Assembly: GCA_964187785.1 (NCBI GenBank)
Contig: OZ076409.1
Coordinates: 53,136,001 to 53,200,000, forward strand
Direction: 5' to 3'
DNA length: 64,000 nucleotides
DNA from: Amphiscolops sp. MND2022
Taxonomy: Eukaryota
The position numbers and the translations under genes were made by a program. This document shows, piece after piece, positions 1 to 64,000 of the stretch (positions are counted from its first letter, which is position 1; every line of letters begins with the position of its first letter). Below the pieces are notes generated by a model, which was not told the origin of the DNA, did not search any database, and saw only the letters and a list, made by a program, of their open reading frames with translations.

Positions 1-198
1 TCCTTGGAATTGGTAAACTTAGGTTAGTGAGTTGGGTATAGCTGAGTTTTGTTTTATGTAGGCGCTTTTCTTCGTATTTTTTTCATCGATACACCTGAAT
101 TGTCCAAAATAGTTCTACCAAAAGTTATTCAATTTTGGCAATGTCCCTTTTGGCAATCTACTTTCTAGATTTGAGCTGTAAAAAGCGCTAAGGAAACA

Positions 199-312
199 TC
201 TTAGACAATAAAACAACACATACTGGACTTAACGACTTAACATACTGGATATAACGAATTCCGAATTTATACGATTGCGTTAAGTCCGGTATGAGTTGTT
301 TCATTGTCAAGA
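199..312. repeat. Short foldback / MITE-like inverted repeat
   Basis: AAACAACACATACTGGACTTAACG (211-234) is a 22/24 inverted match to 278-301; the arms extend imperfectly to 199 and 312. Confidence 0.6.
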
Positions 313-3129
313 GTCCGAAAGGGTTGTCCGAAAACTAAGAACTGGAAGATTACAAATCTCAAACAAAAGTGAACAGTGGCAACAATGACGTAGAAAGTTC
401 ACGACGTAATCACTATGACTTAGGAAAATTTCCCAATAAAGTGGTGACACTTATATCCTTTTGGAGAGACGAACGTACAGAAAGGTTTGTTCCCGGCAGA
501 TGCTACATTTTTCTCTTTCTTACAATTAAATCCACATTCAGACTATTTACGTTCCGCTGAGCCGAAGAGCCATGATGTAAAATCTTTTTGTGGCGATGCT
601 GTCACATTGCCAAGAATCATGCCTCTGGTGGACTTAGATTCCAGTTTCAGAAAAAGTTAAGTAAATGACGTTGTTTCAACGGACCTTGTGACTACATTTG
701 TCTTGAGATGCTCAATCCTCCTCATTGTTGAATTCTTTGAATCATCTGATCTTTCAACTTGAGCGAAAGAGACAGCAATTGAAATTTCGGTCAACAGATG
801 AGTTGGTGCAGCTTAAGCCGATGGTTGAGTTGATGGACGGCTGAAAAGACCTGGAACACTCCGACTTCGACAGTTACGAACATTGCCTTCTCCACGGTGC
901 TTTGCCGATTTGCTTTAGGGTAATTGTTGCTATGTCAGGGCTGTTTGAAGCAGCAAGAAACCTTTAGTGAACCTTTTTCTAGATTGTTTGTTGGCTTTTT
1001 GTTTCTCTTCTGCATTCCATGAAGTTTTACGGGTGAGTTGTTGTCAACAAGCAGTGACTCTATATGTTGATCCAAAGAATTTCCGTATGACGCCACCGAT
1101 GAAGAATGTAGTGGATGCGTGGAACGATGATAAAAGAAAATTTTAGGACTTGATTCTTTTCATATGGAGGCAAAATGCAATTCTTTTTTCTTTGGGACAC
1201 TTTTTTCCTTATTGAAGTTGCAGAGCTTGCGTGTAGTTTTTTTCAGCTCGCTGACTTTTATAGCGCATGGAAAAAGAAGTTCACTTCCTGCCTTTCTCTT
1301 ACCGGGCGTTTCAGTGTAACAGTTTGATATCTCCATTGCGTCCAGCGGTAGTTTCTCAACGTCATATGGTTTAGACTAGTCTTCGAGCCCAGGTATTACA
1401 GGGCGCACCATTACAACGTTTCGAAATTGATGTTTCGCTGCAATCAGTACCCCATATGTCGCTTCCACGTCTTGAACAACGTTTATGATAAGAATATTTT
1501 TTTCAATGATCTAAAAGGATATAATTTTTGCTACTGAAACCAAAACGAAATCGGGACTGAGTGAAACAAGATGCCAAGAGACAAAACAGATGCCGTTTTG
1601 AGGCGTTGAAATGAATTCAACCGGAAGATTATATCATATAGTTTTTCTATATTCATATCGTGACTTTTTTCAGTTTTCTTTGACGAAATGATAAACACTT
1701 TGTTGAACAAAGAAATCGAAACTGGGACCAGTCTCTTGCCTCCTAGCCAAAACGAATAAACAATTCCTGCTGATGAAGTTTTAGCCAACCAGCTGCGTTT
1801 AAAATGGAATTCAAACTGAAATATATTTCTAGATTCTGAACTTTTCAATGCTTTGACGGTTGGATGACAAATATATCAAATTCGAGAAGGAAAAATCAAA
1901 ATGCTGGAGCTGAAACGTTCAAAAAAGGGAGCACTCGAAACTTCCGTTTCCGATCAGTCTCTGGGAAAATTGAGGCAGTTCTTTTTAAAAAGAATCGAAA
2001 GCGAAAAATTATGCAAGAAACAAGGTTTCAAAAAATTCATTCCAGGTGTTACGAAGGTAGAAGTTGGTAATTTTACGGAAATATTCAAAAACTAAAGGAC
2101 GGCCACGATAAATAAACACAGCTTACGAAACCAAGGAATGTCTGTTCCACTGTGAACTATCTTGTTGTATGTGAGGTTCAAACATCATTTGCCGAGCAGG
2201 CGTTTCTTCACACATCAGAACTAGATTAGGGTTTGGGAACCCTGGGGTTACGTTTTTACTTTTTGAGGACACGAAAACGCAAACAATGCACCGAATGGGT
2301 ACCGAGATGAGAGGGACCATTTTTGGTGGCCGTCAGCAGCGTTGTTGTTCTGAGAAGAAGGTCCAGATGGGAGCATACTAAGGCCGGCTTTTGAAACTAT
2401 CTGGTAATGGTTCTGTATTCGATGCTAGAATCAACCCCACGATGCTGCAAGGTTTCAATACCCTTTCAAAATTATGCTACCTTCTGATGAATACAAACAA
2501 CGTTTTCTTGTACTTTTCTCAATATCAGGGTCCAACAGAAAGCTTCGTAAAGGGGTCACCCTATCTCCCGACAAAATCATCTCTCTAGATGAGACTAGTT
2601 GTGGTGGATGGTTTGCGTAAGCCTGAAAGCAAACGCTGGGCTTAAAAAATGACACCATATTGCGCCACACCAATATGCTGACCCCATGAGCGCAATGATG
2701 TGCGACTAAACAATGTCACGCGATCTCAGATACTTCTCAAAAGGACCAGCCATTCTTAGTCTAGAAAGGACGTTGCTTCTTAGGGTGACAACTGCTACAC
2801 CTCCATAGAGTGAAAGAGAAACCACCAGTCGGTCAGTCAGGTCTGCCACACCCATTTTGTTCGTTCTGGCGTGCTTGGGCACTTTGTCTTCTGAACGGAC
2901 TACAAGACATAACAACACACAAACAATGAAACAAAGAGAATAAAACAGACAGTCAGGCATTCAAATAATTCAACATCCACTTATCGATACCATCGTGGAA
3001 AGGAAACGAACCTAAAAAGCAGAAAAAAATAAACAGTAAACAAAAACGTTCAAATTGCTAAAAGTTTGGAAAAATAACTATACGGGGTATATACTAAGAA
3101 CACCTGTATTTTTTGCACAAAAAGTAGTT

Positions 3130-3466
3130 TTTTTACGAATCTCACAATGCCAAAAAATGTTGCAAAGTACTTAAGAAACGAGGGGTGTTTTTTTGTAGAC
3201 AAAAAAAAAAGTTTCGGAAAAAAGTCTCACAAGGGCGGAAAAATTGGATGAAGAACCCTTTAGTCTCGTCAGGTTTCGTAATGATCATTAGAAATTTAAA
3301 AAATTAAAAGGGCACACTTTGCACTATTTTCGATCCGTTTCCGCGGTATTCGTTTAGTTGAACAAACTGAACAAAAATTTTTCTCATTGAGTCTATCTCA
3401 AAGAAAAACAAAAAACGAGTGACTGTAATAGTCGATCTCTTCTATTCTAAAAGCGCCGACTAAAAA
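3130..3466 (-). mobile_element. Partial Helentron-associated interspersed element (HINE-like), same family as 14591-15033
   Basis: Ends in AAGCGCCGACTAAAAA, the reverse complement of the family's TTTTTAGTCGGCGC end, and contains the internal AAAAAAGTCTCACAA / ACCCTTTAGTCT units. Left boundary approximate. Confidence 0.55.
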
Positions 3467-3674
3467 GAGTAACTTTCAACTGTTTGTGCAACAGAGTGAA
3501 GGAGATATTCACTAAAACTGAACTGTATGCTCACCAAGTAAAAATCGCAGATGCGTGTTTTTTAAAACTTAATAAAATTCTGAACTACCGATTTTTATTT
3601 TCATACATTCATAGGTAAAAGTTGAGATCTCATGAAGTAAACCATTTGCATTCATTTCAAAATTTTCCGAATAG

Positions 3675-4142
3675 CTAAAGTATAAACATGAGAGCACCTT
3701 GAAAGATTACACTGACTGCTTTCAAGATAGTGATAATTGTTTCGGGTTCGATCTGCGAGATTCCATCGATAACACACGTGGCAGCATTAATCACGAAATC
3801 GCGAATCAAATCAACCGCTTTTTCTATTTTATTGCAAATCCAATGGAAAAATTGCTTCACTGAAATTTTGACTTTCTCGACCAACTGGAGACGATACAAA
3901 ACTTCTTCAGCTGACGCGCCTTGGGGAATTTCCACCCTTTTGAGAACATCGTCTCTCAAGTCATCGATCGCCCCTGTGATTTCTTGTTCTATTTGTGCAT
4001 TCAGGATTTCAATTTCAGCAAGTGTTGGTTTTCTTCTCTGTGAGCATTTTTGCTTGATACGTTCTTCAGCATTCCTTGTCGCGTTTTCTACTCCACTCAC
4101 GGAAACGCCGAATGACTTCAAGAACGAAATACCATCAGACAT
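3675..4142 (-). CDS. 155-aa alpha-helical protein of unknown function, family member 1
   Basis: Open frame from the ATG at 4142 (MSDGISFLK...). IEILNAQIEQEI..LRDDVLKRVEI..EEVLYRLQLVEKV..FFHWICNKIE aligns without gaps to the products of 6776-7337 and 17208-17879. Preceded by TTTCAG|ttggta ATG. Confidence 0.75.
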   Translation of the reverse strand: MSDGISFLKSFGVSVSGVENATRNAEERIKQKCSQRRKPTLAEIEILNAQIEQEITGAIDDLRDDVLKRVEIPQGASAEEVLYRLQLVEKVKISVKQFFHWICNKIEKAVDLIRDFVINAATCVIDGISQIEPETIITILKAVSVIFQGALMFIL

Positions 4143-4651
4143 TACCAACTGAAACGAGTACCAACACGCGATCAACTATGTACGATGGTCACATAATTCA
4201 CTCAACATGGTCAGATGTATAACAAAAAGAAGGCCACCGTTTGCTTCGAAGATTTCCCGAGTTGAGTATTTTTCGTTCTCCATCGAAAAAGAATTAAAAA
4301 TTGAATGAAGCCAGAAACGGAAGAATCTCTTTGTTCCACCTGAAAGGCCGTGATACAGACAAGACTTCCAAGTTTTGATTGATATCAGTCAACAGTTTAA
4401 TTTCTCAATTAAATGAGGGCACGCGACAGTCTTTGTATACGAGTAAAAATGCCAAAGCTAATCAACAAATCTCTTTCCAAATTTTGATTAACTGCAATCT
4501 CACTGTATTGAGTACCAGAGATTCACAAAAATTGAAACATTATTGTAGTCGATACTGTCTCAACATGCAAGGTAATTCAATCTTCTTCGTTGCAACAAAG
4601 AAAATACAGAAGAAAGCAACTCTTGTAGGACTATAGTGTCAATTCCAGTAT

Positions 4652-4870
4652 TCCCGGGTTGAGATTGCAGGAATTTTTTTCATGCGCAGGCATGCACGCA
4701 TGGATCATTTTTGATAAAGTTTAGAAACTTCAGGGACCCTGCATGGAAAATTTTGTAAAAACTTTCCTGCATCTTGTAAAAACTTAAAAAACTTTCCCTG
4801 CATCTTGGAAAATCTTGAAAAAATTTTCATGCGCTTTGAAAAAAAGACCCTACAGTCTATCAAAAAATGA
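4652..4870 (+). repeat. Fragment of the CCC-terminal TIR repeat family (related to 18460-19914)
   Basis: CCCGGGTTGAGATTGCAGGAATT and AAAACTTTCCTGCATCTTG resemble 18460-18660. Right end approximate. Confidence 0.45.
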
Positions 4871-6775
4871 AAAAGTTCAAGCAATTGGTAGAAAAAACTC
4901 GTGCAATTCAGATCAAAAAGCCAAAAAATAGGCATCTCAAGAGAAACAGAACTGCTTATTCGGCGTCCACGACGCGGATTTGGGGTAACTATGATTTCTT
5001 TTCATAAGCCTCATCACAAAAACGTTCTCAATTGCTATTAAAATTAAAAACATTAATTTCGTTTTCATCGCACAATTTTCAAACAAAAATTTGTAAACTA
5101 GATGAAAATCTAGGGGACTTTTTTTCAAAAATCACTGCCATTTTCGAGATACTCGATTTTGAGATTTGCCCTATGTTGCCTTTATTCATATCACTACTGT
5201 AGAAAAAAAACTTCACAGATTGAAAATTGCTGCTGTTTCCTGATATTTTAGGCAGCTTGATAAAAATTGAATACAAAGGGGAAACAATTTTGTAAAAGAG
5301 TTTCCAAAGAGATTCAAAAAATTGTTTGCAATCTTTAAGAAAGTTTGTGCAAAGCTACCAACAGGCTATCTTACAAATGTTCAACTTCTCCAGAACAATG
5401 TCAAGCTTTTAATCCCAAGAAATGGCTCAAAATTCAGTGAGTCTGTTTTCCGGAAAACATTTTCAATCAAGATACTTGAAAGTTTTTGAATACATCGAGT
5501 AACGCAAGTAGAAATCACTTCAGATCTATAACTTGTCTTTTATGATCCGTTGTCAGAAATGAAAAATCAACTCTATTAAACGGAACAACGCTCTTTATTC
5601 AGAACAAAATTATCAAATTCAATAGTTGAACCATGAGAACCTTTCATGATGCAGGATGATCAATAATGGTAATAATACATCTACGTCAACAGTAGGAATG
5701 TTAACCAAATTTAAGCAGTGGGAGAAGATTCCTGAAATTTGTTTAACTCGGAATGGAGGTGGAATTTTCTGGATGCATCCAAAAATCTGGTGCTTAAACT
5801 TCAAACCGCAATATCTCCAAAACTATTCAAGTCCGACAAACGATTTATACAGCGTTCGAAAGAGGAACGTCGGGGCTTTCAGATCAATTTTTAGGGCCCC
5901 TTTGATCTAATCTTGTCCCCAGTATTATAAAGTCGCCACACAAGAAAACAGGAAAATCGGAAATTTTGAGCTATTTTTTTTTGATTTTTTGGTCCCGTTT
6001 TTCTGATTTTGGAGACATCAAGTCAACAATCCGTGAAAATGCGTGCAATTCTATGTTGTTTTGTCTGAAAATATTGTCTGAAAATTCAAGAGTTTTCTTT
6101 ACCATACGGTGGGCTGGTACCTTTAGATGTTCGCAGATCTTAAAAGGTGCAAATACGTACCGCGATGCTAAATAGGGTTTAACAGTCACTTTAACCGAAT
6201 TCTCAAATAAAGAGTATCAACCTCCCTTCAAGGAAAAATACTCAGATAATTAATTTATGGCCGGTGGAAATGAGTCTGTCTTAATACAACTAGTTGACGA
6301 AATGGTGAATATTACCAACACATCATAAGAAAAATCAAATTGTTTTAAAATGTTATATTGTGTCTATATGCCGTGTGGAAATATATGCATTGAATAAAGC
6401 CTCTTCAGCTAGAGAAGCTCCGAAAGGCCCTAAACTACCCTCTATTTGTTTTGACCTTCTATACATTGAACTATCCCATTTGATGTCGTAATAGTTATAT
6501 TTTCAATGTTCGGTTCGTTTGGTTGGAAGAATTTTCGAATTGTGTCGTTGAAATCAATGTTATTTGAAAACATGCTCACCTTGAGTTGGGTTAACAGTGA
6601 TATCTTTAAATGAATATTTGGTTACCTATATACTAAAATTGTATTCAACGGAATACCTTACTTGTTCCTGAAGATTGCATACACTTCGACCCAAATTTTA
6701 ATTCGAAGTTTGGATTTCTAGAATTCAATCAACTTTCAGTATTCCAACCATCTTCCTCTCCACTTTAACTTCTAA

Positions 6776-7337
6776 TCAAGGCTGAGCAGGGTCCTTTTTG
6801 GTGTCACACTCCAAGCCGTCTTTCATTATACGGTCCAGTATTTTAAAGAGGTCATCTGTTTGTTTTTTCCTCATCTCCATATCCTCGATCTTTTTGGTCA
6901 AGTTTTTTGGTCATCCAAGAAGTCAATTGTTTGATAAATATCACCAATTGTTTACTCAATTCCATTTTGGCAAGTATGACTTCTGGCGCATCTTCTTCCG
7001 TGACTAAGAGGAGTTTAAGAAGATCATGTTTAAGCAATTCAAACACTTGCCACAGGTCTGATCTAATTTGATGATTCAGTTTTTGGATATCTCGCTCACT
7101 GAAGTAGTCGTTGAGCTCAATATGCTTTAAAATTTCCTCTCTCTCTTTTTGAGAGAGCAAGTTGAAGTTGTTGGAATCTTGGGACTGTGCAAAGAAGCGT
7201 CTCAATGCATCCATCATTTTCTGCTTTTGCGTCGGCGTTTTCAAAACAATGCGCAAAGTGAGCATTCTGGGTGCGTCGTCAAAGATAACTACTTGGGTCG
7301 GCGTGGCCAGTGGAGACAAAGTTTGACCTGAACTCAT
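6776..7337 (-). pseudogene. Family member 2 with a C-terminal frameshift
   Basis: PRMLTLRIVLKTP..KERE..EDAPEV..W..KKLD matches 17208-17879. After LDQ (~6894) the homology continues in another frame as KIEDMEMRKKQTDDLFKILDRIMK...QP* (stop 6778-6776). Confidence 0.75.
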
Positions 7338-8039
7338 TTTAACCTAAAAAATATATAGCTGTGAATGTTTGAAATTTCAGAACAAAACAATGAAACAAAG
7401 AATTTGGCGAACGCACGTTGGAAAAGTTTTTTTGCTAAATTTGTGCTTGGAAAAGATTGAACTAGAAATGCTCGGAAGCGCTGAATTTGAATTATTATTC
7501 AACGAGAGAAAACCATCCAGACTTTGCTTGCGACGTTAACCTCACCTTTTTCAAAACAATTTTTAAATAAAACTTTTAACTGTAACCGTACGTTTATAAC
7601 ACCTACTTCATCCAAAACATTTTCATATTGATTAGGCCGGCAATACCACAGAGAAAAACCAAACGCAAAGAGTCCGTTCAAAAGAGTAAAAAGAGTGAAC
7701 ACACACAGGGACCCTAAAAAACTGGAAGACATTGAAAAGAAACGAGAAATTCTTGAATTTAATGAAGTTTATTACCCAGAAAATGCCAATGTTGCCGGTT
7801 TCAGAACAATATTTAATTGATTCAGCAACCATTGGAGCGGTATGTGTGTCCTCAGGAGGAGCCACGACAAACGAAGAAGATGGAAAATGCAAAGATTTGG
7901 TGCTATTTTGTGTAAAGAAATTTTGTTTTAAAAAATAGTTTAAATTACATTGATTCCGCTAGGTTGTGCAATTTAAGGGAGATCTTTAATTTATTGCAGT
8001 TTAACTAGATCATTCTTTTCAGACGTCGGATATTTGTGC

Positions 8040-8130
8040 GAACACCTAGGAACCACAGGAATTTTTTACGTGCTTAGAGGACGTGTCCCGACTTGGAGTG
8101 AGCCGGCACGTCGCTAAGGGTCTCCAAAAT
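8040..8130 (+). repeat. Dispersed repeat; inverted copy at ~15815-15910
   Basis: GGACGTGTCCCGACTTGGAGTGAGCCGGCACGTCGCTA closely matches the reverse complement of TAGCGACGTGCCGGCACACTCAAAGTCCGGACACGTCC. Confidence 0.6.
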
Positions 8131-10778
8131 GAGCAGATTCCTTGACACATAAAAAAGCGCAACCTCATGGAGATGCATTAGTATTTTTTTTCTGAAATAT
8201 CAGAAATTACTTAGTGCTCTCCTTGCTGGTTGTTAGAATTTTTTGAGCTGGATATAAATTCAAGTAATCAAAGGTCATACAAAAACAGATATCAGGAAAT
8301 GCTCTAGATCATCACTAAACACTTGGACCAAAAACCATGCATGATTTTAAATGTCCAAATTCCTGCAAACAGCTTTTTTGCGGTGTGGCAAATCAACTAA
8401 TGACAATCACCCACCAATTCGTAGCGTAACTGCAAAGTTGCTGCAGGAGATTAGGAACAATCAGTGAAAACAAGAATGAGGTTTTGGACAGGATATTACA
8501 AAATGTTACAAAAATTTTGAATCATACTCATAAAGTATAAAACGTTGAAAATTTGATATCAAACATAAACTAAACAAGCTCCAATAAATTAATGTTCTGT
8601 GAAATCAATTTCAAGTATTTCTAAAATTTTTTTGAATAAAACTTCTCACATGACAACTTGAAACACTTCGAAAATACTTCTCAGGGATGATTCATTGAAC
8701 TGAAACTACCACGAGAAGAATGTTTTCCTTTGCAGTTCTTACCTTACCAGGTTACCGAAGCTTCTCAAAAAACGCGTTTTTGCTTATCTGAGGTAATGGA
8801 GTCGAACCTTGATTGAAAAAAAATGAGAGTGCTCTTAAAATTTTCAAAATACCAAGTAGAGCTTCCAAACCACTGGAAAAATTGAAAAAAAATCTTTGCT
8901 CTCTACTTGAAATGGCTTGGCACTTTTACAAAATTTTATAGGCTGCAAATCACTTTTAGCGTGTTTTTGAGGGTTTATAGAGAATCAAAAATGGTTAGTC
9001 TTTCCCTGATACAATGCTGATTCTTCAGGATTATTAAAGAATTTTTCTACGATTAGGCGGGCAGCAATTTGGAAACAGCATCAAGAAAGTTCAAGGCGGA
9101 ATTCTCGCGAAACTTTGCGGGAGAAAACTTAATTTTTGCTTGCGCAGACGCTAATATCAAACAACAACAATGAACAATGATTTTTTCATCGTTGCAGAGA
9201 AATCAGTTAGAGTAAAGAATTTTTTCCTAAATTGTTATTGATTATTTCATTTTACTACATACGTCTTTTCAATTTTCGAGCTTTGCATGTGGTCCCGAAT
9301 TGGGCTGTTCCAAGCCAGCGCCAAACTTTTCATTTGCGAAATTGAGAAACTAAATTGCTGCCAACTGAAAGTAACTAGTTAGTGACGCTCGCTCAAATAG
9401 TGACGCTCTGTATTCCACGTGGAAAGTTGAAATGTCCGAATGGGCGAGAATTGATTCATTCTGCATGTTTTAGTGTTAAGTACAGAAGTTGGTTAAGTTT
9501 CTCAGTCGGTTTTCACCGTAAGTATATTCTAGAGAAAACTGAGTTTTTTCGAGGATGATTTGGGATGATAAGCATCCCTTAGGAATATGAAAAGGAAAAA
9601 TTAATCCATATCAAACCAAAAATTAAACAATTTTGTTATAGCGCTGATAAAATTTCCAAAAAGCAGCATTTTACACTGCTTGCAACTTCAAGAAACTAAA
9701 ATATTGGCTCATCTTCAATAAATTTCAGTGCTTCTTGCGTTTTCATACTTTTGATTCAAATCATGGAACTTTATGTCGCATTATTTTTCCACAGACCTTT
9801 TCCAAAAACTTTACAGAGAAACTGTAACAATCCCAACAAAAATGAACCATTACTGTGAATCGCTGTGCTAGACAAACTCGAGAAACGTTAATTTATTTAA
9901 AAGTGTCGAACTCACGAGCATGCGTGACAAAGTAATGTAATTTGCAAACGAGTTTGTTTGTTTCCATCAAAGAAAGTCAGACGAAATTAAATAACTAATG
10001 TTTAGAAGATATGTTACGAATGCTTTTATTGAAGCCATATTCTACTGGTCTCAGAAAAATTTGGACACTTACAATTAATAGTGACAAACATGCAGCACAG
10101 AATGACTGGCAGCCAATCACGTGTTTTTTGATTCTCAAAATAATTTTATCACATGCCCCGTCGTTTTTATTTTAGCTGCCGAAAAATGAAAACTAAAAAT
10201 AATACCAGCTCAAACGAACAATGACACTTCAAAAATTTCGAATTTAAGTTGACCGCTGGTAATCTCATGATGAGCCGAATGGTAAATTTTGAACAAGAAT
10301 CAAGTCTTCTTTTTACGTACCTTTTTCAGCATATTGTCTTATTAAAGTTTGTTATAATGTCGCCAGTAATCAGCGCCAATATTTCCACCGATGACTGAGT
10401 ACAAATTTATAATCTCGCTTCGTTTTTAATAAAAACATTGAATTTTCAAGCAATTGAATTATTAATGATCAATAGCCATGGTCTTTTGAAAACGAAAGAT
10501 GACCGGGCCAATTAAAATGATTTTTAAACTAATGTAATCGTTACGTGGCCGAAGTTTACAGTCGATTGCTGGAATCCTTCAAGTACTGCGATCGAACAAT
10601 TATGATAAGAAATGCGAGAAATTTTTGAACAAAGGGCATGTTACGGAATTTTACCAGATTCATTAATTGTTATTATTTTTGTAATGACATCATTTATTTG
10701 GTAACAATCAGAATTTTTTAAAGATCATAAGCCAAAGACTTCAAGAATGGAAAGTTCCGATGGTATCAGCGTGATATA

Positions 10779-10964
10779 AAATTTGTACATTGGTTACCGG
10801 ATAATCATCAATTATAACGCTTGTAAGTTTCGTAAGTTTCAATCTGAAAGACGCTGCTTCATCTCAAGCATGAAATTTGTACATTGGTTACCGGATAATC
10901 ATCAATTATAACGCTTGTAAGTTTCGTAAGTTTCAATCTGAAAGACGCTGCTTCATGTCAAGCA
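10779..10964. repeat. Near-perfect tandem duplication, 94-bp period
   Basis: AAATTTGTACATTGGTTACCGGATAATC...GACGCTGCTTCAT starts at both 10779 and 10873. Confidence 0.9.
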
Positions 10965-11102
10965 AAATTATTAAAACCGATCGTTACCATTTTTCTAATT
11001 TTGTATTTACTCACTTGCTGCTGCAAATCCCTCAAACTCATCATCGGGGCTGCAATACGGAGATACAACAACTAGTGAGTTGCGGACGATCTTAATTTAA
11101 AA

Positions 11103-11221
11103 TCCAGTGTTCGAAGCCATGGTACCCTAGCCAAAATCCATGGCAAACTCATCGCTAGCTTTGCCACGATCTTGACATTAACCATGATCATGGCAAGCGT
11201 TCCATGGCTTCGAACACCGGG
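11103..11221. mobile_element. ~119-bp MITE
   Basis: Inverted termini CCAGTGTTCGAAGCCATGG ... CCATGGCTTCGAACACCGG; AA on both flanks (possible 2-bp TSD); several internal CATGG motifs. Confidence 0.75.
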
Positions 11222-12263
11222 AAGTCCAGTTGAAATGTATACTTGGACACCAAAAAGCTAAAGAAACTCAATTTTGCTCTGTTATATTTTATATCGTGAA
11301 ACACTTGTCTTTTTTCATTGATAGTATATTTCGGAAGTTATCGTATATTATCTCGAAAACAGTTGTTCGCAAAAATCCCTCAGACAAACTTGATTCAGAA
11401 CTCTAACTGTTAACTGTAACACGTTTCCGGAAAACCTGCTCAAAATTTGCACCGCAAAATGATCACAAAATGCGAATTCTTCAATTTTTAGTCAGTAAAA
11501 ATATTATTTCGACGGAGTTACGTTTGATTTTGACTGTTCATTATTAAAGAAAGCGTTGAATTCCAAAATGAACGAACGAGGTAAAGGTTACAAAATTAAT
11601 CGAAGGAGAAATTCTCTTCTGAGCAGTAACGTTTGATGCGTATTACCGAAACATCAATTGCCCTGAAACTTATGAATTACCGAAACTTTCTATGATCCCA
11701 AAACAAACAAAACTATCGTTGTAATTTTGGTCAACATCTGAGAAACGTCTGCACCTGGGACATTAATGCGCTTTTAAAGTTTTCACCTTGACATTAGCTG
11801 TCTTTAGCTTTGTATCATAGTGTAGCATGTTTGTGAGCAAGAGTTTTACTGTTTTAAACATTAGACCATTTTTTGTGGGTTAGATATCGATTGTATCACG
11901 CTTGTACTCACCAATGCTTCACTGACTGATTGATGACGGGCAACCTAGAGAGCATCGATTTTTTTTCGAAGTTGCAATATTCTGCAACCTTTCAATACGA
12001 ATAAGTTCCGTCCTGAGCACAGAACTGGGTGTCAGTATTTTATAAATATCCTCCAAGAGATACATATTTTCGAAATCCTTGGAGCAGCTTTGCATATGGT
12101 TTACAACATTTGTTTATTGCTTTTGTTTATTCTAGCAAACACACCAATAGGTAAGTATCCACCTTGTAACTATAAAGACCTAACTTGATACGATTTTCCA
12201 ATTTTCGGAAACAACATTCATGAAACGACTATAATGCATTTTCCATTGTTGTAAACGTTACTT

Positions 12264-12614
12264 AAACAAGCCGGAAACGGCCCAAGTCGGCGCCATATAT
12301 AAGGCTCCAAAATAGCAAAAGGACTTCAAAGTGTCAAGTATTCTCTTCTACAGTGCCAGCATGAGAAAATTTTTTTTAAAAAATCCGAAATTTTCAATTT
12401 TTTTGGTGTCCGGTAAGTCGCATAGTGCAGAAAAATGTAAAAGGAGACCTCAAAAAAGCCTAATTAACCTCTATCTTAAGTGCCAGTAGAAGTAGTGTGG
12501 CAGTCAGTGATAATGAAAGTCAGCTTATAGAGCTTATGTAATATGTCATTTCGTTGGTCTTAAAAAAGTCACTGCTAGAGTCTGCATTTTCTACGAAATG
12601 CGCCGACTAAAAAA
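12264..12614 (-). mobile_element. HINE-like non-autonomous element (full ends)
   Basis: On the minus strand it reads TTTTTTAGTCGGCGC ... GGCGCCGACTT, then hairpin GCCGTTTCCGGC, then TTGTTT. This is asymmetric subterminal IRs plus a 3' stem-loop and T-rich ends. Confidence 0.7.
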
Positions 12615-13248
12615 GCCAGGATGGGCCCAAAAGGGCGCCCCGCTCAAGTTTAAAAATTCAAATTTCCTAAAAATGCAGAGGACGCTATTGTTGAAATTTT
12701 ATCAAATTCTCAGTGCCTAAAAATATCTTGAGGGATAAGCATAAGAATCGAAAGCCACTTTTCTCCCAACTGGAAACATCTGAAAACCCAATTTTTTTTA
12801 CAATTTTCAATCGAAAAAAGTTTATTAGTGCCGAAAATGGAGCTTCAGAAAAAACTTCAAAAAAATCCGAATTTCAAATCGATTTTTAAAATATCTTCTG
12901 AAAGACGCATTGTGCCGAAATAGTTGAGGTGGCACTCTATGCTCTCCAAACGCTTCGTTTCCGTAACAATCAAAAGGAGGCTAAAAATCTGATGACTTCG
13001 ATCGAAACAGCCGCTTCCTCTTAGCAAAACATTTTTTTGGAATTACATCAAAAGTTCGAATATAGCGAGCTGGAACACACGGGGGCGTTTTTTGAACCGC
13101 GGCATTCTCCTTACTAAAACACCATTTAGTTCGGATAAAACATCGAAGTTCGAATATAGCGCAATTAGTTCGAACACCTCCTCATTCAGTCAAATGCACT
13201 TCGTATAAAACGTCATACCATAAAACGTTCTCTACGAAACGTTAGGAA

Positions 13249-13790
13249 AGAGAGAGAGAGAGAGAGTTAGTTAATTTTGTTGCCCGAAGACGTACAAATC
13301 GCAGCTTACAAACATTCATCAATACTGGTGCAACAGTGTAAAATGCATTGGACAAGTTTTGACTTGTCCATCAGAAGAGTTCCATTAGACGTATTCATCA
13401 GCTGGTCATACTTTACTAAATTAGGGTGAGTAAAGTAATAAATTGGCAAAAGCTCAGGTCGTTTAGCGCTTACAAACCTACAGTTCAATAACAGATGGTA
13501 CTCGTCCGGAACACTATAGAACACACATAGGACAAGTTTCAATCAACGATTTCCGTAACACCATATTAACAGTTGGTAAAGCAGCAGACGAACTCCTAAA
13601 AATGGTTGGTTTCACTCTTTCAGACCTTTTAATTATTTTCAGATATCGCTCGAGTTCTAGTCGATGCTTATGTTTGCGGAAATTTTCACATTGTGGGTTC
13701 ACTTGTGGCATCACTTGCTATCACTTGTCTTATATCTGGTGTACGTTATCTCCGGTATGGGTTGCGTTATTGTTGAACGGGACTCCTTGG
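13249..13790 (-). mobile_element. 5'-truncated non-LTR retrotransposon (LINE) 3' end, RTEX-like
   Basis: Frameshifted ORF2 C-terminus FRKHKHRLELERYL..FRSSSAALP..CPMC..DEYHLLLNC..YYFTHPN..LMN (C-terminal Cys/His motif), followed by a (CT)n tail at 13249-13266. Clade call is tentative. Confidence 0.7.
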
Positions 13791-13819
13791 CACTTTTTAA
13801 AGTTCCAAAGTAGTTTTTA

Positions 13820-13923
13820 GTTGACCGAAAGAGATTTTGCCAAAGTTCTTGGGTAGGTCAGGTGTACCGAAAAAAAGCCAAGACTATAATCGTTCTTTTA
13901 AAAAGAAAAGCCCCGACTAAAAA
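13820..13923 (-). repeat. HINE-like terminal fragment
   Basis: GACTATAATCG...AAAAGCCCCGACTAAAAA resembles the family end seen at 3421-3466 and 12568-12614. Confidence 0.45.
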
Positions 13924-14590
13924 TGGTGTTATAGCACCTCAGGTTGGAAAAATCCAAAGGTTCAGTCGATTAGAATCGAATTCCCGCCTTGTATACGACA
14001 ACGATGAAACATCAAATATGTTAGGAATTGAGGAGTATTTCATTTGTGTTGATTTTTATGATATATTACAGGCGGCAAAACTACAATTGTTCTGTGGTGG
14101 AAGAGATATAAAGTTTCAACACTGATTGACTTTCAACCACTACTTTGTTGCTGACAGGCCGTATGCTAAATCAGATATAACGTTAAAAGTTCGGGTAAAC
14201 CGCTCATTTTTTGAGCGTCACTTAAAATCTATCAGTCAATCAATCAATCTGTCCAACGAACAGTTATAGCGTGGTTAAGTTTGGAATCATAATGAAACTT
14301 CAGTCCTGAGCGGCAGCCGTTCAGAATATAAAACGTTTTTTAACCAGTAAAAAATGAAAAACACAAAGGTAGACTCTTGATGTAGAGAGAAACATTTCCA
14401 AAACATTGCACAATTGCGAAAGTACCTTGTGTTTTCGTATAGACCTCTGATCAAGGAATGCAGTCTTGCAACTGGCCCACACTTTTGGTTCCAAGCCATC
14501 ACGGATCCGAAAAACAAAGTCATGTGGCGAGCCCAGACTTCTATGAGTAGTAGATTTAATATATTTCCATTGGAAAAGAGCATGATAATG

Positions 14591-15033
14591 TTTTTAGTCG
14601 GCGCTTCTTGAATATATTGACTATTTTCTTTTTTAATCCACACGAACTGACCAAAATAGTTCTACAAAAGTTCTACAAAACTTTATGGTCCCAAATTGAA
14701 TCATTTGGCCTAGCGAACTGAACCAAAAAGGTTTTTCTTCTTTTTCCGCGTAACATACCATACAGTTCCCCATACAGTCCCCTTTCAGTTTTTTTCGGCA
14801 TTGTGCGACTTTTTATCGGAAAAAAATTCCCCCAAAGGGTCCCCTCTTCAATTTTTTGACGTTTTGCAACAATGGATGTTAAAAAATGCGAAAGGATCCC
14901 TCTTTTAGCGCGCCAGTTGCGTCGTTTGGGTTTTTCGTGAGTTTGATACTTTGAGTTTTTTTGACACTTTCATGTCCTTTTGCTATTTTTGAGCCTCAGA
15001 TATGGCGCCGACTTATGCCATTCCCGGCTTGTT
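14591..15033 (+). mobile_element. HINE-like non-autonomous element (full ends)
   Basis: TTTTTAGTCGGCGC (14591) ... GGCGCCGACTT-ATGCCATTCCCGGC-TTGTT (15033); internal CCCAAAGGGTCCCC units. Confidence 0.7.
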
Positions 15034-15229
15034 AAAATTTTAAAGTAGTTTAATTTGTAAAAGAATCAACAGGAGCCCTCTGGCGCCACTGGATGCACTT
15101 TAGATCTCGGGCAAACCCAATACTTGAAATTTTTGTTGAGATGTTTCTTGAATAAAACCTCAATAGTGGAAAACTTTTACTAACTTTTGAAACTTTGAAA
15201 AAGTTCGCGACACAAAAGGGAATTCATTT

Positions 15230-15450
15230 CGGATTTTTAACATCCATTGTTGCAAAACATCAAAAGAATGAAAGGGGGACCCTTTGGGGATTTCTTTCCG
15301 AAAAAAAGTCTCACAATGCCTAAAAACTGAGAAAGGAACCCTTTAGTCTTTCCTGTTATAGTATGTTACGCGGAAAAAAAGTATAATCCTTTTTGGTTCA
15401 GTTCGCTAGCCCAAATGTTTCAGCTTTAATTTGGCACCATAAAATTTTGT
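15230..15450 (-). repeat. Internal HINE-family fragment
   Basis: Reverse-complement similarity to 14670-14885 (CATCCATTGTTGCAAAAC, GGGGACCCTTTGGGG, ATGTTACGCGGAAAAA, TTTTTGGTTCAGTTCGCTAG). Confidence 0.6.
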
Positions 15451-16251
15451 GGAACTGCCTAAACATGAATGTGCTCAAACTTGGTGTTAGAAGCGTGTAA
15501 TTGTTATTTTTTGTTTTTCAAGAAAAATTGCCTCATTCAGAAAATTGATTTCTTCTCATTGCCATGTAGCAGGTGAACTTGTGAAATTATGGAGACTATT
15601 GTCTTCTTTAGTTGAAGTGGCACTTTAAAACCACCTTTACAGAAGCTCTTGGCTGTTCTATTGTAACGTTAAGCTAATGACGCACATACTAGAACTGGGA
15701 CAATACTCAGGCTGCCTAGACAGGAGACCATAGTCCTACAGCTAGCCTAAACTTTAGTTTTTAGTTCCTAAAAGTCTCCTAGGGGACTTTTTCATACGTC
15801 TAAGGAGACTCCTTAAATTAGAGCTCCGTAGCGACGTGCCGGCACACTCAAAGTCCGGACACGTCCCACAAGCCTGTAAAAATGTATCTTACGGTTCCTG
15901 TGACTTCCTACATACTCCCGAGGTCCAAAAACAGGTGTTTAGCAAAGGTACATTCTATTAGATGAATAGTATTTGAAATGAAGAAAACAAGAATCTAGTA
16001 GATCCTGTACCATCACCAATCAATGAAACAACATTCAAAATAATGAAATTACTCAAAATCAATACATTCTGCATTTTCATGGAGTTTTCAGAGTTTTTGG
16101 AGCAAACCTTCGAAGGGTTACGTCTTTTTTCAGGGTCTTCTGAGGCATTTCTCTGAGTTAGACGGCACAATACAATGCTTTCTTCTTCTCTGACGTATCT
16201 CTTTTTGTCTCTTCTGGGGGTGTTCCTCTCGGTTCTCTGGGTCTCTGTCTC

Positions 16252-16772
16252 TTTTTAGTCGGCGTTTTATCTTTTTAAGGAAAAATGCCCCCGACTATAG
16301 CAGTGACCTTTTTTTCTTCAGACTACAATCCTCACACTGATCGGTCCACTTTTCTTACAATTCTTACAATCTTAAAATCTTAGCGTATTTTTGCTCGCTT
16401 AGAGTATTTTTGGCTCTGTGAGACTTTTTTTCGAAAAAAAATTTTCCCCAAAGGGTCCCCCCTTCAATTTTTTTGGAGTTTTCTGACAGAACGGATGTTG
16501 AAAAATCCCAAAGGGTCCCCCCTTTCAATTTTTTCGGCATTGTGAGACTTCTTTCAAAAAATTTTTTCACCAAAAGTGCCCCTCCTTCAATTTTTTTAAT
16601 GATTTGCGACAGAATGGATGAAAAATTTCAAAGTCCCCTCTGGTGCGCCAATTCGGCTCAACTTTTGGGTTTTTCCGGTACCGTAAAAGAGAATACTTTG
16701 ACACTTTGAAGTCCTTTTGCTGTTTTTGAGCCTTAGATATGTCGAAGACTTGGGCCGTTCCCGGCTTGTTTT
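16252..16772 (+). mobile_element. HINE-like non-autonomous element (full ends)
   Basis: TTTTTAGTCGGCG at 16252 with nearby partner CCGACT; tandem CCCAAAGGGTCCCCCCTTCAATTTTT units; 3' end GACTTGGGCCGTTCCCGGCTTGTT. Confidence 0.7.
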
Positions 16773-17207
16773 GTTTTCCCACCTGTTTTTACGTACCTGC
16801 TAGGTGGGCCATCTTAATTTTGCACATAATCGCACATTTTTTGAATTACAACGAAATTTTGTTTCGCTGGTGCCGGACGTTACATATTATCACAAACCGG
16901 AAACTTCTATCGAGGAGGGCGGAAAATATATGGCTTTTTTGTTTAAATAAACATAAATGGCCTAAACATATATGTTCGTATTTCAATTGCGTGCTTCCAA
17001 TCGGCTGTAAATGTATTACATTGTATAGGTAAGATTATGGATCCTGGTGTTTGAATGAAAGCTTCAACATTTCGTCTATACTAAAAAACATGGTTATACA
17101 TTTTGTGGCAAACAGTTTTCCTAAGAATGATCTGTATATGAACATCTGAAAAGCTGACGTTTCATAGGTTTTCTTCCATCGAATCTCTATGATGTTTTCA
17201 GAGAGCT

Positions 17208-17879
17208 ATGTATGGTATCGCGTCAACTTCTGGAAGTACATCATCTACTACTGAGACGGTCAACCATGATGAAACGCCAAGAATGCCTACATTACGCCTA
17301 GTGCTTACGACCCCAAAGACGAAAAGTTTGTTTGAGAAGCACTTGAAAGATTTCTTCGAAAATTCGACAGATTTCAAACTCTTCACGAGGAAGGAAAGAG
17401 ATGGTATAATCAAACAAGTTGAAAAACATGGACATTTGAGCAAGGAAAACATTGAGAAGATCAATAACAAAATTGACATGGAAATCGGAAAAGTTTTGGA
17501 GAAGTATAGAAACCAGATTTTAAAGGTTTTGACAATCACCGCAGAAGACCCACCTGAAGTTCAGCTTTGGAAAGTGAGAATGGCACGCGAAGTTGCTCAA
17601 AGTTTGAACAATCTTTTCCAATGGATTTCCAAAAGACTAGATGAGATATTGCAGATCGAAGACTTAAAGAAACGCAGAGCAGAAACTGATGACCTCTTCA
17701 AGAAACTTGATAACATCATGAAAAAGAGCTTGTTCGACGAAGAACCAGAAGTGGACATTTCTAATGGAGTATACCCTCAGGCAGAGAAAAAAGATAATAA
17801 ATTGGGGGAAGAATTGCTCACCAATGAAAAAGAGCCTCAAGCTGGAGAAACAACTGACAAGTTTCCGGAAAAAATGTAG
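17208..17879 (+). CDS. 223-aa alpha-helical protein of unknown function, family member 3 (intact)
   Basis: Uninterrupted ORF; clear paralog of 6776-7337 and more distantly of 3675-4142. Preceded by TTTTCAG|agagct ATG, with a candidate donor AG|GTAAGA at 17029. Confidence 0.85.
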   Translation: MYGIASTSGSTSSTTETVNHDETPRMPTLRLVLTTPKTKSLFEKHLKDFFENSTDFKLFTRKERDGIIKQVEKHGHLSKENIEKINNKIDMEIGKVLEKYRNQILKVLTITAEDPPEVQLWKVRMAREVAQSLNNLFQWISKRLDEILQIEDLKKRRAETDDLFKKLDNIMKKSLFDEEPEVDISNGVYPQAEKKDNKLGEELLTNEKEPQAGETTDKFPEKM

Positions 17880-18459
17880 AGAGACTGTTTGGTTTCCGAA
17901 ATCTGTTAATATTATAAAGACTAAATCAACAATCTCCAAGCACTAATGGTTAGTCATATCACATTTCAATTCTATTTCATCAAACTAACATCTTCAAATT
18001 CTTAGATCTTCAAACGTTCACAAGGTTTGTTCATTTTCAAGCGTTGAAGTGTAAATAATGACTGTCGTTCATACTAAAAGAAACTTTGTGAAACAAGACT
18101 GCAATCTGTTTTCATCGATCCAAGGATTGTACTTCATCGAGTCACAGCAACCTATAGAAAATTGGGCCAGTTTTGCATTCGCAGATGATGTTTTGACAGA
18201 GAGGTCTAGTAAATCAGCTTTAAAAACCTTTGTCTGCTGTATATAAAAATCTCAAGAAGACGAAGTGTGGAATGTTCAAAAACTTGAACTGCAGTCACAA
18301 CGGGAGCTTGGCTGATCTAAACTCGCAGCATTCTTTTCAATTCTTTTTTCAAAAAAAATTACTTGCTTTCACAACCCACATCATTCCTGGTTTGACTTAG
18401 TAAGATTTAGATAGGCATTCTCTGAATCAAAATCAGTGAAAGAATAGATAATTCCACTT

Positions 18460-19914
18460 CCCTAGTCAAAACTGCAGGAATTCATTAAATATTGTATGGA
18501 AGCATGTGGGAAAATTTTTTCAAAAACATAGAAAATACATGACGTATGCATGACAAAATCTTGCAAAACTTCCCTGCTGCTTGAAAAATTCTGGGGGAAT
18601 TTTTCTGCTCTTTTTGAAAACGCCCGTACAGCCTACAGAACGTTTCAAAAAAAAGCCTTACTATGAACAAGATTTCAGGAAAACGTATTTCCTATTTCTT
18701 CCTATATCAGAATTTTCTTGAGAAGCTCCTAAAATAGCTAAAACATGTAAAAAAAGCCAAGCAAAAACTCAACACAAAAACAAAACGAATTTAAAATTTA
18801 TCAAAACAATAATCTCGTCCACAACAAATTATCTGAAAAAAAATCATCCGAAACACTCAAAAATGTTTAACATCCAGAAAAAGTGAGTATTACAACTCCG
18901 CTGCTGACAATCAAGGCACATGTTCCTTGAAATAACCTTTCGGGAAATTTGATCTTCTTTTGCCAAAATTTGACCATTTTGAAAGGTATGAGTCTGAATT
19001 GTACCATAGATTCAAAGCATATCGACCTGAGTGAGGTTTTGACATGCGCCAAGAGCATGTTCATTGAGGATTCGATTTTCTGAAGATAAATACTAGAAAT
19101 AATGGAGACGGAACCCTGGTTGGAACTGCTTGAACTTTTTACAACTTTTTGTAGGTTACCAAGCTAATTTTTCATCATTTTATGAAATTTTCAAGGAAAC
19201 GTCCATGCAATAAAACTTCAATGATGCAATTTTAATTTATCAAGCAACCTATAAGATGCATCCTAAATTTGGCGGCAATTCCGAGCCACGAAGTTTTGCA
19301 GGTTTCATGAAGACGACGTTCTAATTTTGAAAGCAGTTGAGACGTTCATCAATTTTATCGCGGTTCCCTTGTTGAACTTGCTTGAACTTTTTATATGTTC
19401 TTTGATGTTGCCAGCAACTTTTTCAATGATTTTCTAAATCTCTTACGGAAACTTCAATGCGTTATTATTTCCCTGTTGTCATCAACTTTTATCAAGCTGC
19501 TTCAAAGAATCATCAAAGTTTTGGCGGCAATTTCAAGCCGTGAAGTTCTGCGAGTTTTATCATGCATCAGTTCTAATTTTAAATGCATCTGAGACGTTCA
19601 CAATTTTGCCGCCATTTCAATGCAATTTAATTTCATTCACAATGTAAACAGCAAACTAGCGTCATCTTCAGCGTCTTATTTGAGAAGCGGTGGTTAAATC
19701 AGATGAGTAGTTGAGAAATTAATGTGTGAATAAAACGTGCTCATGTCCATAAAGAATAGGGAAATATTTTCAAATTTAATTGCAGTAGTGGAGAATGCAG
19801 TGTAATTCTACAAGATTTACCAACGGATGCATACTGAATTTTCTAGGTTTTATAAAAAATTACCCTGCATGCAGGCCTGCAGCATGTAAAAAGTTCAAGC
19901 AGTCTCAACTAGGG
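18460..19914. mobile_element. Putative non-autonomous TIR element with CCC...GGG ends (CMC/EnSpm-like)
   Basis: Left end CCCTAGTCAAAACTGC, right end GCAGTCTCAACTAGGG, TT on both flanks; internal ~250-bp degenerate duplication (19120-19620); another end fragment at ~20110-20216. Confidence 0.45.
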
Positions 19915-20424
19915 TTTTCAATGCGAATAAATTTCAGTGACATCATAAGTTTCAAAGTAGCGTCATATTCACCGTGCTATTTGACTAACGGTGTTTACAT
20001 AAGGTTTACTTGAGAAACTTACGCGTGAAAACAAAGTGATCGCGGTGGTAAAGAAGTAGAAATGTTTTCAGATGCAACTCAAATAGTGAAAGCTGGATAG
20101 TAATCCTACAAAATGTTTCCATGCATGGTCCCTGAATTTTCCATGTTTTATAAAAAAAATTAGCCGGCATTTTTTGGAGGTGCTTGTAAAACGTCGCGGC
20201 AACTTCGACTAGGGAAGACATTAGGACGAATCGAAATGCCTCATCGCAGCTAAAGTCAATGAAGAAAAAGAATTGTTCACAATTCAGGCGACTGTGAAGG
20301 TCTCCTCTTATGAAGGTCTAACAGCTACTACATTAGTGAGATTCATTTGCCTAAATATTTCAAAAATATTTGATACGTTTTTGACGTCTACCAGAAAAGT
20401 TTTGGAAGTGCTGCTGTACTATGT

Positions 20425-20809
20425 TGTTTTGGGTCGTTACCAACCGCTGTTTTTAACGCCCTTTCAACGTGGATTTTTAGGTGATCAGAAGAATCTTTTC
20501 ATCCACGTATCGTTTTCGATAGGATTTACAGTGTTATATTTTCCAGCTTCATTTTCTTTCAGTGACTCTTTTGACGATTGAATTATGAGTTTTTGAATCT
20601 TTGAAGTCATTTCCTCTTTCAAAGGAGCTCTAAGTCTCTCCACCTCTCTATTTGCGACTTCGTGATTTTAGGTTTGCCGGAGCCGTCTTGAGAACATTGT
20701 TGCCTTGAGTATCTTACACTACTTTCAATTACAATGGGAATGTTTACAGTGCGACTTACCGTTGTCTTTTTTCTTGGACGATTGTCTTTTTCTGACTAGT
20801 AATCGGCAT
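20425..20809 (-). pseudogene. Decayed relic of an LTR-encoded gag N-terminus (element C-like family)
   Basis: Starts MPITSQKK at 20809; later VERLRAPLKEEMTSKIQKLIIQSSKE resembles LTEIKTSLRKEIMSDLTKILAENQKE from 55479-55718; several stops. Confidence 0.5.
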
Positions 20810-21129
20810 TTTGAGATGCGAATTCTCTTTCCAAAAAATTTTACTATTTCGTGGAAACAAAGTTTTTCATGCGCGCGTACACTTAGAGTCCTGAAAAAGT
20901 ATTCATTTCCGGGAAATACTCGAGATGAATTTCAATCGCTTCAAAGATTCGCCGTTTTTTCGAGAACAATCTTGGAAAAATACTAAAAATGCGTCAGGTA
21001 TACGTCATGCTCGGGTAAACCAGTTTTGCACTGTGTTAATTAGTCATCTCGCAAACAGAAAGTGGTATTTACATTTTAAGAGGGATCAGAATTTTTCATT
21101 ATATTCCCCCAACTTTACTTGAATTTGAA

Positions 21130-22700
21130 AAATTGGGGAAAATAGAACAGAAATTGAAAACTCACTTAATGGTCGAGAGAGATGCTAGGAAGAGTACTTT
21201 TTGATCAACTTTTAACGGGCCAAAAGCTTGGTGTTTAGCATTGTGACTATGAAGTGATTGGATGGAACGCCTAAAACGTTGCGTTGACAAAAGTTATGAA
21301 CAACTCATTGTCCGAGGCGGCCGCCTGTGATGGGAATGTTTTTTCAAAAAGCGATAACTACCAGCGGGCCTTGCCGAATACTATTCCATTAAACTTTTTT
21401 CAAGAACTTCCAAGAACTTTTTTCCCTAACCAGGAAACTGTTGTTAATTGTTGGGTTGTTTTGATAAGTAAATCATAAGCGACATTTACTGCAATTATAT
21501 AATGATTTAGTACGTCTATTTGGACACCAAACGCACAAGCGAGAAGAAAACGAGTTCAAGTGCCTTCTCGCTTGACGCGGTGGACAAGTAGTCCAAAAAG
21601 TTTTCAGCCAATCACAATGCAGTACTATTTGAATCAAAAGTGTTGTTATCATCCGTCAGAACGGCTAGCTGAGTCTAAGCAACGTTCTCGTCAGTTGAAT
21701 ACGGAAAGAGTGCCAAATAAAGGGCATTATGTCCCAAGGGAAATTGAGCGCCTTTAATGCAGTTATTTCTTATTCTGTGACCTAATTGTGCTCTAGTTGA
21801 ATGGGTGATATTGAAATCAACCCCTCGTCAATACTCTGGAACTGTGGAAATGCAATTCATCAATGTATGTAAGTTTAGGCCTAGATGACCAAACGACATG
21901 TAATATCTCTTTAATTTAATTGCTATGCAGTAAATCGTTCAATATGCATATAGTGACGTCTTGAAGGGACCCCGCTAACTTTCCGCGCCTTTTAGTCCCA
22001 ACAAAATGATGTAATATGTCGTCATATTTAAAGAATGTTACTATTTATAGTCCTTGTTGATCTATTTATAGATTGATGTTAATCAAAATTAGGAGTGTCA
22101 TGTTGTCCTAGGTATTTATACGTGGGACAAGTAGGCCTCTTGACACACAAAACGTGAAACCTCTCTCAAGTATAGTTTGTATACCACATTGCAAGGATAA
22201 TCAAATATTCCTCTTGCACAAGTTCTTATGACTTCCACTAGAAGACAGAAAGCGAAAGCAAGAAAGTCTAGGGAAATGGACATGATGTCTGACCTTGACA
22301 ATATAGATATATCATTTGGGAATGCAAGGGTAAACCCTCTTGAAAGGGAGCTAGCTAATGCTAATGAAGGATCAGTTAACAACGAGGACACTGAGTCTAA
22401 CTCTCGTTTCAGGAGAAATTTGTCTCAAGAAAAAGAGATTAGAGACTTTAACAATGAAAACGCAATCCCTTGGCAAGACAGACTACTTGAGTTTTTGGAA
22501 GTTTTTACAAAATGGAATAAATTTGAGACTTCCCAAAGAAATGGACTCAATGATGTCATAATTCCGCGATATCTGAAAGAGTAATCCCTGAAATCCAAAA
22601 TATTGTGAGTTCATTGCCCTCAGGACATAGGGACACCGAGTCCGGATCATCCACGAATAGCCAGGAAAATAGAGAAGAAGTGAATGGGTTAAAAACAAGA
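21130..22700 (+). mobile_element. Decayed LTR-region relic of an element B-like family
   Basis: Same order as 43500 to 41606 on minus: SLSEAAACDG..NTIPL (vs AVSQAAAGDG..GTLPI), then the CAGCCAATCACAAT box, then MTSTRRQKAKARKSRE..NLRLPKEMDSMM (vs MPTTRKQKKAGKSR..NSRVSREMDEMM). Boundaries approximate. Confidence 0.65.
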
Positions 22701-22818
22701 ATAGTGAAGCACGATTTTTAACTGAACGAATAACATATCAATTTCATTTTTAATTGTTTGCATCATCAAACTATATTTCCATAGTGTTTTCATTGTATTT
22801 TCATCATATACATTATAT

Positions 22819-23089
22819 TGTACTGACCTACATTAATAACCAATAGTATTTAGATGTTTACAGAATGTTCTAGAATGTACATTTATTTATTATTGAATGA
22901 CTGTAAATCTCTACTCGCTCAGAGAGAGAAAACTAATAATCAGTATTCGGTTGATTTCCTTTTTGTTCTACTTCTAACACCTCGAACTAGTTGTAATAAA
23001 GTTAGCTAGCTAGCCTGTCTCTTAGCCGCTTTTTACTAAGTTGTTAACACCATCACCACCAAAAGTAACCAACTATAAAAAGCAGCACA
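22819..23089 (+). repeat. Element A 5' LTR (271 bp)
   Basis: TGTACTGACC...GCAGCACA; AATAAA at 22995; direct repeat of 41048-41320. Confidence 0.95.
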
Positions 23090-23092
23090 ATT

Positions 23093-23104
23093 TGGTGCGA
23101 CTTG
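23093..23104 (+). promoter_or_regulatory. Element A primer-binding site (tRNA not assigned)
   Basis: TGGTGCGACTTG begins 3 nt after the LTR end. Confidence 0.75.
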
Positions 23105-23328
23105 TAAAATTTCTTGCCTTTTCTCCTGGATGATTTCTCTTCTCTCAACAATCATACAAATACCACTCTCCATCTTTGAAATTCTCTGGAATTGCAGTGA
23201 AATCTTTCTAGAATTTCTTGAAAATTTTGGTCTGTGACTTTCTGAATTTCATCAAAAAATACATCATTGTTCGAAATACAATTTCTCCACTACAACAATC
23301 AACTCAAATATAACGAATTTTCTTCACT

Positions 23329-23610
23329 ACCGGTTTATCACGTTTCCTAACACATTGACACGGTTCTTCTTCCTGCTCTTCTTGCCATACCGGTTTATCA
23401 CGTTTTCCAATACGTTGAAACGGTTTCATTTCAGACTGATTTATCCATTGTGACACAGTTCTCTTTCTCTTCTCTTTCCAGACTGATTTATCCAAAAGTG
23501 ACACAGTTCTGTTCTCTATACTGATTTATCACAGCTAATCCGGAAGCTTGTTGAAACAGTTCGTTGATGTTTGTCTGGTTTATCAATGTTTTCTAACACC
23601 TTTGACACAG
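23329..23610 (+). repeat. Six-unit stem-loop array in the element A leader
   Basis: Units CYG-RTTTAT(C)-CA...TG-AMA-CRG at 23329, 23389, 23435, 23482, 23520 and 23575. Confidence 0.75.
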
Positions 23611-24982
23611 CAACTTTCTTCAATCCTGCTATCTTGAACGTCAGGTGGACTCCTGGTGTAATAGTTGACTGAGTGCATGTCCAGCTCCGCTCACCTATAA
23701 GCACATACGTCTCAAGATCAACTTCGTGTTGGCAGAAAACCTGGATTTTCTACCTTTACGTTTCGGATCCATTTTCTACGAAAAATTCCTGCAAAATAGT
23801 TTTCAGAAATAGACTCTGAATACAAAAAAGGCAACCAAGAGTGTCTACAAAAAACAACCACGCACTATTCCATTTCTTTTCCTATTGTCGACAAACAATA
23901 CAAATAATTTCACAAAACTTAAACAATACAAGTAACTTCAAAACTTAAACAACACAAGAAAAATAACAACACAATCTACACTCAACCTTAAAACTAGTAC
24001 TTTCACCGGTAATAATTTTAACATAATCCTACAAAACAATTATTTTAACAAAATACCACATACAAATCTCACAACTCTTTTGCTCTAAAACCTAAAATAA
24101 GGCATGTAAATAACACAAACACTGTAAAGTTAGTTTTCTACTTTCAGGCTCCCACAATTCCTATCCCCTCCCGTAAGACTTAGACAATCAGACAGCCTCA
24201 CCAGCTTACTCTGATTCTAAGACTGACTAACAACCTTAGTTAAGTGTAAACGTCTTTAAGGAGAATCGAGAGGACACCGAACTACGTTCGAATCTTCAAA
24301 ATTCTCAGAAAGTAAAAATAAAAGTAAAAGAAACAAAGATCAAACTTTGATCTTGATCAGTATTGATCAGACTTTGGATAGTGGACGTTGATTGTTCAGA
24401 GTTCCACTCCCTTAGTCTTAAAACACACAACCCACTTAAAATTAAAACAACCTTAGTTTTTCTGGACGTGTCAGTAACCTTATGTTAGACACTTTAAAGT
24501 GATCCAGACTTAAAATCACATTTAGTTTCTATTAGCAATCCTTTGAGGTTGAATACAGATCCTAGTGCATCCGCTTCTTTCTTCTCTATCGAAAACTACT
24601 AACTTCCCAAATAACTTCAAATTCTTGTTAGAGCACAAATTATATGAACTCTAACATATACAATCAAGCGATTTATCCTTTCATTTATTACATTCCGCCA
24701 ATTAGCTCCCTTCAAAACACTACATCAAACGATTTTGAAAGATTAATTGAACGATATCAACAATATTTTTTCTTTATCATAAATCAACAAAGACATTACC
24801 CAAGAGCTCCAACTTAGAGAATCTCTATAAAAAATTACTTCAAACGTTTCAATCTTCACATTATAACATGTGGGAAAAAGTTACCACAGTAGTACTCATT
24901 ACAACATACACGTTTTGTGTCTTATTTATAGTTTGTGTTCTCCTTGAACAAATACTTACAGTGATAAGAGACAAACTTTAAA

Positions 24983-27900
24983 ATGAACTCCTCAACAACA
25001 ACCATTCTACCTTTTCAAACTCCCGTCAATAAAAATGCAAAAGTTGTAAAATTAGAACTAAACCCATTCCTACAAAACATTATTTCACATTATACACAAC
25101 CACTCCCATTTGAGAATGAACCTCATACAATTGAAACAATCCCTCTTATTAGAGAACATTTGGACACATTCCTCTTCTATATTAGATACAAAGTTTTAAC
25201 TATCACCGCAGAATACCCAGCTTTTCAAATCTCTTTTCCTCAACAAAGACCTAATTCATCTCAAATATACAGAAGAACAATAAACCCAATAAATCTCCAA
25301 GTTCCTATTAAACAAGTTTTTCTCGGTTTTTTAAACAATGTGAAAGACCACAACCTAGCACATGAAATTCCAAAATTTAGTCCAAATGCACTCGACGACC
25401 TCGAACGATATATAAACAATTTCGACGTAGAAATTATTGAAAGATTAGTTAATCCTGAAGACAATCCTCATCATTGGTTACAAACTGATATACTACGAAT
25501 TCAAAATTTCCTCTACCATTATTTCAAAGACTTAACATTAAATGACCAAACAATTCCTCAGATCAAAGTAATATCTCTATTCCTCAGAAAATACTTCAGA
25601 TTTAATTATCAACTATTATGGTCACAACAAGATCAATCTGCTTTTACAGCATTCCCAAAACATTTTACAGTCGACGAATGTTTACCATTCATCATCAGTG
25701 AACAAAATGAACATCCTTATTTTCATAAACCACAATTAATTACAAAACAAACTTTAGATTACATACGTTTTGATCCTCTATTAATTACAGAAAATGATCT
25801 ATTTGCAGACAATAGACCTTATCACTATGAACAAAATTCTCAAGTTCAGCAAAACTTACATTTTAACACTAACAATTATACTGAAGATGATAATACCAAT
25901 CATGAAAAAACACTCCAACAACAAAATCAAAAAGAAAACTATAACGATAATGAGTTTACTACCCAAGAATCTACAATTTCAACACATAATCCATCACAAG
26001 CAGGTACATCAACATCAGTACACACTCAATCCTTTAGAGTTCCCACTAGAGTTGTAAATCAGAGACAAAATACACATAGTCCTCAATCTCATTTAGATAC
26101 ATCTCCAAACTGTAATATAACTTTCAACCTTCCATATACAGATGAAAAAACACACGACGAAACCCATGACACTTTACATGATGATATTCTGACTACATCT
26201 AGTGCTCAGAATACTTCTGTTAATGTTGCATCTCCAACAAGAACTATTCCTGATTTTACAAGATACATTACTCGACCTAGATATGATCCTCCATCAATTC
26301 CCTCTGCTTTCCGCTCAAATAGATCGATTTCTTCAAACAACAATTGTAATGATAATCCTCAAACTTCCAATCAATTTTACGATCCATTTAATTATAACTT
26401 TTATCCTCCATCAAATACAACTACCAATACAAATATCAACCAAAATCACTCTCAAATTAATACAACTTCAACAACACAGAACCCTTTCATACAATTATCA
26501 CATACCACTGCTTCACAGAATATATATTCTCAAAATCAAGGAACTTCGTATCCTTCCACTTCTTATTCTCATATCACACAAGCTTCTCAAAGGAGACTTC
26601 AAAACCCTCCACTTACACATATACCAACTGATCCTTTGTATCAAATGCATCCAAATCCAAATCCTAATCCTAATCCAAATCCATTACCACAAAATGCAAT
26701 TCAACATATACCTCCTCAACTCACACAACAATTAGCTCCTCCACTCCAATATTTACCAATGCCACAAGATGCCTTTATGAACATGTCCGCTTCAATACCA
26801 GAACCTATGAAACGTTTTGATGGTTTAGACCATTCTTATACCCCAGAAGAATATCTACAACAAGTCGAAGCTAGATTAACCTTCGCCAAAGGTGAAGAAC
26901 CTCAGAATAATCCTATAAAATACAAATCTTGGCATAACAGACGCATGGCTTACATACAATGTTCATTAACAGGAACAGCTCTCAATTGGTATACTAACCT
27001 TCATATATCATATAAACAACAATGGAATTCCTTTGTACAACTATTCAAAAAACAATTTTCATCTCAAAAACAGCATACTACGCCCAAGTAGAAGCTATGT
27101 CACTCATGAAAAAAGATAATGAAACAGTACGCCACTTCGCCCTTAGAGTACAACAATTAGTTAAAAAGGGATGGTGTAATGAAAATGCAGCTACCATAAA
27201 CCTCAAAAATAATGAAATCTTTACAAAAGGAATACCCAAGAAGTTAAAAGATTTTGCCTATAAACGACAAGTTAAACATGTATCAACACTATTTGAACCT
27301 TCAATATCATTTCACACACTTGTTAGACATGTCGATTCTGAAGACATTGCTATTGAAAAAATTAGAACTAACGACTTAGCTCTAGAAATAAACAAAGTAT
27401 CGCTTGAAGATGATACTAGCAAAAAGGAATTTGAACATGAAAATCAAATAATGGTTACTCAATCTGGAGACTCAAATAACAAAAGCAAACCAGCTTATAA
27501 AAGATATTGTTCCTATTGTCACAAAAATAATCATAGTATTTCAAATTGTTATCAAAAACAACGTGATGATCAATACCAAAAATACAATAACCAAAGATCA
27601 CGAACTCCTCAACAAACTTTTGTACAATATTTTTGCAGTAAACCTCAACGAGAAAACCGAAATGACAATACAAATCCTTTCTCCTCAGATAATGATCGTA
27701 ACAAATATAATCAAAATTACTATAATGATAGATACAGAAATAATGATAGATATCGTAGCAATAGTAAAGAATATTCGCAACACAACTATCGATCAAATTC
27801 TCGACAAAGATATTACAATCGATCTCGAAGCCCATATAGATCTCGATTCGATAATTATTATCAAAGACGAACTCCATCTAGATCTCCATATAGATCTCCA

Positions 27901-30900
27901 CATAGAAATAACTCAAATTACAGATATAACTCTCGCTCAAGATACAGATCTCGTTCCCAATCACAAGGAAACTCCTTTAAATGATATAATTATCCATATA
28001 GATCTCCATCAAGACCTAGAGATTTTAAATCACGATCTAGAACACCCTCACGAAACAGACAACAAAACATAATAAATCAAGTAGACGTTAAACCTACAAA
28101 AGACAATGATAGTACAAAATTTGAGATCCATACTTGTCAAACAACAGAAATAGCTAATACAATCACTCCTTATAGTTGGTTTTATCCACTATATATTCAT
28201 GCTTCTGAAACAAATGATAACATATTACCTTCAAAATTAGAAACCTTATTCCTCTTAGATACTGGAGCATCCATATCTGTTTTGAATTTACCAACATTTC
28301 ATGTAATTTCCAAACAATTAAACATCAATGTTCCAACCAATCTTCAAAACAAAAGAGCCAAAACTCTTACAGTTGCAAACCAAACTGAAGTACTAATAAT
28401 ACACTATATTTCGATGACCTGTTTCACTGAAGTAAATCATCAAACGCGATCCTTTAATATCGATTTCGCCGTAGCCAATATCAAATACAACATTCTTGGG
28501 ACACCCTTTTTCAAAAAACACATCCAAAACATCGATTTTCAACAAAATATTATGACTTACATAGAACAACATCCAAAGCTTTCAACAAAAACAACATTTT
28601 CCACGTTTACAGAAAAGGAATACCCATATATTTCTTACATCTATACTATTAAATGTAAAGAACCAATTCACTTTAAACCAAGGTCAGGAAAAACTATACA
28701 TTTCCCAATTAAAAACTATTCAAATCTACATTTTGAACTTGAAGATAATACAAAATTCTATCCAACAAACCCATATACATACTTCTTACAAAAAGTTAAA
28801 GATATCTTTCATTTCTTAGATATGATAGTCAATGAAAAAAGCAAAGACTCTTGTGCAACCATAATTCAAAACTTTACATCTTACCCAGCCACATTACCAC
28901 GAGGAATCATTGGATACATAGAGATACCTATTACTCAAACAACTCCTCCTCACTACAGAGTTAATGATGTAAATTCACTTATTCACTCTGTAATACATGC
29001 GTATCATCCTGATACCACAACTCCGATTAAACAAAATCCATATGCAGATATGAACTTATGTACTAGGGTAACACCACAATCCCTATTAGAAATTAACAAA
29101 ATAGAAATCAACGACAAAACACTTCAACTTTCTATACCTTCTGTTACTGGAAACCTTCGACCCTCAGATAAAATTCGAAAAGATTTTCCTCCATTACCAT
29201 ATTCTACAGAAAACCAATAAATCATAAAAAAGTTTAACTTTGAATACTCAGATCTAACTGATACAGAATATGTAAACCTCTGCAATACTTTGATTGATAA
29301 TCAAAATTGTTACGCCAAACATAAGAATGACGTAGGAAAATTTTCTAATCCCTTTCGAATTAGAATAAAAGATAATTGTAAACTTCAAACACAAAGACCT
29401 TCTAAAGTACCAATTCATTATAGAGATAGACTAAATAAACTTTTACTAGAACTCGAAAAATCCAATATAATAAAACAAATTGGTTCAACATCAGATGAAA
29501 AAAACACAATTGGAACAACATTTTTAAACCCTTTAATTATTATCGCAAAAGGATACGCAATAAAAATTGTTTTAGACGCAAGACATCTAAACTCAAACAC
29601 CAACCAAGAACTTGAATCTTGGCCTATTGAACCTTTAGCTCCTCAATTAGCTAGAGCCAATAAAAAAAATAAATCAACTATTGATATAATGTATGCATAT
29701 GCTCATACACCATTAGACGAAGAAACGATCAAACTTACAGGATTTTCATCCGGTGACAAACTATACGCCTTTATCCGTGGATTTTATGGATTAAAGGGAC
29801 TTCCAAACTTTTTAACAAAACAAATGTCAACTTTCTTTAGATCACTTATAGACAAACGTTCTGCGTTGGTTTATATCGATGATATTTTATTACTCGCAAA
29901 TGAAAAACAAGAAATGTTCGAACTCATAAAAGAATTACATACAATAGCATCTCGAGAAAATCTCAAACTTGCACCCGAAAATCATTCTACATGTTACTCA
30001 AAGTAAAATTCCTTGGACATGAAATTGGTAACAACACAATCAAACCAATTCCATCCAAAATCGAAGCCATTAAAAGAATTCCATCACCAAAAGAAAAGAA
30101 AGATGTTATGCAATTTCTTGGCAGTGTTAACTTTTATTCAAAATTCATTGAAAAACTTCATATAAACCTTAAACCATTGTATACATTACTACATGATGAT
30201 GTTAAATTTCAATGGACACCTGAATTAGAAAAAATATTTCAAAATGTTAAAAATGCAATGACAGCAGACATTGAATTAACAACACCCAATACAACGCATC
30301 CATTTTTCATAACAGTAGATGCTTCGTTAGTAGGTTTAGGCGCAGTCTTATTCCAAATGAACGAAGAAAATAAAATGAAAGTAATCTCTTATAACTCCAG
30401 AATTCTTAACACACAAGAACAAAAACTTTCAACTTTAGATAGAGAACTTCTCGCTATAGTTTACGCATTACAAATATATGAATTTTTGATTATTGGATCT
30501 CCTCATCCCATATACATCTTCACAGATCACAAACCTTTACTACATTGTTTCGCAAAGAAAAGAAATCTTAGTCCTAGATTCTATAGAGCACAAATGCAAC
30601 TAACCAAATTCTCCAAACTAAAAATCATTCATACCCCTGGAAAAAACTTAACTGTAGCAGATATGCTTTCACGAACTTTTACAAAAGAACAATTACAAGT
30701 ACACCAATTACGACACAAACAATTACCACCTCAAATAGATTTCTCTATCATGAAAGATAATCAACTCAAACCAGTACATTATTTAGTAAAACATGAAGAA
30801 ATCAAATATAACCAAAAGAATGATTGTCATCCTATCCTTGCTGACTACGGAGACGACCAATTCTCTATCCGTATAAACAACAAAGGAGAAGATATCCACA

Positions 30901-32967
30901 TAAAACCTTTAGATTCCTTCTCTTTTCAATCTATTGTTCCATTTGAATCAAAATATAAAAAGCCTACAAAAAACCAAGCAAAATCTCTCTTACAACAATC
31001 AACAATCCTTAATGATACTGATATTCTCAGCGATGACGATGAACTAACTCAATCAAATAACATCCAACATCAAAACTCAGACATATTACATGAACACACA
31101 CTTGCTATACAATATCCTACCAAATCCGATTATTGTAAACAACAAGTTCCATTTTTTGATCCATCTTTTTTCAAATACAAAAGATATTTCAATTATTTCT
31201 TCCTACCAGAAGATACACAAATAACCATTGAAACAATAAAAACTCAACAAAAACAAGACACTGTTTTACAAAAAGTTTACCAATGGATACTTAATAATGA
31301 AAGACCCTTACAAATAGACCCAACAATTGCAGCTAATTCTTTCTTATTAGTATATTACAAAATTTTCAACCAATTAAATATTAACCATGATACAAAAATT
31401 ATCCACATAGATTATCATAATCTTCACGATTCCAATCCGAATCAAAGAGACAAAATATGTCTACCATTTAAACTCTTCCACGCAGCTTTTAACAAACTTC
31501 ATGCTCACGGACACTCAGGAATAAAAATATCCATCAAAGCTTTTAACCAATTTTACTTCATACCATATTTGAATAAATATCCTCAAATTAGAATTTCAAT
31601 TTCAATAAAAATTTGAATATTCATCCATGATTGTATTGAATGTCAACAATTTAAACATATTAACTAAAAAATACAAACTGCATCCATACAAACATTCTCA
31701 GAAAATGCTTCATTTTTTAATTACCGAATATCAATGGATACAAAAGGACCTATAAACCCACCATCAAATCAAAATTTATACATTCATGTTATAGTAGACG
31801 CTTTTAGTCACTTTGTAGTAACAGTACCTATAAAGCAAAATAATGCTCAAAACGCTGTTAACTCATTACTACATTATTGGATAACAAAATTTGGACCTCC
31901 TGTATATCTAGTTACCGACCGTGGAACAGAATACATTAATTCCGAATTTGCAAACCTTTGTACCACAATGAGAATTAGACATTCACCAAGAACTCCTTAT
32001 GCACCATGGACTAATGGGACTAATGGTCTAGTTGAAAATCAAAACAGAAATCTTGGAACTCATCTCAGACTTTTCTTACATAACACTCCAGAAAACTGGT
32101 CTACTCAAGTTCATATGTATGCTTATGCACATAATTCACAACCACTTTCTGAAATGAACTTATCTCCATATGAAATAGTATTTCATACTCTACCCAGAAT
32201 TCCAATCAATTTTGAACTCAATCTCCAAAGAGATACATATAGAAATTGTACTTCCCAATGTTGTCAAGAATTACCACTTCATACACACCATGACAAATCA
32301 AATCTAAACCCCTTCTTCCATAAAATTTTATCTAAACCGATCCCACAATGGATCTTAGCCACTGAAACTGCTATGATACAAATATACCACACAGTATATG
32401 AAAACACAAAAAGAAAAATTAATTCTTGACGCTTATTTAACGTCTTATTATTGACGTTATTTATTAATTATTAACAAAATTTTCGACATAACATATGAAA
32501 TTGTTAATCAAGATGGTTATACATCTCACATACACAGAAATCATTTAATTCCTTACTATCCAAAAGAACCAATTATTTTTCCTTTCTTACAACAGTATAA
32601 TCCTCATTTATTCAATGATATTCATTCGAATATAAACGATCAATTAATTAACTCCGATGAAAACCTATTTGGTGACGAAGATCAATTTTCTTCCACAACA
32701 TCTAATAAAGAAACGGATATACCATCCACAATCGACTTCCAACCAGAATCATTTAGCCAATATTCTTCATTTCCGTACCAACAAAAGGAACGAACTCCTC
32801 AAAATACCAACTCAGATAAACAATCAGATATTTATGACTATGATAATTTTATTAACCCCCGAAGACACTCCTATAATAGATACATTTTCCGCCCACAACA
32901 AAGAAAAGACTATCGACTTTTCCTTGGTGAAAACGATATAATTTCACTTTCTCAAAAATCCTGCTGA
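24983..32967 (+). pseudogene. Element A gag-pol polyprotein (disrupted)
   Basis: Capsid-like FDGLDHSYTPEEYL..W; zinc knuckle CSYCHKNNHSISNC; RS-rich tract; protease LDTGAS (~28255); RT YIDD; RNase H VDASLVGLGAVL / TDHKPL / ADMLSR; integrase HAHGHSG..CIEC, MDTKG, TDRGTE, NGLVE. Multiple stops, frameshifts and indels. Confidence 0.93.
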
Positions 32968-33136
32968 AATACAGAATACAGAAAGAAATACACAAAGAAA
33001 ATTTGAAAGAAAAAGAGAAAGTTTGAAGCTTAATGTGAAACTGAATGAAAAATATTTCACAAGTGATAATGAAAGACACAAATCCTAATTGATAAAAAAT
33101 TATAACTACTTTACAAATTAAATCAAACTACCATAA

Positions 33137-34606
33137 CACAAAGATTTCAAAATTGATAGACATATTCACTCACCATCATCAACCACAAATAACTCATCTT
33201 CTAGTTCAACACATTCACTCCAAAGACTACCTGAATATACAGCATATTTAAACTCAGATACAGACATACTGGATTCCTCATCCTAAAATCCCAGTCCATC
33301 CGCTCCATATACTCCTGATAGAGTACCAACAACACCCACCAATACACCTATAACCCAAACTCAAACACTAGTAATAACAACTCAATCACAACCTATTTCA
33401 AGAAATCGAACATTTGTAGAAACAAATTCACCACTTTCTGACTCTAATGATGAAACACTTACAACACCAAATACACAAGATACTTCAAAGATTTTACATA
33501 GACCTCCTCTTCCACCAATTACTACCACTCGTTCCGTTCATATCCCTGATCCCAGCTCAGTTCTACAATACATAAATTCTTGTCCATATAAAGTACCAAC
33601 CGCAACGAAAACAAAAAGAAAAACTCCTTTACCTACATTACCACAAGACCTTAATTTACCATCATCAAGTCATACTCCAATAACATTCTTACCAGAACCT
33701 TCATTGAAATCATCAGTGAAGAAATCACAACAACACCCAATTCCTTCACCATCTGAACTAAGTTCATTCACATTTTCTCAAATATATCCCAAACTTTAAT
33801 TAGAACGTGTACATTCAACCACTACCTCTTCTTTAACAGATTTTAATCATAAAGATAAAGATTCTGACTCAACTGCTAGTACTAGAGTACCAAGACATAA
33901 TTATAACCTTCGATCTCAACAACAAAGAAAATTTCTAAAATTACAATCTTTAACTAGTTCAAGTACAAACTCAAGACTACTTAGACAGCACGCCCAACCC
34001 AGAGTAGACACTTCTTCTCTTTCCTCATCTCAACCCACTATACCATCTTCTTTATCACTACCATTTCAAATCACATCAGGATTTGAAACAGCTTCTCTTC
34101 TTTCTGAAGACCCAGTAACTATATCAGATAGCGCAGCTAATTTTTCACGAGTTTACTCACCTAGTTCAATAGCATCAAACTCTTCTATACAATTACCTGA
34201 ATATTTTTTAGAAGATTTCTCAAGACCTCCAACACCAAACCCTCACGAATATCCCATCCGTGTTAATTCAACAATTGTTCGTACGCTTAACGAAGATCCT
34301 CGATACACGGTTTTACCTGCAAGATTTATAAACAATAGTTCACTCTCAACTCAAAGAAAACAAAGAGAATTACGAAGATTACAAGAACAACAACTCGCAT
34401 TAAAATTTGAAGTAGAAGTCACATTCAACTCGTTAGGACCTCATCCATTCTCTCTTTCAACAAGAGTAGCACACAAAACAACCCCATCACCATTCATAGT
34501 CACATCCATTTCTCACCTTTGTGACGCAGAATTACCTGAGATTAGAACAGGACATATAAACTTTTTTAATCCCTACTCCGGACTTAATTATAGAACAATA
34601 TTTTAA
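33137..34606 (+). pseudogene. Element A ORF X: Pro/Ser/Thr-rich accessory frame between pol and env
   Basis: One frame of ~490 codons with only two internal stops (33284, 33797); 33800-34606 is 268 sense codons. Missing from the ORF track because it has no suitable start codon. Confidence 0.7.
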
Positions 34607-34639
34607 CTATAGAACAATATTTTAACTGATGTTTTAACC

Positions 34640-37296
34640 ATGAACCAAATCACCTTTACCCTATACTTAATATACATAATACAAGTTGTTAAATACACGT
34701 ATATAATACATATATTTCACTCTTTAGTTCACCCTTCAACTGTTCCTAAAGTTGACACAACCAATTCCGAAAATCATATTTCAGACCTAGACCCTAACAT
34801 TTTAAACTTGATGGTATCCCATTATGATTGTGCAAAACAAAACAATTTAAGACAATTCAGTTTATTAAATGTCGAACCATGTAAACAAGCACCCTCAGAT
34901 ATACAACACACAAAAACCCAAGCAACAGTTTATGTTAGAGCAAAGGCCAAAAGAATAAAAGCCTTTAAATGCGAAGCATATATAAAGACTGAAAAGGTCT
35001 GGTGTTCACAAACATTCACATCTAGTAGACGATATGATCGTTTACAATGGGGACAAAACACATTAGAACTTCCAAAAATATTGGACCCTATTGAATGCAA
35101 AAACTTGATAGAATATTTAAACGCGACTGATAGCGAAGAACTAAACAATTACAATATACAAAGCTCTTTCTCATTGTTCGACGATAGTAACTATCAAAAC
35201 ACAATTGAACGAATTCAAACACTATTTAGAGTAAAAAAAAATTAAATACATGGCATATTGGAACCTTCGTATTCGATGAAAATTATCCCGACTGGATAGT
35301 TAATGTTACACAAAATACATACTCTAGATGTCGATCAGACCGAGAACATTTAATTACCCGACAAAGTTGGAAACTTAGATTTGTTAACACCGCAATAGAT
35401 TATGACGATGAAAACATTCAATTAATACATGACGGACACATATTACCATGCTATCATTCAGACGGATTTTGTAAACCAACGACAAAAACTCCATATACAA
35501 TAACATGGTTTGATGAAAAATTTTGCCTCTTATTTCAACTTCAAGAATTCATTGGTAGAATGACACGAATCACAGACAGACATTGGATAGAAACCGATAC
35601 CTTCATTGAAACTTCAAACATCACACAAAAACTTCAAACCGAAGGAATACAAGGAACAAGATATCCTAATGTGAAAACACCACAATCAAAAATAAGCAAT
35701 CCAAGCCTTTCTCGATATGAAATATACCCAATTGCACAAACCTTCTGTGGAAAACCTGAACCATTATTCTCAACACAATATGATCACATCTTTGTTACAT
35801 ACTTAGATGGTTTTGATATGAACACAGGACTACCAAAACCACACTCAATAATTGACCAAACAATTAGTGGAAACATAAAATATGATGACTCAAATAAAAG
35901 GAATATTTCCCTGCATTGAATATATCAAACAATTTCACCACTTTAGATTATGATGCCCACATTAATACAAAAATTGATTTCACAACAAATCATGTATTTA
36001 AATCCATGACAGTACAAGAACTAAACACCTTTCATACAATATGTGAACTGGAAAGAACTCAATTGTTAACGATCTTAGCTATGTCAGTTAAAAATCCTCA
36101 ATTAGCCGGTTTTCTTTTAACTGGAAATCGAAGTAACTTTCTCTACGTTGAAGGATCTACAGCATGGCTGTATGATTGCCCTCATTTTATATCACCACTA
36201 TACAAGGCAGATAAATGCTTTGATAGAATTCCCATACACTACAGAGAAACGATAATGTATGTTGATCCTATAACAAGACAAACTTTTAACTATGCAACAC
36301 CAATTGAATGTGGAAATAACCCACAAAATATAATCGAATTAGACCCAGACTCTAACGACGGAGATTTTTATGTGTTAACACCAGAACCACTCAAATGAGA
36401 AGCACCACAAATGTTTAAACCTACCCAAATTAAAACAACAATCACTCCTAATACATTTACCGCCCAAGATGCCGGTATATACTCAAAAATGCAGAATTAG
36501 ATCAATTCTGGAATAGAGTATTAGTCGCTAAACATTCAGACACAACCCTTCAATTACTTGGAAAATCATTAGGCTATGATTTCATCACAGTGCATAATGA
36601 TAAACATTCCTACTCAGGACATAATCCTTATAATCATTTAAGGATTGGAGTACATGACCACTTGTTAAACCTCTTACCACTTTTCAACCCTGACTGGTTC
36701 AGTCAAGCATTCATTAATTTCTTTGGATATTCATGTTATGTTTTAACACAATGTGGAATTTATTTTTCAACATTTCTTTTCATAAGAGAAGTTTTAATAT
36801 TTTTACTCAGTCATAGTTAGTCATAGTTTAGTCATAGTTTAGTCATAGTTAGTCATAGTTAGTCATAGTTTTAACATTTTTACTCAAATTCTACAGAACA
36901 ATTAGCATAAAATACAATCTCCAAAGCAACATTTCCATTTTGAGTTCAATAGCCCATGGATTTTTTAATATAGTTACATCGGAAATGGTAACCGATTTAA
37001 ACAATACAGATAAACGAAAACGGATATATACTAAACACAAAATTACAACAAGTGAAAATGATAATATCGTATTGCCGGAAAAAGAATTAAACAATAAACG
37101 AAGATACTCTGATAATGTCTCCCCTTATTTACCTCCTAAATATTCCAGTAGGAGTTCAACATTTCAATCACCGCAAAAGACACACCCAACTAATGTCAAC
37201 GATATTAATTCTCAGGACTATGACCCAATATTATCAAATGTAATAGCTGTACCGGGAAGTCCTGCTAAAGTCTTTATTAAATTTAAGACCTCCTAG
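34640..37296 (+). pseudogene. env: Element A env: class III (chuvirus G / herpes gB-like) fusion glycoprotein, disrupted
   Basis: Hydrophobic N-terminus; HYDC..FSLLNVEPC; ICELERTQLLTILAMS..P..AG; LYDC..KCFDRIPI..YVDPITR..TPIEC; C-terminal TM-like segment. Lesions near 35240, 35900, 36396, 36485 and a 77-bp insertion at 36809-36885. Confidence 0.85.
36809..36885. repeat. (AGTCATAGTT)x6 insertion with a 19-bp flanking duplication inside env
   Basis: AGTTTTAAYATTTTTACTC occurs at 36790 and 36867; removing 77 bp restores the frame (..IFLL-KFYRTISIKY..). Confidence 0.85.
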
Positions 37297-37737
37297 CTAA
37301 AAAGCAATAACCAAATAAACAAATTAACCTCAGAAAAAGTTCAAAAAATTATCAACAAAATTCTTCTCAGTTTAACTTTCATTCAAACCCAAATTCTCAC
37401 TCGGACCAGTCTCTCCTTTTCAACTCAACTAAAAATTCACTTGCCTATCACAACTCAGCTCTCAACCAGAAGACTTCAAATGGATTTTCAATCCATCTAA
37501 AAGACCGAAATTACAGAAGTTTCTATTCCTGGAATAGATGCCACTGTGATTGTTGATGTTTTCAACCCACCATTCACTCAGTTATTCGCATATTGTAAGT
37601 ACAATTTAAACTTCTATTTTAACAAACAATTTAATGGATAGAAAAGACATAACGAAATTTTTCCTTATTATTAGAAACAGTATAATCAAACGTTATAATC
37701 ATTATTTTAGCTCTACAAAAACACGCAAGTTTAAATA

Positions 37738-39030
37738 ATGGAATCCTTGCCCGAAATTGATGTAGTTAATTCTAACCAATCTGAATTGCTTGCATCCCCT
37801 TTGAATATAACTATTCAACAAAATGTTAACGAAGATAATAGCTCCTCTTCAAACTTTCAAGATCCCATAGAAACTATTCCTATTGAACAAGTAGATCATG
37901 TTAACGCAAGATCTCAAAAAAGAAAGTACCCAGATATAACTGCAGACAAACCTTTTATGGAATCTGGCGCTTGCCCTCCTTCCATAAAACCAATTAAACA
38001 AGATGAAGATTGAGATTGTGAATTAGTTCCTATTCTCTCATCAAAACAATTTACCTTTCAATCTCAGTTAACCTCGTTATACATGATTCCAACAAAATAC
38101 AAATTCATCATCAGAGAATTTAAAAATGATTATCATACTTCAATCGCTTCAAAATTGATCACCCCATATGATTGGTGGTTAAACAATAAAGTGAAAATTT
38201 TCTCACTCCAATACAACTTCCTCAGACCATCTCCATATGATCTTCGAAGCGAAGAAAATGATGCAAATTTTTTGCCATACCAAATCAAAAAAGCTCAGCA
38301 CATGACTTATCAGAAGTTTCTTCAATATAAAGAGCCCGATAATTAAATATTCTTCAACTCCAAATATACATCGCCATTCACTTTCAACTCAGAATATCTA
38401 ATAGATGATACCAAAACAAAAGGAAAACTTAGAAATTATGACCCGCTTAAACAAAGTTTTCTTTTCCTTCCAAATGATAACCCAAAAAGACCAATCATTG
38501 TACCACAAGAATACCTCATTCTGAACGACGATTCGTTATTACAAGAAGATATACCTCAAAATATATCTGATCCTCTTCCTCCACTTCAACATATAGCCTC
38601 TCAACCTTTGGGAGACTGTGAAAATTCTTATTTTTACGCAATGACCAAAAAGGGATATTCAAATAATGAATTAATTTTCATTATTTCTCACCTGCTTTCA
38701 CTTCTTACAAATGGAAATCATAAAGAACACAAAAAGACAAAACAAGAATCGCCGAAGAAAACCAAAAATGACATTCCTCAACCACAAAGTTTTCGCCCAA
38801 CGGACGAATTACAGAAATATACAGAAATTCTGAACATCATAAAACCCTATCATCATCCAAACCGAGATATTCTTATAACAATCGCCGAAATCGTAAATAC
38901 TCTTGAACAAACTCGAAGCATAATACAAAATATCGTATTTGATACGACAAGAATTAGCCAATCAGCTTTGTGTATTCGCACATCTTTAGACGAATTCAAC
39001 TACACAATTGAAAAAATGCACCGATCTTAA
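37738..39030 (+). pseudogene. Element A accessory ORF4 (~430 codons, unknown function)
   Basis: Track ORFs at 37738, 38083 and 38608 share one frame broken by only two stops (38011, 38344). Confidence 0.75.
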
Positions 39031-39436
39031 CTGGTAATTATGGGATAATCACTTTAAATTGTTAACACTTAATACTTAATCTCTTAACAACCAGTCAAAA
39101 TTAATTGAGTCTACACGCATATGCCTGCTATGCATGATTATAGTACATGCTTGATATTGAAATACTCCTTTAAAATAAAATAATATAAAAAATTTCAATC
39201 ACGACATAAAAATTTTTAACAAAATTCCTCAATTGCTCCTCCTTTTAATGGACCGATTTCAACAAATAAGTACTTATATGAAAGATATTTAAATACCCTT
39301 CAAAAGACTTCCAAAAAACATTAACTTAATTCTTAAAATTTAAAAGTTATAACATCACAAATTACATCAAAAAAATGTCAACTACGAAATTCTATTTTCG
39401 AAGGAACTTTATTGTAAACAAACTAATCTTTTTTAG

Positions 39437-40030
39437 GTGAATATCGTCACAACTGCTTCTTCAGCATTCCTTCCTCCTCTCAAGCCGTCCATTCAAAAAG
39501 AATTCCAACGTATCTTCTACAACTTTCAACGAATTTCTTCATATTCTTCAATATGACGACTATTCATTCTGGTGACACAGACTGCCCGATAGCTCCTCTT
39601 CTTTCAATTCCTTCAGCTCGATTGCGATCCTTTCATTCTGAAAAAGTATTTAACAACATTAAATGCGCAGCTCAAAACAGATAAAAAGGCAGACCCTCAT
39701 CTTACAAGAATGATATTGCTCAATATGTTCCAAATATTCCAAATTACACGAAAAAACTTTGACCAATATCTTCACATTCATAAACATCCTGATACATATT
39801 CAGCTCAACGAGACGCCACTACCCAAACAGAGCATACTACTATCAAGCCCAAAAATTTAGTACGAAGTCTATCCAACAGAATGCGTTCTGAAATGGAAAA
39901 ACAACGTCTAAATTCCTATTGGCCTTCAGACAATAACGACGATACCGATGAAGAACTTCAAAAAGACCCTCCAGAAGCACTTCTAGATGATAATTACCCA
40001 TACAAAACGTATACTTACGTCTCTTTCTAA
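39437..40030 (+). pseudogene. Element A accessory ORF5 (~197 codons, unknown function)
   Basis: The frame of the 39710 ORF extends back, with two stops, to a CTAAT...TTTTTTAG acceptor-like site at 39423-39436. Confidence 0.55.
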
Positions 40031-41032
40031 TATCAACAGATGACATCAACACACTCATCCGATGACAACCCATCTTCAAATCCAACATCCACAACGATTG
40101 ATCGTCACAGCTCAGCACCCGTTCTTCACAACTTCATCGCCGCCCAACAGCTGACCCATCTTCATCCATCTTCCAATCTTCACTCTTCAGCCATTGAATT
40201 CTCAGCCAAAGATGATTGATAATCAATAATGAAGAAAACTCAAAGAAAAAACATTGTGCATGATAATATTTAAAAAAGCTTCAATTTCATACCGAAAACA
40301 TTCACAATGTATTTATTATTTCAAATTTCATCCCCACCCATGTTTATTTGCCCTTAAAATCCTTTAATTCACACCCGTACCGATATTTATTTGCTTTTTT
40401 TAAAAGAATAATTAATAGTTATTATTTTTCGGTGCTATCCTATCCAAAAATAACGTATGTTAACAACAAATCTTTTCAAATTTCAACAAAACAAGTTCAA
40501 AATAGAGCAAGCACATTGTTCAAATCATATTCGAATAATTACAGACCCAAATTCTCAAAGTTTTTAACATTTGTTACATAACAAACCCGCCAAAGTTGAT
40601 CACAACCTGATATCTTTTCAGACAGTTTTCACACTCGATGAAAAAATTTTATCAACAATAATTTTTCAATGAATCTTTGACCTTTAACTCGTATGATGTT
40701 TGCTCACGTTTGGCCAATGCGAAGTTCATTCAAAGACTTCAACAGAGGCAAAAAAATTGAGCATCTACCAGTTCAAAAAACAAGCCGACGAAAGCATAGT
40801 GAAAAAGAACACTTTGACGCTTTTTGAACTGTAGTCGCACCTACGAGGTGTCAATCAAAATTTTGACAATTCGAGGTACACCAATGAGTCGAACTTACAC
40901 CACTCTTAAAGAGACTTATGCCAATCATCCATCAAAAGAAAAACGTTAACTAGCTGAAACGCTAAGAACCTTTAAACAACATTTTTTTCTCCATTTTAAT
41001 TAATGATGCTACTTTAAAATTTTATTTTATTT

Positions 41033-41047
41033 AAAAACCGGGAAGGA
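41033..41047 (+). promoter_or_regulatory. Element A polypurine tract
   Basis: AAAAACCGGGAAGGA immediately precedes the 3' LTR. Confidence 0.75.
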
Positions 41048-41320
41048 TGTACTGACCTACATTAATAACCAATAGTATTTAGATGTTTATAGAATGAATG
41101 TTCTAGAATGTACACTTATTTATTATTGAATGACTGTAAATCTCTACTCCCTCAGAGAGAGAAAACTCATAATCAGTATTCGGTTGACTTCCTTTTTGTT
41201 CTACTTCTAACACCTCGAACTAGTTGTAATAAAGTTAGCTAGCTAGCCTGTCTCTTAGCCGCTTTTAGTAGTTGTGAATATTACTACCGAAAGAAATAAC
41301 CAACCCTTAAAAGCAGCACA
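41048..41320 (+). repeat. Element A 3' LTR (273 bp)
   Basis: TGTACTGACC...GCAGCACA followed by ATAT. Confidence 0.95.
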
Positions 41321-41605
41321 ATATTCGCGAAAATCAGTGCGTTTGATCAGTTTTGACCAAGTGTTGACATGAACCAAAGCAGTCACTCATTAACCTCGAT
41401 ACAGTGCGGACGTTGTGTTAGCGATAATATTTCCTTTGGGACCATAGAATCAACTTTACGTAGTAGCCTCGTAGATAGAGCGCTTTGATCAATTTGTAAA
41501 TAAGTGTGTCGTTACAACGTCGCTGATAGAAATGCAGCGCATTGCTTACTATGTTAGGTTCAATTTATGCATAGGGGAGGCGCTTTCAACTAATTCTTCA
41601 TATAG

Positions 41606-42180
41606 TGTCGCAAGCATTGTGGTTTGGTTGATCATCATTTTGACGATTTTGAATATGCTCACTTCTTGAGTTATCTCTAGTAGATGCATTTCGCAGAACT
41701 TCGGCCGAAACGTTCCATCCTTTTCTGGTCACCTGTCCTGAACCGGCCATGATGGCATTTTGAATCTGAGGTAATACTTGATTACTAATGGTATCATTTA
41801 TGGCTCTCTGTATTTGAACACTGACACTGTTCATCATCTCATCCATTTCCCTAGATACTCTAGAATTCAATTCGTTAGACAATTCATTGATCTCGGCGTT
41901 AGAATTAGTGCCGACTGAGTTCTGGCCGTGTTCGGCAATAATCCCTGAACTAATATCTCTACAGCCCTGGAACAGATTTTCATTAACATTTCCGAAATTG
42001 TTGCTGGTAATGCTCCCAGGCCTTCCTGCCAAGTTGCTATCTACGCTCTCTTCTTTATTCTTTATTATCCGAACCATTAAAATGGTTTTCTCTTAACATA
42101 CCGTCAAGGTTTTCAAAAACCGAGAGTATTTTAAGTCTTCTAGACTTTCCAGCCTTCTTCTGTTTTCTTGTGGTAGGCAT
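41606..42180 (-). pseudogene. gag N-terminal segment encoded within the element B LTR
   Basis: MPTTRKQKKAGKSR from 42180; a 7-bp tandem duplication (42053-42066) shifts the frame, and removing it gives ..GSDNKEESVDSNL..NACD up to the LTR end. Confidence 0.7.
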
Positions 42181-43227
42181 TTGAAGAAAATCCGAATTCA
42201 AATATTTTAATTAGGTTGTATTCGGAAAACAGTGATTTTGAAAATAAACAGTAAAGCTTTTACAGTCAAACTGAACAGTGGTAGAATAAGGCAAATTGTG
42301 TCTTCTGAAGGAAAACAACTACTATATAAACTCCCTTGGGCATGACATATATGACAAAATACTTCAAAAATGCAAAAAAAAACATTTCAAAAGCTCCAAA
42401 CGGGGTCATGGGACAAATATCAAGACCATTCAAATTCTTCTCTTTGATGCAACAACAAATATTTTAGAGCGGCAGAGTACATCAAACAAATGTCATACAA
42501 CAAATTTCTTAAGAATGTAAACTGCTATGTATTGGCACGTGCCTACTTATGTGGGCGAATTCGTCAAACAGGCATCATCGATTCATGTAATCCTGCACAA
42601 TGAAATATGGCCCAAAATGGCCATTTGACAGAAGTGTTAATTATTAAGGGTGGCCAGAGTAGTCCAAAGGACTGGTATCTACATCATTCTCCTGATTGAT
42701 ATTAATTGCACTGTTTAGTCTCAAGAGACTCATGAGTATCACCGAAAATAAATATAATCTTACGTGACAATTAAATCACACAAAATATCATCAACATGAC
42801 AATTTAAACAATGAATTAGAGAAATTGCCTATTTCGGCCATTTGCCTATTGTCCCATTCAAGTAACGCATCAATGTGTCAAACGGCCTTATCCGGCCAAT
42901 TAATCAAAACGAGTATAGTATTGAGAAATGAACGATTGTGATTGGTTGAAATAATGAGCTCAAGTGACGTCTCCGGAATAGGAGTTACGTTCACATGAAC
43001 TCGTTTCCGTTACAGCGTATACTTACTTGCATTCTAGCTTCAATTACATTGAACATATTACTGCACTGCTATACTTCAAAACATTCAGTTTGGATCTTTC
43101 GATTATGAGCCTTAACACACTAACCATCATAAAATAAAATGAAAATAAGTAGCAACACCTAGTATAAAATCGTGCAAAAATGAGAAAATTGGTATAAAAG
43201 GTTCAAGTTTCCGTTAAAAGTTCAAGT

Positions 43228-44016
43228 TTAATAAATTGGGAGAGTACCTGTCGCTGTCTCTTGTCCGACCGAGGTCGTTGTAATTTTCGTGCCGTCACCT
43301 GCGGCAGCCTGCGACACAGCGAGTGCCAGAAAAAGCGAACTACCTGCATTAAGACCGTTTGAATACGCTTCCCGACTGAGGGCTGTGATGTAAGCAGGTT
43401 CGCTCCGGGGTGTAGACCTCTCCATGTACCAGTCTGTTTTTTCTTGCTTTATCTCGTCGACATATTTGACACATACCATGCAGCTGAGGCACCTCTGGTT
43501 GCTAAGGTCCGCAAATGGCCGCACACTCTGTATATGGTAGGAAGCATGAAAGGTATTGTCCGTCGATTGCGGCATTGGGGTGTCCAGTGAAGGCCCCCTT
43601 TCATTTTCGAAGGGTGACATGGGTGACTCCAAAACTGGTAGAATTGTGTTACAGAGCTCGATTTTTGCCTCTTCAATTTTCCGGGAAGGCGCATAGCAGA
43701 GTTTTTCGTCGAAATATTTAAAACCTAACTTGGGGGTAGTTGGCGGAACCGGTCGCGAGCTACTGGGACCTGCTTCCATCTCGTCATCCAGCCCCTCTGT
43801 GGTCATGACGCGTCCAGCAATGAGAATTGGGCTAGAATTGAAATCTTTCTCGATTCTGCTGATCAATGCTTCGGTGTCCGTTGACCAGTCCGAATCGTAG
43901 GAGTCTGTAGCCTCTTCTTCCTCGTCGCTTGAGATGTATATGACAGACTCTGCTGAGTCTTCTGAGCTCTGCTCCTCGAAGTCAAAGAGTTTCCTCAATA
44001 GGTTAAATTTCTGCAT
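43228..44016 (-). CDS. Intact 262-aa element-borne protein with an acidic N-terminus and SIM-like motif
   Basis: Uninterrupted ATG-initiated ORF; VIYISSDEEEE; CLSCMVC; decayed homolog at ~21130-21395 (+). Confidence 0.7.
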   Translation of the reverse strand: MQKFNLLRKLFDFEEQSSEDSAESVIYISSDEEEEATDSYDSDWSTDTEALISRIEKDFNSSPILIAGRVMTTEGLDDEMEAGPSSSRPVPPTTPKLGFKYFDEKLCYAPSRKIEEAKIELCNTILPVLESPMSPFENERGPSLDTPMPQSTDNTFHASYHIQSVRPFADLSNQRCLSCMVCVKYVDEIKQEKTDWYMERSTPRSEPAYITALSREAYSNGLNAGSSLFLALAVSQAAAGDGTKITTTSVGQETATGTLPIY

Positions 44017-45072
44017 TATCAGTTTGTTTGCAATTTTGCATTGTCAGATGGCAGCCGATTTTGGTGAAAATTTGGAGTAGACAGAATTTATCCAATTTTC
44101 TGAAACAAGCCGAATCGGGCGTTTTCCCGGCAATTCGTATTTGGCGGTTAGGTTTGTCGGTAAATTATCCTAACTTGGCATAAACATTTCTGAATGGAAT
44201 TTTTCAGCGGTAATAAGTCTTTGAATTCTTGAAGACAAACCCCCTTTCTCATTTTCTCAAGTGGATAATAGAAGAGTCTTTGAGTTGTTAAATATCTCCA
44301 TTTCAAGTGGGTAATTAGCAGCGTGCTTGGGTGTAAATAACGACACGCGTTATGAGGTTTCTTTCAAAATGACTTCAGCCAATCAGAGATGAGCTTCGAT
44401 AAACTGAAAAATGAATATTAAAATTGCGAAGATTACAATCCTAAATAATTCAAAATGGCGGAATTCTAACTAAAATAACAACGGAACAAAACGGCAAAAT
44501 AAAACAGGGTAAACGGCCGTAAGCGTCGTTCAACTAACAAGGTTGTAAATATTGAAGAATATCCTGTACAACTCGCTGGCGGACTCCATGTACAGCTTTA
44601 AATATGTAAATAGTCAAGTAATATTTGTCTGGTAAAATTTTCAGCCAGGAAAGCCAACTTTCAATCTTCTTGATTGTGACTCCATTTCAATTCCATTTAC
44701 GATTTGCATTTGTTATATTTGTATTCTTCTCGCATTTGTATTTTTGACTACAACACCCATTCCCGTCCATCCTCAACTCCGTTGCTGATCTTCCTTCCCT
44801 CGGATTCTTTTGGATCTTCTCACCATCTTCAGCCAAACCAGGCCAGGTTCCCCAACTATTTAAATCGATTGAGGACTGTTCCCCAGAAGACAACGTTACT
44901 GCACAAAAATGTCTTCTAATTCAGGTTGGTCTGAACTTTTGTAAATTGAACTAAATTAACTTGATCAGAGCTAATTTTGTTCACAAGGCGCTTCCTGTTT
45001 CCATCATCTAACACGTGATAGCATGCTTCATTCAAATTTCAAATACTTCTGGAAGATTTCTAATACGGCTTA

Positions 45073-48000
45073 ATGGACTCTTTCCAAGGAAGCTCACCGC
45101 GAAAATTCATCTCCTTCTGTTTAGAAAATCCAACAGATGAAAGTTACCAGCCACCAGACCCAGCCTTCATTCAAGTTCCTAACAAAACTAGCAGTGTGGA
45201 CCCAGAGTTGCAAAAACAACCTAGCCAGCAAATTTCTTCAAAGGAGTACGGTAGTGATGAAGATGTTAATGCGTATGCCGACAACATCGTACGCTTGAAA
45301 GAGGGATCAACTATTTCAGGAACAGGGCGGAGAGTTGACTCGGAAGAGCAACCCAGGCGAGTCACTGCACCTGTGACTGATGGATTAGATGAAGTAAGCC
45401 GGATCCGGACAAGTACCCCAGTTCCCATTAGCCAGGTGAGAGAGTAACTGCCACAGCGGAAACCAGTTTCCCAGAATTGGTCCCCATTTCAATGCTTCTT
45501 GTTGGGGAACGTTCTGAAACCCACCTCTCTGCCAGTGAGGATAACACATCTTCCATTTATGAAGTTCCAGCGTTGCCTGGACTACCAGCCCAGACAGAAC
45601 CCCCGACAGAAATGAGCTGAGAAGACTGAGGACGAAATCAGTAGATTGGGTTATCAACATACCCAAAATGTCACCTTTGGTGACACAAAGTCAGGGACAG
45701 AAGGAGGAGACGAATCTGGCCCCAGCACCAGGACTATCCGCCAAGCAGAACCAGGACCTTCCGGTCAGACAGTAAACATGCCTGTTCATGAGTTATCAGG
45801 GAGGAGTAGGGCAGTGCTCAAACAACTATTTGTTGAAACTCCTCCTTTCTCGCTGCCAGTTGGGCACTCGACTGTTGCGTTTAGCGAACCGGAGCTTCAT
45901 CACTTACTCAAGACTCTTACTAATGAGACGCTTAGTCAATCATTCACCACTATGGTTTTGGAAGCAGTGAAGGGCGCCCCTGCGACAGCACAATCGCGGA
46001 CCGATCACTTCCGATCCCGGCATCGGGCACAAAATCCGCACCCACACATGGACAGTGATACCAGTGAGGGAGGGATAGAGAGTGACTCGTGTTCTGAACC
46101 CCTTGCTCCAGGATCTTCTAGTACTTTAGCTAGTGGGGACTCGACAACAAGTTACGAAGAATCAGATAGTGCTGCAGAAACGGCTTTAATAGACGAATCA
46201 TGTCAAAGGTCCACTGCAGGAACTGCTGGGAAGCCCCCCATAGTTACAAGCACTCAAGCCAACCCGCTGAAACAGTAACCTCCAGTGAGATGAGCTGTCC
46301 CGAAGAGACACTGTCAGCAACCCGGGAAGCAGCAATTGAAGAGAAGACCAACGTTGTTCCCCAGTCCAAGAAGACTAAGAAAAAACCGAAGACCATACAA
46401 CGAGGAGTCCCGATGAGAGAGGAATTTTTCTCTGAAATCGGATGGACGCGTTCCTTCATTTCTGTTCCTGCTGACCCGCTGCACAATCCTTGCATGGTGT
46501 GGTGCCACATTTGTAAAAAGAATATTTCCATCAAAACTAAAGGCACTTTCGAAATTTTACGGCACCACAGAACAGAGAAGCATCTTAGGCGCGATCAAGG
46601 GTGGAGGTACGAGCACTTGCACAGCATTGACCCCATCAGTGGAAAAGTTCAGCATAGGGAAAGAGGCCGGAATGGAAAAGTGCTGTCATTGATTGAACTG
46701 GTCAAAGAACTGCCAAAGTTTATCCACGCTGAGCTAGTGCACAAAGGGGAGCGTTTTCCCTCCTACGAAGATTTCCCTACAAAAAGTTGTGCCGAGTCTT
46801 CGCGTGCCGCAGTAGTCTCCCGTCCTCTCAATTTACTGGAGAACTTGGATCTCTGTCTCGGTTCCTCTTCGTGGTTTCCACCATAGCTGACATCGTGGCG
46901 TGTTCCCGGTGTTCAGTGGACTTTGTGCGCACCCTAGAAGTGCAGCTATTTCCCCAGAGGGTTTCAAAGTTGTTCCCGCTTTGAACATTTATCGCTGTTC
47001 TCCCTGATGCACAAAGGAAGTTACAGCGTATTCGGAATGATTGACTTCTTTTCGGTGCTGCAAGCCCTTCTAGTCTCCCTGGGTGGGTCTCAAGTAGAGG
47101 ACTGGATCCTAGAATATCCGGAACTCCATCGAGTTAGTGCTGAACTCATTGTAATTCATGGGTCCAAAACAATAAAGTGGCTACTTTAATCATGATATTC
47201 CTTCTTTAGGCGATTACCTCATGCCAGTTGGACCTGAGGGCTTGCCAGCATTGTCCACTGAACTGATCAACCTGTGGAAGAATGTGCGAACTTACTTGAC
47301 CGTCCACTCGCCCGGGGAAGAAGGTCAAGGAGTAAGAAGTAGAGTAAGTTTTTTGTCCGTGTTGTCCTTCTGTTTTTTTGACTCAAAAGTGTTTTTAACC
47401 TGCATAACCCAGTAGTCTTCCGATGAATATGGACAGGATTTTCCTTATTTAACTCGTGCTGTTACAGGTGCAGAGCTTTGAGTGGTCACTTATTAGTGAT
47501 GAGTTTATTACCGTCAAGATTGAGTTCTTTCAACGTCTTGTCAGTGACTGTTAGTATTTTCTTGTAGATTCTGGTTCACTTTTGCCTGTTTCGGACGTTT
47601 TCCTTTGTGTTTGCAGATTTATCCAGTTTCGTAATTAACCTTCAACAACGGCGCGATGCGTCTTTCTATCTGTTTGGTGAAGTTAGCCAGTCTGTCTATT
47701 GTCTTTGTTGCCCTGCTTCACTCCAGACACTGTGCCTTTGGAGAACTCTTGGTTCCTCCTCGTGGAGTTCAAGACAGCAGAGGGTAAGTTCAAGGAAGTA
47801 AACGATTTTCTAATTCGGCCAAAGCTTGTTTCAAAAGTTGCTGCGGCCAGCAAAATCAAAGCCGAGGGACTTTTAGTTGGCAAAAAACCTGACAAGGCAA
47901 CGGTCCAGAAGACCATCACTGAGGTAAGAAACGACTTTGTCCAAGAGGCACTCCGTTTTATCAAGTACCTGCTAGATGGGGTCCTACATCAATCAGAATC

Positions 48001-48786
48001 GAACTCTCACCTGGTCCAGGTTTTGGCAGCTTTCAATTCTCACATCTTATTCAGACGACCAGTTAACGTTGCCTTGCGACATTTTGAGTTACTGTACAAT
48101 ACTTTTCTTTTGCGGAAATGGGTCACGAGCGCTGATGAGTCTTCCTATCGCGAAGAGTACCTTGGCCTACTTGATCATCTGCAGATTACTTATCCGGCTG
48201 ACTTCAATTCCACTGATCTGTCTGCTGACCTAATCGAGTTCCTCATGGGGGTTGACTTTCTTGGCACTAAGCCACGACTTCTCCACCTCTTTAAATTGTG
48301 TTGCCTATGATTTACAGCCCGTAGTGAAGAATTTCGCTCTGTTACTTTTGGTTATATTGACCTTATAGGTCCCCAGGGAAGATTTGCCAACTCCCCCCCC
48401 CCGACGTCGTGTTGCCGGGACGAAGTTATTTGTCTGGAATTCTCGATTCAATCCTGTTCTGCAGTCAGGATTCAAATCTGTCAAAGTTCTCTCTGCTCGC
48501 ATCTAATTTTGGGAGGTCAGCATTTGCCCCTACATATGATCCTTGGGATTATGTGGATACGTTTGGACGTTCCAAAATCTATAAAGCTTTATTGTCATCC
48601 TATATGGTAGCGGTTGCAGGCCCTCATAGAAACGTCGTTAGTTTGGACCCTAGGGAAATTTCTCCAGTCCTGGAACAGTCTGCCTTGCAAATTCCGAGTA
48701 GCACAAAGAGAAGGCGAATGGGCAGTACAAAGTCTCGGTCATCCAGTTCATCTGTCGTCAGTGTTCCTACCGCCCTTAACTTCTAA
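45073..48786 (+). pseudogene. Antisense BED-finger / hAT-transposase-derived gene inside element B (probably spliced, disrupted)
   Basis: Disordered S/T/E-rich N-terminus; GWT..VWCHICKKNISIKTKGTFEILRHHRTEKH (C-x2-C-x16-H-x5-H); helical C-terminal region RNDFVQEALRFIKYLL..LVQVLAAFN..PRLLHLFKLCCL; splice-like sites (TTCTTTAG 47209, GTAAGT 47344, TTTGCAG 47617). Confidence 0.7.
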
Positions 48787-49074
48787 GGACTAACGTGTAC
48801 ATATGTATTTATGTACACTAGACAGTATACTCTGTTTTATTCTGTGTTGTATTTATCCATAGTTGCCAATTTTGTTGCTATTTGTATTAATTGATGGTGA
48901 TTTGTTTCTGTTTCGTTGCTATACCCCTGCATATATTCTGTCCGTAGGGGTTTTTCGACCGTTCTTTTATTTGTTCAATGAAAATACTGTCTGCCATGGG
49001 ACTAGAAATGGAAAAAAAGATAGAAGAAAAGAAAGGCAAAATAACGCTCGTTTCTGGGCGAAATTCATTTCTGT

Positions 49075-52000
49075 CCAGTATCTAAAGTCTTCTGAGTAGT
49101 TTGGAGTAGGATTAGGCCTGAGATTATCTTTCCCTCCTCTGGGGTTCAGACTTTCATTTCTATCATCATTTTGCGAGATTTCTGGCACGATAATATCAAC
49201 CCCCCTGTTTGGAGAGTTTTATGCATCGTTTTCATCATTAGAATATCTTTCCTGAAAATTTGCATCATTTTCCTGTCTTTTGGACAGATCCCGGGAACGA
49301 TTTTTTTTAATTTTTGTGGTGAACGGCTGAATCCGGCCAATCAGAGTTTTCATTTCTAGCAGCTTCACTACCTTCATTTCTATTGCTGACGTCACTTTTC
49401 AATCTTAAGTTCTGATTTTGCGCTGCGTCGTTGACGTCATTCGGACTGTCAGTCGTGATTATGTAATCCGCTTCTTTCTCGTGTGCGTCACTTGCATTCA
49501 TTTCTGCCGTAACCGGCTGTTCGCCATTCGGCAAGCTTTCTGAATAGGCTCGTTGCCTCGTGTAGTTAGCTGGTCACCGAAGTTTGTCTCCCACGCTATT
49601 GTATATAAGTCGTCCTGCGGAATGATAATTTCCTCGTCTCGCTGTAAGTGCTCTTCTCGAGAATCGTTTTCAAACAGTTGATTGGGAACGAACTTTTTAA
49701 GGCGGATTCGATGTAAAAACTGAGTTTTATTTGTATTGAGCCTGCGGACGGTGTAATTTTCCTGAGGTAAAACTTTTTGGACTTAAAATGGTCCAACCCA
49801 ACGATCATCTCTGAATGGAATCTTTGATCCTTGGTGATTCGCTTTTGGCTGCAAAACAAAACAGTAATCATTTTCCTTGAGTCGTGACGCTTTTGCTTTG
49901 CGGTCAGAATATTCCTTGTATTTAACGTAGGATTGCATGATATTCCTTTTTGTTTCGTCAATCAAGAGTTTTGTGCGATTCTGAATTTCTTCCGCAAATT
50001 CAGTTGTGGCGATGATCTGCTCGTTTGGATTATTTTCAAGTTTGTGATCCAAGATATCGTATGGAACTCGTCCATGGAATACTCTTGTTGGTTCACAACC
50101 GATACTTGCATGGTAACTGGTGTTGTGATTGAGAAATGCTAATGGCAAGTATTTATGCTATCGTCGGCGATATTCCCCTTATGCCATTTTTAGGTTCGTC
50201 TTCAATGAAGCATGCGTTCGCTCTATTTTCCCGATTGTTTGCGGGTGTTTAGTTGTTGCACATTTGAGTGTAAATCCGGAAATTTGCGTACTTTCTGCAA
50301 TAATCGTGGAAATGAATGCAGTTCTTTTGTCGGTAAAAAGTGTTGTTGGTAATTACGCATGTTTTGTCAGTTTATCAAGAAGCACTTTTGCTACATTGAT
50401 TGCTGAAGCGTCCGTAAGAGGATAAGCAAACAGATATCGAAAAAAGACATCAATTGCAGTTAGAACATTTTCATATACTCCACTTGGGGGAAGATTCGGC
50501 AATTAGTCGATTTGCATAGCGTCTTCGGGTCCAAGGTCCCATTCTGTCAAGTTAAGTAGTTCAGGTGTGAAAGTTGCTTTAGGGACTCGTTTGTTTCTTG
50601 CGCATTGCTCACACCCTTCTACCCACTCCACTTTTTTATTATTCTTTGCCATGCTAGGGTGATAATACCTTTGTCTGATCTCCTGTAACATTTTTGATAT
50701 GCCAGGGTGCTTTTGTGGTGTCCCATGAAGCGACTGGAGCAATTCTTGGAGCAAGTGCTGCGGGAGTAGAATTTGATGGCATTTTACATTCCCTGTTTTG
50801 TCGAAGTATTGCCTGGTCAGGATCTTTTCCTTGACTACAATCCGTTCTAAATTATTTGCATAGTGTCTGCATCGAGCGTTCTGTTGCAGTACATTTCTGA
50901 ATGTTCTTCATGAAAGAGTTTTGCTTTCAATTGCTGTAATACTGCATCTTTGGATTGCTCAATAATTATCTGATTCGTTTTCCGTAGTCGGACTTGGATA
51001 TCAGGTTGTTGTTCGATCAAATTTGTTAACAATGTTTGTATTGTCACAGCAGGTTCTTCCATAGCGGGATTTTTCCTGATTGCTTCTTTCAACGCCCAGT
51101 ATTGTTCTTCCGTCTCATCCTGCTGATTGGACATTGATTTCAATTGGTAAGGTTTGTACAACCTCGCGGATTTTCATGACTAATTTGTCCTTGGGATCAG
51201 ATTCCAATCGGGATAGGTAAATCGCTGCTGTATTTTGTGCTCCAGGGATATGCGCTATGACAAAATTGAATTGAATGACATAGTCAGAAGCGTTCCACAG
51301 GGCTTGGGGTACAATTTTTGTTTAGAAACATTGGGTGACGGCATTGTTGTCTGTTAGGAGAATGACCGGGTTCGGCGCACCCCAGAAAACATGCCCAAAT
51401 TCTTTAAATGCAAAATAAATTGCAAGAAAGTCTTTTGGATAAAAGGACATCTTCATCTGGGTGGTGGTGGAGGTTTTGGAACCCTAGGCGACCAGTGCAT
51501 AGGATTTGCGGAATGAAGTGAATTTCTGACTTGGGTCATCTTCGATTAGCACTGCATATCCAGCAGCACCAAAACTTGCGTCTGTCATCAATGCGATTTG
51601 TTTATTCGGAATCGTTGTTTTAGGGTCAAGTCGCAACAATTGTCTAGTGCTCGGTTGATTTCCTCAAACTGCCGAACCAATTCGTTTGATACTAGAACTT
51701 TTTTGTCACTTTTCAGCATCTTATAGAATGGGGAAAGGCGTTGTTGGAAAGGAAAGACAATCTTGGGACGTAGTTTCTGTAGTAATTTGAAAATCCCAAA
51801 TAACGTTGCAAAGCCTTTTTTGATTTCGGAAATTTGGTTTTTTCAAGAAAGTTTTGAACATTCTATCTTTGGGGTTTGACGCCTTGTGGGATAATCGTTC
51901 GTCCAAGAAAATCAATCTCTAGCACCAAAATGGCATTTGTGCATTGTCAATTAAAGGCCTGCTTCCTGAATGCATTTGAATGTTGCTCTCAGGTTAGCGA

Positions 52001-53527
52001 TGAGACGATCAGCGTCGTTGGATGCGATGCCGATATCGTCCACAAACTGGGCACACTGATCTGCTTTAATTACTTTATCAAGGTATTCTCGCAGAAAGCT
52101 CGAGAATGCGGATAGCGCCCGGCTAAGGCTTTGTACCAATCGTCTGTAGGCAAATGTGCGGCTCCCAAAATTGAAGGCTAACATTTCACTTGATCGCTGG
52201 TCCGCCATCTGGAGGCAATGGTACGACTGTGAACAGTGTAATTTGCAAAAGAGTTTTTGCCCACCATGTATTGGGCGGCATCAACTAGGGTACTGACGGG
52301 GTGATTATTGTTTATACGATCGTCCGAAATTAGATTGTTGATTTTTCTCAAGTCAACCAGGAGTCGCAGTTTCCCATTTGGCTTGTTTTGCGCAAATATC
52401 GGGCTGGCGTTTTTGGAAAAAGGCAATGATTATTTCATATTTATGTAGCATTGCTAGTTCAACTAGGATGTCTTCCTTTAAGTTTATTGGCGCTGGGAGG
52501 CTCTGGCTATAGGCTGGGGAATCGTCCTTGGGCGTCAGTTTTACCTTAATTTCCTCGTTCATGTCTACGTCAAATCGGTGTCTCGCAAAAATGTCGTGAA
52601 ATTCCACTAGTAATTCTTCGATTTTCTGTTTTTCATCAAGAGTAAGGGTGGAATCCTTCCAATTGAAGTTTTCTACGAATTTTGTTCTGGATTCCTCATC
52701 TTTTGTAGGATCAAGGGTCTCCAGGTCCTGTAAGGCCTGCAATTCTCGTATGATTCTTTTTTGTATCGGCGTATGTTCGTCTGGGTTTCCTGGGTTTTCC
52801 GGGGATGGAAACCAATAATTTTCCGAGTTTTGGGGCTTTTGTTGGTCTTGATGAGGCTACTGAGATAATGGGCTGCCTGCACTTGGTCGTTTTGTAAGAG
52901 GTGCCAGGTCGATACCGGATCAACCGGTTTGACGTATTTCATTTGTTCTGGCGTCATAACAGTGAAGCTAGCAATATGGAGTCCTTTTTTGAGTTTATAG
53001 GGATGATCCGTGAACTTATTCACAGGTATCGATATATTGCCATCGTTCAGAGTGACCAAGGCTGGGCAAAAGGTAATGTCACCTTCTTCGTGTAGAAGGT
53101 CAGTTGGTTGAAGTATGCCAGTGACCGCATTTTTGAGATAAAGTAGGGAGCTTGTCCTAATTAGGACTCTGTCGTTCGGTGGAATGGTTATTTCAGTAGG
53201 ATTGAGTATTGGCTTCAAGACATTGGAGTATTGGTGATCAGCTCTTTTGAGCAGCGTTGAAAAGAACGGATAGTTCAAGATCCCCCTGTTTCATGTCCAG
53301 AACTGTATGGTTTTCCTGAAGGAATATTAACCCTATGATTGGTCCCGTCAAATGCTCCATTACTATGAATATTTCGTGAAACTCGATGTCACCAACCGCA
53401 AATTTAAGCTCGATTGTACTTTTAGGAGTCTCTAATTGTCCATTTGCAAAAATGATTTGAAAATTCGGAGGCGGACCTTCCCGGGTAACATATTGTGGAG
53501 AAAGAATTCGAATTTTCTGGAGGTCGA
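49075..53527 (-). pseudogene. pol: Element B pol (heavily disrupted)
   Basis: LRLLVDLRKIN, RRLVQSL, QFVDDIGIA (RT); TDASF (RNase H); HG..KHPG..CEQC (IN zinc domain); WVGPF; C-terminal NLRPNPTPNYSEDFRY. Confidence 0.92.
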
Positions 53528-55865
53528 TGTCACGACCCGCTCCCGGTCGTAATTTTACTTGCTGCTTTGGAATACCGGGATTCGGCAGAGGACATGGACA
53601 AGGACAGAGTAAATATTGTTAAACTAATCAAATCAAAATTCTACTTACAGTACAGTTAAATAAACGCGAATAATTTTCCAAATACGGAATTCGACGTAAA
53701 TGATACGGAAGATTTTCAGAAATGAATTTAAACTAGCTAAAATTGCCGGTCTAATGTTTTCACACGCAACACCGTTTTATTTCCGGTTTTATCTTCTGAG
53801 TTTTCCATTCCAATCTAAACACTAAATAATTTTGCAAACGGGATCATTTTGGCGTTCCACACTAAAATGAAAACATAGAAACGACATTTAACTCCGAGAT
53901 CCCAACGGAGTCCATAAAATCTAAAATGTCATAACATACAAAATAGAGTGGAAATGTATTCCAATATTAAAGTAGTTGTTAAATATCCACTTAAAACCGC
54001 AGTCAAGCGATTTTAAGTAAATGTATACAATGTTATGACAGCGTCACTCAACTAGGCTAGTGACGGGCGTTTCTATTTTTACGGACCATTAGCGTCGCTT
54101 GCTGGCAGAATTATCCGAGCCGGTACCAGTAGAATTAAGCTTGGTTGCCCCTAGCAACGCTTACTAGCTAAGAAAGAGAATGAAATCGCGTACGCTCTCC
54201 GTTTTCACTCCGCTTGCTACTGCTGCTAAGCTATAAGCAACCTTAATACGTACGGAGCACTTACGGAGCGGATTGTAAAATTGTAGTCCGCTGTCCAGCT
54301 ATAGATAATCTTAATACGTAGCGTCTACGGAGCGAATTGTAAAACCGCAAATGAGAAATACTGCTCCATACGAAATCCGAACCAAGCCTTTTAAATTAAT
54401 GCATTTGGAAGATCTAAGAGTTATGATTCTTATATAAGGGAAACTGTACTGCAAGGAAGGATGATAAGAATTGTAATGGTATTTCTGTGTTCTGAGTTTG
54501 TATCATCATGATAAGTCACTAAATCGCGTTGACACTATGCTTTGCTTAGTGCTTCCTTAATGGAACAAATCTACTTGATTTACTATGGCACTTAAAATAT
54601 CTTAATATTAATCCTAATGTAAAACGTAAGGTCAACGCGAATTCCTTGTTTTCAAGTCAGTAATAACAGTTGTATTTTATGATTACAACAATCAGGCTAA
54701 TGACCGAACTTTGATTATGTTTTGATGAATTTCATGGTGATTGTGTGAAATGTTGAAGTTGCTTTACAATTATTATTATTACGAATATGTTGCGCTCATC
54801 TTTGTTGTATTCCGTTAAAGTCCCGTTTGGACTTAATTTGTGTTCAGTATAAATAATGTAGTATGCCATTAGCAGGTAATTCATGTGTTTGAATTTGGGA
54901 TTATCGTTTCAGCATCGTTTGTTCCTTTATACCAAATTTCCATATTTTCCTTCAGCTTCTAAGTTGACTCATTCCGTCTCGATTTCGTCGCCATTTTTGA
55001 GCGTCATTCTTTTGCTTCGAACTTCAATCTTCCCAACTTGATTGCTGACTAATTGATCACGCCGGCGTGCCTACGCTAATGAAAATGTCAGCTAGACTTC
55101 TATTTTGCCGCAATTTGAAGCACAAACACGAAATGAACCGCCTGAACAAAAATGACTTGAACAAAATTTTACGGAACGCTGACGCAACTAGGAATTTTGA
55201 TGCCTGATTTTGTGACGCGGGACTGAAATAATATGAATCATTAGCGCTTTTTGTTGAACAAACTCGATTTTTGTGATACCTAGGAATTTTTAGGTGAGGA
55301 ACAAATGATGCTGGGAAGGTATAAATATGTAATACATACATGTAAATCAGTTAGTTTTAACCTGCTATGTAACAATCAGTTCTGTTCCGTCATCATAACG
55401 TTTTCAAAAGAAAACCTGAATCTTTGAGGAATTCAACTTTTCCAAAGATATTCTCTATCTCTCTTTCTCTCTATCAAAATGACAGCTAGAAGCCAGAACA
55501 GGAAAGCTGTAGCAGAATTGGTCTCTGGTGATTTCGAAACCTCTGTAACCGAAAACTTACCGCCTGAAACCCTTGTAGCTAGTTCTAGTAAGATTCCTAG
55601 GATAGAACCAGAAAGTTTGACTGAAATAAAAACGTCATTAAGAAAGGAGATTATGTCTGACTTGACCAAAATACTCGCGGAAAATCAAAAGGAAATGCTT
55701 AAACTGATAGCGCCCTGAAACAAAAAACAAAAAACAAACATGTCCTCATCAATGCTCAAGACTCTGACTCTGAAACAGAGAACGTTTCCGTAGCAAGGAC
55801 GTCCACCCCAGTTAAAACACAAACTGCGACTAGTTCTAAAACAACTCCGGTAAATAGTCGTAACA
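53528..55865 (+). repeat. Element C 5' LTR (~2.34 kb)
   Basis: Inverted termini TGTCACGAC ... GTCGTAACA, followed directly by TGG; TATA-like boxes at ~54431, ~54849 and ~55320. Confidence 0.8.
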
Positions 55866-56896
55866 TGGTGACAGGAGTCCTCAATGACTCTACCAACCAA
55901 CCCACGAAAAGATTGAAACAACAACGCGCATCCAACGAACAAACAAAAGACCGTCCTTCCACATCTAAAATACTGTTCGCGCCACCACCGCAAACATTTC
56001 CAGCTACCAATCTACTTCCGATGCCGAAAGCACTCACTGCCTCGCTTCCAGTCTTTGATGGTAAGTCCGAAAAGTTTGAACTTTTTGAGGACCTATTCCG
56101 GAATAATATCAAAATGTACCCTCACCTAACCGAGATACAAAAGATCAACTACTTCCATTCACTCCTACGAGGAAACGCGCTACAAGCGTATTGTAATCTA
56201 GACGACACTAAAAAAGACAACCTAGAAGAAGTCATAACGGCATTCAAACGCCGCTTTGGCGATTTCCAATCATCTGCTAAGGCGAGATGCGAATGGGATG
56301 CGCTGCATTTTGACCCCACTAAACAGAAACTCCATGAGTTCCTTGACGCCCTACAAAAAACTGCAAAAGAAGCATTCGGCTCAGAAGCACAAAGATTCAT
56401 CGACAAAGCAATCTACGCCAAAATGCCGGATCACGTCAAGAAGATCCTCAATAGAGCGTATTTAGAAGATAAGCCCTACAATGACATAGTTTTGCATCTT
56501 GAGAGGGAAATGAGATTAAACTGACTCGGTGCGCCCGACGAAACAACCCTAGTACCACTTAACACAGTGGACGCCGTAGCAACGGACGATAAAAAAGACC
56601 AACAACAACGAGGTCATTGCTTTCACTGTGGCAAATATGGCCACTATAAAGCACAGTGTCGCAGACTCCAACGAGAACGTTACAATGTCGCCAAAACAAC
56701 CACAAAAGACCCAGCTCAAAACGAAGCCCCCAAGCCCAAGTGTGATACATGTGGTAAGATGCACAAAACTGAAAACTGTTGGAACGGAGCCAATGCGGCA
56801 AATGACCCCAGAAGGAAGAAGCGGGAATTCACCATTCCAACCAACAAAATCAGCGAACAACCTGTGCCCACACTGTCCTCCCAGCCAAAAAACTGA
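55479..56896 (+). pseudogene. gag: Element C gag (starts inside the LTR; disrupted)
   Basis: LPVFDGKSEKFELFE capsid motif; knuckles CFHCGKYGHYKAQC and CDTCGKMHKTENC; lesion at ~55716 and stop at 56522. Confidence 0.88.
55866..55878 (+). promoter_or_regulatory. Element C primer-binding site, probably tRNA-Leu
   Basis: TGGTGACAGGAGT is complementary to ACUCCUGUCACCA, which resembles eukaryotic tRNA-Leu 3' ends. Confidence 0.7.
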
Positions 56897-56963
56897 AATC
56901 GCCGCGCCTACGATTTGGGGAAAAAGTAGACGCGAGGGCGCACACGATAGAGGACCCCCCAAA
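56887..56963 (+). promoter_or_regulatory. -1 ribosomal frameshift signal with H-type pseudoknot
   Basis: A AAA AAC at 56887-56893 directly before the gag TGA; pol is open in the -1 frame; stem CGCG.CTAC/GTAG.CGCG; loop TTTGGGG complementary to CCCCAAA (56957-56963). Confidence 0.8.
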
Positions 56964-59900
56964 CAGGTATGAAGAAGATTTTTTAACCGAATGTAATGAG
57001 GAACCAACTCAAGACTGGCAACGCCGTTGGAACGTAGGCATGATTCTCAGACATAACGCCAGACACCCAGACGGTCCAACACCACTACCCCAGTGGATAA
57101 CGGAGTCACCCGATAACTATGCGACACTCAAAAGACCGTTGCCGGAATCAAAAACAGACAGAATTTATATATACGACAGAGACTACAGATGTGACCCTTG
57201 GGATGAACCAACCATCTACGATACAAATAAACTATCCTTCAAAATCCAAGTATCCAACCCTCAAGCCCAATCCACGGGGATCACAAACCTACCATCACCG
57301 CCGTCACCGATCTTGAAAAGCACAACACCATCCCCAACAGTACCCGTCACCATCACGTCCACACCAATAGACGCAGAAAACATAATCTGCATTGAAGATA
57401 AAACAATATGGGCACATCAAGAAAGACGAAAACGAGAAAACGTTGATCCTCCAGTAACCCCTCCAAAAACTGCGCCAGTCACAGCACTGATGGACGACGA
57501 CGTAGAAATCTCGGAATGTCCCTCAAAACTGCCTGAAGACCTAGATGCCATCAAAGAATTCATCCAACACGACAAAGATGACGACTACATTCCGTTAATG
57601 TCCTCCATCGCCCTCAAGAAGAAAAAACGAATGCTTTTTCTACCAGTCGAATTCAACACAATCAAAATTGAGGCGCTAGTCGACTCAGGTGCGTACATTA
57701 ACGCTATTAGTGAAAGGGACGCTGAAAAACTCCGACAGCACGCTAGTCAGTGCATTGTCAATAAGGCACCCCCACCCCCTTTCAAAGTGCAGTATGCCAA
57801 TGCTGAAATAGAACAACCACTTGCCACGTACACCCTACGTTTCAAAATAGGGGATTACACCTTTGAAGAAACATTCATCATCATGAATCAAACGTCATTC
57901 CGCATAATTGGATTAGCGTTCCTACGTAAACACGCCGCAATTCTTGACACGGCACAAGGAACCATCGACTTCCCTAAAATACAAATCACGATGGCGCTCA
58001 CAGATGAAAGACAAAAGTGCAATCCCAAACCCATCACGATGAAGACCGAAGCCAAGTATACAATTCCAGCGCACTCTACCCGAATAATCTATGCAACAAT
58101 CCCTGCGAGTATCGAACACTCAATAACGGGCACTATACAACCCCTACCACAATTCGATGAATGCGCGAAGGTAATAGTAGCCCCAGCTATTACAACAGCC
58201 AGAGACAAAAAATACCAATTAAAATTGCCAACACCACGGATTTCCCATACACAATAGCCACCAACACCAAAATGGCCGAACTGCAAATCCTGAAACCCGA
58301 AGAAACGAAGATGATCCGCCCAGTTGACATAGCCGCCCTGAATCTCCTAACTGACCATGATGACGTGGTCACGTACATCAATGCACTGATGCAAGTAGAG
58401 CGGCCCGACGATAATGAAAAGAAATTCTGGTTCCGACCCCAGAACACCCAGGCAACGAACAGGAACATTCGCCCATACAAAAGCGAATCTTGAAAGAACT
58501 GCGAGACCTCGCCGAGTTAGAAAAACTTGACCCAACCGAGAACGAAGTGTCTCGAAAACAAATTTCTATCCATGTTCAAATGGACAGATTCACTGATTGC
58601 GAACAAAGACCGTGAAAACCTCGAGAACACCATTGTCGAATTCAACGACATCTTCGCTCGACACCGGCTAGACATCGGGATGAACACACAATTCAAAGTC
58701 AGCCTAACACCACAAGACGACAAACCAGTCTACACACAAAGCCTACCAGTCCCCATCAACCTCAAAGAAGATCTAACTGTGGAACTGGCTCTCATGCACC
58801 GATACGGTATCATTACGACACTCCCCTTCTCCAAGTACGCCAGCCCTATTTTTGCACAACGGAAACCCAACAGCAAGCTGAGACTGCTGGTGGATCTGCG
58901 CAAAAACAACGCACTCATAGCAGATGACTACATCAACAACAACCACCCTGTCAGCACCCTCTCAGATGCGGCACAACACCTAGCAGGGAAAAAACTGTTC
59001 TGCAAGCTTGAATGCTCCCAGGCGTACCACTGCCTTCAAATGGCAGATCAAAGGTCAGTAGAGTTACTTGCTTTTAATTTTGCTAGTAGGACGTTCGCCT
59101 ATCGTCGCCTGGCACAAGGACTAAGCAGAGCTCTATCAGCTTTTTCGAGCTTTATGCGTGAGTATCTGGACTCAGTCATCAAAGCAGACCAATGTGCATA
59201 ATATGTAGATGACATCGGCATTGCCGCAAACACAACGGAACAACTCATAAAGAACATCAGAGCAGTCTTCAAATGCATTAGAAAAGCAGGACTAAAACTA
59301 ACCATCGAAAAATGTCATTTTGGAGTAACCCAAATCGAATTCCTTGGCCGAACCATCACCGCAGACGGAGTGGCCCCGCAAGATCAAAAAGTCAAAAATT
59401 TCCTCTCCAAAGTCCGCTTCCCCAAATCCAAAAAACAAGTTCAAAAAAACATTGGCTTTGTTAACTACTACCGCAACTACATACCGCGCTTGTCAGAAAA
59501 ACTCATCGGCATGTACGAACTTCTCAAAGCAGACTCCAAGATCAGAATTTCAGAAGAACTTGTCGATAACTTTAAGGAAATTAACGCCAGTTTAGCGGAA
59601 GCTTGTGGACTTGCACTCCGACAGCCCATAGCAGGAAAACAGTACGTTTTAATGACGGATGCAAGCTTTCGTGCATCAGGCTACGCCCTCATGATTGAGG
59701 AGAACGACGAACGCAAAATACTCTCCAAACGGAAAAATTGCGCACCAGTAGCGTTCGGATCACGAGTTTTTTCACCTGCGCAACTGAAAATGTCCATCTA
59801 CTGCAAGGAATTCTTAGCAATCTACCATGCCTTCCTCGAATACAGCCACATACTATGGGAAACAACAATTCCAATACTGGTCTTAACGGACAACCGCTCA

Positions 59901-62900
59901 GTAACTAGATTCTTCCAGACGAAAACAACACCCCCTGCACTCTGGAACGCCTGTGACTATGTATTACAATTCAAGTTCCGAATTATGCACGTAGCAGGCT
60001 CCCAAAACACGGCAGCAGATTTTCTCTCAAGACTTGAACTTACACCGAAGGAAAAGGTCCAACTTAAACTACGAGATGACATCCTAACGTCCCCAATTGA
60101 GGTTAATCTACAATCATCAGATGTAGCCGACGATCCAACACCACTACCCCAGTGGATAACGGAGTCACCCGATAACTATGCGACACTCAAAAGACCGTTG
60201 CCGGAATCAAAAACAGACAGAATTTATATATACGACAGAGACTACAGATGTGACCCTTGGGATGAACCAACCATCTACGATACAAATAAACTATCCTTCA
60301 AAATCCAAGTATCCAACCCTCAAGCCCAATCCACGGGGATCACAAACCTACCATCACCGCCGTCACCGATCTTGAAAAGCACAACACCATCCCCAACAGT
60401 ACCCGTCACCATCACGTCCACACCAATAGACGCAGAAAACATAATCTGCATTGAAGATAAAACAATATGGGCACATCAAGAAAGACGAAAACGAGAAAAC
60501 GTTGATCCTCCAGTAACCCCTCCAAAAACTGCGCCAGTCACAGCACTGATGGACGACGACGTAGAAATCTCGGAATGTCCCTCAAAACTGCCTGAAGACC
60601 TAGATGCCATCAAAGAATTCATCCAACACGACAAAGATGACGACTACATTCCGTTAATGTCCTCCATCGCCCTCAAGAAGAAAAAACGAATGCTTTTTCT
60701 ACCAGTCGAATTCAACACAATCAAAATTGAGGCCCATAGCAGGAAAACAGTACGTTTTAATGACGGATGCAAGCTTTCGTGCATCAGGCTACGCCCTCAT
60801 GATTGAGGAGAACGACGAACGCAAAATACTCTCCAAACGGAAAAATTGCGCACAAGTAGCGTTCGGATCACGAGTTTTTTCACCTGCGCAACTGAAAATG
60901 TCCATCTACTGCAAGGAATTCTTAGCAATCTACCATGCCTTCCTCGAATACAGCCACATACTATGGGAAACAACAATTCCAATACTGGTCTTAACGGACA
61001 ACCGCTCAGTAACTAGATTCTTCCAGACGAAAACAACACCCCCTGCACTCTGGAACGCCTGTGACTATGTATTACAATTCAAGTTCCGAATTATGCACGT
61101 AGCAGGCTCCCAAAACACGGCAGCAGATTTTCTCTCAAGACTTGAACTTACACCGAAGGAAAAGGTCCAACTTAAACTACGAGATGACATCCTAACGTCC
61201 CCAATTGAGGTTAATCTACAATCATCAGATGTAGCCGACGAAGAACAACTTTTCTTCCTACCAGACGAAGAAGATGAATCTGATCAAGAAATTTTTGCCC
61301 GAAAAGCACTCAGCAAGCGACGTGCCCTAGACGAACATGAAAGAGAACTATCAACAAAAGTAACCGAAGTCATCAAGATACCACTCAACTCCGCAGTCTA
61401 CTCTTTCGGTGCAATTAAGGAAAATGCACGGATCAGAAACGAACAAGATGCAGATCCCCTCCTCAAAGCACTGAAACAACGGATCTCACACGAAGAATAT
61501 GACAAGCACCTTCTCAAAATTGAACCGCGAGGACGAAACCTATTACGCCACGAAGAAAGAATCATAATAATAAGATGGAGTTCTGATGCGAAACTACTAC
61601 GGAGAAGACGGATCAGTTACCCACAACCAAATTATAATTCCAAAACACTTAGTTCCAGAACTCTTGTCCACTCTGCATGGCAAAACAAATAAACACCCAG
61701 GAATCACCAAAATGATACAAGAATGCAGAGCGAAATACTACTTCCCGGGTCTCGCACGCAAAATCAGAGCTTGGGTAACCAGTTGTCAGGATTGCATTAC
61801 CAATGAAAGAATCGACACGAAAAAAATACGTCCCAAAATGCTAAGCAACACTGAATTCACAATGGGACCAGAAGACTGTCTAGAAGTAGACATCCTACCA
61901 AATCTACCTTCCTCAAATGGATACTAACACATCATAACAATGATGGATGTTTTTTCACGTTACCTTTTCGCTTACCCGACTCAGGATATGACAGCAAAAA
62001 CAGTCGCACGATGCATAATAGGTGTCATGACACGACACTGCTACCTACCGACCGTCATTCTAACGGATAAAGGATCACAATTCAGGTCAGAAGTAGTCAA
62101 CCAAATAGCACAAACACTGGATATACGGATAAGCCACGCATCGACGAAACACGCTCAAACGATTGGCATCCTAGAAAGGACGCATGCCTCTTTGAAGACC
62201 TCCCTAAAGATATCAACGGGAGAACGACGCTCTATGTGGCACAAATACGTCCAGATTGCAGTCATGAATTACAATACAAACTACCATGAAAGCCAAGGTT
62301 GTGAACCTACAACAGTGTTTCACGGACGCATCCCGTACAACATTTTGGACATCAAACTTGCATTGAAACCTAATTGGGAAAAAGATAGCAACGAAGAACT
62401 AACGGACCAACTACAGAAACAAATAGCCAAAATACACCAAGCTGCCAAAGAGAACCTAACGCAGTCTTACCTCAAATACAAACAGTACTATGACAAGAAA
62501 GCAACGGCTACACCGCTCAAAGTCAACGACTACCGCTACGTTCTTAATCCGAAGGCAGATAATCAGTCAATGAAATTCGCCTTTAAAGATTGCATTTGGA
62601 CAGGACCCTACATAGTAGTCAAAGTACTCTCGAACAACAACTACGTCGTACGTCGCACGGGAACTAGGTATACTCAAACCCTCCATAGAATTCGCCTAAG
62701 GCTATATGCGCCCAATCAGCGAGTACCTGACGTAACAGTCAGAAGGGAAGATTACCTTCAAGACTCAGAGGTTAAAACAACCCACAATGATTGGTACGCG
62801 CAAGCTTGGGAAACCGAATTCGGAGAAGTTCTGTTCGGAAATACCACAAAAAGAAGCACGAAGAAGCTACAGTTACAGAAATCACAGACACAAAAGGAAA

Positions 62901-63291
62901 CGCCGATAGCACAACGGAAAATGAAGTGGTTAAAACAACCACAAGCGAAGTCACAATGGAAAATGAGGTGGTTAAAACAACCACAGGCGAAACTACAATG
63001 GACAATGAAGTGGCTCAAACAACCACAAATGAAAACACTGAAGGAGATAGAACACCCTCCGACAATGTTACATCATTTGACCTAGATGTCAGCGATAACC
63101 CATATATTTTGACCCCACCACCGATACAAAGCCCTCCCAAAACACCCGAATTGCCGCCTATCGTCGTTGGATATAATCCTAGAAAAGTGGGAAGATACAA
63201 TTTGAGACCTAATCCGAGACCCAACGTGAATCCTGACTTCAGAATGCTAGACTCAGCTACTACGGAAAATCTGAGTCAAACTCAGAACTAA
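56893..63291 (+). pseudogene. pol: Element C pol (disrupted, with a 1108-bp internal duplication)
   Basis: ALVDSGA (PR); RRLAQGL, YVDD (RT); TDASF, ADFLSR (RH); HG..HPG..CQDC, DVFSR, TDKGSQF, GILE (IN); WTGPY; RYNLRPNPRPN. Confidence 0.95.
60134..61241 (+). repeat. Compound duplication: copy of 57075-57674 followed by a copy of 59624-60133
   Basis: 60134-60733 repeats 57075-57674; 60732-61241 repeats 59624-60133 with at least one substitution (APV vs AQV). Confidence 0.92.
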
Positions 63292-63437
63292 ATGAAAACG
63301 GTCAACAGCTAAACCGAACCGGAGTAGCTACGTAAAATTATCATCTAAACTAAAAGGAACATCAACAAAGCCAAAATTATAGTTCCTTCAGAATTATCAA
63401 AACATAACAAAAGTCTACAAAACTGTCACAACACAAG

Positions 63438-64000
63438 TTACTTGATATGATGATATACGAGAGGATCAGTATCTTTCTTCGACTTCTTCTTCGGAGTCGT
63501 CTTACTGCCACCAGCTTGAACATTAGATTTTTTCGTTTTCCCGACTTGCTTCACATCAGTGCTCTTTCCACCAACTTTACTTCCACCACTTTTCCCTTTT
63601 CCACTAGTAGAACTGGAACTACTCTGCACAACGGAACTGCTACGAGACCCCTGCTCTGCACGAGACAAACGATTGACCCGATTACACTCAGTATAATGCT
63701 CATCACTGGACTGCCGTCGCTTTGCCAAAAATTCCTTATACAGCTCGCAAAAAGCTGCAATAAATGAGTCCACGCCAGAATCACACAGATCTTTCCACAC
63801 ATAAAAATCAGAGCCAATATAGAAGAGCCCAGCATCGGAAACAGCATATCGAATTAAGCCCATCGTCGATTCAGTAAACAATGACTGCGGAGAATAACCG
63901 TCACTCAAAACATAGGATTGGACAACCCTACAGCACAAAAGCACACTCCCTTCAGCCTGCTTACAGCCAGCCAGATCAAGAGTAAATGGAGGACTAACAC
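63438..64000 (-). CDS. C-terminal part of an antisense ORF in element C (begins beyond the window)
   Basis: At least 168 open codons converging on the pol stop; VQSYVLS..FYVWKDL..S/K-rich tail; positional and weak sequence equivalent of 48409-48786. Confidence 0.6.
   Translation of the reverse strand, partial: VSPPFTLDLAGCKQAEGSVLLCCRVVQSYVLSDGYSPQSLFTESTMGLIRYAVSDAGLFYIGSDFYVWKDLCDSGVDSFIAAFCELYKEFLAKRRQSSDEHYTECNRVNRLSRAEQGSRSSSVVQSSSSSTSGKGKSGGSKVGGKSTDVKQVGKTKKSNVQAGGSKTTPKKKSKKDTDPLVYHHIK

Follow-up and report, generated by a model that had tools for sequence, protein, structure and literature searches.

The window analysed here (the whole stretch of DNA, 64,000 nt long) contains a decayed LTR element whose leader carries six similar short units in a row, and the question raised by this locus is whether the units act as RNA and, if so, what reads them. 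A preliminary description had taken them for repeated RNA hairpins and for a candidate packaging signal. The six units and their conserved internal motif were recovered where it had located them. The 5' half of the motif, CYGRTTTATC, occurs six times in the window, always within the array (shuffle mean 0.46, 0 of 100 shuffles reaching six), and a two-part pattern occurs seven times, six of them within the array (shuffle mean 0.12); both patterns were derived from the array itself, so that the shuffle figures overstate significance. The clustering of six unit copies is not due to chance. A search of the window with a covariance model built on the six units added none to them (best other hit 11.6 bits, E 1.8). 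Rfam gave no match at the gathering score, the best hit scoring 20.1 bits where 40 are needed (E 0.49).

The functional elements around the array were first considered (Table 1). LTRs, gag, pol in the order RT, RNase H, integrase and an env-like gene, i.e. the features of errantiviruses, are present, and by gene content and order alone the element agrees with an errantivirus of the HSV/gB type, under the operational definition given in the available text of PMC13524379. Its length exceeds the LTR-distance limit of 14 kb that this recent errantivirus survey states (PMC13524379, available text). The fusion glycoprotein family was detected by Pfam on two env pieces, with E-values of 7.6e-06 and 6.9e-14. 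All the frames are broken in the present copy. The PBS is putative, being placed from the position of the TGG only, and the available part of the supplement of PMC13524379 gave no match to a cognate tRNA. A 9-nt stretch complementary to the PBS, close to the 3' end, was rejected, as 340 of 500 shuffles contained such a stretch. The family is large, with 548 pol and 155 gag relatives; those examined were the best 120 of each, all on ENA contigs. Among the best 120 of the 155 gag relatives, identities group near 78-94% and 50-62%, and the CCHC knuckle is found in 8 of these 120 as well as in the present copy, most homologues ending ahead of its position. An atlas search with Gag returned weak generic gag matches only.

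Table 1. Coordinates of the host element, its parts and the units of the array (positions in the window)
Feature	Position	Strand	Remarks
Whole LTR element	22819-41320	+	18.5 kb, Ty3/gypsy, decayed copy, chuvirus/gB-like env
5' LTR	22819-23089	+	TG...CA ends; ATAT target-site duplication just before
Putative PBS	23093-23110	+	TGG 3 nt past LTR end
Unit 1	23330-23363	+	long hairpin, 8-nt loop; one apical mismatch in present copy
Unit 2	23390-23423	+	long hairpin, four apical pairs around 8-nt loop
Unit 3	23436-23458	+	short hairpin, 3-nt loop
Unit 4	23483-23506	+	short hairpin, 4-nt loop; duplicate of unit 3
Unit 5	23521-23559	+	longest hairpin, 6 apical pairs, one bulge
UCCGGA palindrome, unit-5 loop	23539-23544	+	candidate dimer-initiation site, adenine-flanked
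Unit 6	23575-23610	+	long hairpin; one apical mismatch in present copy
gag	24983-27984	+	frameshifted; CCHC zinc knuckle 27508-27549; RS-rich tail
pol	27985-32967	+	several broken pieces; RT, RNase H, integrase (gypsy order)
env-like gene	34613-37296	+	pieces; Monjiviricetes-type fusion glycoprotein, PF24664
Two extra reading frames past env	37735-40030	+	first interrupted by two stops
3' LTR	41048-41320	+	ATAT just after

The two LTRs match in 252 of 278 aligned columns, and their differences lie mostly within the last 60 nt (23034-23089 against 41265-41320), which suggests recombination between subfamilies or unequal U5 ends. The flanks of the element (22116-22584 and 41598-42096) resemble parts of another repeat (inverted match I13); as both are repeat-like, the element may be nested inside an older repeat element. 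Elsewhere in the window we observed two more gypsy-like pol remnants, at 52353-53290 on the minus strand and at 55703-63291 on the plus strand, the second with internal duplications (D1, D2); the covariance model search found the array motif in neither. Three short frames (3675-4175, 6852-7343 and 17193-17879) look like one small host gene family, and one of them shares a stretch of 33 nt with the gag start region (D9).

The leader, between the LTR and the gag ATG, is 1.9 kb long and contains eight upstream ATGs. The array lies in the interval between the putative PBS and gag, which agrees with the order of features first proposed, but not with a position "just" downstream of the PBS: it starts 237 nt past the TGG and ends 1.37 kb upstream of the gag ATG. 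In each unit, a short stem on the outside is followed by a fixed core that is asymmetric (CYG-RUU-UAUC / UGA-MA-CRG) and by an apical hairpin that varies between units. The unit halves are separated by gaps of 5, 6, 16, 16, 18 and 21 nt, and the loops of all four long units measure 8 nt. Units 1, 2 and 6 are duplicates of one another, as are units 3 and 4. The spacers are pyrimidine-rich, as had been reported (72 of 91 positions, against 54% in the leader). The longest AG-free run of the element (23210-23433) ends at TTTCAG before unit 3; it was rejected as a splice signal, this 223-nt run being equalled in 52 of 500 shuffles.

The core geometry differs in part from the one first drawn. The asymmetric core stood, while the inner CA/UG pair needs an indel; the indel-free register that fits all six units is UC/GA, with a bulged U and a next pair that is A-U in units 1, 2, 5 and 6 or C-G in units 3 and 4. 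The two-sided change at this second pair may have arisen as a side effect when the loops of units 3-4 became shorter. ViennaRNA predicts the outer stem with a pair probability of 0.92-1.0 in all units but prefers other registers to the inner UC/GA one, whose probability is no more than 0.01-0.15, which leaves the core geometry uncertain. In the outer stem, units 1-2 have C-G where units 3-6 have U-A, the very pattern on which covariation had been claimed. Its weight is small: the change is one event, made of CpG-type transitions on both sides, and its covariation score, computed on six units only, is reached by 43 of 500 shuffles. A kink-turn was also considered, as the units share with it a stem, a purine-first 3-nt bulge (RUU after CYG/CRG, in one register) and two cross-strand adenines. 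The kink-turn consensus has tandem sheared G-A pairs beside a 3-nt bulge and a canonical stem; both guanines of the G-A pairs are missing here, U-A and A-C/A-A standing in their place in all six units, and this candidate was rejected.

Folding energy is not where the array stands out. The whole array folds no better than its shuffles (z = +0.89), and the z-scores of single units range from +0.47 to -1.49. To characterize the apical parts we counted how many pairs continue the core in register and compared these counts with all leader windows. Units 2 and 5 each have six in-register pairs, equalled by 9 of 1578 and 8 of 1573 leader windows respectively (about 0.5% in both cases), and their apical sequences are unrelated to each other. 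Unit 6 has four such pairs (61 of 1576 windows, 3.9%), unit 1 has three (8% of windows) and units 3-4 have one (26-28%). An energy-based version of the test is weaker, with p of 0.04, 0.04 and 0.10 for units 2, 5 and 6 and of 0.46, 1.0 and 0.80 for units 1, 3 and 4. Apical pairing had initially been described for several units; three different apical stems are complementary in register on the core. Two other structured stretches are present in the leader. Three adjoining hairpins at 24336-24418 form its most stable part (z -4.3, 0 of 200 shuffles); their stems hold two UGAUCA palindromes, and this stretch is a candidate second dimerisation or structural domain on the basis of its predicted fold. 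Directly 3' of the array, a GC-richer multibranch domain (23626-23734, z -1.5) is repeated three times, along with unit 6, in protein cluster P0284.

Other family copies were read through spurious minus-strand protein calls that cover the array on ENA contigs, the residues of which inform codon positions 1 and 2. Searches with two such spurious frames gave 43 clusters and 10 representatives, 7 of the latter being new and related. We left out P0290, which is an unrelated repeat protein, and off-frame or truncated units (parts of P0257, P0269 and P0278-P0282); P0291, a false regex match, was removed from the outer-stem count. The tally comprises 77 long-unit readings in 43 clusters, with nucleotides inferred from residues by parsimony. 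In these readings the stems and the core are near-invariant and the loop codons are variable. The apical mismatch of unit 1 reads as a Watson-Crick pair in 36 of the 39 readings from other copies and is kept in three; that of unit 6 reads as a Watson-Crick pair in all 8 clusters, the second frame agreeing in 2 of them. Because most other copies read as pairs, the two mismatches of the present copy look like private decay. Compared with unit 2, unit 6 of the other copies has one pair changed on both sides and one extra pair, a difference that CpG decay does not explain. All seven variants found in at least five clusters map to a loop or to the bulged U (p 0.002 for lying at unpaired positions, 0.02 for loop against apical stem), values to be read with a cut-off chosen post hoc and clusters that are mutually related. 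Two paired positions carry CpG-type changes, each in 3-4 clusters; with both sites included the counts become 7/9 (p 0.03) and 7/8 (p 0.08). The outer stem is altered in 4 of 38 unit-2 readings, where the partner is unreadable; its covariation cannot be read in protein frames.

The same copies inform on the number of units. Unit 6 is tandemly doubled in 4 of 8 clusters, and the short units occur two or three in tandem in a diverged subfamily (P0278, P0280, P0282) that keeps the core with different spacers. In P0279 the loop is shorter and both arms are kept. Spacers are more variable than units among copies. A sequencing run, X1, has a junction from 23614 back to 23570 that matches a whole-unit duplication; it covers parts of the array other than units 1-2, and units 3-6 show spacer changes only. 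As read from these sequences, the number of units changes by whole modules. At the DNA level, relatives were also looked for in three collections. Viral contigs gave 0 loci by protein search and 15 by pattern search, with a full unit in 0 of 15. JGI metagenomes gave 10 loci, none of them element-like by blastn/tblastx and most of them unrelated tandem repeats; one (L023) is a short tandem repeat on a metagenome contig that holds both half-motifs by coincidence. GTDB gave none by protein, and by pattern seven single matches in bacterial MAGs, as judged from the listing. Taken with the in-register apical stems, the variation among family copies indicates that the array is probably a structured RNA element. 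The idea of repeated RNA hairpins is thereby retained, mainly on these two grounds rather than on the covariation put forward for it.

The loop of unit 5 provides a first clue to function. It contains the palindrome UCCGGA, with a predicted mean unpaired probability of 0.99 and a self-duplex energy of -8.7 kcal/mol, which falls between those of two HIV-1 palindromes tested. The LTR and leader together contain 35 hexamer palindromes, of which 9 are GC-rich, and UCCGGA is the only one of these nine predicted to be fully unpaired (0.99, the next being 0.68). A GC-rich palindrome is contained in 12 of 1587 leader 8-mers, i.e. a chance of about 0.6-0.8% for a single 8-nt loop, and a few times higher across all long loops. 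Among the 11 clusters that cover the site, 10 have compatible readings and one has a palindrome end base broken. The predicted energy of a unit-5 self-dimer is -29.9 kcal/mol, against 2 x -8.9 kcal/mol for the separate hairpins. In three clusters the stem end is 1 nt shorter, resulting in a 9-nt loop; the loop of HIV-1 SL1 is 9 nt in size. As modelled, the unit-5 loop is a candidate for a structure resembling a retroviral dimer-initiation site.

We put the probability that the array is a multivalent Gag-binding packaging and dimerisation signal at about one in two, this reading gaining from the palindrome in the unit-5 loop and from the CCHC knuckle in Gag. The hairpins would form on the plus-strand genomic RNA, set apart by unpaired pyrimidine spacers; the strand is deduced from biology, since both strands fold alike (-3.7 to -8.8 kcal/mol per unit on the minus strand against -3.3 to -9.4 on the plus strand). 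The genomic RNA would then present six or seven copies of the core, each on a separate hairpin. Several Gag molecules could bind the repeated core through the knuckle and the basic tail, and core-bound Gag would nucleate the capsid. Two genomes would meet by a kissing interaction of their unit-5 palindromes followed by duplex extension, as in HIV-1 SL1.

The structural evidence fits equally well a different reader, namely a host or element-encoded trafficking protein for which the hairpins would be a nuclear-export or germline-localisation signal and not a Gag site. Drosophila Egl, according to the available text of PMC13186709, recognises stem-loops that are bent but differ in sequence, two of them being required in each transcript, and a trafficking protein could be encoded by the two frames past env, which lie in the approximately 4 kb of element found there. 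On the other hand, the core is fixed in sequence here, unlike Egl signals, the exposed palindrome is left unexplained, and a Pfam search assigned the two frames to no significant family and to no known RNA-binding family. We regard a trafficking signal as possible, though on the unlikely side. It is unlikely that a giant invertebrate errantivirus lineage has a new RNA motif in a modular array of variable copy number, with one module serving also as dimer-initiation site, and that this array is read by an element-encoded protein from past env, either in a Rev/Rex-like system of protein and response element or as a repeat-based packaging code of a Ty3/gypsy element.

The array could also work as DNA, each repeat being a transcription-factor binding site or an insulator site. 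Words resembling the GATA, Pbx-Hox and Meis consensus are present, and a bipartite site could give fixed halves with variable middles as well. None of these words is found in all the units, however (WGATAR 4/6, TGATTTAT 3/6, TGACA 4/6), the gap between halves varies and no single DNA motif of fixed length is shared by every repeat. Nor would DNA sites give any reason for in-register complementary apical arms that resist change while loops vary. Arrays of DNA sites in errantivirus 5' UTRs do set expression (available text of PMC3383448 and PMC12992720), the 12 Su(Hw) sites of the gypsy 5' UTR being a case in point; for the present array we consider a DNA function quite improbable.

A neutral origin would require that a single chance hairpin was duplicated in tandem and that CpG decay, together with template-switch "palindrome correction", then produced what looks like covariation. 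The duplicated units (1/2/6 and 3/4), the CpG-type transitions on both sides of the outer stem and the lack of excess folding stability are what such a process would leave. A non-complementary core is nevertheless invariant in 6 of 6 units although spacers, loops and apical stems have diverged; palindrome correction would erase it, and it is kept even in the diverged subfamily. Moreover, CpG is no scarcer in the element than GpC (observed/expected 0.77 against 0.73). We therefore give this explanation little credit. Least probable is that the pyrimidine spacers are the working part, as splice acceptors or PTB-type sites controlling leader translation: a pyrimidine tract and CAG precede units 3 and 4, the leader has its eight ATGs and an IRES is described for some errantiviruses (available text of PMC3383448), but the CAG is limited to the duplicated pair 3/4, the AG-free run is matched by shuffles, the array ends far upstream of the gag ATG and the spacers vary more than the units.

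We found no description of such an array or motif in a gypsy leader in Rfam or in the open-licence full-text literature, and the packaging signal has so far not been pinned down in any envelope-bearing gypsy element. A repeated compact motif with a candidate dimer site, in a family that numbers hundreds of copies, would offer a handle on how Metaviridae Gag chooses its own RNA, and bears on whether kissing-loop dimerisation extends past retroviruses and yeast Ty elements.

Several known systems were compared with the array. Gypsy (Su(Hw) insulator), gtwin and ZAM likewise have a 5' UTR repeat array in an env-bearing gypsy element; their repeats are double-stranded DNA sites with no hairpin requirement, unlike the array, as far as the available text of PMC3383448 describes them. 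The repetitive structural motifs of coronaviruses, present in 2-8 small structured copies with covarying stems and proposed as multivalent packaging signals (PMC8206606, available text), are repetitive in the same way, but virus group and sequence are unrelated and the comparison is an analogy only. Ty3 belongs to the same family as the element, Metaviridae; it needs its CCHC finger for packaging (PMC4974528) and forms dimers by way of a palindromic hexamer that caps a 5' hairpin (PMC11381356). It differs by a 5' UTR of 193 nt, by a palindrome located within GAG and, in the available text of PMC11381356, PMC4974528 and PMC5454406, by the lack of a described repeated motif; its packaging sequences are stated not to be precisely defined (PMC11381356 and PMC4974528, same portions). 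Retroviral Psi is composed of dissimilar stem-loops and is G-rich, whereas the array repeats one U-rich core six or more times in variable copy number, and the palindrome differs from that of HIV-1. The likeness to retroviral Psi/DIS would be one of position and parts. With HIV-1 SL1 and the retroviral Psi-DIS (PMC5874298, available text) the array shares its location between PBS and gag and a cognate Gag with a CCHC knuckle. HIV-1 SL1 carries a purine-flanked GC-rich loop palindrome over an internal loop, which serves Gag as a major site (same source), and unit 5 is predicted to be built in the same way, with a lower stem, an asymmetric internal loop and an upper stem whose loop holds a GC-rich hexamer palindrome between purines.

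Follow-up and report, generated by a model that had tools for sequence, protein, structure and literature searches.

The element and its coding frames

The window, by which we mean the whole 64,000-nt stretch analysed, holds an LTR element of 18,502 nt (22819-41320) with TG..CA ends and a 4-bp target duplication, and a strong C-over-G skew also marks the element within its surroundings. The duplicated bases, ATAT, lie at 22815-22818 and again 3' of the 3' LTR at 41321-41324; duplications of 4 bp occur at other copies of the family as well. Repeat comparison of the window delimited a 5' LTR of 271 nt (22819-23089) and a 3' LTR of 273 nt (41048-41320), both running TG...CA on the forward strand and aligning with 249 identities, 20 mismatches, and 6 gap columns. 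A nine-base primer-binding site, TGGTGCGAC (23093-23101), abuts the 5' LTR and is followed by a 1.9-kb leader (23102-24982) that is poor in AUG (8 seen against about 19 expected), and the polypurine tract GGGAAGGA (41040-41047) lies directly 5' of the 3' LTR. Between these ends, all on the forward strand, are gag-pol (24983-32967), an AUG-less frame that we call ORF2 (33269-34606), the envelope gene env (34640-37296), ORF4 (37738-39030), and ORF5 (39427-40030). The same layout recurs in subfamilies A, B, C, and D, whose elements measure 17.7-18.7 kb. The initial annotation had placed an env gene at 34640-37296 in a Ty3/Gypsy provirus, and the gene does lie inside such an element; env and a Gypsy-type pol had been seen, but not how far the element extends (18.5 kb), how many copies of it exist, or the accessory frames.

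Because every coding frame is interrupted relative to natural unbroken copies, we regard the window copy as a dead relic. Its LTRs are near-identical over their first 210 nt, and their last 60 nt (23030-23089 versus 41260-41320) hold 17 of the 26 columns that differ. With the target duplication intact, this divergence suggests template switching or gene conversion between subfamily variants. Members of the family are also found nested: an A-type copy has its gag broken by a subfamily C copy, and another decayed relative contains a B copy (L040-L042, L056-L058).

In an unbroken natural copy, gag-pol is a single frame of 2653 aa; the window copy has several stops and frameshifts. The encoded order is an N-terminal domain, capsid, a CX2CX4HX4C knuckle, an RS-rich stretch, a protease called by its DTG motif alone with no Pfam match, reverse transcriptase (RT; GFYGL, YIDD), RNase H, a bridge of about 290 aa with no Pfam match, and integrase with a GPF motif. 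Retrotrans_gag, RVT_1, RT_RNaseH, RT_RNaseH_2, Integrase_H2C2, and rve exceeded the Pfam cut-off on the natural protein, and SH3_Tf2-1 and Integrase_p58_C fell below it. The Pao family was absent among the eight Pfam matches of natural gag-pol, and PF05380 (Pao) has at least 150 scored matches elsewhere in the genome. The nearest solved RT structure is that of Ty3. The protease-RT-RNase H-integrase order, Ty3-type RNase H, GPY/F motif, and CX2CX4HX4C knuckle, together with TG..CA LTRs, a duplication in the 4-6 bp range, a primer site, and a polypurine tract, are all features of Ty3/gypsy elements (Metaviridae). In an RT tree of 13 rows, drawn from RTs of this genome and metagenome contig L118 with no labelled reference RTs, four BEL/Pao rows split from all env-bearing rows at 100/100; the long branch of the window row is artefactual, its sequence extending beyond a frameshift, and neither the distant lineage far719 nor four of the eight BEL loci have a row. 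All of the 120 RT homologues listed are 68-98% identical. Judged from these comparisons, the backbone is Ty3/gypsy and not BEL/Pao. The Gypsy-type RT and RNase H motifs reported initially are thus borne out by the Pfam matches and the Ty3 structure, and the grouping with BEL/Pao that had been named as contrary evidence is the opposite of what the tree returned.

Two other classes were considered. Troyka, as described in PMC12440569, has CG..CG ends, a 3-bp duplication, a CX2CX8-10HX4C knuckle, no GPY/F motif, and no env, and membership is ruled out by LTR ends, duplication length, and knuckle. Odin, or lokiretrovirus (PMC9040795), has a dual RNase H, consisting of a tether plus a new RNase H; among RNase H types, only the Ty3 type matches in the acoel element, with acidic catalytic-like residues present. 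Two observations concern gag itself. It starts with a domain of about 270 aa (L028:203-1000; window ~24983-25780) that has similar N-termini across subfamilies and no Pfam match. In addition, a second stop-free frame of about 200 codons (27452-28072, forward strand) overlaps the RS-rich part and recurs in A1, A2, B, C, and D; it may represent an overlapping gene or arise simply from the use of Arg and Ser codons.

The three accessory frames are decayed or divergent to different degrees. ORF2, likely initiated at a CUG (CTG at 33269-33271), is rich in Ser, Thr, and Pro, has a conserved C-terminal domain of about 130 aa, and carries premature stops at 33284 and 33797 in the window copy. ORF4 starts with AUG, encodes about 435 aa with a conserved core and a helical C-terminus, and has two stops in the window copy. 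ORF5, of about 160-200 codons, is conserved in subfamily A but not alignable across subfamilies. Comparison of A1 with A2 gave a dN/dS of 0.11-0.12 in ORF2, whose mismatches number 37, 18, and 99 at the first, second, and third codon positions. The ratio is 0.10 in ORF4 and 0.09 in ORF5 (115 codons), compared with 0.09 for env and 0.11 for gag-pol. Purifying selection on the three extra frames, as strong as that on env, is shown by these substitution patterns. Across the four subfamilies, ORF2 and ORF4 align at about 30-48% identity (31-40% for ORF4), with synonymous sites near saturation. None of the three accessory frames could be assigned to a known family. ORF2 and ORF4 gave neither a Pfam match over the cut-off nor a meaningful PDB profile match, the ORF4 core had no Atlas match, and a model of the ORF2 C-terminal domain built from 5 sequences reached a pLDDT of 45.6. 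ORF2 was not seen in far821 (a distant acoel lineage), far719, or L118. A common post-env protein family is present in far821 (L140:802-2316) and L118 (9741-12092), with 28-29% identity and coiled-coil C-termini, and is duplicated in L118; homology of ORF4 to these proteins was rejected (HHalign probability 0.6%).

The predicted envelope fold and its ancestry

The env gene of the window is broken in five places, and unbroken copies encode 856-858 aa. SHYDC and SLLNVEPC lie within the forward frame 34613-35245, CELERTQLLTILAMSVKNP and YDCPHF..DKCFDRIP..YVDPITRQT..ATPIEC within 35898-36398, and a hydrophobic segment within 36452-36820, after which the tail runs to the stop at 37296. The span 34640-37296 therefore does hold, in forward frames, every part of the annotated pattern: cysteine motifs, membrane-spanning-like segment, and tail. 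When the window env was aligned with a natural unbroken copy, to which it is 91-96% identical, three frameshifts came out (near 35237, 35907, and 36480-36494), along with a stop at 36396 and a fourth frameshift accompanied by a short tandem-repeat insertion at about 36797-36867. These are exactly the five interruptions that had been counted from the sequence. Two of the five window fragments match PF24664 (Monjiviricetes_fusion; E 7.6e-6 and 6.9e-14), and the 856-aa protein of the natural copy P0001 reaches 88.5 bits, where the cut-off is 27. The transmembrane segment is moderately hydrophobic (best 19-residue Kyte-Doolittle mean 1.59; 1.45 for the N-terminal signal-like stretch). A second natural env, of 858 aa, has a signal-like N-terminus, 15 cysteines, and five sequons before a transmembrane segment near residue 704.

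A model of the ectodomain from a 96-row alignment (pLDDT 77) has long beta-hairpins and a 45-residue central helix. Against viral structures, glycoproteins of chuviruses and xinmoviruses matched best (E 5e-26 to 1e-21, 12-15% identity), with herpesvirus gB from rank 43. Against solved structures, all 34 rows listed by Foldseek were herpesvirus gB, and the top nine matches from an independent aligner included HSV-1 gB, PRV gB domain IV, CMV gB, and rhabdovirus G; PRV gB domain IV superposed with an rmsd of 3.5 over 157/175, and thogotovirus proteins ranked lower. Over whole chains, TM-scores stayed between 0.2 and 0.45; such low values may stem from flexibility of a monomer with several domains. 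In the Atlas, the match to PF24664 clusters was 0.94, and searches of PDB sequences with env or its profile gave no match. Since the model matches, the solved-structure matches, and the Atlas agree, a predicted class III fusogen of the chuvirus G and gB type is well supported. The structural comparison that the initial annotation had proposed thus returned the class III, rather than baculovirus-F-like, assignment made there. The env type of insect errantiviruses (gypsy, ZAM, Idefix) was likewise rejected, as only class III matches were obtained and the furin-type motif R-x-[KR]-R was not found in the 858-aa protein. The monomer model and hydropathy place a predicted gB-like class III ectodomain between a signal-like stretch and a transmembrane segment, and gag, pol, and env lie between LTRs in a multicopy element with Ty3/gypsy pol, as in gB-type errantiviruses. 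Taking element identity and envelope class together, we are very nearly certain of the assignment.

The combination of Ty3/gypsy backbone and gB-type env is already known. Chary and Hayashi (PMC13524379) describe it in many animal phyla, in elements recovered partly with a chuvirus-like BEL/Pao glycoprotein as bait, and argue that it is ancient, with a pre-Cambrian origin claimed. At E<=0.001, the acoel env found 2097 proteins among cluster representatives, and full-length relatives with 26-35% identity are among them. Ten metagenome loci were retrieved for context and seven inspected, and L118, which alone was long enough to show gag and pol, carries one of these relatives on a gag-pol-env element with two further ORFs. 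The unusual RT motif GFYGL is common to the element, far821, and L118. Two further gB-type env LTR lineages reside in the same genome (L059-L064), one of 12.2 kb with 505-nt LTRs and one of 17.9 kb with 1.58-kb LTRs; the nine-base primer site TGGTGCGAC is common to both and to subfamilies A-D, and is not tabulated in the survey (PMC13524379). The 17.9-kb lineage has a 193-codon Met-free frame after env. In a quick env tree of 29 rows, all nonviral, subfamilies A-D and one outside protein form a clade at 100, and far821, far719, and L118 fall within a separate clade at 99. One env relative that falls in the A-D clade, P0046, lacks any close counterpart among the copies of this genome (best 62-65%); at least one further host therefore probably carries the clade.

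These relationships bear on how the element came by its envelope. The initial annotation proposed an independent capture that founded a retrovirus-like lineage, and one can argue for a lineage-specific acquisition of a chuvirus-like glycoprotein from the fold and profile, which are nearer to chuvirus and xinmovirus G than to herpesvirus gB, and from the long branch that carries the A-D clade (1.39, support 100). Yet identity to viral G is merely 12-15%, whereas numerous full-length env-like relatives stand at 26-35%, one of them on the L118 gag-pol-env element with a GFYGL RT; two more env lineages share the genome, and gB-type env on Ty3/gypsy has been published as ancient and widespread (PMC13524379). 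We consider such a capture improbable. With related env on related pol elsewhere, as in far821 and L118, and the combination in print, a fresh independent event is unsupported; what stands of the original proposal is a Ty3/gypsy element with class III env, and what falls is its independence. Most likely the element received its envelope by descent from an old Ty3/gypsy clade that already bore env, and not through a recent capture.

A candidate CUG start and the expression of env

ORF2 is free of Met over 437, 410, 444, and 414 codons in A2, B, C, and D. Its first in-frame CTG stands in ATA CTG GAT in A1, A2, and the window (33269) and in ATC CTG GAT in B and C; subfamily D, retrieved later as a test, has AAT CTG GAT at the start of ORF2, matching A-n-n-CTG-GAT. 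Thus A-n-n-CUG-GAU opens ORF2 in all five groups examined (A1, A2, B, C, and D). An A at -3 and a G at +4 constitute a favourable initiation context. Every stretch compared keeps the CTG site intact (A, 38 of 38; B, 6 of 6; C, 12 of 12; D, 6 of 6); four of these stretches repeat a locus already counted, and young copies are not independent observations. In pol and env, CTG accounts for 1.2-3.1% of Leu codons, and other Leu residues common to the subfamilies use the same codon in 35 of 128 pairs only.

The region before env is also depleted of out-of-frame AUGs. In ORF2 of the five groups, 1, 2, 3, 1, and 4 were observed, whereas codon shuffles predict 7.3, 6.9, 6.3, 7.6, and 8.0 (P = 0.003, 0.02, 0.09, 0.001, and 0.06), the counts for B and D including the env AUG. 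No such deficit was found in env or pol. In A1, A2, B, and C, the out-of-frame AUGs before env open ORFs of just 1-16 codons. A conserved frameshift from ORF2 into env was rejected, as the two frames are offset by -1 in A2 and by +1 in both B and C. Against a CUG start, low-complexity regions are Met-poor anyway, and the frame upstream of the CTG is open and unusually conserved in A; a search for a hairpin downstream of the CUG found none. Weighing these patterns, we think it quite probable that ORF2 initiates at CUG.

Our preferred reading, on the whole probable and only slightly less so than the CUG start itself, is that the window contains the broken env of an 18.5-kb acoel Ty3/gypsy element belonging to an amplified family, with a predicted gB/chuvirus-type envelope and a CUG-started ORF2, the two being translated from a subgenomic RNA by leaky scanning. 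Full-length RNA would yield Gag-Pol and be reverse transcribed and integrated as in other Ty3/gypsy elements. A second, subgenomic RNA, spliced or made from an internal promoter, would begin near the end of pol and carry ORF2 and env. A minority of ribosomes would start weakly at the CUG and make ORF2, and the remainder would scan past one to three short upstream ORFs to reach the env AUG. The subgenomic RNA has a precedent in Oikopleura Tor3b and Tor4b, env-bearing LTR elements that are likewise found in a marine invertebrate and whose env RNA comes from an internal promoter, starting in pol or in the pol-env gap (PMC4402516); unlike in the acoel element, an upstream non-AUG gene does not figure in their descriptions there. 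Rice tungro bacilliform virus resembles the proposed scheme in its non-AUG first ORF, its roughly 900 nt without AUG after that start, and leaky scanning to downstream genes (PMC5902531). As a plant pararetrovirus with an AUU start on pregenomic RNA and with neither envelope nor integrase, it is an analogy of mechanism only.

A different arrangement would have ORF2 spliced onto an upstream AUG exon and env expressed from its own RNA, the CTG being a cis motif or a constrained Leu-Asp pair. As reported in PMC4402516, errantiviruses and Tor3a normally express env from a spliced RNA; pyrimidine-rich YAG sites occur 10-20 codons 3' of the CUG, and ATCCTGGAT in B and C is near-palindromic. However, an in-frame stop lies 8 and 6 codons 5' of the CTG in B and D, respectively, with no AG in between, the downstream YAG sites are out of phase between A and B, and ORF2 homology across subfamilies starts at the CTG. 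Furthermore, splicing leaves the loss of out-of-frame AUGs before env unexplained. We regard this arrangement as unlikely, although it carries more weight than any other rival.

Amplification, proposed spread, and relation to known elements

The COX1 gene on contig C1929 of the assembly has Symsagittifera roscoffensis (75%) and Baltalimania ylvae (73%) as its closest named relatives, with other animals at 62-67%, so this one gene puts the host among the acoels. The family is large. In an assembly of 1.07 Gb, one env fragment gave at least 7068 candidates, and the best 150 of these are all 96-100% identical; about 58 of the 150, by hand count, lie in open frames of at least 863 aa. The search of the genome for intact copies that the initial annotation had called for thus found many natural unbroken ones. 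The protein clusters of this env family that represent subfamilies A, B, C, and D have 1585, 1758, 424, and 603 members, respectively, and the last three subfamilies are each present in the Amphiscolops genome with top copies 98-100% identical. Such counts are minima and favour the best matches. The two LTRs of a copy agree at 96-100% in six A1 elements and at 99.4-100% in eight further ones, so the family has moved recently. By these sequence measures, it is highly amplified and young. In another acoel genome, Gypsy elements make up 28% (PMC6451197); the main text of that paper does not contain the word "envelope".

We find it somewhat probable that Env serves cell-to-cell spread, in which case it would let particles pass from cell to cell, most likely from soma to germ line. 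Very high copy numbers are easier to reach intracellularly. They could be taken to mean that the family amplifies within germ cells and keeps env and the accessory frames for another role, such as interference or particle assembly, a reading with which the lack of a furin-type site would also agree. Set against this, env keeps a signal-like N-terminus, conserved cysteines, sequons, and a transmembrane segment, and its dN/dS is 0.09-0.2 across four subfamilies. Retention of env for a purpose other than spread is, in our judgment, very improbable, the least likely of the alternatives raised here. Continuing with spread between cells, one may picture acoels as harbouring an active analogue of complex retroviruses, namely, an 18-kb Ty3/gypsy element with a gB-class envelope, three accessory genes, Env tuned by a CUG gene on a bicistronic RNA, and thousands of copies in a one-gigabase genome. 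This full picture is tentative and falls somewhat short of an even chance.

The closest known systems are the gB-type "ancient errantiviruses" (PMC13524379), with which the element shares LTRs, a Ty3/gypsy pol, a gB/chuvirus-like class III env, the order gag-pol-env, multiple young copies, and, as described there, no requirement for a furin site. Unlike them, it is about 18 kb long and has a single gag-pol frame and accessory frames; its pol-env coding gap is 1.3-1.7 kb, whereas the non-insect search of that survey allowed 1000 nt. Xenacoelomorpha are not in the survey's genome list, no acoel term occurs in its 7 supplements, and the words "accessory" and "non-AUG" are absent from its main text. 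Anakin and other chuvirus-glycoprotein elements of mosquitoes (PMC7642597), to which PMC12440569 and PMC13524379 also refer, similarly place a Monjiviricetes/chuvirus-like G on an LTR retrotransposon, but theirs is BEL/Pao and the acoel backbone is Ty3/gypsy. In the open-access literature, we found neither a CUG-started gene in Metaviridae nor a comparable env-bearing element in acoels. What is new here is the host phylum, the size, the accessory genes, and the probable translation strategy.

With these findings, the known range of gB-type env retrotransposons comes to include Xenacoelomorpha, an early-branching phylum of bilaterians that the sole broad survey found does not cover; this bears on the pre-Cambrian origin claimed for these elements. 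The findings also point to retrovirus-like genome complexity in a Ty3/gypsy element, in the form of selected accessory genes and a CUG/leaky-scanning signature. By the account of PMC13524379, it is unknown how Env of gB-type elements is expressed or how these elements get into cells, and an abundant family in a small marine worm makes both questions testable with host RNA and tissues.

Elsewhere in the window, decayed Ty3/gypsy elements with the RT motif RRLAQGL and no env seen occupy 49600-53620 (reverse strand) and 55700-63300 (forward strand), with exact internal duplications (57070-57369 = 60129-60428; 59624-59923 = 60732-61031). Scattered over 8000-16800 are several short repeats (50-95 nt), both direct and inverted, which are possibly remnants of miniature transposons. 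ORF fragments at 45600-48800 (forward strand), possibly a DNA transposon remnant, include a zinc-finger-like CHIC...H..H motif at 46170-46886, which we take to be of the BED type.

Follow-up and report, generated by a model that had tools for sequence, protein, structure and literature searches.

An antisense, intron-bearing gene of probable hAT ancestry is a conserved part of three Gypsy retrotransposon clades

A decayed Ty3/Gypsy retrotransposon, element B, carries an antisense, intron-bearing gene (here AS) that lies opposite pol and spans 45073 to ~48795 on the plus strand of the analyzed window, a 64,000-nucleotide stretch (contig OZ076409.1, positions 53136001-53200000) of a 1.07-Gb assembly. 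AS is a fixed, vertically inherited part of three divergent Gypsy clades, B, C and D (element C of the window included), and is under purifying selection. As a whole, it is best explained as a captured, catalytically dead hAT transposase that acts in trans as a nuclear DNA-binding accessory factor, a reading to which we give an even chance and under which one type of mobile element would have made a helper protein out of another.

Element B lies on the minus strand and reads, in its own sense, 5' LTR, gag, pol, AS (antisense), ~1 kb of intergenic DNA, a second accessory gene in sense orientation (ORF-S) and 3' LTR. Its decayed pol (RT, RNase H and integrase; 49078..53527, -) is arranged tail-to-tail with AS and is broken at 53528 by element C, which is nested in B and whose 5' LTR (53528..55865, +) is 97% identical to its 3' LTR and has a 5-bp TSD. 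The 3' LTR of element B (41606..43316, -) shares 88% identity with its 5' LTR, which lies outside the window (L082:741-2499). The carriers have the anatomy of Ty3/Gypsy elements: LTRs of 1.7-2.3 kb with TG...CA ends, 5-bp TSDs, a PBS immediately after the 5' LTR, and gag followed by protease, RT, RNase H and integrase, an order recovered by Pfam on the frames of element C and repeated in B copies. Elements with both LTRs measure ~16 kb, and the LTRs are 99-100% identical in five of six elements examined, which indicates that the carrier lineage moved recently. A PBS 12-mer common to B and C occurs 7,993 times genome-wide, against 65 occurrences of the reversed control. Several PBS sites are separated from a pol end by only ~2.3-2.4 kb, a spacing that points to a non-autonomous subfamily with internal deletions.

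At both ends the LTRs run into coding sequence: they start within the 3' end of ORF-S and include the 5' part of gag (window 41606-43316; also L050/L083/L084 and L045/L085/L086). The initial annotation placed AS between pol and the PPT, but AS does not abut a PPT: the intergenic DNA and ORF-S separate AS from the 3' LTR, and clade B lacks a canonical PPT. Pyrimidine-rich coding sequence, with no purine tract, precedes the 3' LTR in all three clade B copies read, a puzzle for plus-strand priming in this clade; element C has a short purine run before its 3' LTR.

AS family profiles match the window frames with E-values down to 4e-63, and the N-terminus from 45073, the finger at ~46500-46585 and the helical last exon lie where the initial annotation had placed them, on the strand opposite pol. 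Exon 1 (45073..46778, +) encodes a conserved N-terminal MD(S/F)FQGS motif, a Ser/Pro/acidic disordered region with a conserved ~70-aa island, a basic patch, the finger and the start of the helical region. The BED-like zinc finger, W-C-x2-C-x16-H-x5-H (46500..46585, +), has four ligands that are invariant in 19/19 aligned copies from three clades, and it is not a chance pattern, since all 40 scored genomic matches to its DNA have E <= 3e-65. The remainder of exon 2 (46779..47132, +) encodes a degenerate RNase H-like core. It is followed, all on the plus strand, by intron 2 (47133..47209), exon 3 (47210..47343; helical, with a conserved Trp), intron 3 (47344..47467), exon 4 (47468..47549), intron 4 (47550..47616; phase 1) and exon 5 (47617..48795), which encodes a helical insertion-like domain, a hAT-like C-terminal helix without the catalytic Glu, more helices and a basic tail. 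The GT-AG borders of these three introns account for the splice-like sites reported at the outset. Of the earlier description of a helical region ending PRLLHLFKLCCL, the helical last exon was recovered and the protein end was not, as ~150 more codons follow PRLLHLFKLCCL in open copies.

The window copy of AS is a pseudogene. It lacks ~400 bp at 46776/46782 that 19 of 20 fetched copies have, a deletion that takes the end of exon 1, intron 1 and the start of exon 2 with the first two strands of the core; exons 1, 2 and 3 are frameshifted, and exon 5 contains frameshifts as well as an early stop at 48308.

Elsewhere, one open AS copy reads 1,308 aa without a stop, and the gene encodes ~1,300 aa and contains 3-4 or more introns, of 67-174 nt where measured. 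The splice sites are conserved: intron 1 has GT in 34/34 cases and AG in 31/33, one miss looking like a 3-nt coordinate offset; intron 2 has GT in 23/23; and the intron 4 acceptor is AG in 20/21. Relatives that lack one intron join the flanking exons as predicted, confirming the junctions. Intron 1 is absent in two database proteins (P0113 and P0114), intron 2 in clade C, intron 3 (precisely) in one clade B subgroup and intron 4 (precisely) in L135, and clade C seems to have extra 5' introns in AS. As introns 3 and 4 are both present in other clades, their absences look like precise losses. Such losses would need spliced antisense mRNA to be copied back and may thus be an indirect sign of AS expression. 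With AS in antisense orientation, genomic RNA would not be spliced at the AS introns, so that these would persist through reverse transcription.

Selection on the coding sequence was estimated by pairwise Nei-Gojobori dN/dS on unsaturated pairs, the other pairs being saturated at silent sites. The finger exon is the most constrained part of AS (0.02-0.05, three pairs), next to exon 2 (0.06-0.10, seven pairs), the last exon (0.04-0.11, five pairs) and the N-terminus (0.16-0.18, two pairs); the corresponding values are 0.02-0.03 for pol (ten pairs) and 0.09-0.11 for ORF-S (two pairs), which is likewise under purifying selection. The range of 0.02-0.11 across copies in the folded exons supports the proposal, made when the sequence was first read, that AS is kept as an accessory factor.

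AS is found throughout the element family. Among 50 loci selected by AS, pol lies tail-to-tail with it in 49 (19/20 chosen by finger DNA, 10/10 by exon 2 and 20/20 by more distant queries); the single exception, L038, has no adjacent pol within the stretch fetched. No free-standing AS copy was recognized among these loci, which sample the top-scoring matches. Because these samples had been chosen by AS, a further 20 loci were selected by pol: clade-B pol ends gave 881 exact matches, of which the first 100 listed were sampled at intervals of five. The last exon of AS stands beside pol in 18 of them, and the remaining two, in which AS is mostly lost, keep only its 5' end and the intergenic region. 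First-look searches with AS pieces returned 6,671, 6,943 and 7,794 candidates, which are not copy numbers. Element C, for which an ORF at the same place had been proposed, indeed has a homologous AS gene at the equivalent position, with its 3' end in the window (63441..64000, -) and the rest beyond it (L081:1441-5051). Derivatives without most of AS also exist (L157, L174).

Identity between clades is 67-85% for pol and 24-32% for the AS last exon. In trees of pol and of the AS last exon, built from 21 copies with long open pol frames and midpoint-rooted for drawing only, clades B, C and D each form one side of a branch. Within clade B the two trees disagree: L048 and L098 are 99% identical in pol and 56% in AS, and L045 and L048 differ by a dS of 0.15-0.21 in AS and 0.84 in pol, with ORF-S saturated. 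We infer that AS was captured once, long ago, and then descended vertically, diverging faster than pol, with modules exchanged by recombination. Across clade B loci (L045, L048, L098 and others), pol, AS and ORF-S have different closest relatives, that is, modules are exchanged between subfamilies.

The relationship of AS to hAT transposases emerges at the level of fold. Pfam and sequence-profile searches found no BED or hAT similarity in AS, an outcome that the initial annotation had set down as refuting its reading; the Pfam zf-BED model scored below cut-off on the finger (E 0.12). An AlphaFold model of AS searched with Foldseek returned Hermes transposase in all of rows 1-8 (best E 8.4e-4, prob 0.99), and the top match in a viral structure library is also a hAT transposase (E 1.4e-3). 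Structural alignment (VIA) places model residues 5-296 on Hermes 23-265, from the BED finger to the RNase H core, and model residues 182-298 on Hermes 143-268 at 3.6 A over 111 residues. The modeled core follows the RNase H-like order of helix, three strands, helix, strand and helix at pLDDT ~70-80, and the N-terminal finger, with its invariant C-x2-C-x16-H-x5-H, coincides with the start of the Hermes alignment at residue 23. The region after the finger, where hAT transposases have their intertwined dimerization domain, is modeled less surely (residues 133-188, pLDDT <50), and only the helix before the first strand aligns to Hermes there. In the last exon of AS, language-model features match hAT-dimerization clusters at 0.93-0.94. 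The predicted domain order (BED-like finger, RNase H-like core, helical insertion, C-terminal helix) is that of hAT transposases at fold level only. The BED/hAT derivation first suggested from the letters thus stands on AlphaFold/Foldseek matches to Hermes, language-model features and domain order, and finds no counterpart in sequence profiles. Overall, these models make hAT ancestry quite probable. Long-frame hAT transposases with canonical motifs, both Ac-like and Tip100-like, also occur in the genome (L138-L143, L147-L149).

Hermes needs D180, D248 and E572 (PMC2533014, in part), and a look for such DDE residues in AS had been proposed at the outset. The complete triad was not recovered. 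With the register set by eye on the motifs of local hATs (L138, L149) and uncertain by one residue, the first catalytic column holds Glu in 12/17 copies and Asp in none, the second Gly in 17/17, and the third (Glu) column no acid in 21, with a near-invariant Pro following; by this register, two of the three acids are gone. Conserved acids are also lacking in the columns next to the second and third sites, and there is no conserved C-x2-H after the fourth strand or conserved RW in alignment A2 or exon 3. To judge from these alignments, AS is very probably catalytically dead. It would be hAT-derived but not a working hAT transposase, and DNA binding is probably retained.

The second accessory gene, ORF-S (43228..44043, -), encodes ~260 aa, has no family assigned and runs into the LTR at its 3' end; its counterpart in element C lies at L081:5877-6740. 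Close to its N-terminus, ORF-S has a V-I-x-I-S-S motif with acids at 13 loci of clades B and C, the two clades covered by the stretches fetched. We take this motif to resemble the SUMO-interaction motif consensus, which hints at a chromatin role for the AS/ORF-S pair. The intergenic region between the head-to-head AS and ORF-S genes (44044..45072) is conserved as DNA and has no conserved frame, making it a candidate two-way internal promoter for both.

From these features a working model can be proposed. A Gypsy ancestor would have acquired an intron-containing hAT-type transposase gene, in antisense, between pol and the 3' LTR. Transcription of AS would start at an internal promoter that it shares with the head-to-head ORF-S, its mRNA would be spliced in the usual way, and its introns would pass through reverse transcription in the genomic RNA, which is of opposite sense. 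The ~1,300-aa protein would be nuclear, its finger binding the element's own DNA and its long disordered N-terminus recruiting or blocking host chromatin factors, so that it would activate its family, or protect it from silencing, in trans. AS carries basic NLS-like patches and a disordered N-terminus of ~500 aa with conserved islands. The intact finger, probably dead active site, basic patches and disordered arm of AS, together with its rapid divergence, its swapping and the existence of AS-less derivatives, would suit a nuclear regulator that acts on the family in trans; we give a role as activator or anti-silencing factor about an even chance. More tentatively, AS could be a sequence-specific counter-silencing protein, co-expressed with the SUMO-motif protein from the two-way promoter and passed from one pol lineage to another as element and host compete in an arms race.

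Other functions are compatible with the same origin. As an integration cofactor, AS would bind cDNA ends or the chromosomal target and tether or import the pre-integration complex. Element ends and target DNA are natural ligands of a transposase scaffold, the Hermes BED domain binding subterminal repeats (PMC10368747, in part); AS has NLS-like patches, and plant antisense ORFs have been proposed to take part in nuclear import (PMC7264820). However, the divergence of AS far outpaces that of pol, and pol lineages that are nearly identical carry swapped AS genes, a poor fit to a tight integrase partner, and the four TSDs read, a very small sample, share no motif, so that we consider this role unlikely. 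AS might instead be a repressor or decoy that limits the copy number of its own family or acts as a dominant negative against host hAT transposases or BED-finger repressors, since dead transposase derivatives can act as repressors and the genome contains intact hAT transposases of several types. This seems improbable: AS has no detectable sequence similarity to the sampled local hATs, making mixed oligomers unlikely, and the carrier clades are very abundant and recently active.

The remaining alternatives concern the donor and the status of the gene itself. A domesticated host ZBED-like gene or another insertion-domain DDE transposase (Mutator-like or P-like) could have been the source in place of a hAT transposon itself, whichever function is preferred. 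We consider this unlikely: in the Foldseek ranking Mos1 stands at 24 and P element at 42, below the block of Hermes rows, and Hermes alone aligns through the finger as well; a single AS-selected locus in 50 lacks adjacent pol within the stretch fetched, and no free-standing copy was recognized among the top-scoring matches sampled. The initial annotation had also allowed for an ordinary nested DNA transposon, absent from other copies and bounded by its own TIRs. AS is instead a family-wide part of the element, flanked by conserved element sequence, and has no TIRs of its own, as had been noted earlier: no TIR-like inverted repeat >13 nt was found in the window or in two intact copies (best E 0.16). 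It is therefore not a nested DNA transposon. The broken window copy and the two of 20 pol-selected copies that lost most of AS would suit a nested hAT insertion, a neutral passenger or a sequence relevant only as antisense RNA, yet the same position in three deep clades, congruent trees, absence of TIRs and conserved splice sites make any of these exceedingly improbable. A neutral passenger is ruled out for the AS protein by dN/dS of ~0.1 or less. Antisense RNA may have a role in addition to the protein.

On the preferred reading of a captured hAT transposase, AS can be set beside several known systems. With hAT transposases such as Hermes it appears, from the model, to share domain order and the fold of the finger, RNase H-like core, helical insertion and C-terminal helix. 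Unlike them, it lacks the conserved catalytic acids, CxxH, RW, TIRs and sequence-level similarity, has a ~500-aa disordered N-terminus and a C-terminal extension, and moves by reverse transcription within an LTR element. Domesticated hAT genes such as ZBED1/DREF, ZBED6 and DAYSLEEPER are transposases turned into non-cutting DNA-binding proteins. In contrast to these, AS is owned by a retrotransposon rather than a host and is multicopy, fast-evolving and exchanged between lineages. VANC of the VANDAL (Mutator-like) elements is, like AS, a captured, fast-evolving accessory gene and a model for a possible AS role (PMC13547354, in part), but it has a different fold and origin (MAIN-like) and a class II carrier in plants, and anti-silencing, a feature of VANC, is suggested for AS by analogy. 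A 9-mer count on three LTRs found nothing above three copies, and no tandem target motifs were seen. LTR elements of bdelloid rotifers have captured ORF3 genes (DEDDy exonuclease, GDSL esterase), animal non-env extra genes found only by remote homology; unlike AS, these are enzymes in the env position, and neither a transposase nor an intron is mentioned in the portion of the source consulted (PMC5408684).

The closest parallels in arrangement are the antisense ORFs of plant Tat/Retand elements (maize Grande gene23, rice RIRE2, Silene Retand; TRP28/PF04195) and of fungal Boty, which are likewise extra antisense genes between pol and the 3' LTR, kept in most copies (PMC7264820; PMC11963269, in part). 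Such ORFs are known in plant Gypsy elements and one fungal element; they are described as lacking similarity to other TEs, a nested-TE origin was considered and set aside for want of such similarity, and their origin and function are a stated open question (PMC7264820). Maize gene23 is nuclear and has its own upstream promoter (PMC7264820). AS differs in being intron-bearing, in its length of ~1,300 aa, in its recognizable BED/RNase H/hAT architecture and in its pairing with a second, sense gene; introns are not mentioned for the Tat/Retand ORFs in the part of PMC11963269 consulted, and TRP28/PF04195 gave no match in AS in Pfam and profile searches. In our literature search, no LTR retrotransposon was described as carrying an antisense gene that is spliced and derived from hAT, though prior annotation in repeat libraries (Repbase, Dfam) is possible.

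AS is thus an antisense accessory gene whose class II origin is probable and can be traced, whose introns are conserved, and which is under strong selection and present in many recent copies. Three questions become testable: what job such genes do, whether one transposon can domesticate another in the way that hosts do, and how introns are retained or lost across reverse transcription, the precise single-intron absences being a natural record of a gene that passes through reverse transcription each cycle. Were the counter-silencing reading true, LTR retrotransposons would have their own equivalent of VANC, derived here from a DDE enzyme, and AS would help to account for the thousands of copies that the lineage reached.

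Several further observations concern rearrangements and neighboring elements. The pol of element C contains two near-identical (99.8%) internal duplications (57070-57674 / 60129-60733 and 59624-60133 / 60732-61241) that double the RNase H region, either a recent rearrangement or an assembly artefact, and a clade C copy (L118:5962-8200) has a tandem duplication of the exon 1 end and exon 2 region of AS. Element A (22819-41322, +) is an 18.5-kb LTR element with ~270-bp LTRs and a strong C-rich strand skew, in which AS family profiles found no match; it has an env-like, Cys-rich frame with a hydrophobic end at ~34600-36800, as judged by eye, and further frames downstream. Finally, the window contains a 94-bp tandem pair and several short dispersed or inverted, MITE-like repeats (10776-10969; 12262-16771; 19114-20170).

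Follow-up and report, generated by a model that had tools for sequence, protein, structure and literature searches.

A likely spliced antisense gene with a predicted hAT transposase fold in Ty3/Gypsy retrotransposons of Amphiscolops sp.

Two diverged retrotransposons, one inserted into the other, lie in a 64,000-nucleotide stretch of the genome of Amphiscolops sp. MND2022 (the window; assembly of 1.07 Gb), and each carries a reading frame on the strand opposite to pol, which raises the question of what this frame is, whether it belongs to the lineage and what it does for the element that carries it. The original prediction, made from the sequence of the window, had placed the pol stop of the inner element (element C) at 63291 on the plus strand and the stop of an opposite-strand frame at 63438, and had described the same convergence in the outer element (element B); both were confirmed, the decayed frame of B stopping at 48786 and the family-register stop lying at 48793. 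The gap between the converging stops is about 145 nt in C and about 285 nt in B. Positions past the window end are given on an extension, L016, where window position equals L016 position plus 63000.

53528 to L016 7967, plus strand: element C, a Ty3/Gypsy LTR retrotransposon inserted into the part of element B's pol that encodes the protease
53528 to 55865, plus: 5' LTR of element C, TG...CA, about 2.34 kb
55866 to 55883, plus: primer-binding-site-like stretch (TGG...), read from sequence, directly 3' of the 5' LTR
55479 to 56896, plus: gag of element C, broken copy, with its start inside the LTR; PF03732 at E 8e-4, below the family cut-off
56806 to 63291, plus: pol of element C, with protease, RT, RNase H and integrase (Pfam PF09668, PF00078, PF17917, PF00665); broken and internally duplicated
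63438 to 64000, minus: 3' part of modelled antisense exon 6, a frame entering from the window end with 186 aa inside the window; end of the predicted hAT-like helical region and Ser/Lys-rich tail
L016 1730-438, minus: antisense exon 6, the same frame continued beyond the window, 430 codons
L016 2455-1835, minus: antisense exon 5, predicted RNase H-like core; premature stop in the window copy
L016 3165-2592, minus: antisense exon 4, BED-type finger; frameshifted in the window copy
L016 4283-4157, 4044-3580 and 3410-3273, minus: antisense exons 1-3, acidic low-complexity region
L016 4901-5743, plus: ORF-X of element C, placed back-to-back to the antisense gene; its 3' end falls within the 3' LTR
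L016 5649-7967 (past the window), plus: 3' LTR of element C, followed by GTCGA
49076 to 53495, minus: 3' portion of element B's pol, decayed, interrupted at 53528 by element C
45073 to 48793, plus: antisense gene of element B, decayed; exons 45073-46781, 46782-47132, 47210-47343, 47468-47549 and 47617-48793, mapped from the family copy L046
43228 to 44019, minus: ORF-X of element B, with a hydrophobic-acidic motif at 43944 that we take to be SIM-like

The LTRs of element C are 98.1% identical (2273 of 2317 aligned bases), a PBS-like stretch and a PPT are both present alongside these paired TG...CA repeats, and the target-site duplication GTCGA stands on both sides of the element (5' copy at 53523-53527). 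By Pfam, element C has gag followed by a pol with the domain order protease-RT-RNase H-integrase, and relatives have pol as a single frame of 1775 aa.

Exon structure and homology of the antisense gene

The frame that stops at 63438 is likely the last exon of a spliced, six-exon antisense gene of about 1,070 codons located between pol and the 3' LTR. Reference copies yielded stop-free GT-AG models: the gene has six exons (1070 codons) in family C, seven (1065 codons) in C2 and five (1269 codons) in B. Of the sites mapped in further copies, 186 of 189 retain the splice dinucleotides in 19 copies of C, all 36 in three of C2 and 76 of 81 in eleven of B, and every exon is unbroken in 3/19, 2/3 and 1/11 of these copies, respectively. 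Three introns have position and phase in common among B, C2 and L085. The whole core of the relatives P0168 and L076-L084 lies in one frame of 820-925 aa that is collinear with the exons, which backs the exon model, from which we infer splicing. In the window copy of B, a deletion removes the first exon junction and the finger lies at about 46503-46583; B's pol has its end motif on the minus strand, around 49076-49146. We rejected the possibility that the frame is a by-product of codon bias in pol, as the antisense gene does not overlap with pol.

Introns of an antisense gene outlast reverse transcription, given that genomic RNA shows them backwards, which is the logic of antisense-intron reporters. 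The introns of the present gene would quite likely survive in this way, being invisible to the spliceosome in genomic RNA, with the gene read from an internal promoter in the spacer that it shares with ORF-X. The lineage would then be a naturally occurring example of introns passing through reverse transcription, and it includes the precise loss of one intron, an event with a definable place on the tree: families C and C75 are exactly without one phase-1 intron (L029 ~8046; L049 5643-5775) that is kept in C2, L085 and B, a loss that suggests recombination with spliced cDNA. The core in the L076-L084 clade is one frame of 838-918 aa and introns are confined to the N-terminal region. Rooting of the pol tree with element A, a distant element also in the window, returned support of 42/35, with alternatives at p-AU 0.50 and 0.64, and because this rooting failed, no direction, gain or loss, was assigned to the three core introns for the intron-poor clade. 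Against the overall reading, the introns of family C diverge only marginally more than its exons (about 0.87 vs 0.90).

The homology of the B and C genes is visible with intact copies and profiles, not with the decayed copies of the window. The last frames of B and C in the window gave a BLASTP E of 58 when compared directly, profile A1 matched B's last frame at a probability of 0.3%, and a tblastn search of B's decayed copy in the window with three copies of C gave no antisense match at E<0.01. Intact copies of B and C share 25-32% identity in the finger exon (E to ~1e-14) and 20-24% in the last (E to 3e-8). The finger that had been sought past position 64000 on the minus strand was found there, with a CxxC...H...H pattern homologous to that of B (E ~1e-14). 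Profile-profile alignment of the two families bore out their relationship in the finger (probability 97%) and the last exon (95-98%), the middle exon being weak (29%), with reversed and cross-exon controls at 8% or less; the window frame of B at 47687-48307 also shows the homology (probability 93%, E 2.6e-7). The S-Y...W C-terminus that had been read as common to both proteins has the same spacing (W 40 residues past S) and falls in register in the whole-exon profile alignment, although alone it does not rise above chance. The pol genes of B and C are 84-86% identical in core RT, 66-67% in RNase H and about 53% in integrase. The antisense frame thus has the same place and orientation in both elements and is homologous between them, as had been proposed, but it is not a simple ORF, appearing instead to belong to a multi-exon gene of predicted hAT derivation.

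Prevalence, constraint and cassette exchange

At 20 of 20 loci of distant antisense relatives, pol converges on the gene in the same place and orientation, and 18 of 20 elements selected by RT (drawn from the 150 best RT matches, excluding those already seen with a C-type exon) carry it, counts that support the proposal of an ancestral module of this lineage. The two RT-selected elements without a cassette in the fetched stretch, L152 and L156, are either deletion derivatives or interrupted copies; L152 keeps ORF-X and the palindrome described below. Full-length protein matches were free of stops in 66 of 70 cases, in a sample biased to intact copies. A homologue profile collected 910 representatives at E<=0.001, three of which reach no more than 36-53% identity with their top matches from this genome, suggesting that homologues also occur in other species, and the homologues came nearly all from ENA assemblies; a JGI metagenome scan with P0168 confirmed 0 of 61 candidates. 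These distributions bear on whether the gene might be an independent hAT transposon nested in the elements, or an active transposase carried along by a small number of copies. The finger and the hAT-like fold predicted for the protein and the abundance of hATs in the genome (150 PF05699 matches) would suit such an origin, but we regard it as hardly credible, given that pol flanks every relative examined (20/20), that the deep branches of the antisense tree follow pol (agreement across 26 elements) and that the catalytic triad is not conserved. The flanks of the cassette in the loci read are pol on one side and ORF-X/LTR on the other.

The gene had further been proposed to evolve much faster than RT, and over the same 26 elements it does so about sixfold (tree length 10.5 vs 1.66 substitutions/site), although part of this speed is cassette exchange and part is protein divergence, as the conflict of the trees and the occurrence of different cassette types on near-identical pol indicate. 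In L091, L092 and L094 compared to C, dS in pol is 0.16-0.42 and the antisense exons are saturated, with dN of 0.31-0.49; L053 displays the reverse pattern of pol versus antisense divergence. Many copies have a pol 91-94% identical to that of C and LTRs at about 90% while the cassette drops to 63-69% (local matches), and each cassette type recurs in several copies. The conflict of the trees is reciprocal, with each gene rejecting the other's clade (p-AU 4e-104 and 3e-5; 12 of 26 elements). Ten types of last exon, mostly 53-60% alike, were distinguished (last exon present at 42 of 44 loci), and seven of them have members with an integrase end 91% or more identical to that of C, one at 100%. As judged from these alignments, at least seven antisense cassette types sit on near-identical pol backbones. 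We hold with great confidence that the cassettes would have been exchanged. The probable route is a switch of template when two genomes are packaged together, with crossovers that would fall close to intron 1 and towards the end of pol; the breakpoint of one cassette was mapped immediately downstream of intron 1.

Between C subfamilies, dN/dS is 0.04-0.14 in exons 4-6, 0.40-0.50 in exon 2 and 0.02-0.09 in pol; by these ratios, exons 4-6 are under strong purifying selection within the lineage.

Conservation of intron 1 (L029 5559-5680) reaches 85-93% among families of the C clade, which elsewhere are 65-70% alike. The palindrome GACGCGTC occurs at L029 5641-5648, L016 4067-4074 and L080 1584-1591, within intron 1 where checked (L029 and L080). 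It was found in the C clade, in four of six loci of the L085 group (L085-L089, L095) and in eight of nine intron-poor loci, and was absent from 20 pol loci and from the introns of B; it is a candidate for a binding site or a recombination signal. An Rfam scan of L029 4800-6600 returned one sub-threshold snoRNA match, which was taken as chance. The conservation of the intron and the constant position of the palindrome would be expected if the function resided in antisense RNA or in cis sequences and the protein were incidental, and functions of antisense RNA are discussed in PMC7264820. We nonetheless consider this very improbable in light of a dN/dS of about 0.1 between families whose synonymous sites are saturated, a frame kept over all junctions and a predicted product that folds well.

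Predicted fold and catalytic residues

The antisense protein is predicted to have a hAT transposase fold resembling that of Hermes. A model of the relative L080 (783 aa, from the 59-row alignment A3; pLDDT 85.5, pTM 0.74) contains the finger, an RNase H-like sheet and a large helical insertion. Hermes took all ten of the top Foldseek places for this model (best E 1.6e-5), the first other protein following at 0.053, and VIA aligned its residues 202-703 to Hermes 133-609 (Z 12.5, rmsd 5.3, 402 aligned; next 7.2). A model of C's last exon alone (pLDDT 64) also placed Hermes first, weakly, at Z 6.3, with no Foldseek match at E<=0.001, and hAT-clan clusters were among the leads of the Atlas neighbours, all below 0.9. 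The modelled likeness to Hermes (PDB 8edg, 4d1q, 2bw3, 8sjd) extends to the BED-type finger, the RNase H-like core split by a helical insertion, a conserved W and the C-terminal helices. Unlike hAT transposases, the antisense protein has about 10% identity to them, no Pfam hAT match and no conserved triad, and it adds an acidic N-terminal region and the Ser/Lys tail.

The case for a hAT origin rests on predicted structure, since no link to hATs emerged at the level of sequence. Pfam scans of the antisense exons and their relatives gave no significant family, including hAT PF05699, PF14291 and PF04937 (the PF14291 model matched nowhere in the genome, nor in controls), no Transposase_28 (PF04195), and no match to the zf-BED model despite the CxxC...H...H pattern across families. 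PDB sequence searches with A1 and A3 came back blank, A3 compared with seven hAT frames of the same genome gave HMM E >= 0.09 and hhalign probabilities below 1%, and a search with A1 brought up no longer homologues in the range 848-2420 aa, an absence of little evidential weight. By the predicted fold, an ancestral element very probably would have captured a hAT gene in reverse.

Catalysis by Hermes needs D180, D248 and E572, according to the accessible part of PMC2533014. With the corresponding columns set by strand ends and by motif register against the hATs of this genome, not by residue-level superposition, D was found in 0 of 21 rows at the first inferred position and in 1 of 22 at the second, and E in 0 of 33 at the third; counting against a loss, the first column holds E in 10 of 21 rows. 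The finger histidines are invariant (21/21 rows) and the tryptophan is kept in 23 of 24, with some short fragments of A3 misaligned in the finger's cysteine columns. The D-D-E triad thus appears to have been lost, and we hold with considerable confidence that catalysis would have been given up while the finger and scaffold were retained. The gene would work like a domesticated hAT protein and would fail as an active hAT transposase.

Possible roles and known systems

ORF-X is a second conserved accessory ORF, of about 240-290 aa and on the sense strand. Its SIM-like motif recurs in B, C, C2 and the L085-L093 families and was not found in nine intron-poor loci, and ORF-X had no credible Pfam match. 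The spacer of 0.3-1.1 kb shared by ORF-X and the antisense gene contains a CRE-like motif in seven of eight families and a CCAAT motif in seven of eight, counts that carry no chance control. Clustered 9-mer repeats of the type-specific kind that VANC targets were found in none of seven elements, in a scan that degenerate or single sites would escape.

Overall, we judge it probable that this Gypsy-borne antisense gene, likely spliced and likely triad-less with a hAT fold, encodes a sequence-specific DNA-binding regulator that keeps copies of its own element expressed. The accessible part of bioRxiv 10.64898/2026.08.24.746577 describes transposases as sequence-specific activators of cognate copies, and their co-option as commonly keeping the finger scaffold and losing D-D-E. 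By analogy, the antisense protein may bind the DNA of the element and activate or de-silence it, a step whose chances we put slightly short of even and which we prefer to the two other roles considered.

One of these shares the same origin and takes the cassette types as specificity alleles in a conflict with other elements or with the host, as decoys for a silencing factor or in the exclusion of competitors, under frequency-dependent selection. The presence of at least seven types, mostly 53-60% alike and most of them multi-copy, on integrase ends 91-100% identical favors such alleles, as does the SIM-like motif of ORF-X in most families; positive selection was not seen and dN/dS within types is low, and we consider the conflict unlikely. 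The other, which we find somewhat less likely still, is an accessory of integration or nuclear import that would use an end-binding scaffold to hold the cDNA ends or to tether the pre-integration complex to chromatin. It would account for the retention of the entire scaffold beyond the finger and for a Lys-rich tail resembling a nuclear localisation signal, and it has been proposed for plant antisense ORFs (PMC7264820), but cassettes that swap while LTR (~90%) and integrase stay constant fit poorly with a tight LTR-end/integrase interface. Beyond the preferred reading of a DNA-binding self-regulator, it is conceivable, if doubtful, that a pool of at least seven deeply diverged dead-hAT alleles circulates among near-identical elements by recombination at the conserved intron, each giving a different DNA-binding or host-evasion specificity, and that together with a SIM-bearing ORF-X read from a shared bidirectional promoter they form a two-gene anti-silencing system.

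On sequence features, the gene is a member of the aORF-3R class, the antisense additional ORFs that Gypsy elements of plants and fungi, such as maize Grande (gene23), rice RIRE2, Silene Retand, PvRetro13 and fungal Boty, carry in the interval from pol to the 3' LTR (PMC7264820). It resembles them in position, orientation, presence in most copies, conservation of the protein and probable DNA binding. Grande gene23 has its own internal promoter and a nuclear product (PMC7264820), and the CRE/CCAAT motifs of the spacer are promoter-like in the same sense, here as sequence motifs only. It differs from the class in a host genome that, by its size and content, looks animal, in its predicted full BED and hAT fold, in its four to six introns with shared positions and in the many types swapped on one backbone. 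Retand TRP28 carries the Transposase_28 domain PF04195, which had no match here, and introns go unmentioned for TRP28 in the accessible part of PMC11963269. Domesticated proteins of the ZBED/FAM200/ZNF862 type, which were among the Atlas leads, are hAT kin kept by a host, whereas the present gene is kept by a retrotransposon.

VANC of VANDAL is a transposon-encoded regulator (PMC5735166, accessible part), and TnpA of Spm derives from a transposase (bioRxiv 10.64898/2026.08.24.746577, accessible part). Both are likened to the antisense protein as accessory, fast-diversifying, element-encoded and DNA-binding (a property we infer here), with catalytic loss on co-option; unlike it, they belong to plant DNA transposons and have tandem target repeats, which were not found here, the present system being known from sequence. 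The accessible main text of the same preprint makes no mention of retrotransposons or LTR. In bdelloid rotifers, LTR retrotransposons carry extra ORF3s of env, DEDDy, GDSL, coiled-coil and transmembrane types, and thus offer an animal parallel of LTR elements that captured genes in addition to gag and pol, but the accessible part of that report mentions no transposase, intron or opposite-strand gene (PMC5408684). We found no published antisense LTR-element gene that combines hAT derivation, introns and exchangeability, including in the accessible part of PMC13547354, in a search that left most subscription papers and Repbase reports outside.

The origin of most such extra ORFs was stated as unknown in a 2020 review, and where the antisense extra genes of LTR retrotransposons come from and what they do is still being asked (PMC7264820); in the present lineage the origin would be readable, as a DNA-transposon enzyme kept with its introns. 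Dozens of young copies and the natural cassette types on one backbone make a ready comparison for what accessory proteins bind, and the system is suited to asking whether animal retrotransposons encode anti-silencing factors.

Some further features of the elements were observed. Element A (24968-37300, plus strand) is distant, decayed and Gypsy-like, and its long frames past integrase look env-like by eye; two of these were scanned, with no Pfam match. The pol of the window copy of C contains repeated translations, at 57070-57670 versus about 60130-60730 and at about 59620-60130 versus 60720-61240, internal duplications that are either the product of a template switch or a feature of the assembly. 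Finally, gag starts inside the LTR (window 55479; L016 7588), and solo LTRs would therefore carry the N-terminal frame of gag.
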